In this document: one piece after another, positions 1 through 31,527 of the stretch
Position numbering within the stretch: position 1 is the first letter of the stretch
Layout of the letters: each line of letters starts with the position of its first letter
NCBI GenBank assembly: GCA_043758005.1
Contig: JAYVOI010000034.1
Span: forward strand, 1-31,527
DNA: 31,527 nucleotides
Direction: 5' to 3'
Source: Ilumatobacteraceae bacterium
GTDB lineage: Bacteria > Actinomycetota > Acidimicrobiia > Acidimicrobiales > Ilumatobacteraceae
Position numbers and translations under genes: made by a program
The notes under the pieces: generated by a model
What the model was told of the DNA's origin: nothing
Databases searched by the model: none
The model's input: only the letters and a program-made list of their open reading frames with translations

Positions 1-2010
1 CGGGTTCACTGCGGCGGCGTTGCGGATGACGAGGTGGTAGCCGTTGGTGAGGTCCAGGGTGCCGGCGAGTTGGGCGGTGATCTGCATCGTGGATTGGCCG
101 GCGACGACGAGGTCGAGGGTCGACACCTTGTAGCCGTGGTCCTCCGATGTGGCGTCGACGGGGTGGCTCACACCGTCGACCGTCACGCTCGTCACCGGCA
201 GCGCCGAGTAGATGTGTAGCTGCATCACGTTGCTGCCCGGTGGGGCGCCCTCGGAGTTGCCGAACACGATCGCCGGTTCGGTCGCGCCAGGCGGTGCACC
301 GTTGTGCAGCGTGATGTCGAGGATCGACTCGACGTCACCGCTGGTCGGGTCGGTGCCGACGTTGTAGGCAACCTCGCCGGTGAGGTAGTAATCGATCTTG
401 TTGTTGCCGACGTTGTCGATGACGACACCAAAGCCGTCGCCGCCATCGAGGGGCGCGAGCTCGCCCGACATGCGCATGCGTTCGAACAGGTCTTCTTCGT
501 CGGGGTTCGGCGACCAGCCGACCAGTCGACCCTGCCCGGCGAAGGGGCTCAGCAACTTGATCAGATCGGGTGGGGCAGGCAGCGAGGTCGACAGCAACCG
601 TGAGATGGTCGTGCTGGCCACTTCCTCCAGCAGATCGATGCGTTCGGCGCGATCCTGCACGGCGGCGTACTGATCGCTCAGCAAGAACTTGGCCGCGTTG
701 TCGGCCGACACCGTCTGGGTGATCGTGGTCAGATCGATGGGGCCTGTCAGCTTCATCAACGCGGCGACGGTGTACACGTCCATGGCGAACACGCCGTCGA
801 CCTGGTGGCCGCTGTAGGCCGGGTAGCCATCGGCGATCAGCTTGGCGACGTCGGGGAAATGCGGCGAGGTGGTGATGCGCACCCAATGCTCGGTGTCGCC
901 GTTGACCGCGAGATCGGCCGTGCGCCCGAAACCGGTCACCGAGATGTGCCCCTGGTCGATCGTCACCTCCGCCCAGTTGCCCATGAACCCCCCGAGGCCG
1001 CGCGCCTCGGCCGGCGTCGTGAAGGCGATGAAGTACACCCGCTTGCCGTTGGCGCCCAGCATGGCCGGCGCTCGCTGCACGGCGACCGAGGCGCGATCAC
1101 CCTCACCCTCTTGCTTGTCGATCTGGTCGCGCAAGGTCGCTAATCGCGATCGAATCGGCTGCACCAACCATGGGCTGTCGACGGCATCGACGGTCGAATG
1201 GAGATCGTCGAGCGCAGCGTTCAGCCGTGCCAGCGGGTCCTGCAGCGCGGTGATCGCGGCAATGTCGATCGTGCCGTTGACGATGCGCAGCCGATCGAAG
1301 TCGATCTCGCCCAACACGTCGGAGATCGTGTTCGACACCGATGCCGCGGTGTTGGCGAGGTCGGCCGCGGCGCGGCGATGCTGGGCGACGACCGGGATCA
1401 GGCGCGCCGGTTGGGCCCATGGCTCATCGAGGTCGTCGCCTGCGCCGCCCAACAACGCGGCGGCCAGATCGAACCCCTTGCGGGCCCCGCCGAAGTCGCC
1501 GTCCTTCAGCAGTTGCAACGCCTGCCTGGCCTCGTCGGTACCGCGGGTGAGGTTGGGCCGCGCCGCTGCGGCGGCGACACCGAACCCGAGCAACGAGAGG
1601 ATCCCGGCAGCGAGCAATCCGCCGAAGACCGACCACAGCTGCAACCGGCGCTGGCCAGAGCGGCGCTGCACGGCGATCAACGTGATCGCCAGGATCGGCA
1701 CGATGCCGATCGCCGCGCTGATCCCGAAGCGCCAGATGTTGCCGAGGCGCGCCAACACCTGCACGGCCACCCCGAAGACCGCGGCCGTGATGATGGGGCG
1801 CCTGGTGCGCTGCCAGCGATACGTCCACGGGGCGAAGGCGATGCAGGAGATGCAGAGCGCGGTGACGACGACCAGCAGCATGCTGTCGATCAGGGTCGAG
1901 CCCGTGGGGGACGGCCCGCCGAGCGCGACGCCGACACCGGCCACGACGGAGATTCCGCCGACCCACGTGTTGATGGTGCGGACATCCCGCTGCTGCCCCT
2001 CTGTCACCAT
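1..2010 (-). CDS. DUF4012 domain-containing membrane protein (3' end runs off the window)
   Basis: Not in the ORF track because it has no stop in the window. Hand translation from ATG at 2010 gives N-terminal TM helices (MVTEGQQRDVRTINTWVGGISVVAGVG...), then WAQPARLIPVVAQH, YFIAFTTPAEARGLGGFMGNWAE, SPHFPDVAKLIA and VDGVFAMDVYTVAALMKLTGPI, typical of DUF4012 proteins in actinobacterial EPS loci. Spot checks at 1-60 and 661-690 keep the frame. Confidence 0.85.
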   Translation of the reverse strand, partial: MVTEGQQRDVRTINTWVGGISVVAGVGVALGGPSPTGSTLIDSMLLVVVTALCISCIAFAPWTYRWQRTRRPIITAAVFGVAVQVLARLGNIWRFGISAAIGIVPILAITLIAVQRRSGQRRLQLWSVFGGLLAAGILSLLGFGVAAAAARPNLTRGTDEARQALQLLKDGDFGGARKGFDLAAALLGGAGDDLDEPWAQPARLIPVVAQHRRAAADLANTAASVSNTISDVLGEIDFDRLRIVNGTIDIAAITALQDPLARLNAALDDLHSTVDAVDSPWLVQPIRSRLATLRDQIDKQEGEGDRASVAVQRAPAMLGANGKRVYFIAFTTPAEARGLGGFMGNWAEVTIDQGHISVTGFGRTADLAVNGDTEHWVRITTSPHFPDVAKLIADGYPAYSGHQVDGVFAMDVYTVAALMKLTGPIDLTTITQTVSADNAAKFLLSDQYAAVQDRAERIDLLEEVASTTISRLLSTSLPAPPDLIKLLSPFAGQGRLVGWSPNPDEEDLFERMRMSGELAPLDGGDGFGVVIDNVGNNKIDYYLTGEVAYNVGTDPTSGDVESILDITLHNGAPPGATEPAIVFGNSEGAPPGSNVMQLHIYSALPVTSVTVDGVSHPVDATSEDHGYKVSTLDLVVAGQSTMQITAQLAGTLDLTNGYHLVIRNAAAVNP

Positions 2011-2016
2011 CCGCCG

Positions 2017-2022
2017 AGGTTA
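2017..2022 (-). promoter_or_regulatory. Putative -10 element (TAACCT) for leaderless transcription of the DUF4012 gene
   Basis: TAnnnT hexamer exactly 6 nt before ATG 2010, with no obvious Shine-Dalgarno. Confidence 0.45.
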
Positions 2023-2110
2023 CTGGCGGGGAATGGTTCGCGGTATCGGACGCAAGTTCCTTTGACCGGTCGGTCCGGGTCAGGAGTGCGCTGGTAACTT
2101 GACTGACCTC

Positions 2111-2743
2111 ATGCGCAAGTCGTGGCCGTTCGCTCTCGCCGTGATCGTCGTCGGTGCTTTTGCGGGCCTGGCCATCGCCGGGCGCCCGGTGCCGAGCGAC
2201 ACGTTCGTGCTCGATCCCAGCATCACCGTGCCGCTGGAGACCACGCCGACGTCGGTGATCTCGAGCACCACTTCGATCGACGAGCCGACCACCTCGACCA
2301 CCTCGACCACCAGTGCGGCCACGACCACCTCGATCTCGTCGGCGTCGACGTCGATCGCACCGACCACTGTGGCAGCAACGACCACGGCGGCGCCGACCAC
2401 CACCGACGCCCCCACGACCACCATCGCCGGTCCGCTGCCGCGCAACAAGGTTCGGTTGGTGCTGGCCAACGGCGACGGTCGGTTCAAGCTCGCCAGCGTG
2501 ACGGCAGATCGCATCCGGTCGCTCGGCTACATCATCAATCTCGGCGACGTGCTGACCCTCGTCGATGCGACCGTCGTCTACTACCGGCCCGGTTTCGACG
2601 ACGAGGCCGCGATCGCGGCCAAGGACATCGGCGTTCCCGACGCGATCATCGTCGCCTTTCCCAGGAACTCGTCGCAGCCGGTCACGAACTCCGACGACGG
2701 TGGCGACATCATCGTCGTGCTCGGCCCCGATGCCCCGCGTTGA
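2111..2743 (+). CDS. LytR C-terminal domain-containing protein with Ser/Thr-rich linker
   Basis: One N-terminal TM helix, a ~65-aa Thr/Ser-rich stalk, then VRLVLANGDG...A...LRSLGY...GD...TVVYYRPGFDDEAAIAAKDIG...DIIVVLGPD (LytR_C pattern). ATG 2111 is preferred over TTG 2099. Confidence 0.8.
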   Translation: MRKSWPFALAVIVVGAFAGLAIAGRPVPSDTFVLDPSITVPLETTPTSVISSTTSIDEPTTSTTSTTSAATTTSISSASTSIAPTTVAATTTAAPTTTDAPTTTIAGPLPRNKVRLVLANGDGRFKLASVTADRIRSLGYIINLGDVLTLVDATVVYYRPGFDDEAAIAAKDIGVPDAIIVAFPRNSSQPVTNSDDGGDIIVVLGPDAPR

Positions 2744-2782
2744 GCCCTGCGATCAGCGGCCACGGGTAGGCTGTCGACTTCT

Positions 2783-4336
2783 ATGAGCGTTGGCGAGCGT
2801 CCGGAGATGACCTTGCGCGACTACTGGCGCGTGATCATCCGGCGATCGTGGATCGTGATCGCCGCCATCATCGCCACTGCCGCGCCGGCCATCGCCTTGT
2901 CGCTACGACAATCGTCGATCTACCAAGCCGACGCCGACATGCTGATCCGCGTCTCGCCGGGTGAATCCGTGTTCGGCAGCGGCCAGCAGACGATCAACCC
3001 CGATCGGCTGGTGCAGAACGAGATCGCAGTGCTCGAAGGCGACGTGGTGTACGCCAGGTTGAGACAGAACCTCGGTCTCGACGACGACCCGCCCCTGGTC
3101 TCGGGCAGCGGTTTCAGCGACGCCGACGTGATCACGGTCAGCGTCCAGAGTGGCGACCCGCAAACGGCGGCCACGTTGGCCAACGCCTACGTCGATGCGT
3201 ACATCGACGTGAAGCGCGAACAGGCGGTCAACGGCATGGTCGCGGCAAGTGCCGAGTTGCAGACCAAGATCACCGACCTGCAATCCCAGATCGACACGCT
3301 CGACGCGCAGATCGCGGCGAGCAGCACCGACGACGACTCGGGTGCCGAGGCCGATCGTCGCACGCTGGTCGACCAGCAGGCGGCGTTCCGTCAACGCATC
3401 GACCAACTCCAGGTCGACGCGGCTCTGTCCGCCGGCAACGCCGAGTTGGTACGCCCGGCGGAGGCGCCGATCAAGCCGATCAAACCCACGCCGGTACGGA
3501 CCGCGATGCTCGCCTCGGTCGTCGGGTTGCTGCTGGGCCTGGGCGCGGCGTTCTTGATCGACCACCTCGACGATTCGGTGCGCAATGCCGACGATCTCGC
3601 CCGCCTCGGCGCCGACGTGCCCGTGTTGGCGTCGGTGCCCAACGTGACCGGGCGCGACAACAGACCGCTGGCGATCTCCGACCCCGACAACGCCGCCGTC
3701 GAGGCGTACCGCAACCTGCGAACGAACGTGCAGTTCCTCGGGATCGAGCGCAAGATGCGCTCGATCCAGGTCACCAGCACGCGCCCCGGCGAAGGCAAGA
3801 CCACCACGGCCGCCAACCTCGCTGTCGTGCTGTCGCAGACCGGCGCGAACGTGGTGCTGGTCGACGCCGACCTACGCAAGCCCGACCTCCACCGGATGTT
3901 CGCCATCGACGGCAGCAACGGGTTGACCAACAACCTGGCAGGCGACCCGATGGAACTGACCATCCAGCGCATCACCGACCAACTCTGGGTGATCGTCGGC
4001 GGGCCTGTGCCGCCGAACCCCAGCGAGTTGCTCAGCGGGCGGCGGATGGACGCCTTCGCCGAAGAGCTGTCCCGACGGTTCGACTACGTGATCATCGACT
4101 CGGCGCCGCTGCTCGCAGTCAGCGACGCGGCCGCGCTGTCGCGCCACGTCGATGGTGTGCTGCTGGTCGCCCAGTCGAAGCGGGTCTCCATTCCGCAACT
4201 GCGCGAGAGCCTGGCAACCCTCGACCGCGTCGGCGCGCCGCTGCTCGGCATCGTGATGACGCGGGCCAAGATCGACACCGCGGTCAGGGGCGAGTACGAG
4301 TACCTGCAACCCAGCCGGCGGGAACGGAGACGGTAG
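2783..4336 (+). CDS. Polysaccharide biosynthesis tyrosine autokinase (Wzc/CpsCD-like)
   Basis: Wzz-like N-terminus (TLRDYWRVIIRRSWIV), two TMs around a coiled coil, EAYRNLRTN, Walker A TSTRPGEGKTTT, Walker A' VLVDADLRKP, Walker B YVIIDSAP. Confidence 0.92.
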   Translation: MSVGERPEMTLRDYWRVIIRRSWIVIAAIIATAAPAIALSLRQSSIYQADADMLIRVSPGESVFGSGQQTINPDRLVQNEIAVLEGDVVYARLRQNLGLDDDPPLVSGSGFSDADVITVSVQSGDPQTAATLANAYVDAYIDVKREQAVNGMVAASAELQTKITDLQSQIDTLDAQIAASSTDDDSGAEADRRTLVDQQAAFRQRIDQLQVDAALSAGNAELVRPAEAPIKPIKPTPVRTAMLASVVGLLLGLGAAFLIDHLDDSVRNADDLARLGADVPVLASVPNVTGRDNRPLAISDPDNAAVEAYRNLRTNVQFLGIERKMRSIQVTSTRPGEGKTTTAANLAVVLSQTGANVVLVDADLRKPDLHRMFAIDGSNGLTNNLAGDPMELTIQRITDQLWVIVGGPVPPNPSELLSGRRMDAFAEELSRRFDYVIIDSAPLLAVSDAAALSRHVDGVLLVAQSKRVSIPQLRESLATLDRVGAPLLGIVMTRAKIDTAVRGEYEYLQPSRRERRR

Positions 4337-4347
4337 CGGTCGCGCCG

Positions 4348-4947
4348 ATGGATGCCACCGACCTGCTCGTCGTGCGTCATGGGCAATCGGAGTGGAACGC
4401 CATCGGCCGATGGCAGGGCCACGCCGACCCCGCGCTGACGGAGCTCGGACGACGCCAGGCCTACGTCGCCGCTGCGTCGATCGGCGCCCTCGATGGCATC
4501 GTGTCGAGCGATCTGCTGCGCGCCGCCGAGACCGCCGCGATCGTCGCCCAGCAGTTGGGTGTCGGGCCGGTGGTCGTCGACGATCGCCTTCGCGAGCGCG
4601 ACGTGGGTGAGTGGACCGGGCTGACCAAGGCGGAGATCGACAAGGGCTGGCCGGGGTGGCTGGACGAAGGCCGCCGCCCCGACGGCTTCGAACACGTCGA
4701 CGTCGTGCTGGATCGTGTGATGGAGGCACTGGAGGCGATGCACGCGGCGAGCCCCGGCGGCTCGTTGCTGGTGGTGGCCCACGGTGGTGTGATCCGTTCG
4801 CTGGCCGCAGTGCATGGCCTTGGCGACGCCCCGGTCGCCTACCTCGCCGGTGTCACCGCCCGCGTGTCATCCAAGGGACTGTCGGTCGGCGAGCGGGTGG
4901 CGCTGCTGGAGGGTCACGTCGTGACGACTCAGCACGACGCGTTGTAG
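4348..4947 (+). CDS. Histidine phosphatase / phosphoglycerate mutase family protein
   Basis: VRHGQSEWN (RHG motif), SSDLLRAAETA, LRERDVGEWTGL, VAHGGVIR. Overlaps the end of the convergent gene by 19 nt. Confidence 0.88.
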   Translation: MDATDLLVVRHGQSEWNAIGRWQGHADPALTELGRRQAYVAAASIGALDGIVSSDLLRAAETAAIVAQQLGVGPVVVDDRLRERDVGEWTGLTKAEIDKGWPGWLDEGRRPDGFEHVDVVLDRVMEALEAMHAASPGGSLLVVAHGGVIRSLAAVHGLGDAPVAYLAGVTARVSSKGLSVGERVALLEGHVVTTQHDAL

Positions 4948-5660
4948 ATCGAGGTCGACACGGCCGACGGGTGCTCGGCCACCAACGACAGCAGTTGATC
5001 GAGCAGTGCCAGGTGCTCGCCGTTGGTGATGGCGTGGTGGAGCATGACGCCCACCGGTGCCGACCCGTTCGTGATCTGTTGGGCGATCTGCGTGCCGACA
5101 CGCTCGCGCGTCCACGGTTCGCCCTTGGTCTTGGCGAACCAGTCGATGGTCACGGGTACCTCGGCAAGCTCGGCCAGCCCGAAGGGCACCGCGGTGTGGT
5201 CTCGTGACAGCACCTGGAACCCGAGGTTGGCCAATGCCGAAGCGGTCTGCTCGGTGCAGCGGTTCCACGGTGGTGTGAAGATCGGCTCGACGTAGGGGTG
5301 CAACTGGCCCCCGACCACGGCTCGCCCTTGGGCGATGTCGGCCAGTTGCTGGTCGTGGCTGCGGCTCGGCCCGAACTCGTACTTGCGACCGTCGGTCTCG
5401 TGGTTCACGTGGCGGAAGCCGTGCTGGTGCAGGTGCACCAGGCCCGTCGATGCCCGGTCGCACAGCGCGCCGGCCAGTCGGTCGTCGAGCTCGATCGGGA
5501 TCACCGCCAGATCGATGTGCACAGCCCGCTTCTGGCTGTGATCGAGCAGCCTCCACAGCGCCTCGTTGTCGAGGCCGGCGTCGTCGTCGCGGAAGAAGAA
5601 CTGCACCGGCTTCGACGCGCTGTCGAGCGCCGTGTGCACCGGGGCCAGCCAGTCGGTCAT
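4929..5660 (-). CDS. Polysaccharide deacetylase-like protein (NodB/CE4 superfamily)
   Basis: FFFRDDDAG, LHQHGFRHVNH, FTPPWNR and GVMLHH motifs. ATGA overlap with the upstream glycosyltransferase. Confidence 0.75.
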   Translation of the reverse strand: MTDWLAPVHTALDSASKPVQFFFRDDDAGLDNEALWRLLDHSQKRAVHIDLAVIPIELDDRLAGALCDRASTGLVHLHQHGFRHVNHETDGRKYEFGPSRSHDQQLADIAQGRAVVGGQLHPYVEPIFTPPWNRCTEQTASALANLGFQVLSRDHTAVPFGLAELAEVPVTIDWFAKTKGEPWTRERVGTQIAQQITNGSAPVGVMLHHAITNGEHLALLDQLLSLVAEHPSAVSTSIYNASC

Positions 5661-6817
5661 CTCCCGACACCCGCCAGGTTGGCGTTGGAGAGCTCGGCAA
5701 TGATCCGCGCAGTCGCGTCGCGACCATCCAGGTCGAGGGTGACCCGCGCCGGCGTCGACGTCGCGGCGGCGATCACCGCGTCGGCCAACCGCTCGGCGTC
5801 GAGGCCGTCCGCCGGAACGCTGCGCAACACGCCGAGGCGGTCGAGCCGCTCGGCACGCTGGCGCTGCTCGTCCTCACCGCCGTGGCACGCGGGCGCGCAG
5901 GATGTCCATCGTCGTGTTGTATCCACACTGGCTGACGGTGACCGCCGAGCGGGCCATCTCGGCTCGCAGGTCGGGCAAGTAGCGAACGGCCTCGAAGCCG
6001 TCGAGCCGAGCCGCCTGATCCTGCAACCACGACCAGACCGGCTCCGGTGCGAACGGGCCGGCGAGCACGGTGGTCGTGAGGCCCGACTCCTCGTGCCAGC
6101 GCCGGTGAGCAGCGGCCGCGACCCGGAACAACGGGCCGCCCACCATGCCGCCACCGGCCGACACCAACACTCGCGGCAACCGATCCGCCGCAGCGACACG
6201 ATCGGCTCGGCGCTGTCGGTGACGAACCCGGTGTAGTGCACCGGCACGGTCATCGTCACCGCGGGCCGGAACGTGTCGTCGAGTCGGGCGAACTGCGGGT
6301 CGGAGTGCACGAGGATGGCGTCGAAGTACCGGTTGGCGACGGTGCTGGCTCGCTCGTCGTGACGAGCTTGGTCGCGACGGGTGCCGACGAGGATGTCGCG
6401 GACGCCGCACACGACCCGCGGTCGCTCGAGCTCCATCGAATGCACGGCATCGAGCAACGGCAGCAGCTCGAACTCGAACTTCTTGCGCCCGAACGGGAAG
6501 AGCTCGATCAGCACCACTGCCGGCTGCGTGATCGCCAGCTCATGGAGGATCATGCGCGGCCGCTCGCGCATCGCTGCCTCGACCGACCACGCCGGATCGT
6601 GACTGATGAGGTTGTACGACGGATCGTGACCGAGCGGTGGCAGGTTGACCACCCGCACACCGGTGGAAACCGTGGTTCCATCAGGGAACCGGCCGCCGTT
6701 CAACAGCACGACCTCGAACTGCTCGGCGAGTGCCGAGGCCAGGGTCAGTGACCGAACCAGGTGCCCCAACCCCAGCGCGTGCTGGCAGTAGAACAGCAAC
6801 GTCTGCCGTTCAGGCAC
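5657..6817 (-). pseudogene. COG4671-like GT-B glycosyltransferase disrupted by two compensating frameshifts (or sequencing errors)
   Basis: N-terminus LLFYCQHALGLGHLVR...LIELFPFGR...HSDP is in the 5657..6817 frame. The conserved middle (VLVSAGGGMVG...AGPF...LRAEMARSAVTVSQCGYNTTMDILRARVP) lies in the 5874..6410 frame. The C-terminus (GGEDEQRQRAERLDRLG...LDLDGRDATA) returns to the first frame. Confidence 0.8.
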
Positions 6818-8087
6818 CGAAATCGAGCCTCCCCATCAGCACCGCGTCGGCCATCTCGAGCAGCTCGGGAAGCACCGCCAACGTCGCGTAGTTGACGCGG
6901 TTGACCGCCCGAATCGCCCGCTCGGCGACGAACGCGGCGGCGGTGTACCAGCGGAGCTCGGCGTCGCTCGGTAGCGGCAGGATGGCGCTGTAGCCGTCGA
7001 GGAACTGTTCTGCCAGGCCGTCCACCGCGATGGCGGGAGTCGTCCGTCCAATGGTCATCAGCGACGCGAGCATGCTGCCGATGTCGGCCGCTGCTGCACC
7101 ACTTCCACCCTGATCGAAGTCGATCATGTGGACTTCGTCACCGTAGAACAACACGTTGTTGGCGTGCACGTCGCCATGCAGGCAGACCGTGGCGCCGGCG
7201 TCGGGGAGACCACCGGCCAGCTTCTCGCGGAGCCGACCCATTGCCGGGCCCACGTCCGGTCGAGCCATGGCAACCAGGTCGGCGCTGTTGAGCACACGAT
7301 CGAGGCGATACCGCTGGAACGGCCCGCGGCCGAAGTCGCTCGGCAGGCTGTGGACGTTGGCCAGCGCAGAGCCGAAGCGGGCCATCGCCAAGAGTCGGAG
7401 GTCGTCGGGTTGTTGGGTCCACGGCCGCCCACGCATCGGCTCGAGCACGACGATCCGGTCAGGCCGGGCCCAGCCGAGTGCCCGCGGCGTGCGGATGCCG
7501 TCGAGCATCGCCACCGACGCAGCGACGCGGTTGTACTGGCCGGCGACGTCGAGCACGTCGCGATCGCGGTATGCCTTGGCATAGCCCGAGGTCTGACCAC
7601 GAGCGTCCAGCAGGCGCACCGTCGCCGATCGCTCCGGCGCGTATTCCACGAGACGCGACTGGTCCCACGCGACGCCGCTGGTTCGACGGACGCGAACGGG
7701 AGGAGTGAGCAGCGTGGCCAGATTGCGCAGCTTCCGGTCGTTGGGCACGGTCCACCACACGGTGTCGGTGCCCGGATCGTGGGCGACGCTAGGCATTCCA
7801 TGCACTGGCTCGGCGTTGGCCTCGGCCTCGTGAAACGCCCCAGCACTGTTGGCGAACGTCAGGGCCGACATCACGTACTCGCGACCGTCGGCGATCACGT
7901 CGTACACGACCCGCATGCTCTCCCCGACGCGGTACTTCGCGCGTCGCAGGCTGCACCACTCCATCGCCCCTTCGTGGTGGGTGATGCGGCCGATGATCTC
8001 GCTGACGGTCTCGCGGTCGAGCAGCAGATCCCGCGACGGGATCACTGGATCGGCAACGAACGCTGACGGGGGACTCGCAGTGGTCAT
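6810..8087 (-). CDS. Aminoglycoside-phosphotransferase / choline-kinase superfamily protein
   Basis: Brenner motif LHGDVHANNVL, IDFD, YAKAY. True start is ATG 8087, which overlaps the heparinase stop (ATGA); the 8420 extension is out-of-frame sequence inside the heparinase gene. Confidence 0.82.
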   Translation of the reverse strand: MTTASPPSAFVADPVIPSRDLLLDRETVSEIIGRITHHEGAMEWCSLRRAKYRVGESMRVVYDVIADGREYVMSALTFANSAGAFHEAEANAEPVHGMPSVAHDPGTDTVWWTVPNDRKLRNLATLLTPPVRVRRTSGVAWDQSRLVEYAPERSATVRLLDARGQTSGYAKAYRDRDVLDVAGQYNRVAASVAMLDGIRTPRALGWARPDRIVVLEPMRGRPWTQQPDDLRLLAMARFGSALANVHSLPSDFGRGPFQRYRLDRVLNSADLVAMARPDVGPAMGRLREKLAGGLPDAGATVCLHGDVHANNVLFYGDEVHMIDFDQGGSGAAAADIGSMLASLMTIGRTTPAIAVDGLAEQFLDGYSAILPLPSDAELRWYTAAAFVAERAIRAVNRVNYATLAVLPELLEMADAVLMGRLDFGA

Positions 8088-9850
8088 GGACACGCGCTCC
8101 ACCGTTCCCACGACACGTCCGTGGTCGCCGTCCACTCCAAGAGATCCCTGGCGTCGCCACGCGACACCGTGCAGCGCAAGGCCCCGTGCGAGGTCTGGTC
8201 GTCGAGTGCCACGACCGCATCGCCGGGGCTCACCACGGTGACGATGTCGGCCTCGTTGCCGTGGGCTCGAACCACGACCACCGGCGCCGGTTCTTTGATG
8301 CCGTATGTCAACGACACCCAACCCGGCTCGATCTCGACCACGAGTGACGCCGGTACGACCAGCACGGCGGAGGGGGTGCGGACCGTCGTCTGGTTGGCGT
8401 CGTGCGTGATCGTGATGCACCCGTGGGCATCCGCCGGCAGGTGCCAGCGGGCCTCGTAACCATGGTCGGTGTCGCCGACAACATGGTCGTGGATCACCCA
8501 GTAGTCGCGTTGGGGAAACAGCACGCGACGGGTGTGCACGACCTCGTGTTGGGGGCTGCGCACTTCGGCCTCGACTGCATCGAAGTCGCGCATCGACCGG
8601 CGGCGCAGGATGTGTGCTCGCGACGTGCCCTGCTTCGGGGACGCGTGCCGGTACGGCGTCTGATCGAGGCCGTCGATGGTCACCGTGTTGTGCCCCTTCG
8701 ACCCCTTGAACCAGTGGCGCATCGGACCGTCGATGTAGGTGTACCGACCGGGATCGACCACGAGCGGGTGGCCGTGCGCGTACAACTCGACCGACAACTG
8801 GTCGTAGTGGCCGTGGCCGCCGTCACCGATCGGCCCGGCATCCATCAACATGAACCGCTCGTCGCCGTAGGCGGTCGGACCAGCGCCCCAACCGCTGCGC
8901 CCGGCGATGTAGCCGCCGACCGGAAAGGTGACGTCGAGGCGCGCCGGGGGCGCACCCTCGTCACCACCGGTCGCGACCCAACGCAGGTCGTCTCGGCCGA
9001 GCAGTTCGGCGCCGTACATCAACAACTCCCGGAAGTCGCCGGTGTCACCGTCGGAGAACGACGGTGTCATGCCGTCGGGTCGTTGGATGTGCATCGCGAA
9101 GTCGAGGGCCAGCGAGACCCGCTGGATGTAGCCGTCCGGGAGGGCGAGCCCGACCGCACGAGCATTGGCGATGGCACCGAGAAACGAGCGCAGGGCGATG
9201 CAGTGATAGTCGGTCGAGCACTCACGGTGGACCCCGTCGGTCCACACGTCGGTCGACAGGTTGTGCCACAACTCCTCCAGCGCGAAACGGGCCGTCTCGT
9301 CGAGATCGTCGGGCAGCGCCAGCCCGACGATCAACAGCGCGTAGAGCTCCAGCGTGCGGTGGTTCCGATGGGCGGTGAGGTGGCCGCGCAGGTGGTCGGC
9401 GTCCTCGGCGATCCGCTCGGCCAGTCGTTCGGCGAGCCCTGGCCGCAACCCGGTGAAGTGTGGCGCCTCGGCGAACCGCTGCCAGGCATACAGCCAGTTC
9501 TGCAGCCGCCGTGCCGTCACGTCCGATGGATCCGTGCCGACGGCGACCTGATCGCAGAACGCCTCGATCAGGTCCTCCCACGCGGCGAGGTGATCCGCCT
9601 CACCGGTGATCGTGTAGGCGTGCGCCAGGTCCAGCCCTTCATACAACTTGACCCATTCGATCCGCCACTCGACGTCGTCGGCCAAGCCGCCGTCGATCCA
9701 GTCAGGTGTACGGCCCAACTCGAGTTCGACACCGGCATGGGTGAACCGCCCGCGGCGCGCCGCATCGGCCACACCGAGATCGCGGTACAGGTGATCGATC
9801 ACGCAGATCACCGGGCGGGGCGAGACCAGTTCGAGGCGCGTCGAGATCAT
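8084..9850 (-). CDS. Heparinase II/III family protein
   Basis: NHRTLEL, DGVHRECSTDYH, DAGPIGDGGHGHYDQLSVELY, VVDPGRYTY and HNTVTIDG motifs. Start ATG 9850 (MISTRLEL). Confidence 0.85.
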   Translation of the reverse strand: MISTRLELVSPRPVICVIDHLYRDLGVADAARRGRFTHAGVELELGRTPDWIDGGLADDVEWRIEWVKLYEGLDLAHAYTITGEADHLAAWEDLIEAFCDQVAVGTDPSDVTARRLQNWLYAWQRFAEAPHFTGLRPGLAERLAERIAEDADHLRGHLTAHRNHRTLELYALLIVGLALPDDLDETARFALEELWHNLSTDVWTDGVHRECSTDYHCIALRSFLGAIANARAVGLALPDGYIQRVSLALDFAMHIQRPDGMTPSFSDGDTGDFRELLMYGAELLGRDDLRWVATGGDEGAPPARLDVTFPVGGYIAGRSGWGAGPTAYGDERFMLMDAGPIGDGGHGHYDQLSVELYAHGHPLVVDPGRYTYIDGPMRHWFKGSKGHNTVTIDGLDQTPYRHASPKQGTSRAHILRRRSMRDFDAVEAEVRSPQHEVVHTRRVLFPQRDYWVIHDHVVGDTDHGYEARWHLPADAHGCITITHDANQTTVRTPSAVLVVPASLVVEIEPGWVSLTYGIKEPAPVVVVRAHGNEADIVTVVSPGDAVVALDDQTSHGALRCTVSRGDARDLLEWTATTDVSWERWSACP

Positions 9851-9981
9851 CTGCGACCCTCGAACAGCCCGGCCATGTGGCGTGGGGGACGCAGATGACC
9901 CAGGCCGGCGCACTCGTTCGTGATGAAGAGCGCGCGCAAGCCGTCGGAGTCGAGGAAAGCGGGGACGGTGGTGGGCTTCAT
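9847..9981 (-). pseudogene. 44-aa remnant of a COG4671-like glycosyltransferase (internal deletion)
   Basis: Hand translation: MKPTTVPAFLDSDGLRALFITNECAGLGHLRPPRHMAGLFEGRR*. Its ATG overlaps the ABC stop (TGATG) and its TGA overlaps the heparinase ATG (ATGA). LFITNECAGLGHLR parallels LFYCQHALGLGHLVR at 6817. Confidence 0.7.
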
Positions 9982-11846
9982 CACCAGGCACCTGCCAAGT
10001 GCTCGACGACCGTTGCCGGGTCTGGCGGGCTGAACGGGGCGAGGAAGCCCTCGGGGGCCAGGCGCGAACGTCGTTGCAGGCGGGAGTACATCCCGCCGCG
10101 GCGCATGAGCAGCTCGTGCGTGCCATCTTCGATGACGGTGCCGCCGTCGAGCACCACGATGCGGTCGGCGCGGCGCACCGTCGAAAGGCGGTGGGCGATG
10201 ATCAAGGTGGTTCGCGACTTCGGCAGGTTGTCGAGCGCCGTGACGATCAACTCCTCCGACTGCGTGTCGAGCGCGCTGGTCGGCTCGTCGAGGATCAGGA
10301 TTGGGGCGTCACGCAGGATCGCCCGAGCGATGGCGATTCGCTGCCGTTGGCCGCCCGACAGGTCGACCCCGCGCTCGGCCAGGTGGGTATCGAGTCCGTC
10401 GGGCAGGCGATCGGTGAACTCGTCGACCAGCGCCAGTTTGGCGGCGCGCTCGACGGCCCACCACGAGGCACCCGGGCGGCCGCAGGCGATGTTCTCGCGG
10501 ATCGTGCCACGCAGCAGCACGGTGTCCTGCAACACCATCGAGACCTGTGACCGCAGCGACGACAACGCGTAGCCGCGAATGTCGTGCTCGTCGATCAGCA
10601 CAGTGCCGAGTCGCGGCTCGATCAGCCGCGGCACCAGCGCCGCCAGCGTCGACTTGCCTGCGCCGGTCGGGCCGACCAGCGCCACGGACTCGCCGGCCTG
10701 GATGTCGAACGAGACGGCCCACAGCACGGGCTCGCGTCCATACGAGAAGGTCACCTCATCGAAGCGGATGTGGCCGAGAAAGGGCGGCGCCAAGACGGCG
10801 CCGGGTCGATCACGGATGTCGGGCTCGGTCGACAACACGTCTTCGATGCGTTCGGCGGCGGCCATCCCCTTGGTGAAGATCGTGGTCAACTTCGACAGGG
10901 CCCTCACCGGCTTGTACAGCGAGCCGACGTAGGTGAGGAAGATCAGCAGCACGCCGAGTTTCAACTGGCCGCTGGCAACACGATTGGCGCCGACCCACAG
11001 CACGATCAGCGTCGACAGCAACCCTGCGGCATCGACCATCGGTGCGAACCGAGCCTGCAGCCTCACTGCCTCGACACCGGCGTCCAGGCTGTCGCCGGAC
11101 AGTTGCTCGAAATGGCCAGACTGATGACGTTCGAGGGTGAACGCCTGCACCAGACCGATGGCGCCCAGGCTCTCCGTTGCCGCCGAGGCGACCTCGCCAT
11201 CGGCTCGCCGAACGCGTCGCGATGCCTGGCGCAGTGTGCGGCGCGAGCGGTGGATGGCGAACACCAGCAGGGGTGTGGTCATCAGGCTCAGCAGCGTGAG
11301 GAACGGGTCGACCTCGAGCATCACCACGAACATGCCGACCAGCAGCAGCAGGTTGGGGAACAGGTTGGCGAGCATCTGCACCAACAGGTCCTGGGTGTGG
11401 TCGACGTCGGCGGTGACGCGCGCCGTGAGGTCGCCCACCTGATGCTGCTGGTGGTACCCGAGCGAGAGGCGGTGGAGATGCGTGAACGCCCGCCCGCGCA
11501 TGTCGTTGGCGACGTGGAGGCCGGCCGACGACAGCAGGCGGGTCGACCAGTAGTCGAAGAAGGCGCCGATGGCGACGATCACGGCCAGGCTGAGCACGGC
11601 GAGCATGAGATCGTTGCGGATCGCCGACGTGCCGCGCCCCGGCCCCGTGAGTGCGTGATCGACGAGCCAGCCGAGCGGCCAGGGTTCGGCCAGCTTCGTC
11701 GCCACCTGGAGCACGGCGAGCAACGAGCCGAGCAGCAGCGCCGGCCAGTACCGCCTGACATGGGCGCGGAGCAGGGGACGAACTACTCGGGTCGAGCGGC
11801 GACGTGTAGGGCGATTCGTGAAAGTTGTGGTCGCTGCAGTGGCCAC
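9981..11846 (-). CDS. ABC exporter, fused TMD-NBD (MsbA/ABCB-like)
   Basis: Six-TM ABC membrane domain, Walker A GPTGAGKST, signature LSGGQRQR, Walker B ILILDEPTSALD, IIAHRLST. GTG 11846 has GAGAGG upstream. Confidence 0.92.
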   Translation of the reverse strand: MATAATTTFTNRPTRRRSTRVVRPLLRAHVRRYWPALLLGSLLAVLQVATKLAEPWPLGWLVDHALTGPGRGTSAIRNDLMLAVLSLAVIVAIGAFFDYWSTRLLSSAGLHVANDMRGRAFTHLHRLSLGYHQQHQVGDLTARVTADVDHTQDLLVQMLANLFPNLLLLVGMFVVMLEVDPFLTLLSLMTTPLLVFAIHRSRRTLRQASRRVRRADGEVASAATESLGAIGLVQAFTLERHQSGHFEQLSGDSLDAGVEAVRLQARFAPMVDAAGLLSTLIVLWVGANRVASGQLKLGVLLIFLTYVGSLYKPVRALSKLTTIFTKGMAAAERIEDVLSTEPDIRDRPGAVLAPPFLGHIRFDEVTFSYGREPVLWAVSFDIQAGESVALVGPTGAGKSTLAALVPRLIEPRLGTVLIDEHDIRGYALSSLRSQVSMVLQDTVLLRGTIRENIACGRPGASWWAVERAAKLALVDEFTDRLPDGLDTHLAERGVDLSGGQRQRIAIARAILRDAPILILDEPTSALDTQSEELIVTALDNLPKSRTTLIIAHRLSTVRRADRIVVLDGGTVIEDGTHELLMRRGGMYSRLQRRSRLAPEGFLAPFSPPDPATVVEHLAGAW

Positions 11847-12014
11847 AGTGAGGTGCCTCTCTCGTCCCAATCATCGATGGAGGTGAACATTCGGCTGGAA
11901 GGGTCGTTTGCCGAGGTGTTCAGCGTGGCGGAGATCGCCGACGCGGCCCACTGGACGTTGGTACTAGCACCCGAGGGACCATCCGCACCGCGGTGCGTTT
12001 CCATCACCTCACGG

Positions 12015-12689
12015 TCATCGCAGGCGTCGCCGCAGCTCGACGTAGACCGGTTCGCCGAGCACGGCGATCAGTTCGTCGGCGAGGGAATCCACGACGACGT
12101 GTTCGCCGATGTACGCCTCGGGCCCCTCGGTGCAACACCAGTGCATCGAGTCGCCGTCGTCGCCCCAATCGACCCGCTCCCATCCCCGCACCGTGGCGAT
12201 CTCGGTGCCATCGGGAACGGGCTGCCAGTCGATCTTGATCGGCAGTTGCCAGCACACCGATGGCTTCCAGACCGTCGGGGATTCCCCGGCACGCACTGCG
12301 GCGAGATGCAGCGCACACCCTTCGCCGCCGTCGAACCCGGGGCGGTTCAAGAAGATGCACGCGCCGTCGACCACCTTGGTGTTGGTGCGCGTCGCGTCGC
12401 TGAACACGTCGTCTGCATCGATCGCCTGGTGGTGCTGGAACAGATCGGCATCGAGTGTGGCCGCCAGCGCCGACACGGTCATCGCTTCCTCCAGGTCGGC
12501 CATTTCTGCGCCGATCGAGCAGCAGCCCTGGTTCAGGTGCTCGGCAGGTTCGTCGAGGATCCCCTTGCACCCGCGTCCCCAGATGCACGTCCAGTTCGAG
12601 GTCAGGAACGCCCGATCGAAGCGCCAGGTCACATCGCCGTCGACGATCTCCTCGCTGCCCGAGTCGCCCGTGCGGGGTGGGTGGCTCAC
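12015..12689 (-). CDS. Conserved Cys-rich hypothetical protein (DUF3109-like, possible Zn/Fe-S binding)
   Basis: WTCIWGRGC, GCCSIGA, GACIFLNRPGF, GCALH, KPSVCWQLP, WCCT (9 Cys). GTG 12689 overlaps the dioxygenase stop (GTGA). Confidence 0.65.
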   Translation of the reverse strand: MSHPPRTGDSGSEEIVDGDVTWRFDRAFLTSNWTCIWGRGCKGILDEPAEHLNQGCCSIGAEMADLEEAMTVSALAATLDADLFQHHQAIDADDVFSDATRTNTKVVDGACIFLNRPGFDGGEGCALHLAAVRAGESPTVWKPSVCWQLPIKIDWQPVPDGTEIATVRGWERVDWGDDGDSMHWCCTEGPEAYIGEHVVVDSLADELIAVLGEPVYVELRRRLR

Positions 12690-13789
12690 CCGACCATCCG
12701 CAAACGGCTCTCGAAATCCTCGTGGTTGAGGTACGCGCCGCACAGCGTGCGCTTGCCGGTGTAGGCGCGCCGACCGTGCAGGGCGCGCCAGTTGTCGAAC
12801 AGCAATGCGTCGCCGGGTCGTAAGACTTCGCTCCATTGCATCGACTCGCTGTTGGCCAGATGGTCGAAGGCGCGCAGCGCGGTGTAGAGCTGTTCCATCT
12901 CGTCGGGCGGCAACAGGAACGGGGCGCGGTCGGAGTTGTTGTACGACACTTGCACGAGGGCGCCCGTGTGATCATGGCGAAAGACCGGTCGGGCCGCCAT
13001 CAGGTGCGAGCCATCGCCGATGTACTGGCCCGGAATCACAACCGTCGACAACACGTCGAACAACTCGGGCTCCTTGGCCCGGAACACCTCGGCGATCTTG
13101 AAGCCGTCGACCAGCGTCGACTCGCCACCGGTGCCGTCGAAGTACAGGCAATGCAGCATTTGCAATCCTGGGGCATCGTGGCTGTACGTGCCGTCGGTGT
13201 GTGCGGACAGGTAGTGGTTGGTGTACGCCAGATCGGCCTTCTTCAGGTCGGCGGTGAACTCCCAGAACCCGCCGAAGATGGTCTCGCGCACGTAGCCGAC
13301 GCGGCGGATGAGCGCCTCGGTAGCCGCGGCGGTTGCCGGGGTACCGGTCACGATCGCGAAGCCGTAGGTGGCCACCGTCGACAGCCACTGGTGCACACCT
13401 TCGTCGCTGCGCATCACGGCATCGTGATCAACGCGAATCGGGGCGTCGGCAATGGTGGCGTTGTCCCACACGACCGGTGGTTGCGTGGTCGCGATCCGCG
13501 CCGAATCCGGCGACCGGAACCGGTACAGGAACTCCACCGGCAGCTCCGACACGTCGGCGTCGCGCCACGTGATGCGGGCGACGAGGTGGTCGGCGGTGAC
13601 GGCTGCCGCTCGGAGATCTGGCGCCAACGCGGCGGTGTCGAGCAGGCGTTGCTGCGTGACGGGGTGGATCGTGGCGGCATCGGTGGCGTGATCGCGCAGC
13701 CACAGCCACGGGTACCAACTCTCTGTCCCGTCGTCCCAAGTGACGTGCAGGCAGGAGTCGGTCGGTTGGATCTGCTCGATGGTCGCCAC
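12686..13789 (-). CDS. Fe(II)/2-oxoglutarate dioxygenase, trimethyllysine dioxygenase / gamma-butyrobetaine hydroxylase family
   Basis: GBBH-like N-terminus (WLWLRDH...VTQQRLLD), VRETIFGGFWEF, AYTNHYLSAHTDGTY (HxD), HCLYFDGTGGESTLVDGF, LFDNWRALHGRRAYTGKRTLCGAY. Start GTG 13789. Confidence 0.85.
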   Translation of the reverse strand: MATIEQIQPTDSCLHVTWDDGTESWYPWLWLRDHATDAATIHPVTQQRLLDTAALAPDLRAAAVTADHLVARITWRDADVSELPVEFLYRFRSPDSARIATTQPPVVWDNATIADAPIRVDHDAVMRSDEGVHQWLSTVATYGFAIVTGTPATAAATEALIRRVGYVRETIFGGFWEFTADLKKADLAYTNHYLSAHTDGTYSHDAPGLQMLHCLYFDGTGGESTLVDGFKIAEVFRAKEPELFDVLSTVVIPGQYIGDGSHLMAARPVFRHDHTGALVQVSYNNSDRAPFLLPPDEMEQLYTALRAFDHLANSESMQWSEVLRPGDALLFDNWRALHGRRAYTGKRTLCGAYLNHEDFESRLRMVG

Positions 13790-13826
13790 CCGGCAATTCT
13801 GCCATCGAACCTGCAAGGCTGAAGCG
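13790..13826. promoter_or_regulatory. 37-bp divergent promoter with back-to-back putative -10 elements
   Basis: CAGAAT (minus, 13801-13796) and AAGGCT (plus, 13815-13820) each lie 6 nt before a GTG start. No SD sequences. Confidence 0.4.
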
Positions 13827-15218
13827 GTGACGACGGAAAACTACGACCTGATCATCGTCGGCACGGGCTCCGGCAACTCGGTCATCAGCAGCGAGATGGA
13901 CGGGTGGCGGATCGCCATCGTCGAGCGGTGGACGTTCGGCGGAACGTGCCTGAATCGCGGCTGCATCCCCTCGAAGATGCTGGTCTACGCGGCCGATGTC
14001 GCCGAGTCGGCCGCCAACGACAACGACCCGAAGTACGGCGTGACCACCCGGTTCGAATCCGCCGACTGGCCAGCCATCGTGCACCGCGTGTTCGGGCGGA
14101 TCGACGCCATCGTCGAGGGAGGTCGTGAGTACCGATACAACCTGCCCAACGTGACGGTGTACGAGGGCGACGCGCACTTCGTCGGCGAACGCACGCTGCA
14201 GGTCAACGCGACGACGATCACCGGCGATCGCATCGTGATCGCAACCGGGGCCCGGCCGTTCATCCCCGCCATCCACGGCATCGACGAGGTGCCCTTCCAC
14301 ACCAGTGACACCATCTTGCGCGCTGCCCACCAGCCGAAGCACCTCGTCGTGCTCGGTGGTGGTTTCATCGCTGCCGAGTTGAGCCACGTGTTCCGATCCC
14401 TGGGCTCGCGCGTGACCGTCATCAACCGCGGTCATCGTCTGCTGGGCGCGGAGGATCACGACATCTCCCACGCGTTCACCGAGTCGGTCGCCGACCGCTT
14501 CGAACTGGTGCTGGGGGCGCGCGTGGATCGCGTGTTCATGACAGCGCAGGGCGTCGGGCTCCGAGTGACGACCGCCGCCGGCGAGCAGGTGGTGGAGGGC
14601 GACACATTGCTGGTCGCCGCGGGCCGCATGGCGAACGGCGACCAGATCGACGCCCACCTGGCCGGAATCGAGATCGGCCCGATGAGCGAGGTGGTCGTCG
14701 ACGCATACGGCAGGACGAGCGCGCCGGGCATCTGGGCACTCGGCGACGTGAACGGGCGGCACCAGTTGAAGCACATGGCCAACGGGGAGGCCAACGTCGT
14801 ACGGCACAACCTGTTGCATCCCGACGATCTGCAACCGCTCGACCCCCGTCCTGCGCCCCACGCCGTGTTCGCCAGCCCCCAGGTCGGTGCAGTGGGCCTC
14901 ACCGAGGCGCAAGCCGACGCATCGGGTCGTACGTTCACGATGATCAGCCATGCCTACGGCGGCACCGCGTACGGGTGGGCGTTGGAGGACACCAGCGGGT
15001 TCTGCAAGTTGCTCGGCGACCCGGCAAGCCGCACACTGATCGGCGCCCACGTGATCGGCTACCAGGCGTCGTTGCTGGTGCAGTTGCTGGTGCAGGGGAT
15101 GCACCTCGGCAACACCGTCGACGAGTTGGCGATCGGTCAGGTGTGGATCCATCCGGCGCTGTCGGAGGTCGTCGAACAAGCCCTGCTCAAGCTGATCGAT
15201 GCCTTCGACCAGGCTTGA
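13827..15218 (+). CDS. mtr: Mycothione reductase (FAD-dependent disulfide reductase)
   Basis: DLIIVGTGSGN, redox disulfide GGTCLNRGCIPSKM, LGGGFIAAE, LKHMANGE, AYGWALED, WIHPALSEVVEQAL. Short N-terminal insert and these motifs fit Mtr better than lipoamide dehydrogenase. Start GTG 13827. Confidence 0.88.
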   Translation: MTTENYDLIIVGTGSGNSVISSEMDGWRIAIVERWTFGGTCLNRGCIPSKMLVYAADVAESAANDNDPKYGVTTRFESADWPAIVHRVFGRIDAIVEGGREYRYNLPNVTVYEGDAHFVGERTLQVNATTITGDRIVIATGARPFIPAIHGIDEVPFHTSDTILRAAHQPKHLVVLGGGFIAAELSHVFRSLGSRVTVINRGHRLLGAEDHDISHAFTESVADRFELVLGARVDRVFMTAQGVGLRVTTAAGEQVVEGDTLLVAAGRMANGDQIDAHLAGIEIGPMSEVVVDAYGRTSAPGIWALGDVNGRHQLKHMANGEANVVRHNLLHPDDLQPLDPRPAPHAVFASPQVGAVGLTEAQADASGRTFTMISHAYGGTAYGWALEDTSGFCKLLGDPASRTLIGAHVIGYQASLLVQLLVQGMHLGNTVDELAIGQVWIHPALSEVVEQALLKLIDAFDQA

Positions 15219-15314
15219 TGCCTTTCTCACCCGTCTTTAACTCGCTGTCGGTAGACACCTCACCTGCAACGTCGATGATGACTGCCGTTGTACCCATCGA
15301 ATTGGAGACTGAGC

Positions 15315-16082
15315 ATGAACAAGAAGCTTGTAGGAACGGGCCTGGCGATCGGTTTGGTCGCTGGCGCAGGCGCTGGTTTGATCCTCGAACTGTCCGGCAA
15401 CGTCGGCGCAGCCGCAGGGACCCCCACCGCAGTCGTCGTCGGCGATTCGTCGACCGACGCCACGGCTGACACGACCGCCCCCGCCGACCCCGTTCGGCCG
15501 GATCCCTCGACCCGGCTCGGCGACGTGCTGAAGCCGCTCGTCGACAACGGCACGATCACCCAGGATCAGGCCGACAAGGTGATCGCAGCCATCGTCGCGG
15601 CCCGGCCGGTCGGTGGGCCTGGCATGGGTGGCCCGATGGGTGGCGGTCATCGCGGCTTCGGTGGCCCCGGTGGTCGCATCGGCTTCGGACTCGATGTCGT
15701 CGCCACCACGCTCGGCATCACCGCCGACGAAGTTCGCACCGCGCTCGAGGGTGGCCAGTCGCTGGCCGATCTTGCCGTCAGCAAGGGCAAGACCGCACAG
15801 GACGTGATCGATGCCATCGTCGCCGAGGCGACCACGAAGCTCAACACAGCCGTGACCGACGGCAAGCTGACCCAAGCCGAAGCTGACGCCCGCTTGGCCG
15901 ACATCGCCACCCACGCCACGGAGTTCGTCAACACCACGCCTCCCGTCGGCGGCCCCGGTTTCGGCCCCGGTTTCGGCGGCCCCGGCCATCATGGTGACGA
16001 CAACGATGCCGATGACGATGCCCCGGTGGGCGCCACGGCACCGACCGATACCTCCGCCACGACCGACACGGTCGCCGGCTGA
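15315..16082 (+). CDS. Secreted or membrane-anchored Gly-rich hypothetical protein, likely two-component accessory
   Basis: SD GGAG before ATG 15315. Signal-like N-terminus MNKKLVGTGLAIGLVAGAG, helical repeats (LVDNGTITQDQADKV; AVTDGKLTQAEADARL), GPGMGGPMGGGHRG and GPGFGPGFGGPGHHG segments, acidic tail. Confidence 0.75.
   Translation: MNKKLVGTGLAIGLVAGAGAGLILELSGNVGAAAGTPTAVVVGDSSTDATADTTAPADPVRPDPSTRLGDVLKPLVDNGTITQDQADKVIAAIVAARPVGGPGMGGPMGGGHRGFGGPGGRIGFGLDVVATTLGITADEVRTALEGGQSLADLAVSKGKTAQDVIDAIVAEATTKLNTAVTDGKLTQAEADARLADIATHATEFVNTTPPVGGPGFGPGFGGPGHHGDDNDADDDAPVGATAPTDTSATTDTVAG
15951..15974 (+). repeat. 12-bp in-frame tandem repeat (GGCCCCGGTTTC x2) encoding GPGF
   Basis: Directly visible; a partial third copy follows. 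Confidence 0.8.
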
Positions 16083-16093
16083 AGTTCTTGGCT

Positions 16094-16129
16094 CGGCCGG
16101 GATGACTTCCTCCCTCGTCATCCCGGCCG
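16094..16129 (+). terminator. 13-bp perfect stem-loop after the secreted protein gene
   Basis: CGGCCGGGATGAC-N10-GTCATCCCGGCCG with no U-tract; could be a terminator or an mRNA-stabilising hairpin. Confidence 0.6.
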
Positions 16130-16145
16130 GTCAGAATGACTCCGT

Positions 16146-16832
16146 ATGAGTGCCCGTGTCTTGATCGCCGACGATGATCGGGCCATCCGCGACGCACTGA
16201 CCCGGGCACTCGTGCTCGAGGGCTACGACGTCGTGCAGGCAAGTGACGGCAACATGGCGCTGTCGGTGATCGAGTCGACCCAGCCCGATGTGGCCATCCT
16301 CGATGTGATGATGCCCAACATCGACGGGCTGACGGTGTGCCGTGTGCTGCGTGCCGAGCGCAACCGCCTTCCGGTGCTGATGCTCACCGCTCGCACCGAG
16401 ACGCCTGATCGTGTCGCCGGTCTCGATGCCGGCGCCGACGACTACCTCGCCAAGCCGTTCGACCTCGACGAGTTGCTGGCCAGGCTGCGGGCGTTGTTGC
16501 GACGGACACGATCGAACGACGACCCCGACGGCGATGCCGTGCAACTCGCCGATCTGCGGCTCGACCCGACATCGCGTCGGGTGTGGCGCGGCGAGCGCGA
16601 GATCGAACTGTCGAAGACCGAGTTCGACCTGCTGGAGTTGCTGCTGCGCAACCAGGGAATCGTGCTCGACCACTCGACGATCTACGACCGCATCTGGGGC
16701 TACGACTTCGGGCCCGACAGCAAGAACCTCGCCGTGTACATCTCGTACTTGCGACGCAAGCTCGAGCTGCCCGGCGAGAACAAAGTGATCCACACCGTTC
16801 GCGGTGTCGGCTATTCGGCACGGTCGATGTGA
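16146..16832 (+). CDS. OmpR-family response regulator (MprA-like)
   Basis: LIADDD, ILDVMMP (phospho-Asp), LMLTAR, GADDYLAKPF, winged helix ending IHTVRGVGY. Confidence 0.95.
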   Translation: MSARVLIADDDRAIRDALTRALVLEGYDVVQASDGNMALSVIESTQPDVAILDVMMPNIDGLTVCRVLRAERNRLPVLMLTARTETPDRVAGLDAGADDYLAKPFDLDELLARLRALLRRTRSNDDPDGDAVQLADLRLDPTSRRVWRGEREIELSKTEFDLLELLLRNQGIVLDHSTIYDRIWGYDFGPDSKNLAVYISYLRRKLELPGENKVIHTVRGVGYSARSM

Positions 16833-18304
16833 GCCTGCGACTCAAGATCGTCGCCGCGCTGGTGTTGTTGGCGGCGTCCGCCACCGCGGCCGTCGGCGTG
16901 TCGTCGTACGTGTCGACGCGTCACGAGTTGAACGAGGTCGTCGACCGATCGCTGCGCGACGCCGCAGCCAACCCGGTGCAGCTGTTGCGGTTCTTCGGTC
17001 GCGGCCCTGGATTTGGCGGGCCGGGTCGTGGAGGCTTCGACCCCGATACCGACGGCGACGGTCTTCCGGCCGTCGCCCCGCCGCGAGTGTTCGACTCGGT
17101 ACTGGCCCAGATCATCGGCGCCGACGGTGCCATCGTGCGGTCCCCGCAATCGGGCGAACTGCCCGTCGACGATTCGGATCTTGCGGTGGCCAGCGGAACG
17201 AACACGGGAATCACCGAGCCCCGCGATGTCACCGTGGAGGGCGAGGCCTTTCGCATGCTGACCATCCCCGTCGACGGCGGGGGCGCAGTGCAGATCGCCC
17301 GATCGGCTCGCGAGACCCAACGGGCGCTGGCGGTCATCCGCGAACGAACGTTGCTGTCGGTTGCCTTCGTCATCATCGGCGCGGCGTTCCTCGGCTGGTT
17401 GATCGGCCGGCAGGTCACCCGCCGCCTCGTCCGCCTCACCGAGGCAGCCGACGACGTCGCCGAGACCGGTCGCCTGGATGTCGAAGTGCCGGTCAGCGGA
17501 TCCGACGAAACGGGTCGTCTCGGCAAGGCGATGAACGGGATGCTCAGCGCTCTGGCGCGCAGTCGGGAGCAGCAGCAGCAGCTGGTGCAAGACGCCGGCC
17601 ATGAGTTGCGCACGCCGTTGACGAGCCTGCGCACCAACGTTGCCGTGCTGCGCCGCATGGACAACCTGGCGCCAGAGGCCCGCCAGCAACTGGTCGACGA
17701 TCTCGACAGTGAGACCAAGGAGCTGACTGCGCTGGTCAACGAACTGGTCGAACTGGCGACCGACCGGCGCGACGACGAGCCCGAGCAGGACTGCGATCTG
17801 CACGCGCTGTGCGAGCAGGCCGCGGCGCGGGTTCGCCGCCGGACCGGTCGCGAGATCACCGTGACCGGCGGCGACTCGCTGGTGAGCTGCCGCCCAGCGG
17901 CGATCGACCGGGCCGTGGTCAACCTGATCGACAACGCCGCCAAGTTCAGCGTCGACGGGGTGATCGAGGTCGCCGTGCACGACGGTCGGGTGGCGATCAG
18001 CGACCGCGGACCCGGCATTCCCGAGGACGATCTCTCCCACATCTTCGATCGCTTCTACCGATCGGTTGCTTCGCGTAGCCTGCCCGGCTCGGGCCTCGGC
18101 CTGGCGATCGTGCGCGACATCGTCGAGTCCCACGGTGGCACCGTGTTCGCCGAGCCTCGAGCCGGTGGAGGCAGCACCGTCGGCTTCACTCTGGCCACCC
18201 TCCCGGCGGTCACCGGCGCCGCCCCGCCCCCGGTCGTGCCCCCCATCCCGGACCCGTCGCCCGCAACCGGCTCACCGGTGCCCGCCTGCCCTCCCTCCGC
18301 CTGA
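16829..18304 (+). CDS. Sensor histidine kinase (MprB-like, HAMP-HisKA-HATPase_c)
   Basis: Two TMs, HAMP (DETGRLGKAMN), H-box DAGHELRTPLTSLR, NLIDNAAKF, DRGPGI, IFDRFYR, GSGLGLAIV. GTG 16829 overlaps the regulator stop. Pro-rich tail. Confidence 0.93.
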   Translation: MSLRLKIVAALVLLAASATAAVGVSSYVSTRHELNEVVDRSLRDAAANPVQLLRFFGRGPGFGGPGRGGFDPDTDGDGLPAVAPPRVFDSVLAQIIGADGAIVRSPQSGELPVDDSDLAVASGTNTGITEPRDVTVEGEAFRMLTIPVDGGGAVQIARSARETQRALAVIRERTLLSVAFVIIGAAFLGWLIGRQVTRRLVRLTEAADDVAETGRLDVEVPVSGSDETGRLGKAMNGMLSALARSREQQQQLVQDAGHELRTPLTSLRTNVAVLRRMDNLAPEARQQLVDDLDSETKELTALVNELVELATDRRDDEPEQDCDLHALCEQAAARVRRRTGREITVTGGDSLVSCRPAAIDRAVVNLIDNAAKFSVDGVIEVAVHDGRVAISDRGPGIPEDDLSHIFDRFYRSVASRSLPGSGLGLAIVRDIVESHGGTVFAEPRAGGGSTVGFTLATLPAVTGAAPPPVVPPIPDPSPATGSPVPACPPSA

Positions 18305-18354
18305 AGCGTTGGGAGTCGGAGGCCCCGTCGCGGGGCCGGAGTTGCCAAACGCTT
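18304..18354. terminator. Putative bidirectional terminator between convergent genes
   Basis: Inner GGCCCCG-TCG-CGGGGCC stem (18321-18337) inside outer AAGCGTT...AACGCTT arms. Confidence 0.4.
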
Positions 18355-18368
18355 GGTGAGCGGGTGGA

Positions 18369-19403
18369 TCAGCGGGGAGGTCGAATCTCGCCGGAGCCGC
18401 GGGTGATCATCGCGGTCGGCACGATGTAGGTCTGCGTTGGCGACCGATCGCCGTCGAGTCGAGCGAACAACGTCGTCGCTGCCTGGCGCCCGATCGCCGC
18501 CGGATCCTGGGCGAGCACGGTGATGGCCGGGTCGAGGAGGTCGCTCATCGGCACGTCGTCGAACCCGACGAGGGCGATGTCGTGATGTTTCCCGGCTGCA
18601 CGGAGGCCGCGCACGACCCCGATCGTCACCAGGTTCTGGGCGGCGAAGATGGCCGTCGGGGGTTCGTCGAGCGACAAGAGATCGAGCGTTGTCGCGGTCG
18701 CGTGTTCACTGTCGAGGATGTCCTGCCGCACGAGGTCAGGCTCGACGAAGACTCCGTTCGCCTCGAGTGCATCGGCGTATCCCCGGCAGCGCTCGGCGGC
18801 CGTGACAATCGATCGCCGATCACCGAGAAATGCGATGCGCCGGTGGCCGTGCGCCATCAGGTGCTTCACGCCGCGGTGGGTTCCGTCGCGATTGTCCACC
18901 AAGACGGCGTCAGCGTCGAAGAAGGCCGGGGGGCGGTCGACGAAGACGATCGACATCCCCATTCGGCGCTCCTCGACGAGGTAGCTGTGGTCGTGGCTGG
19001 CGGGCATCATGATGAGGCCGTCGACGCGCCGCTCGGCGAACGCCTCGACGAGCTGACGTTCCCTCGCCGGGTCTTCGTCGAGACTCGATGCCAACACGAC
19101 GACGCCGCGGCGTGAGGCGATCTCTTCGATCGTGTGATGCACAGCGGCGTCGAGCGGGTTGGCGACGTTCGATGCAATCATGCCGACGGAGCGCGTCTTG
19201 CCGTCGCCGCGACGAAGGCTGCTCGCAGTCAGATTGTGGCGATAGCCGAGGCGATCGATGGCCGAGCGGACTCGCACACTGAGCTCGTCCGACACTCCCG
19301 ACTCGCCGTTGACCACCCGAGACACCGTCTTCAAGCTGGTGCCGGCAAGCGCGGCCACGTCGCGAATCGTCGGTCGGGGCCGCGCGTTGAGGGAATCAGA
19401 CAC
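18369..19403 (-). CDS. LacI-family transcriptional repressor
   Basis: HTH TIRDVAALAGTSLKTVSRVVN, hinge ASSLRRG, RVDGLIM, GHRRIAFLG, PTAIFAAQN, VGFDD. Likely start GTG 19403. Confidence 0.95.
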   Translation of the reverse strand: MSDSLNARPRPTIRDVAALAGTSLKTVSRVVNGESGVSDELSVRVRSAIDRLGYRHNLTASSLRRGDGKTRSVGMIASNVANPLDAAVHHTIEEIASRRGVVVLASSLDEDPARERQLVEAFAERRVDGLIMMPASHDHSYLVEERRMGMSIVFVDRPPAFFDADAVLVDNRDGTHRGVKHLMAHGHRRIAFLGDRRSIVTAAERCRGYADALEANGVFVEPDLVRQDILDSEHATATTLDLLSLDEPPTAIFAAQNLVTIGVVRGLRAAGKHHDIALVGFDDVPMSDLLDPAITVLAQDPAAIGRQAATTLFARLDGDRSPTQTYIVPTAMITRGSGEIRPPR

Positions 19404-19406
19404 GAT

Positions 19407-19417
19407 TGACAACGTTG
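19407..19417. promoter_or_regulatory. Secondary LacI-type operator overlapping the repressor's own promoter and start
   Basis: TGACAACGTTG gives 11 contiguous matches to the palindrome at 19497. Minus-strand TTGACA (19440-19435)-N17-CAACGT overlaps it. Confidence 0.6.
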
Positions 19418-19496
19418 GTCGTCATTGATCCACTTGTCAAGAAATAGGTCCACGAACACGGCCCTTGACAAAGGTCTGCTGGTTGTGGCTGAATTA

Positions 19497-19510
19497 TGAC
19501 AACGTTGTCA
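19497..19510. promoter_or_regulatory. LacI-type operator, perfect 14-bp palindrome TGACAACGTTGTCA
   Basis: Central CG with A/T flanks as in LacI-family operators. Lies downstream of TTGACA (19465-19470) and upstream of the sugar-binding protein gene. Confidence 0.8.
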
Positions 19511-19551
19511 AAGACAGCGTCCGTCCCAAACAATTTCCGAGGGGGAGATAC

Positions 19552-20691
19552 ATGACTGCAATGACTTCACGTCGCGGCGTGATCCGTACCGCCGTTACCG
19601 TCGGTCTTGCCGCATCGCTGGCTCTGGCTGCATGTGGCTCCGACACGAAAAGCTCGACAGCGACCAACGCGCCAGGTGCGACGACTGCTCCTGGGGGCAC
19701 GACTGGCGGGTCCGGGGGAACCGTCGGTGTGTCGCTGATCCTGAAGAACCTCAGCAACGCATTTTTCGTCTCGATGCAGAAGTCCGCCGAGGCTGCTGCG
19801 TCGAAGATCGGTGTCTCGCTGACCGTCGCCGCCGGCAAGGAAGACGGGGACACCGCCACCCAGATCTCCGCGATCGAGGCTGCCGTCGCCAAGGGTGACA
19901 AGGGGATCCTCATCACGCCGACCGGCGACGCAGTCGTGCCGGCCCTCGACGCCGCCCGCAAGGCCGGCCTGCTGGTGATCGCGCTCGACACGCCACCGAA
20001 TCCGGCAACCGCAGTCGACATCACCTTCGCCACCGACAACTACAACGCCGGGCAACTGATCGGTCAGTGGGCAGCGGGGCAGCTCGCCGGCAAGAAGGCC
20101 ACCATTGCGATGCTCGACCTGTTCAACGATCAGGTCGTCTCCGTCGACACCGGTCGTGACCAAGGCTTCCTGAACGGCATGGGCATCGTGAAGGCTGAAG
20201 ACAAGACCGGCAACGGCAAAGAGCCGGCGACCGGGAAGTACTCGGGCGGCGATTACGAAGTTGCGTGCCACGAGCCGACCAAGGGCGCAGTCGACGGCGG
20301 CAAGTCCGCCATGGAGACCTGCCTCGCCAAGAACCCCAACATCAACGTGGTGTACACGATCAACGAGCCCGCCGCCCAAGGTGCGGAGGACGCGTTGAAG
20401 GCTGCAGGCAAGGATGCTGGTGTGCTCATCGTCTCGGTTGACGGTGGCTGCAAGCCCGGTCTCGAACTCGTCGCCAGCGGCGTCATCGGCGCCACTGCAC
20501 AGCAGTACCCGGGCAAGATGGCGACACTCGGTATGCAGGCCATCAAGGACCTCGCCGACGGCAAGCCGGCACCGGCCGTCAGTCCCGGTCTGGACTTCTA
20601 CAACACGGGCGTCGCACTGGTGACCGACAAGGCAGTCGCCGGTGTCGACAGCATCTCGGTTGCCGACGGTCAGAAGATCTGCTGGGGCTGA
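19552..20691 (+). CDS. frcB: Sugar (fructose-type) ABC transporter substrate-binding lipoprotein
   Basis: Lipobox LAACG, VIALDTP, TFATDN, RDQGF, VVYTINEPAA, SVDGGC, VIGATAQQYP, TGVALVTDK and C-terminal CWG, as in FrcB-type proteins. SD GAGGGGG. Confidence 0.85.
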   Translation: MTAMTSRRGVIRTAVTVGLAASLALAACGSDTKSSTATNAPGATTAPGGTTGGSGGTVGVSLILKNLSNAFFVSMQKSAEAAASKIGVSLTVAAGKEDGDTATQISAIEAAVAKGDKGILITPTGDAVVPALDAARKAGLLVIALDTPPNPATAVDITFATDNYNAGQLIGQWAAGQLAGKKATIAMLDLFNDQVVSVDTGRDQGFLNGMGIVKAEDKTGNGKEPATGKYSGGDYEVACHEPTKGAVDGGKSAMETCLAKNPNINVVYTINEPAAQGAEDALKAAGKDAGVLIVSVDGGCKPGLELVASGVIGATAQQYPGKMATLGMQAIKDLADGKPAPAVSPGLDFYNTGVALVTDKAVAGVDSISVADGQKICWG

Positions 20692-20712
20692 CGCTCCGAC
20701 GAATTAGCATGC

Positions 20713-20743
20713 ACGGCGGGGCGGTACAACACCGCCCCGCCGT
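20713..20743 (+). terminator. 13-bp stem-loop between binding protein and permease genes
   Basis: ACGGCGGGGCGGT-ACAAC-ACCGCCCCGCCGT. This position is typical of hairpins that stabilise the SBP cistron. Confidence 0.65.
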
Positions 20744-20789
20744 TGCTGTCTCTGCTCACGCATCACCGCAACTGAACCAGGGGGTTCCG

Positions 20790-21824
20790 ATGGAGGCAAT
20801 CGACGCGTCCAGCGTCACAGCATCGTTCGACCAACCGCGCGGCCCCTTGGCACGCGTGCAGCACATCTTGCACAAGTACCCGGCAGTCAGCCCGGCGCTG
20901 GTTCTGGTGCTGTCGGGCGTCGTGTTCTCGTTGCTCGGCAAAGGCCGCTTCGACCGATTCGACACCTTCGGCATCATCCTCCAGCAAACGGCGGTCCTCG
21001 CCGCAGTGGCCATTGGTCAAACGGTGATCATTCTCACCGCCGGCGTCGACCTTGCCGTTGGCACCGCAATGCTGCTGACTCACCTCGTCGTTGCCAAGGT
21101 CGCGGTCGACCACGGGGTTCCGGGTTTTCTCGCCCTCCTGCTCGGCGTCGTGGTCGGCGTCAGCCTTGGTGCATTTCATGGCGGCCTCGTCACCAAGATC
21201 GGCCTGCCGCCGTTCATCGTCACGCTCGGCACGTTCTACATCTTCAACTCGCTCGGCTTGGTGTACAGCAAGGCCCAGACGATCTCCAAAGAAGAATTGG
21301 GAGGAGAACACTCGCTGCTGCTGTGGACGGGCAGGCAGATCTCGCTCGGATCGATGAAGATCACGACGGGTGTGCTGCTCGTGCTGGCGATGTACGTCGT
21401 CTTCGCGTTCATCCTTGCCAACACGGCGTGGGGCCGGCACGTTTACGCGACCGGTGATGATCGCGAGGCCGCCCGACTGGCCGGCATCAACGTCAACCGC
21501 GTCCTGCTCAGCGTGTACATGGTCGCCGGGCTGATCTACGCAATTGCTGGCTGGGTGCAACTCGGACGCTCGTTGTCGGCCAGCAGCAACGCCGCAACCG
21601 ACATCAACCTCGAATCGATCACTGCTGTCGTGATCGGCGGAACGAGCCTGTTCGGTGGCCGTGGACGGTTGTGGGGAACACTGATCGGTGCCCTCATCGT
21701 GACCGTGTTCAAGATCGGCCTCAGCCTGGCAGGCGTCAATCCCTACTACCAGAACTTCGCGATCGGGGCCCTGATCCTGGTCGCAGTAACGTTGGATCAA
21801 TGGATCCGGAGGGTGGGCAAGTGA
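20790..21824 (+). CDS. frcC: Sugar ABC transporter permease (RbsC/FrcC family)
   Basis: GQTVIILTAGVDLAVG, LPPFIVTLGT, WGRHVYATGDDREAARLAGINV, SITAVVIGGTSLFGGRG. Start ATG 20790. Confidence 0.88.
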   Translation: MEAIDASSVTASFDQPRGPLARVQHILHKYPAVSPALVLVLSGVVFSLLGKGRFDRFDTFGIILQQTAVLAAVAIGQTVIILTAGVDLAVGTAMLLTHLVVAKVAVDHGVPGFLALLLGVVVGVSLGAFHGGLVTKIGLPPFIVTLGTFYIFNSLGLVYSKAQTISKEELGGEHSLLLWTGRQISLGSMKITTGVLLVLAMYVVFAFILANTAWGRHVYATGDDREAARLAGINVNRVLLSVYMVAGLIYAIAGWVQLGRSLSASSNAATDINLESITAVVIGGTSLFGGRGRLWGTLIGALIVTVFKIGLSLAGVNPYYQNFAIGALILVAVTLDQWIRRVGK

Positions 21825-22609
21825 GCTCCGTTGACGATCGTCTCCAGCCCATCCTGTCGGCGCGTGGCCTGGTGAAGCGCTTCGGACGGGTGACAGCGCT
21901 CGTCGACTCCAACCTCGAGTTGTACCCGGGTGAGGTGCTCGGCGTCATCGGCGACAACGGCGCCGGCAAGTCGTCGTTGATCAAGTGCCTCTCGGGTGCC
22001 ATGGTTCCCGACGAGGGTGAGATCGAGCTGGAAGGCCAGCGGGTGCATTTCCGTCGGCCCTCCGACGCGCGGGCCGCGGGGATCGAAACCGTTTACCAGA
22101 CCCTCGCCGTCGCGCCGGCTCTCGACATCGCCAGCAACATGTTCCTCGCCCGCGAACGCCGCCGCCCCGGTCCGTTGGGAACGTGGCTGCGCATGCTCGA
22201 CACGTCGGGCATGCGTCGCGAGGCGCGCAAGACCATCCAGGATCTCGGCATCGGCACCATCCAAGACATCACCCAGACGGTCGAGACGTTGTCGGGCGGT
22301 CAGCGCCAGGCCGTTGCCGTCGCTCGCGCCGCCGCCTTCGGCAGCAAGGTTGTCATTCTCGACGAGCCGACCGCTGCGCTCGGCGTGAAGGAATCGGGAC
22401 TGGTGTTGCAGCTGATCAGGGATCTTCGTGACCGGGGTCTTCCTGTCATCTTGATCAGCCACAACATGCCTCATGTGTTCGAGGTGGCCGACCGCATTCA
22501 CATCCAGCGATTGGGGCAGCGGGTTGCTGTTGTCACCCCGAAGTCGCACACCATGGCAGATGCGGTCGCCATCATGACGGGCGCAGTCACCGTCGATCAC
22601 GCGGCCTGA
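21821..22609 (+). CDS. frcA: Sugar ABC transporter ATP-binding protein (single NBD)
   Basis: GDNGAGKSS, VYQTLA, LSGGQRQ, VILDEPT, ISHNMPHVFEVADRIHIQRLG. GTG overlaps the permease stop. Confidence 0.88.
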   Translation: MSSVDDRLQPILSARGLVKRFGRVTALVDSNLELYPGEVLGVIGDNGAGKSSLIKCLSGAMVPDEGEIELEGQRVHFRRPSDARAAGIETVYQTLAVAPALDIASNMFLARERRRPGPLGTWLRMLDTSGMRREARKTIQDLGIGTIQDITQTVETLSGGQRQAVAVARAAAFGSKVVILDEPTAALGVKESGLVLQLIRDLRDRGLPVILISHNMPHVFEVADRIHIQRLGQRVAVVTPKSHTMADAVAIMTGAVTVDHAA

Positions 22610-22622
22610 ACCCGCCACCGAG

Positions 22623-23540
22623 ATGATCGTCGTCGGGGGGGAGGCGTTGGTCGACCTGGTGATCGACCCCGACGGTTCGGTCATAGCGAAGCTGGGCGGC
22701 GGGCCGTTCAACAGCGCGCGGGCGATCGGCCGATTGGGGAGCGATGTCGCGTTCCTCGGGGCGTTGTCGCACGACCGCTTCGGCACGCTGCTGCATCGTC
22801 AACTGCTCCACGATGCAGTGGATGACTCGTTCGTGCAGTTCACCGACATGCCGACCACGTTGGCCTCGGCCGAGCTCGACGATCAGGGTGCCGCCACGTA
22901 TCACTTCTATCTCACGGAAACTGCTGCACCGAACCTCCATCCGCTGACCTTGCCGATTGGCGTACGGGTCCTCCACGTGGGGACCCTCGGTCTGGTCCTC
23001 GAGCCGATGGCGTCGACGTTGGAGACGATCGTCAACTCCTGCGACGACGACGTGCTCGTGCTGCTCGACCCGAACTGCCGCCCACGGGTCACCAGCGATC
23101 GGCTCGGGTACATCGCGCGGTTGCAACGGATGTTGCGGCGCGCGGATGTCGTCAAGGTCAGCACAGACGATCTCGAGTTCATCACCCCCGACGACCACGC
23201 TGCAGGAGTGAGGATGATGCTCGAGTACGGCGCGCATGTCGTCCTGCACACCGACGGTGGCCGCAGCGTGCACATCCACTGGGCGACGGCCGAAGTCGAA
23301 GTACCGGTTCCTGCCGTCGAGGTCGTCGACACCATCGGTGCAGGCGACGCGTTCGGCGGAGCGTTTGCGGCGTGGTGGGATCAAGCCGGCCTCGGTCGGC
23401 GCGACCTCGACGATGGCAGCGCGCTGCGCGCTGCAGTGGCTGCTGCGGTCGAGGTTGCCGCCGTCAGCTGCACACGCGTCGGTGCGCAGCCGCCGCGCCG
23501 CGACGAGCTCGGCGACAGGTGGAGGCCGACCGGTTCGTGA
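22623..23540 (+). CDS. PfkB-family carbohydrate kinase (probable fructokinase)
   Basis: GEALVDL, GGGPFNSARAIGRLG, LDPNCRP, VKVSTDDL, PfkB signature VDTIGAGDAF. Confidence 0.88.
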   Translation: MIVVGGEALVDLVIDPDGSVIAKLGGGPFNSARAIGRLGSDVAFLGALSHDRFGTLLHRQLLHDAVDDSFVQFTDMPTTLASAELDDQGAATYHFYLTETAAPNLHPLTLPIGVRVLHVGTLGLVLEPMASTLETIVNSCDDDVLVLLDPNCRPRVTSDRLGYIARLQRMLRRADVVKVSTDDLEFITPDDHAAGVRMMLEYGAHVVLHTDGGRSVHIHWATAEVEVPVPAVEVVDTIGAGDAFGGAFAAWWDQAGLGRRDLDDGSALRAAVAAAVEVAAVSCTRVGAQPPRRDELGDRWRPTGS

Positions 23541-24157
23541 TCGAGTTGTCGGTTGCCGACGCCGTCGAGCGCGCCGCCACCCTGGCCACCGGCGGCCGGA
23601 CCATGCTCGGCCTGGTCGGTTGCCCGGGCTCGGGCAAATCGACGTTGTCCGCAGCGATCACTGCTCGTGTCGCGTCGAGTGTCGTGGTGCCGATGGACGG
23701 GTTCCACATGTTGAACGACGACCTCGTACGACTGGGCCGGCGCGATCGCAAGGGTGCGCCCGACACGTTCGATGTCGACGGGTATGTGAGGCTGCTCGAG
23801 CGTGTCCGCCGACAGGACGCAACGCATGTGGTCACCGCACCGCGCTACGACCGGGCAGCGAGCGCGCCGGTGCCGGGCGCCATCACCGTCGAGCGGGATG
23901 TTGCGTTGGTCGTCACCGAGGGGAACTATCTGTTGCTCGAGTACGAGCCGTGGAGTGCAATCCGCCCGCTGCTCGACGAGGTGTGGTTCGTCGATGTCGA
24001 CGAAGCGGTTCGAGTGCCGCGGTTGGTCGCTCGCCACATCGAGTTCGGCAAGACACCCGACGAGGCAGTCGAGTGGGTGATGCGCTCCGACGAGGCGAAC
24101 GCCTTGGTCGTTGCCGCGACGCGCAGTCGGGCCGACGCAGTGGTGCGCGTGGATTGA
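23537..24157 (+). CDS. frcK: P-loop kinase of the FrcK/YggC (PanK/uridine kinase-like) family
   Basis: GCPGSGKST, PMDGFH, KGAPDTFD, EGNYLL, LVARHIEFGK, SDEANA. GTG 23537 overlaps the kinase stop. Confidence 0.75.
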   Translation: MIELSVADAVERAATLATGGRTMLGLVGCPGSGKSTLSAAITARVASSVVVPMDGFHMLNDDLVRLGRRDRKGAPDTFDVDGYVRLLERVRRQDATHVVTAPRYDRAASAPVPGAITVERDVALVVTEGNYLLLEYEPWSAIRPLLDEVWFVDVDEAVRVPRLVARHIEFGKTPDEAVEWVMRSDEANALVVAATRSRADAVVRVD

Positions 24158-24174
24158 CCCGTGGCCTCGACCCG

Positions 24175-24211
24175 TGTCGCTCCGAGGTCGCTCAGCGACC
24201 TCCCAGCGACA
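24175..24211. terminator. Interrupted hairpin between convergent operons
   Basis: TGTCGCT-CC-GAGGTCGC-TCA-GCGACCTC-CC-AGCGACA (7+8 bp stems). Confidence 0.6.
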
Positions 24212-24246
24212 AAGGTCAGGCGATGGCGGCTTGAATCGGGATGTGC

Positions 24247-24340
24247 GTGGAGTGTCTGGCGCCTACCTGGGTGCCTTCAAACACTCCACAGGCCTGTGTG
24301 GAGTGACCGGAGTCCACCTGGGTGCCTTGAAACACTCCAC
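24247..24340. repeat. Two 43-bp direct repeats, each with GTGGAGTG...CACTCCAC terminal inverted arms (REP/MITE-like)
   Basis: 24247-24289 and 24298-24340 are identical at 37 of 43 positions, with 51-bp period and an 8-bp linker. Confidence 0.85.
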
Positions 24341-24405
24341 GGAGTCGGGGTACCCAGCAAGACTGCTGTCGGCGCTGAGGCTTGACCGAAGCGGACCCGT
24401 CGCGG

Positions 24406-25110
24406 TCACGGAACTGGTCGCAGCGCCTGGTCCTGCTCGGCGACGTGCAACGCGCCGCTCATGATCGCGACCACGTCGTCGGGGGCGAACACTACAGGGC
24501 TGACGACAGCGGCTCGCTTGCCCAGGCATTGCACGTGAATGCGGTCGGCGATGTCGAAGACCTGAGGGATGCTGTGTGACACGACCACGATCGGCAGCCC
24601 ACCCCGACGCAGGTGATCGATCAGCTTCCTCACGGCGATCGACTCGCGGGCACCGAGTGCCGCGGTCGGCTCGTCGAGGATGATCACCTTGCTGGCGACC
24701 TCGGCCGCCGACTTGCGCAGACCCTTGCTCTCCATCCAGGTGAAGACCGTGCCGAGCGGCCCGGGCGCGCTGGGCTCGCGATCGCGGTACAGGTTGTTCT
24801 TGAGATCGAGCGCAGGTTCCGCCTTGAGCGATTGGTAGACCGCGTTCACGCCGGCCATCCGACCGTCTCGCGCATTGCGGAACTGCGTCAACCTGCCGTC
24901 GAGGCGCACGACACCCTCGTCGGGGGGTTCGGCGCCCGACAGGCAGCGGACCAGGGTCGACTTGCCCGACCCGTTGTCGCCGACGACGGCCAGCACCTCG
25001 CCGGGATACACCGCGAAGTCGACGTGGTCGAGCGCCACCACCGTTCCGTACCGCTTCACCAATCGTTCGCCCTCGAGAGTCGGCAGGGTCGGGACGCCGG
25101 GGTCGCTCAT
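24406..25110 (-). CDS. FrcA-like ABC ATPase lacking the signature motif (degenerate or pseudogene)
   Basis: Walker A GDNGSGKST, Q-loop VYQ, Walker B IILDEPT and H-loop VVSH are present. About 35 aa including LSGGQ are absent relative to the paralog at 21821. Confidence 0.8.
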   Translation of the reverse strand: MSDPGVPTLPTLEGERLVKRYGTVVALDHVDFAVYPGEVLAVVGDNGSGKSTLVRCLSGAEPPDEGVVRLDGRLTQFRNARDGRMAGVNAVYQSLKAEPALDLKNNLYRDREPSAPGPLGTVFTWMESKGLRKSAAEVASKVIILDEPTAALGARESIAVRKLIDHLRRGGLPIVVVSHSIPQVFDIADRIHVQCLGKRAAVVSPVVFAPDDVVAIMSGALHVAEQDQALRPVP

Positions 25111-25970
25111 TCGTCGTCGCAGTCCGGAGGACGCGGTGAGCCGTCAGCGATCAGCGCAGCGTTCAACTCGGCGCCCCCGAGCGAGATCATTGCGTGGAGG
25201 CTGAGCCAGGTGAGTAGCCCGATCACCGACGCGAAGTCCTTTCCGTAGACGGGCGATGCCTTGGCGATAGCCCGCCCGACGATCGCCACCCCGAACGCCT
25301 GGAGTGCGGCGAAGAGCACGCCGCCGGCGATCGCGCCCGGCGCGACGCTGTGCCACGTCGGTCGCGTCGTGCGCAGCCACCGGTAGCTCAACGCCAACAC
25401 GCCAGCGTTGATGGCGACCGCTCCCGCGAGCAGCAGTACCGTGCCGACAACTGCGATGTTCGTGATCGTCGCGATGCTCGCCAAGATCGCGGCACCGATC
25501 TGAGCGCCGCCGACGTAGAGGATTCCCAGAAGCGCGTGCAGGCGCGTGACGAACAGATTGGCGCGATCGTCGAGCGGTACCCCGGCGATGTCGTCGAGTG
25601 CTCCGTGCACCGCGACGAACGCCTTCATCCCGCCCCACAGGCTGATCACCACACCAAGGATCAGCACCAGTGCGTTGCCTTCCAACTTGGACGGATCGGT
25701 TGCGATCTGGCCTCCCACGAAGGGAAGCTGCGCCAACGCCGAGTCCTTGATGTCGGTGAGCAGCTTCGCATTGTTCTGCAACACAAACCCCAGCACTGTC
25801 GTGAACACCAACAGCAACGGAAAGACCGAGATGAATCCGAAGTGGGAGATCAGGGCGGCGTTGCGCCCGCTGCGATGCTTGCGGAACCCTTCGATGGTCT
25901 GGACGGCGACATCGGCCGGGCGTGACTTGGCACGGAGCGTGCGAACCCGCGAGTACTCGGTCCAATTCAC
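25107..25970 (-). CDS. YihY / virulence factor BrkB family membrane protein
   Basis: AALISHFGFISVFPLL, LWGGMKAF, YRWL, APGAIAGG, YGKDFASVIGLLTWL, GGAELN; about six TMs. Confidence 0.88.
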   Translation of the reverse strand: MNWTEYSRVRTLRAKSRPADVAVQTIEGFRKHRSGRNAALISHFGFISVFPLLLVFTTVLGFVLQNNAKLLTDIKDSALAQLPFVGGQIATDPSKLEGNALVLILGVVISLWGGMKAFVAVHGALDDIAGVPLDDRANLFVTRLHALLGILYVGGAQIGAAILASIATITNIAVVGTVLLLAGAVAINAGVLALSYRWLRTTRPTWHSVAPGAIAGGVLFAALQAFGVAIVGRAIAKASPVYGKDFASVIGLLTWLSLHAMISLGGAELNAALIADGSPRPPDCDDE

Positions 25971-26058
25971 ACGTAGGAATGTAGGTGGCCGGCGCTCGTT
26001 CTAAACCTTCGATGTCCAGGCATCGCCATGGATCGAGATCTGCTACTACGGTCGTGGC

Positions 26059-28107
26059 GTGCGACGGCCCGGTGTCAGCAACGTCGACCCCACTCGCGCA
26101 GTCGCGCTCGCCGCCATCGCAACCATCGTGGGCATTCAGCTGATCTTCTTCGGGCTGCCTCTGGGGTTGTGGCTCCACGGGTTGACGCTCGGTGGCCTGA
26201 ACGCCGTACTGGCGGTCGGCATGGCGTTGATCTACCGCGCCAATCGCGTGGTCAACTTCGCGCAAGCCGAGCTCGGCACCGTGCCGACCTCGTTCGCGGC
26301 CGCGTTCATCATCTTCTGGGGCTGGCCGTACCTGCTCGGGTTGGCCGCTGGGTTGGTGCTGTCGATCGTCGCCGGCGTGGTGATCGAGTTCGCCCTGATC
26401 CGCCGGTTCCGCAACTCGCCCCGGCTGGTGGTCACCGTGGCCACGCTGGGCATCACCCAGCTGCTGGTCGTGATCGGCATCCTGATCCCGAGGTGGTGGG
26501 GTCGCAACCTGGCGAGTGAACGCATCTCCCCTCCCATCGGGTGGAAGCTGACGATCGGCCAGGTGATCCTCAACGCCAACCATCTCATCGCCTTGGTCGT
26601 GGCGCCACTGATGATGGCCGGCGTTGCCTGGTTCCTTGCACGCAGCCGGTACGGCGTGGCGATCCGAGCCAGTGCCGAGCGGGGTGATCGGGCGGCAATG
26701 CTCGGCATCCCGGTGGGCCGGTTGAACACGCTGGTGTGGGCGATCGCTGCTGCCATGTCGTTCGTCGCCCTGTTCCTGCGCAGTGGGATCATCGGCGTGC
26801 CGGTCGGCTATGCCGCCGGGCTGCCGGCGTTGCTGCAATCCCTCGCCGCGTTGGTCATTGCCCGGCTCGAACGATTGCCGACCGTTGCTGCCGCGGCGAT
26901 CGCACTGGGCCTGTTGGAATCGGGTGTGCGCTTCAACTCCGACACGCCGGCCGCGGCCTACCCGATCATGGCGGCGGTGATGTTCGTCGTGTTACTCGTG
27001 CAACGAACTAGTAGCAACCGCCGCGACAACGACGCCGCCAGCACGTGGCGGGGTGCGGACGAAGTGCGGCCGTTGGCCCTCGCCGATCGGCGGCACCCGA
27101 ACGTGCGCATGGCCCGCTGGGCCCTGTGCATCGTCGGCCTCGGCGCCGTGGTCGGTGCGCCGATGGTGCTCAGCGTCGACTACATCATCAAGGCTTCGGC
27201 GATCTTCGCATTCGCGATCATCGGGCTGTCGCTCGTGGTGTTGACGGGGTGGGCCGGGCAGATCTCGCTCGGTCAGATGGCGATCGTCGGCGTCGGCGCG
27301 GCCGTCAGCGCCACCTGCACCTCGAGATGGCACGTCGACCTCACGCTCGGTCTGTTGATCGGTGGCTGTGCCGGGGGAGTGGTCGCCTTTGCTGTCGGTG
27401 TTCCGGCCTTGCGCCTGCGTGGGTTGTACTTGGCGGTGACCACGTTCGCCTTGGCATTGGCCACCGAGCAGTGGCTGCTCAGCGACCGGTTCTTCGGCTG
27501 GTTCCCGAAAGGAGATTCGCGATTCGAGCGGCCGCCGCTGTTCGGCCAGATCCGTCTCGACACCCCGACTCGCTACTACATGTACTCGTTGATCGTGCTG
27601 GCGCTGAGCTATCTGGCCACCCGGGGCATCCGCCAATCGCGGACCGGTCGGGTGATCATCGCCGTGCGCGAGAACGAGCGTGCCGCGCAGAGCTACTCGA
27701 TCCCTGCGGTGCGGGCCAAGCTGACTGCGTTTGTGATCTCGGGTGTGCTAGCGGGGATCGGTGGCGCACTGTTCACCCACCTCAACCAGTCGTTCAGCGT
27801 CACCAGCTACAGCACCGGCGAGAGCTTCAACGTCTTCACCTCGGCGGTGATCGGTGGCCTGGGCTCGCTGGGTGGCGGCATTCTGGGGGCCGTGTACCTG
27901 CGTGGCATCCGTTGGTTCATCACGTCGCAGGAGTGGCAACTGTTGTCGAGCGGTGCCGGTGTGCTGTTGGTGCTGCTGATCCTGCCGGGTGGGCTCGGCG
28001 GGTTGTGGGTCACCGTGCGCGACGTGATGGTGCGCCTGCTGGTGCGCAGCGCGCCGAAGGCCGTCGCCGATGCGCCCGTCGGCGTCCCGGTGGAGCCTGC
28101 AGCATGA
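26059..28107 (+). CDS. Branched-chain amino-acid-type ABC permease, fused LivH-LivM
   Basis: LivH half: GMALIYRANRVVNFAQAELG, SRYGVAIRASAE. LivM half: LTGWAGQISLGQ, LRLRGLYLAVTT, SRTGRVIIAVRENERAA, IGGLGSLGG. TACGGT lies 6 nt before GTG 26059. Confidence 0.9.
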   Translation: MRRPGVSNVDPTRAVALAAIATIVGIQLIFFGLPLGLWLHGLTLGGLNAVLAVGMALIYRANRVVNFAQAELGTVPTSFAAAFIIFWGWPYLLGLAAGLVLSIVAGVVIEFALIRRFRNSPRLVVTVATLGITQLLVVIGILIPRWWGRNLASERISPPIGWKLTIGQVILNANHLIALVVAPLMMAGVAWFLARSRYGVAIRASAERGDRAAMLGIPVGRLNTLVWAIAAAMSFVALFLRSGIIGVPVGYAAGLPALLQSLAALVIARLERLPTVAAAAIALGLLESGVRFNSDTPAAAYPIMAAVMFVVLLVQRTSSNRRDNDAASTWRGADEVRPLALADRRHPNVRMARWALCIVGLGAVVGAPMVLSVDYIIKASAIFAFAIIGLSLVVLTGWAGQISLGQMAIVGVGAAVSATCTSRWHVDLTLGLLIGGCAGGVVAFAVGVPALRLRGLYLAVTTFALALATEQWLLSDRFFGWFPKGDSRFERPPLFGQIRLDTPTRYYMYSLIVLALSYLATRGIRQSRTGRVIIAVRENERAAQSYSIPAVRAKLTAFVISGVLAGIGGALFTHLNQSFSVTSYSTGESFNVFTSAVIGGLGSLGGGILGAVYLRGIRWFITSQEWQLLSSGAGVLLVLLILPGGLGGLWVTVRDVMVRLLVRSAPKAVADAPVGVPVEPAA

Positions 28108-31004
28108 TGCGCGAGTTCGCAACCGCGTGCCGTCATCCGGGCGGATGGCTGCGCGAGATCTGCGGCGGCGAGGCCGCCTTCCCGCTCGTCGTGCTGTTCG
28201 GCCTCAACGCGGTCGACGAGCTCGACCGCACCGCGTTCGGAATCTTGCTGCCCAACATCCGCGACGAGTTTCACCTCGACAACACCAAGGTGCTCGGCCT
28301 CGTGGCTCTGGTGTCGGTGGCCGCGCTCGCGCTGCAGGTGCCGATCGCCCAGTATGCCGACCGCTCGCGCCGGGTTCCGCTGGCCATCGCGGGTGCGGTC
28401 GTGTGGGCGCTGTTCAGCGGACTCACCGGTCTGGCGACCGGTGTGATCATGCTGACGATCGCCCGCAGTGGCAGCTCGATCGGCAAGGCGGTGATCGACC
28501 CGACGCACAACTCGTTGATCGCCGACTACTACCCGATCAATGCGCGCAGCCGCGTGTTCAGCACCCACCGTGCCGCCAACGCCGTCGGATCGTTCGTCGG
28601 CCCGCTGGCCGCCGGGTTGTTGGCGTTCGCCTTCGGCTGGCGCGCACCGTTCCTGGTGTTCGTCATCCCGACGATCGTCTTCGCCGTCATCGCGCTGCGT
28701 CTGCGCGAACCGATCCGCGGCCGGTGGGAGCGCCAGGCGATGGGTGCCAGCGACGATGTGATCGCGACCGAGGAGACCGTGCCGTCGTACGCCGAGAGTT
28801 GGCGGACCGTGCAGAAGATCGAAAGCCTCAAGCGGATCTGGTGGAGCCTGCCGTTCCTCGCTACCGCACTCATCGGCTTCGTCGCGCTGGCGTCGCTGCT
28901 CTACGAGCAGGAGTTCGGTCTCGACGAGCGCGCCCGCGGCATCGCCTCGGCCATTGCCGAACCCTTCCAGCTCGTCGGCCTGGTGCTGGGTTCGCGCATC
29001 GTCACCCGGCGGTTCCTCGGTGACATGCGTGGTTTGATCCGTTTCCTTGCCAAGGTTGCAGTCGCCACCTCGATCGCCGCGATTGCATTCGCGATCGCAC
29101 CGAACATCGTCGTCGCTGTCGGCGTGAACTGCGTGATCTCGGCGTCGCTGGCGATGCTCGGTCCTGGCATCCTCGTGGCGCTCTCCCTGGCGATCCCGCC
29201 CCGCGCCCGAGCGACAGGCTTCTCCGTCGCCTCGCTGTGGGTCATCCCCGGGCTCATCGTGCTGCCGCTGATCGGCTGGATCTCCGGCCACGTCGGGATT
29301 CGCTGGGGGCTGCTGGTCCTGGTGCCGCTGTTCATCATCGGCAGCCTCGTACTCGGCAGCGCCGGGTCGGTGATCGATGCCGACATCGCCCAAGTGTGGC
29401 GCGCCGCCGCAGTGCGTAGCGAGGCGTTGTACCAACGCCGCCAGGGGCAGAGCGACCTGCTGCTCGTGCGTGGCGCCGATGCCGGCTACGGCGGCCGCCA
29501 GGTGCTGTTCGGCGTCGACATCGACATCAAGGAGGGCGAGATCGTCGCCCTCCTCGGCACCAACGGTGCGGGTAAGAGCACGTTGTTGAAAGTCATCAGT
29601 GGCGTGGTCGAGGCCGACCGCGGCGCGGTGGTGCTCGATGGCCGCGACATCACGCATGCACCACCCAACGAGATCGCGATGCTCGGCATCAGCCAGATGC
29701 CTGGCGGCCAAGGGGTCTTCGGCTCGCTGACCGTGGCCGAGAACTTGCGCCTGGCCGGGTGGACACGGCGACACCACCACGACGTGGACACCGCGATCGA
29801 GGAGATCCTCACCCTGTTCCCGGTGCTGCGCGAGCGGTACACGGCATCGGCGGCTGACCTCAGCGGTGGTCAACAACAGATGCTGGCGCTCGGCATGGCG
29901 TTCATCAGCAAGCCGCGCGTGCTGTTGATCGACGAGCTGTCGTTGGGCCTCGCGCCGGTGATCGTCGGTCAGTTGTTGCCACTGGTGCGCAGGCTGGCCG
30001 ATGATGGCGTGGCGGTGATCCTGGTCGAACAGAGTGTCAACGTCGCCCTCACGTTGGCCGAGCGTGCCTACTTCATGGAGCGCGGCATGATCCGGTTCGC
30101 GGGCCCGACGGCCGATCTGTTGAAGCGCCCCGATCTGTTGCGGTCGGTGTTCCTCACCGACATCGCCGCCTCGACCTCGTCGGCAGCGGAATCGACACCC
30201 ACCGACCAGATCGCCCTCGAGGTCTCCGGTCTCGGGCGGTCGTTCGGCGGCAACCGCGCCGTCAACGATGTGTCCTTCGCGGTCGTCAAGAACGAGATCG
30301 TCGGCATGATCGGGCCGAACGGCGCCGGCAAGACCACGCTGTTCGATCTGATCAGTGGATACGTGCCCTCAGACAGCGGGCGTGTTGTGCTCGACGGCCG
30401 AGAGGTCACATCGGATTCGGCTACGGTTCGCGCTCGCCGCGGTCTGGGACGCAGCTTCCAGGACGCACGCCTGTTCCCCGACATGACGGTCGCCGAGACG
30501 ATTGCGGTGGCCCTCGAGCGATGGACCACGCAACGCAGCGTGCTGGCTGCCGCATTGCGGTTCCCGACGGTGTTCGACGACGAGGAGCGCACCCACGTCC
30601 GCGTCGAGGAGTTGATCGAAGTGATGAACCTCGGCTCGTATCGCAACTCGTTCATCCGTGAGCTCTCGACCGGCACCCGGCGCATCGTCGATCTTGCCTG
30701 CCTGGTCGGCCACCGCCCGACAGTGGTGCTGCTCGACGAGCCCTCGAGCGGGATTGCCCAGCGCGAGGTCGAAGCGTTGGCGCCGGTGCTGTTGCGCCTG
30801 CGCGATGAGATGGGCGCCAGCCTGCTGGTGATCGAACACGACCTGCCGTTGATCTCAACGATCGCCGATCGATTGATCGCCCTCGATCAGGGGGAGGTGA
30901 TCGCCGTCGGCAGCCCGGCTGACGTGTTGACCCACCCCGACGTGGTAGAGAGCTACTTGGGGAACAACGCAGCAGCGCGGCAGCGCTCCGGCATCAGGGG
31001 ATAG
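28104..31004 (+). CDS. MFS permease fused to two ABC ATPase domains (LivF-like and LivG-like), 966 aa
   Basis: True start ATG 28104 overlaps the permease stop. Twelve TM helices with motif-A-like [11 protein letters not shown]1: GTNGAGKST (29556), LSGGQ (29859), LLIDELS. NBD2: GPNGAGKTT (30312), LSTGT (30663), [20 protein letters not shown]. Confidence 0.88.
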
Positions 31005-31008
31005 CCAC

Positions 31009-31527
31009 ATGCAGCCAGCCAGCTCGACAGGTGCTGATCGCAGCCGTCAGCTCCGCCGGTGGGGCCCGATCGCCGGCGTCGTCGTCCTGGTAGCGGTCGT
31101 CATCGGGCTGGTGGTGATCACCCGCGACTCCGGCAATGGAACCAGCTCGGCCACCACGGCGGTGGCACCGCAATCCACGGCCGTTGCCGCATCCACGTCG
31201 GTCGCACCGACCGGCACCACGACCCCCGGCGCCGACACCACGGCGGTCGGCACCACGACGCCGCCGGCCGCCGTCACCTACCCACTGTCGTATGCCGAGG
31301 CGACGTTGCAGGGCAAAGCAGACTCGATCGACTGGGGAAATCGGTGCGACACGTCGACCGGCAGGCTCGCCGTTCCCGACTACTTCGCCCCGGCGTGCTT
31401 TGCTCCCTTCACCGGCGACAACGGCGGTGCCACGGCGCCCGGTGTCACCGGCGACACGATCAACATCGTGTACTACGAGGGCCAGGAGACCGACCCGATC
31501 ATCGCCTACATCACCGACGCGATCAAG
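31009..31527 (+). CDS. ABC substrate-binding protein (LivJ/LivK-type), TM-anchored; runs off the window
   Basis: Not in the ORF track. Hand translation: MQPASSTGADRSRQLRRWGPIAGVVVLVAVVIGLVVI, Thr-rich linker, CDTSTGRLAVPDYFAPAC, DNGGATAPGVTGDTINIVYY, a start motif typical of actinobacterial Liv-type binding proteins. Confidence 0.7.
   Translation, partial: MQPASSTGADRSRQLRRWGPIAGVVVLVAVVIGLVVITRDSGNGTSSATTAVAPQSTAVAASTSVAPTGTTTPGADTTAVGTTTPPAAVTYPLSYAEATLQGKADSIDWGNRCDTSTGRLAVPDYFAPACFAPFTGDNGGATAPGVTGDTINIVYYEGQETDPIIAYITDAIK

Follow-up and report, generated by a model that had tools for sequence, protein, structure and literature searches.

A Spinster-Like MFS Domain Fused to Both ATPases of a Predicted Liv-Type ABC Importer in Actinomycetota

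Organization of the Locus

The window, i.e., the whole stretch of 31,527 nucleotides analyzed here from a contig of an Ilumatobacteraceae bacterium, contains a unit of three adjacent genes in the same orientation (table 1). The first encodes a fused LivH-LivM permease. The second is an open frame of 966 codons ending in TAG and encodes an MFS domain followed by a LivF-like and a LivG-like nucleotide-binding (ATPase) domain (NBD). The third, cut by the end of the window, encodes a putative binding protein. The preliminary description of this locus claimed an uninterrupted three-part fusion, which is confirmed by the ORF, Pfam, motifs, and an AF2 model, and its placement, with a LivHM permease on one side and a Liv-type binding protein on the other, is borne out by Pfam and the predicted fold of an orthologue of the latter.

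Table 1. Features of the three-gene unit, with positions in the window and basis of annotation.
Feature	Residues	Positions	Strand	Basis
Fused LivH-LivM permease	682 aa	26059..28107	+	Two BPD_transp_2 stretches, E 8.6e-52
MFS-LivF-LivG fusion gene (P0001)	966 aa	28104..31004	+	ORF, Pfam, homologues, contigs
Spinster-like MFS domain, 12 TM helices	20–423	28161..29372	+	Pfam, AF2, profile vs PDB, Foldseek
Connector	424–450	29373..29453	+	Full-length AF2 model
NBD1, LivF/UrtE-like	451–683	29454..30152	+	Pfam, family models, motifs
Ser/Thr-rich flexible NBD1-NBD2 linker	684–702	30153..30209	+	Low pLDDT
NBD2, LivG/UrtD-like	703–955	30210..30968	+	Pfam, family models, motifs
Putative binding protein, cut at window end	N-terminal 173	31009..31527	+	Homology to P0121 (119 bits)

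A GGAG sequence lies ∼8 nt 5′ of the ATG of the fusion gene, and this ATG overlaps the TGA stop of the LivH-LivM ORF as ATGA; the two genes read as translationally coupled. The halves of the permease match LivH/UrtB and LivM/UrtC models, with scores far below equivalog cut-offs. In the fusion protein, Pfam assigns MFS_1 to residues 32–378 (E 2.4e-36; profile positions 2–337 of 347), two ABC_tran domains, and BCA_ABC_TP_C (PF12399) to residues 931–955 (28.7 bits vs. a cut-off of 25.5).

Both NBDs carry the expected set of motifs. NBD1 has Walker A at residue 485, LSGGQ at 586, Walker B with its Glu at 606–611, and a variant H-loop, VEQ at 641–643 (inside ILVEQ, 639–643), in which Gln replaces His; VEQN is also present in LivF paralogues of the same genome, and the nearest solved chain is 1ji0 (E 5e-52). 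NBD2 has Walker A at 737, LSTGT at 854, Walker B with its Glu at 874–879, and an H-loop of IEH at 910–912 (inside LVIEH, 908–912). Family models place the fusion and the permease outside the named equivalogs: NF008449 (LivG) gives 282.8 bits (cut-off 362), NF008626 (LivF) gives 254 bits (cut-off 441), and UrtD, UrtB, and UrtC are all below their cut-offs. UrtE is the sole equivalog above its cut-off (300.3 vs. 285.8), with a score that sums two NBDs and makes the assignment unreliable. The asymmetry between LSGGQ and LSTGT, previously singled out as a possible cause of one slow site, finds no support as something special to this protein. LSTG is family-wide (among 47 members, S855 is invariant and L854, T856, and G857 are at least 90% conserved), and the signatures of the ordinary LivG paralogues in this genome, LPYGDQ and LPFGTL, are more degenerate than LSTGT, so that asymmetry between the two sites is usual in LivG/LivF pairs.

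The partial product of the third gene consists of one TM anchor, a spacer rich in Thr, Pro, and Ala, and the beginning of a conserved Cys-containing domain, and has no match in Pfam. Sequence searches of Pfam, NCBIfam, and the PDB likewise gave no match for the full-length orthologue, P0121 (596 aa). P0121 resembles Peripla_BP_6 by ESM Atlas features (0.98–0.99 to clusters that partly carry PF13458), and its predicted structure matches LivJ-like proteins (TM 0.76–0.77 by target). The predicted fold supports the downstream gene encoding a very divergent, membrane-anchored Liv-type binding protein. Genes outside the three-gene unit are not conserved and so give no clue to the substrate.

The Fusion Is Genuine and Widespread

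The source MAG is fragmented (389 contigs, 80.6% complete), as would suit an artefact from chimeric assembly or from a stop loss or frameshift that merged two adjacent genes. Yet the joint between the MFS and the NBDs is continuous, as had been claimed: four runs of a single study yield Logan contigs that span positions 29127–30336 without gaps or indels, although these runs may be the MAG's own source and so are not independent of the assembly. GC3 is even along the locus (0.88 in the MFS part, 0.86 in the NBD part, and 0.87 in LivHM). More than 100 full-length homologues with 75–98% identity derive from independent assemblies, full-length homologues in all number in the thousands, and relatives of the MFS domain are present in at least 555 genomes, counted as one genome per species. 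The MFS-NBD architecture is also present in closed genomes and in the cultured isolate Aquihabitans sp. G128. Together, the contigs, GC, closed genomes, and relatives refute an artefact for practical purposes and leave it a vanishingly small probability. In Actinomycetota, the design is widespread and of old standing. No study of an MFS-Liv ATPase fusion came up in literature searches, in agreement with the earlier statement that no characterized example was known.

The conserved link is between the MFS and LivF, because their in-frame joint is intact in all 37 Liv-linked loci examined, at identities down to ∼26%, while LivG varies. The fusion partner of the MFS is always LivF and never LivG or another protein, and a LivH-LivM gene adjoins the fusion in every locus. 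LivG is fused in 26 loci, encoded by a separate gene in 5, fused to LivHM in 2, and undetected in the fetched stretch in 4. The preliminary description named a stop or split between the MFS and NBD parts, in reads or relatives, as grounds for refutation. None is seen at the joint of MFS and LivF in these loci, with two qualifications: LivG was not seen fused to LivF in 11 loci, and four MFS paralogues are free-standing. Genomes have several paralogous systems that each possess a separate LivHM and MFS, and the MFS therefore diversifies along with the importer.

The free-standing MFS paralogues nest within the fused clade. A single fused clade is rejected (AU p = 0.0011); the test was devised once the tree was known, and the split that places the root has weak support (75). 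The topology indicates that the MFS was released as a free gene later, at least once. Because these paralogues fall inside the fused clade, the domain is probably able to function alone.

The MFS Domain Resembles Spinsters

The AF2 model of residues 1–440 (pLDDT 91, pTM 0.85) has 12 TM helices in a 6+6 layout. In searches of the PDB with the MFS family profile, HnSpns (6e8j) scores 125.8 bits (E 1.6e-35), followed by SPNS1 (94.7 bits, E 4.6e-26), DgoT (84.8), and SPNS2 (∼71). The best Foldseek matches of the model are SPNS2 and HnSpns, with small margins over MdfA and other MFS proteins. Judged by these comparisons, the domain is closer to Spinsters (TC 2.A.1.49; HnSpns, MsSpns, human SPNS1, and SPNS2) than to other MFS, which lends mild support to the earlier idea of a lipid-like substrate.

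In HnSpns, the Asp of the TM1 pair D41-R42 is paired to the TM4 Arg. In the protein described here, key residues of Spinsters are present at identical spacing, namely D41 of TM1, with R42 next to it, the Arg of TM4 (R121), the charge-relay Asp of D-Y-Y-P (D141), and motif A in the TM2–TM3 loop (D86-R87-x-x-R90). D86, R87, and R90 are kept in at least 57 of 59 fused members, R121 in 57, and D41 in 52. Across ∼41 effective sequences with 26–100% identity to the query, motif A, R121, D141, W179-R180 of GWR, and E202-P203-x-R205-G206 are invariant or nearly so. In the same homologues, conservation is 78–81% in the MFS part versus 76–78% in the NBD part, and the C-domain of the MFS is far less conserved than its N-domain. 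Conservation of the motifs shows selection on the fold and gating network rather than transport as such.

One position departs from Spinsters, and another varies within the family. The TM4 Glu is an intracellular proton master switch in HnSpns (E129; PMC9440201) and in MsSpns (E126; doi 10.64898/2026.05.09.724020). K128 aligns to this residue without gaps, and the position is Arg or Lys in 45 of the 59 fused members and Glu or Asp in four. R42, at the position of the substrate-binding Arg of HnSpns, is present here but variable in the fused family (26 of 59). The replacement of Glu by Lys/Arg is compatible with the proposal, made in the preliminary description, that the tethered MFS might gate ATPase activity.

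The domain also differs from Spinsters in that its C-terminus is fused to ABC ATPases. In the full-length AF2 model, TM12 is predicted to extend as one helix straight to the first strand of NBD1 (H399–422, H424–446, and E451–462, with pLDDT of about 79–92), and D427 of the connector is invariant, free-standing paralogues included. The linker between NBD1 and NBD2 has a pLDDT of 32–34 (residues 681–700). The best structural match of the tandem NBDs is ATP-bound DppD of M. tuberculosis (8wdb_D, TM by target 0.66).

Comparison with Known Systems

The locus shares its core with HAAT importers (TC 3.A.1.4; LivJ/K-LivHMGF of E. coli and UrtABCDE of cyanobacteria): a permease with two BPD_transp_2 domains, a LivG-type NBD with a BCA_ABC_TP_C tail, and a LivF-type NBD whose H-loop is VEQ. 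Predicted structure and ESM Atlas features add a putative binding protein of type-I fold. In contrast to those importers, the parts are all fused or re-anchored, LivF precedes LivG, a 12-TM MFS domain is attached to LivF, and the binding protein is ∼600 aa, TM-anchored, and invisible to Pfam. DppABCD and OppABCD of M. tuberculosis are likewise actinobacterial binding-protein-dependent importers with both NBDs on one chain, the D subunit, but they are of the PepT type, and their ATPase chain has no membrane domain and has Fe-S cluster C-terminal regions.

Extra domains on importer ATPases have precedents. MalK, MetN, and ModC have fused C-terminal regulatory domains. In NrtC, a binding-protein-like domain is fused to an ABC ATPase (PMC10945777). 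As in these proteins, a domain covalently attached to an importer NBD could modulate the ATPase cycle. Their domains are soluble, C-terminal, and ligand-sensing, whereas the one described here is N-terminal, membrane-integral, and has a transporter fold.

Proposed Function

The three genes are predicted to encode a Liv/HAAT-type binding-protein-dependent ABC importer made of three polypeptides: a LivH-LivM permease, an anchored Liv-type binding protein of divergent sequence, and a single chain with both ATPases, of which the LivF-type bears a complete Spinster-like MFS at its N-terminus. Because a short rigid helix ties TM12 to the ATPase, the geometry implies that the MFS bundle would sit beside LivHM in the membrane. 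The MFS may still be a working alternating-access transporter rather than a dead anchor. It would share the task of the importer by handling an amphipathic or lipid-like substrate, or by counter-flux of substrate or product, and its inner gate would be influenced by the ATPase cycle. The preliminary description had offered four possible tasks for the MFS, i.e., export of a product, re-export of excess substrate, passing on of a lipid-like substrate, and gating of ATPase activity. We tentatively favor the reading in which the MFS module works and is coupled to a binding-protein-dependent importer, and give it as a whole somewhat less than an even chance.

Alternatively, the MFS may not transport and may be a membrane-embedded accessory of the importer, serving the ATPases as an anchor or as a scaffold for assembly, or acting as a sensor (transceptor) that signals a membrane or external ligand to the ATPase. 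Such a role would be analogous to that of the regulatory domains fused to MalK, MetN, and NrtC, and several features are consistent with it, including the prevalence of Lys/Arg in place of the proton-switch Glu, loss of the Arg42 equivalent in about half of the members, the weaker conservation of the C-domain, and the fact that the invariant link is to the ATPase, via a rigid helix. We consider it rather unlikely. Motif A and charge-relay residues are invariant across deep divergence, beyond the needs of an anchor, and the predicted fold is that of a complete 12-helix MFS. Moreover, free-standing descendants with the same Lys/Arg persist in complete genomes, where no Liv gene lies within 8 kb of them.

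It is similarly doubtful that the chain comprises two independent transporters, with a Spinster-like carrier powered by protons or a gradient and an importer powered by ATP acting on related substrates, e.g., for high- and low-affinity uptake or for uptake and safety-valve efflux. Fusion would then only secure 1:1 co-expression and co-localization, with no mechanical or allosteric coupling. Each half looks complete and functional alone, as far as sequence and models indicate, and the MFS was freed as a separate gene at least once. LivG switches freely between fused and separate states, implying that fusions here can be neutral packaging. The joint of the MFS and LivF does not behave in this manner, being unbroken across the Liv-linked loci and always with the same partner, and the connector is short and predicted to be helical, as opposed to the disordered linker between NBD1 and NBD2.

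A more specific mechanism can also be envisaged. With Lys/Arg in place of the switch Glu, the inner gate of the MFS might be set not by protonation but by closing and opening of the LivF-LivG dimer, transmitted via the rigid TM12-NBD1 helix. The result would be an MFS that is gated or driven by ATP and acts in concert with the binding-protein-dependent ABC importer, moving, for example, an amphipathic substrate or counter-substrate once per ATPase cycle. We regard this hybrid engine as speculative and quite improbable.

MFS and ABC are the two largest transporter superfamilies and are treated as mechanistically separate, one using ion gradients and the other ATP. Here, an ABC importer has a complete MFS joined to its ATPase, and the union is kept across Actinomycetota, including abundant Acidimicrobiia of soil, sediment, freshwater, and wastewater. 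As read from sequences and models, what is new is the affinity to Spinsters, the retention of motif A, the TM1 Asp, and the TM4 Arg together with Lys/Arg at the proton-switch position, the nested free paralogues, and the predicted helix from TM12 to NBD1. If the halves communicate, they would provide the first natural example of an MFS fold coupled to an ATP engine, and Spinster biology would gain a bacterial system with a rewired proton switch. If they are independent, they still represent a widespread, unannotated class of transporter. Annotation pipelines label the fusion "MFS transporter" or "branched-chain amino acid ATP-binding protein," which hides its nature in metabolic reconstructions.

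Integrity of the Fusion Gene

The joining of an MFS carrier to both Liv-type ATPase (nucleotide-binding) domains (NBDs) in one chain, proposed in the preliminary description, is real. Codon-position GC is 0.67/0.47/0.87, and GC at third positions (GC3) is alike in the MFS (0.88) and NBD (0.86) portions and in the upstream gene encoding the fused LivH-LivM permease, LivHM (0.87). Read mapping was suggested there as a check; at the level of assembled run contigs, the MFS/NBD joint is crossed: Logan contigs from four metagenome runs of one study cover 29127-30336 without gaps, and no indels were reported in them across 28000-31100. Because these runs may be the source of the metagenome-assembled genome (MAG) itself, the contigs are not independent of the assembly. 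Independent support is provided by more than 100 full-length homologues (955–985 aa; 75–98% identity) with MFS_1 and ABC_tran in ENA, JGI, NCBI, and Logan assemblies, which are labeled either "MFS transporter" (Ilumatobacteraceae and Acidimicrobiaceae) or [quoted passage not shown]. The joint-crossing contigs, uniform GC3, and many homologues rule out a misassembly or lost stop codon, leaving a negligible chance that the ORF is an artifact. Contig depth jumps from ∼50 to ∼14,000 at 30288-30391, the NBD2 Walker A region, whose words also occur in ABC ATPases from numerous other members of the metagenome; the jump is not a copy-number signal.

The MAG (3.15 Mb, 389 contigs, 80.6% complete) carries one copy of the fusion and several ordinary LivG/LivF pairs.

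Genes of the window and features of the fusion gene and its protein
Feature	Position	Strand	Remarks
TauD-family dioxygenase	12686-13816	-	gamma-butyrobetaine-hydroxylase-like N-terminal domain
Pyridine-nucleotide disulfide oxidoreductase	13740-15218		adjoins TauD-family gene
LacI-family regulator	18369-19412	-	separate sugar-type ABC system, 18369-23540
BPD_transp_2 permease	20709-21824		same sugar-type ABC system
ABC ATPase	21671-22609		same sugar-type ABC system
PfkB kinase	22623-23540		same sugar-type ABC system
BrkB/YihY-family membrane protein gene	25107-25970	-	divergently upstream of LivHM
Fused LivH-LivM permease (LivHM)	26059-28107	+	upstream of fusion gene; Pfam and NCBIfam
Fusion ORF	28104-31004	+	966 open codons, TAG end
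Fusion-gene start			ATG overlapping upstream TGA as ATGA; GGAG ∼8 nt 5'
MFS_1	residues 32-378 of fusion protein		Pfam E 2.4e-36, profile positions 2-337 of 347
Two ABC_tran domains	fusion protein		Pfam
BCA_ABC_TP_C (LivG-specific tail)	residues 931-955 of fusion protein		Pfam
Binding-protein ORF	31009 onward, 173 residues to window end	+	TM anchor, Thr/Pro/Ala-rich spacer; no Pfam match

Distribution and Variation in Architecture

Relatives of the MFS domain are encoded in at least 555 genomes, counted one per species, and the top 80 are MAGs of Acidimicrobiia without exception. Searched alone against 1.84 billion representatives, the MFS part matches 333 clusters (50% identity) at E ≤ 1e-30. 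At E ≤ 1e-15, 45 of 401 sampled Actinomycetota genomes match; in one actinobacterial family, all 10 genomes matched, with at least four matches per genome. ESM Atlas clusters that combine MFS_1 and ABC_tran are all commonest in Actinomycetota, and Aquihabitans sp. G128 (protein P0329) is a cultured carrier of the fusion.

A domain-architecture search was outlined in the preliminary description; six-frame domain mapping of 40 retrieved loci identified a constant feature. In every one of the 37 Liv-linked loci, the window included, the MFS and a LivF-type NBD share one reading frame, next to a LivH-LivM gene. A LivG-type NBD comes after them on the same chain in 26 of the 37; in the other 11, LivG is a separate gene (e.g., loci L042-L044, L049, and L056), is fused to LivH-LivM (L060 and L061), or was unseen in the fetched stretch. 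This pattern indicates that the MFS-LivF joint is constant while all else is shuffled. Pfam architectures of database members include MFS-NBD-NBD chains of ∼1,000 aa and MFS-NBD chains of ∼710–780 aa. Most near relatives also have one to three adjacent genes of the binding-protein family.

Open frames of ∼1,700 aa were considered as five-domain single chains, but six-frame mapping places LivHM in a different frame; they are therefore overlaps, not fusions. Three proteins from metagenome contigs of 40–140 kb (P0233, P0277, and P0335) are rare single ORFs of LivH-LivM plus MFS without an NBD; they are either a further real fusion variant or, as is probable, frameshift artifacts. One paralogue group, from a different actinobacterial family, has a conserved ORF of ∼285 aa directly 3' of the fusion gene (L034:10913-11779, L035:10937-11800, L036:10955-11797, and L037:10992-11816; mutual identity 38–41%). 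The L034 copy, the sole one with a Pfam table, has no Pfam family. At these four loci, binding-protein genes are on the opposite strand, further downstream.

A Spinster-Like MFS Domain with an Altered Proton Switch

The MFS domain is most similar to Spinster carriers. The top match of a single-sequence PDB search was the bacterial Spinster HnSpns (6e8j), across the N-half only. A PDB profile search built from 25 family members matched HnSpns nearly full length (E 1.6e-35), followed by human SPNS1 (4.6e-26), DgoT (4.5e-23), and SPNS2 (about 6e-19). The AF2 model of residues 1-440 has twelve TM helices (pLDDT 91, pTM 0.85), and its top Foldseek matches are SPNS2 and HnSpns (TM 0.77–0.80), with MdfA and other MFS close behind. 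Among ∼41 effective sequences with 26–100% identity to the query, invariant or near-invariant residues are those of motif A (D86-R87-x-x-R90), TM4 R121, D141 in a D-Y-Y-P segment, the GWR motif (W179-R180), E202-P203-x-R205-G206, R278, R369, and D427.

In HnSpns, TM4 Glu129 serves as the master switch for protonation on the intracellular side, Asp41 and Arg122 form a pair, Arg42 becomes able to bind substrate when released from Glu129, and Asp142 is part of the motif-A charge relay (PMC9440201). Glu126 plays the same switch role in MsSpns, another bacterial Spinster (doi 10.64898/2026.05.09.724020). The HMMER alignment has no gaps from the TM4 Arg to D-Y-Y-P, and the HnSpns residues map to D41, R42, R121, K128, and D141. 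At the position of the Glu switch, 45 of 59 fused members and 8 of 10 free-standing ones have Arg or Lys, and only four of the fused members have an acidic residue; R42 is retained in 26 of the 59. Thus, compared with characterized Spinsters, the MFS of the fusion keeps the gating scaffold but is without their proton switch. We attempted to date the change from Glu to Lys/Arg relative to the fusion event, but the outgroup MFS that were fetched are not Spinster-like at this site.

Free-standing copies bear on whether the MFS still functions. Four MFS genes (loci L038-L041) stop right after TM12, and no Liv genes are within 8 kb of them. A maximum-likelihood tree was computed from 47 genome-verified MFS domains, with other actinobacterial MFS as the root; in it, the four free-standing copies branch among the fused domains, under a node of support 98. 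Forcing all fused domains to one side of a branch cost 26.2 log-likelihood units (AU p = 0.0011), for a group defined after inspection of a tree whose root split has a support of 75 and which has two long outgroup branches. The simplest reading of the tree is that the free copies reflect secondary loss of an NBD, implying that the MFS module can live alone. Stand-alone viability argues against a dead anchor, and a role of the MFS as a nontransporting accessory or sensor domain is, in our view, unlikely.

ATPase Domains and Predicted Structure

NBD1 of the fusion is nearest LivF/UrtE and NBD2 nearest LivG/UrtD in NCBIfam. UrtE matched above its cut-off, but a urea transporter assignment based on this match was rejected: UrtB, UrtC, and UrtD score well short of their cut-offs, and the UrtE score is discounted because it sums two NBDs. 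Each NBD contains Walker A and a Walker B that includes the catalytic Glu; the H-loop reads VEQ in NBD1 and IEH in NBD2. The ABC signatures are LSGGQ at 586 and LSTGT at 854. The preliminary description suggested that this asymmetry may give one slow site. The idea that it sets the fusion apart is not supported. Ordinary LivG paralogues of the same genome have LPYGDQ or LPFGTL at the signature and their LivF partners have LSGGEQ; therefore, asymmetric sites are a general LivG/LivF trait. Across the family, S855 of NBD2 is the same in every member, and L854, T856, and G857 each show conservation of 90% or more. If anything, the fused LivG appears closer to consensus than the ordinary ones.

In the full-length AF2 model (pLDDT 85.9, pTM 0.68), predicted TM12 (399-422) is prolonged by a helix (424-446) that leads into the first NBD1 strand (451), and the linker between NBD1 and NBD2 (681-700) is disordered. 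Its closest PDB matches are tandem-NBD chains, the top being ATP-bound Mycobacterium tuberculosis DppD (8wdb_D; TM 0.66 by target). The MFS and an NBD together are not covered by any solved PDB chain, 0.39 being the highest TM by query.

Operon Context and Candidate Function

An orthologous locus with 76% identity (L001) encodes, together, LivHM (690 aa), the fusion (975 aa), and a 596-aa protein without a Pfam family (P0121), the full-length orthologue of the truncated ORF downstream of the fusion. The proposal that this ORF encodes a binding protein gains support from P0121. It has no sequence matches in Pfam, NCBIfam, or PDB, but in the ESM Atlas it adjoins clusters that partly carry Peripla_BP_6 (feature score 0.98–0.99), and residues 137-562 of its predicted structure superpose on LivJ-like binding proteins (TM 0.76–0.77 by target). 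The putative binding protein is unusually large, TM-anchored, and very divergent. Its spacer is followed by a conserved Cys-containing segment, C-D-T-x-T-G-R-L-A-V-P-D-Y-F-A-P-x-C (window 31300-31527; P0121 residues 90-140), outside the part that superposes. For LivHM, no solved structure matches by sequence at E up to 0.001.

We tentatively suggest that the core would be a binding-protein-dependent importer of HAAT type, whose LivF ATPase would hold a still-working Spinster-like carrier beside the permease. The carrier would act on the same task as the importer and would probably be influenced by the ATPase cycle. That the chain instead packages two independent transporters together is doubtful. 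The fusion is not known to have a characterized example, as the preliminary description stated, and literature searches turned up no publication on an MFS-ABC(Liv) architecture. New here are the assignment to Spinsters at profile level, the changed residue at the proton-switch position, the free MFS copies nested in the fused clade, the helical connector between TM12 and NBD1, the joint checked in assembled run contigs, and the finding that signature asymmetry is ordinary.

Nothing is conserved outside the three-gene unit: no Pfam family is common to more than three of 41 flanking ORFs from 26 loci. Neighboring genes were dropped as a clue to substrate, since flanks are unshared and those in the window (the divergent BrkB-like gene, a sugar-type ABC system with LacI and PfkB, and a TauD-like dioxygenase) are unrelated. 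A BrkB/YihY gene is likewise divergent upstream of LivHM in L001 (6259-7158, minus strand), which may be plain synteny of close relatives. Adjoining the BrkB-like gene of the window is a 234-aa ORF (24406-25110, minus strand) that covers only the first two thirds of ABC_tran (profile positions 1-96 of 137). It has two weak NBD matches, split between 24433-24690 and 24811-25077, and might represent an ABC ATPase that has decayed or diverged strongly.
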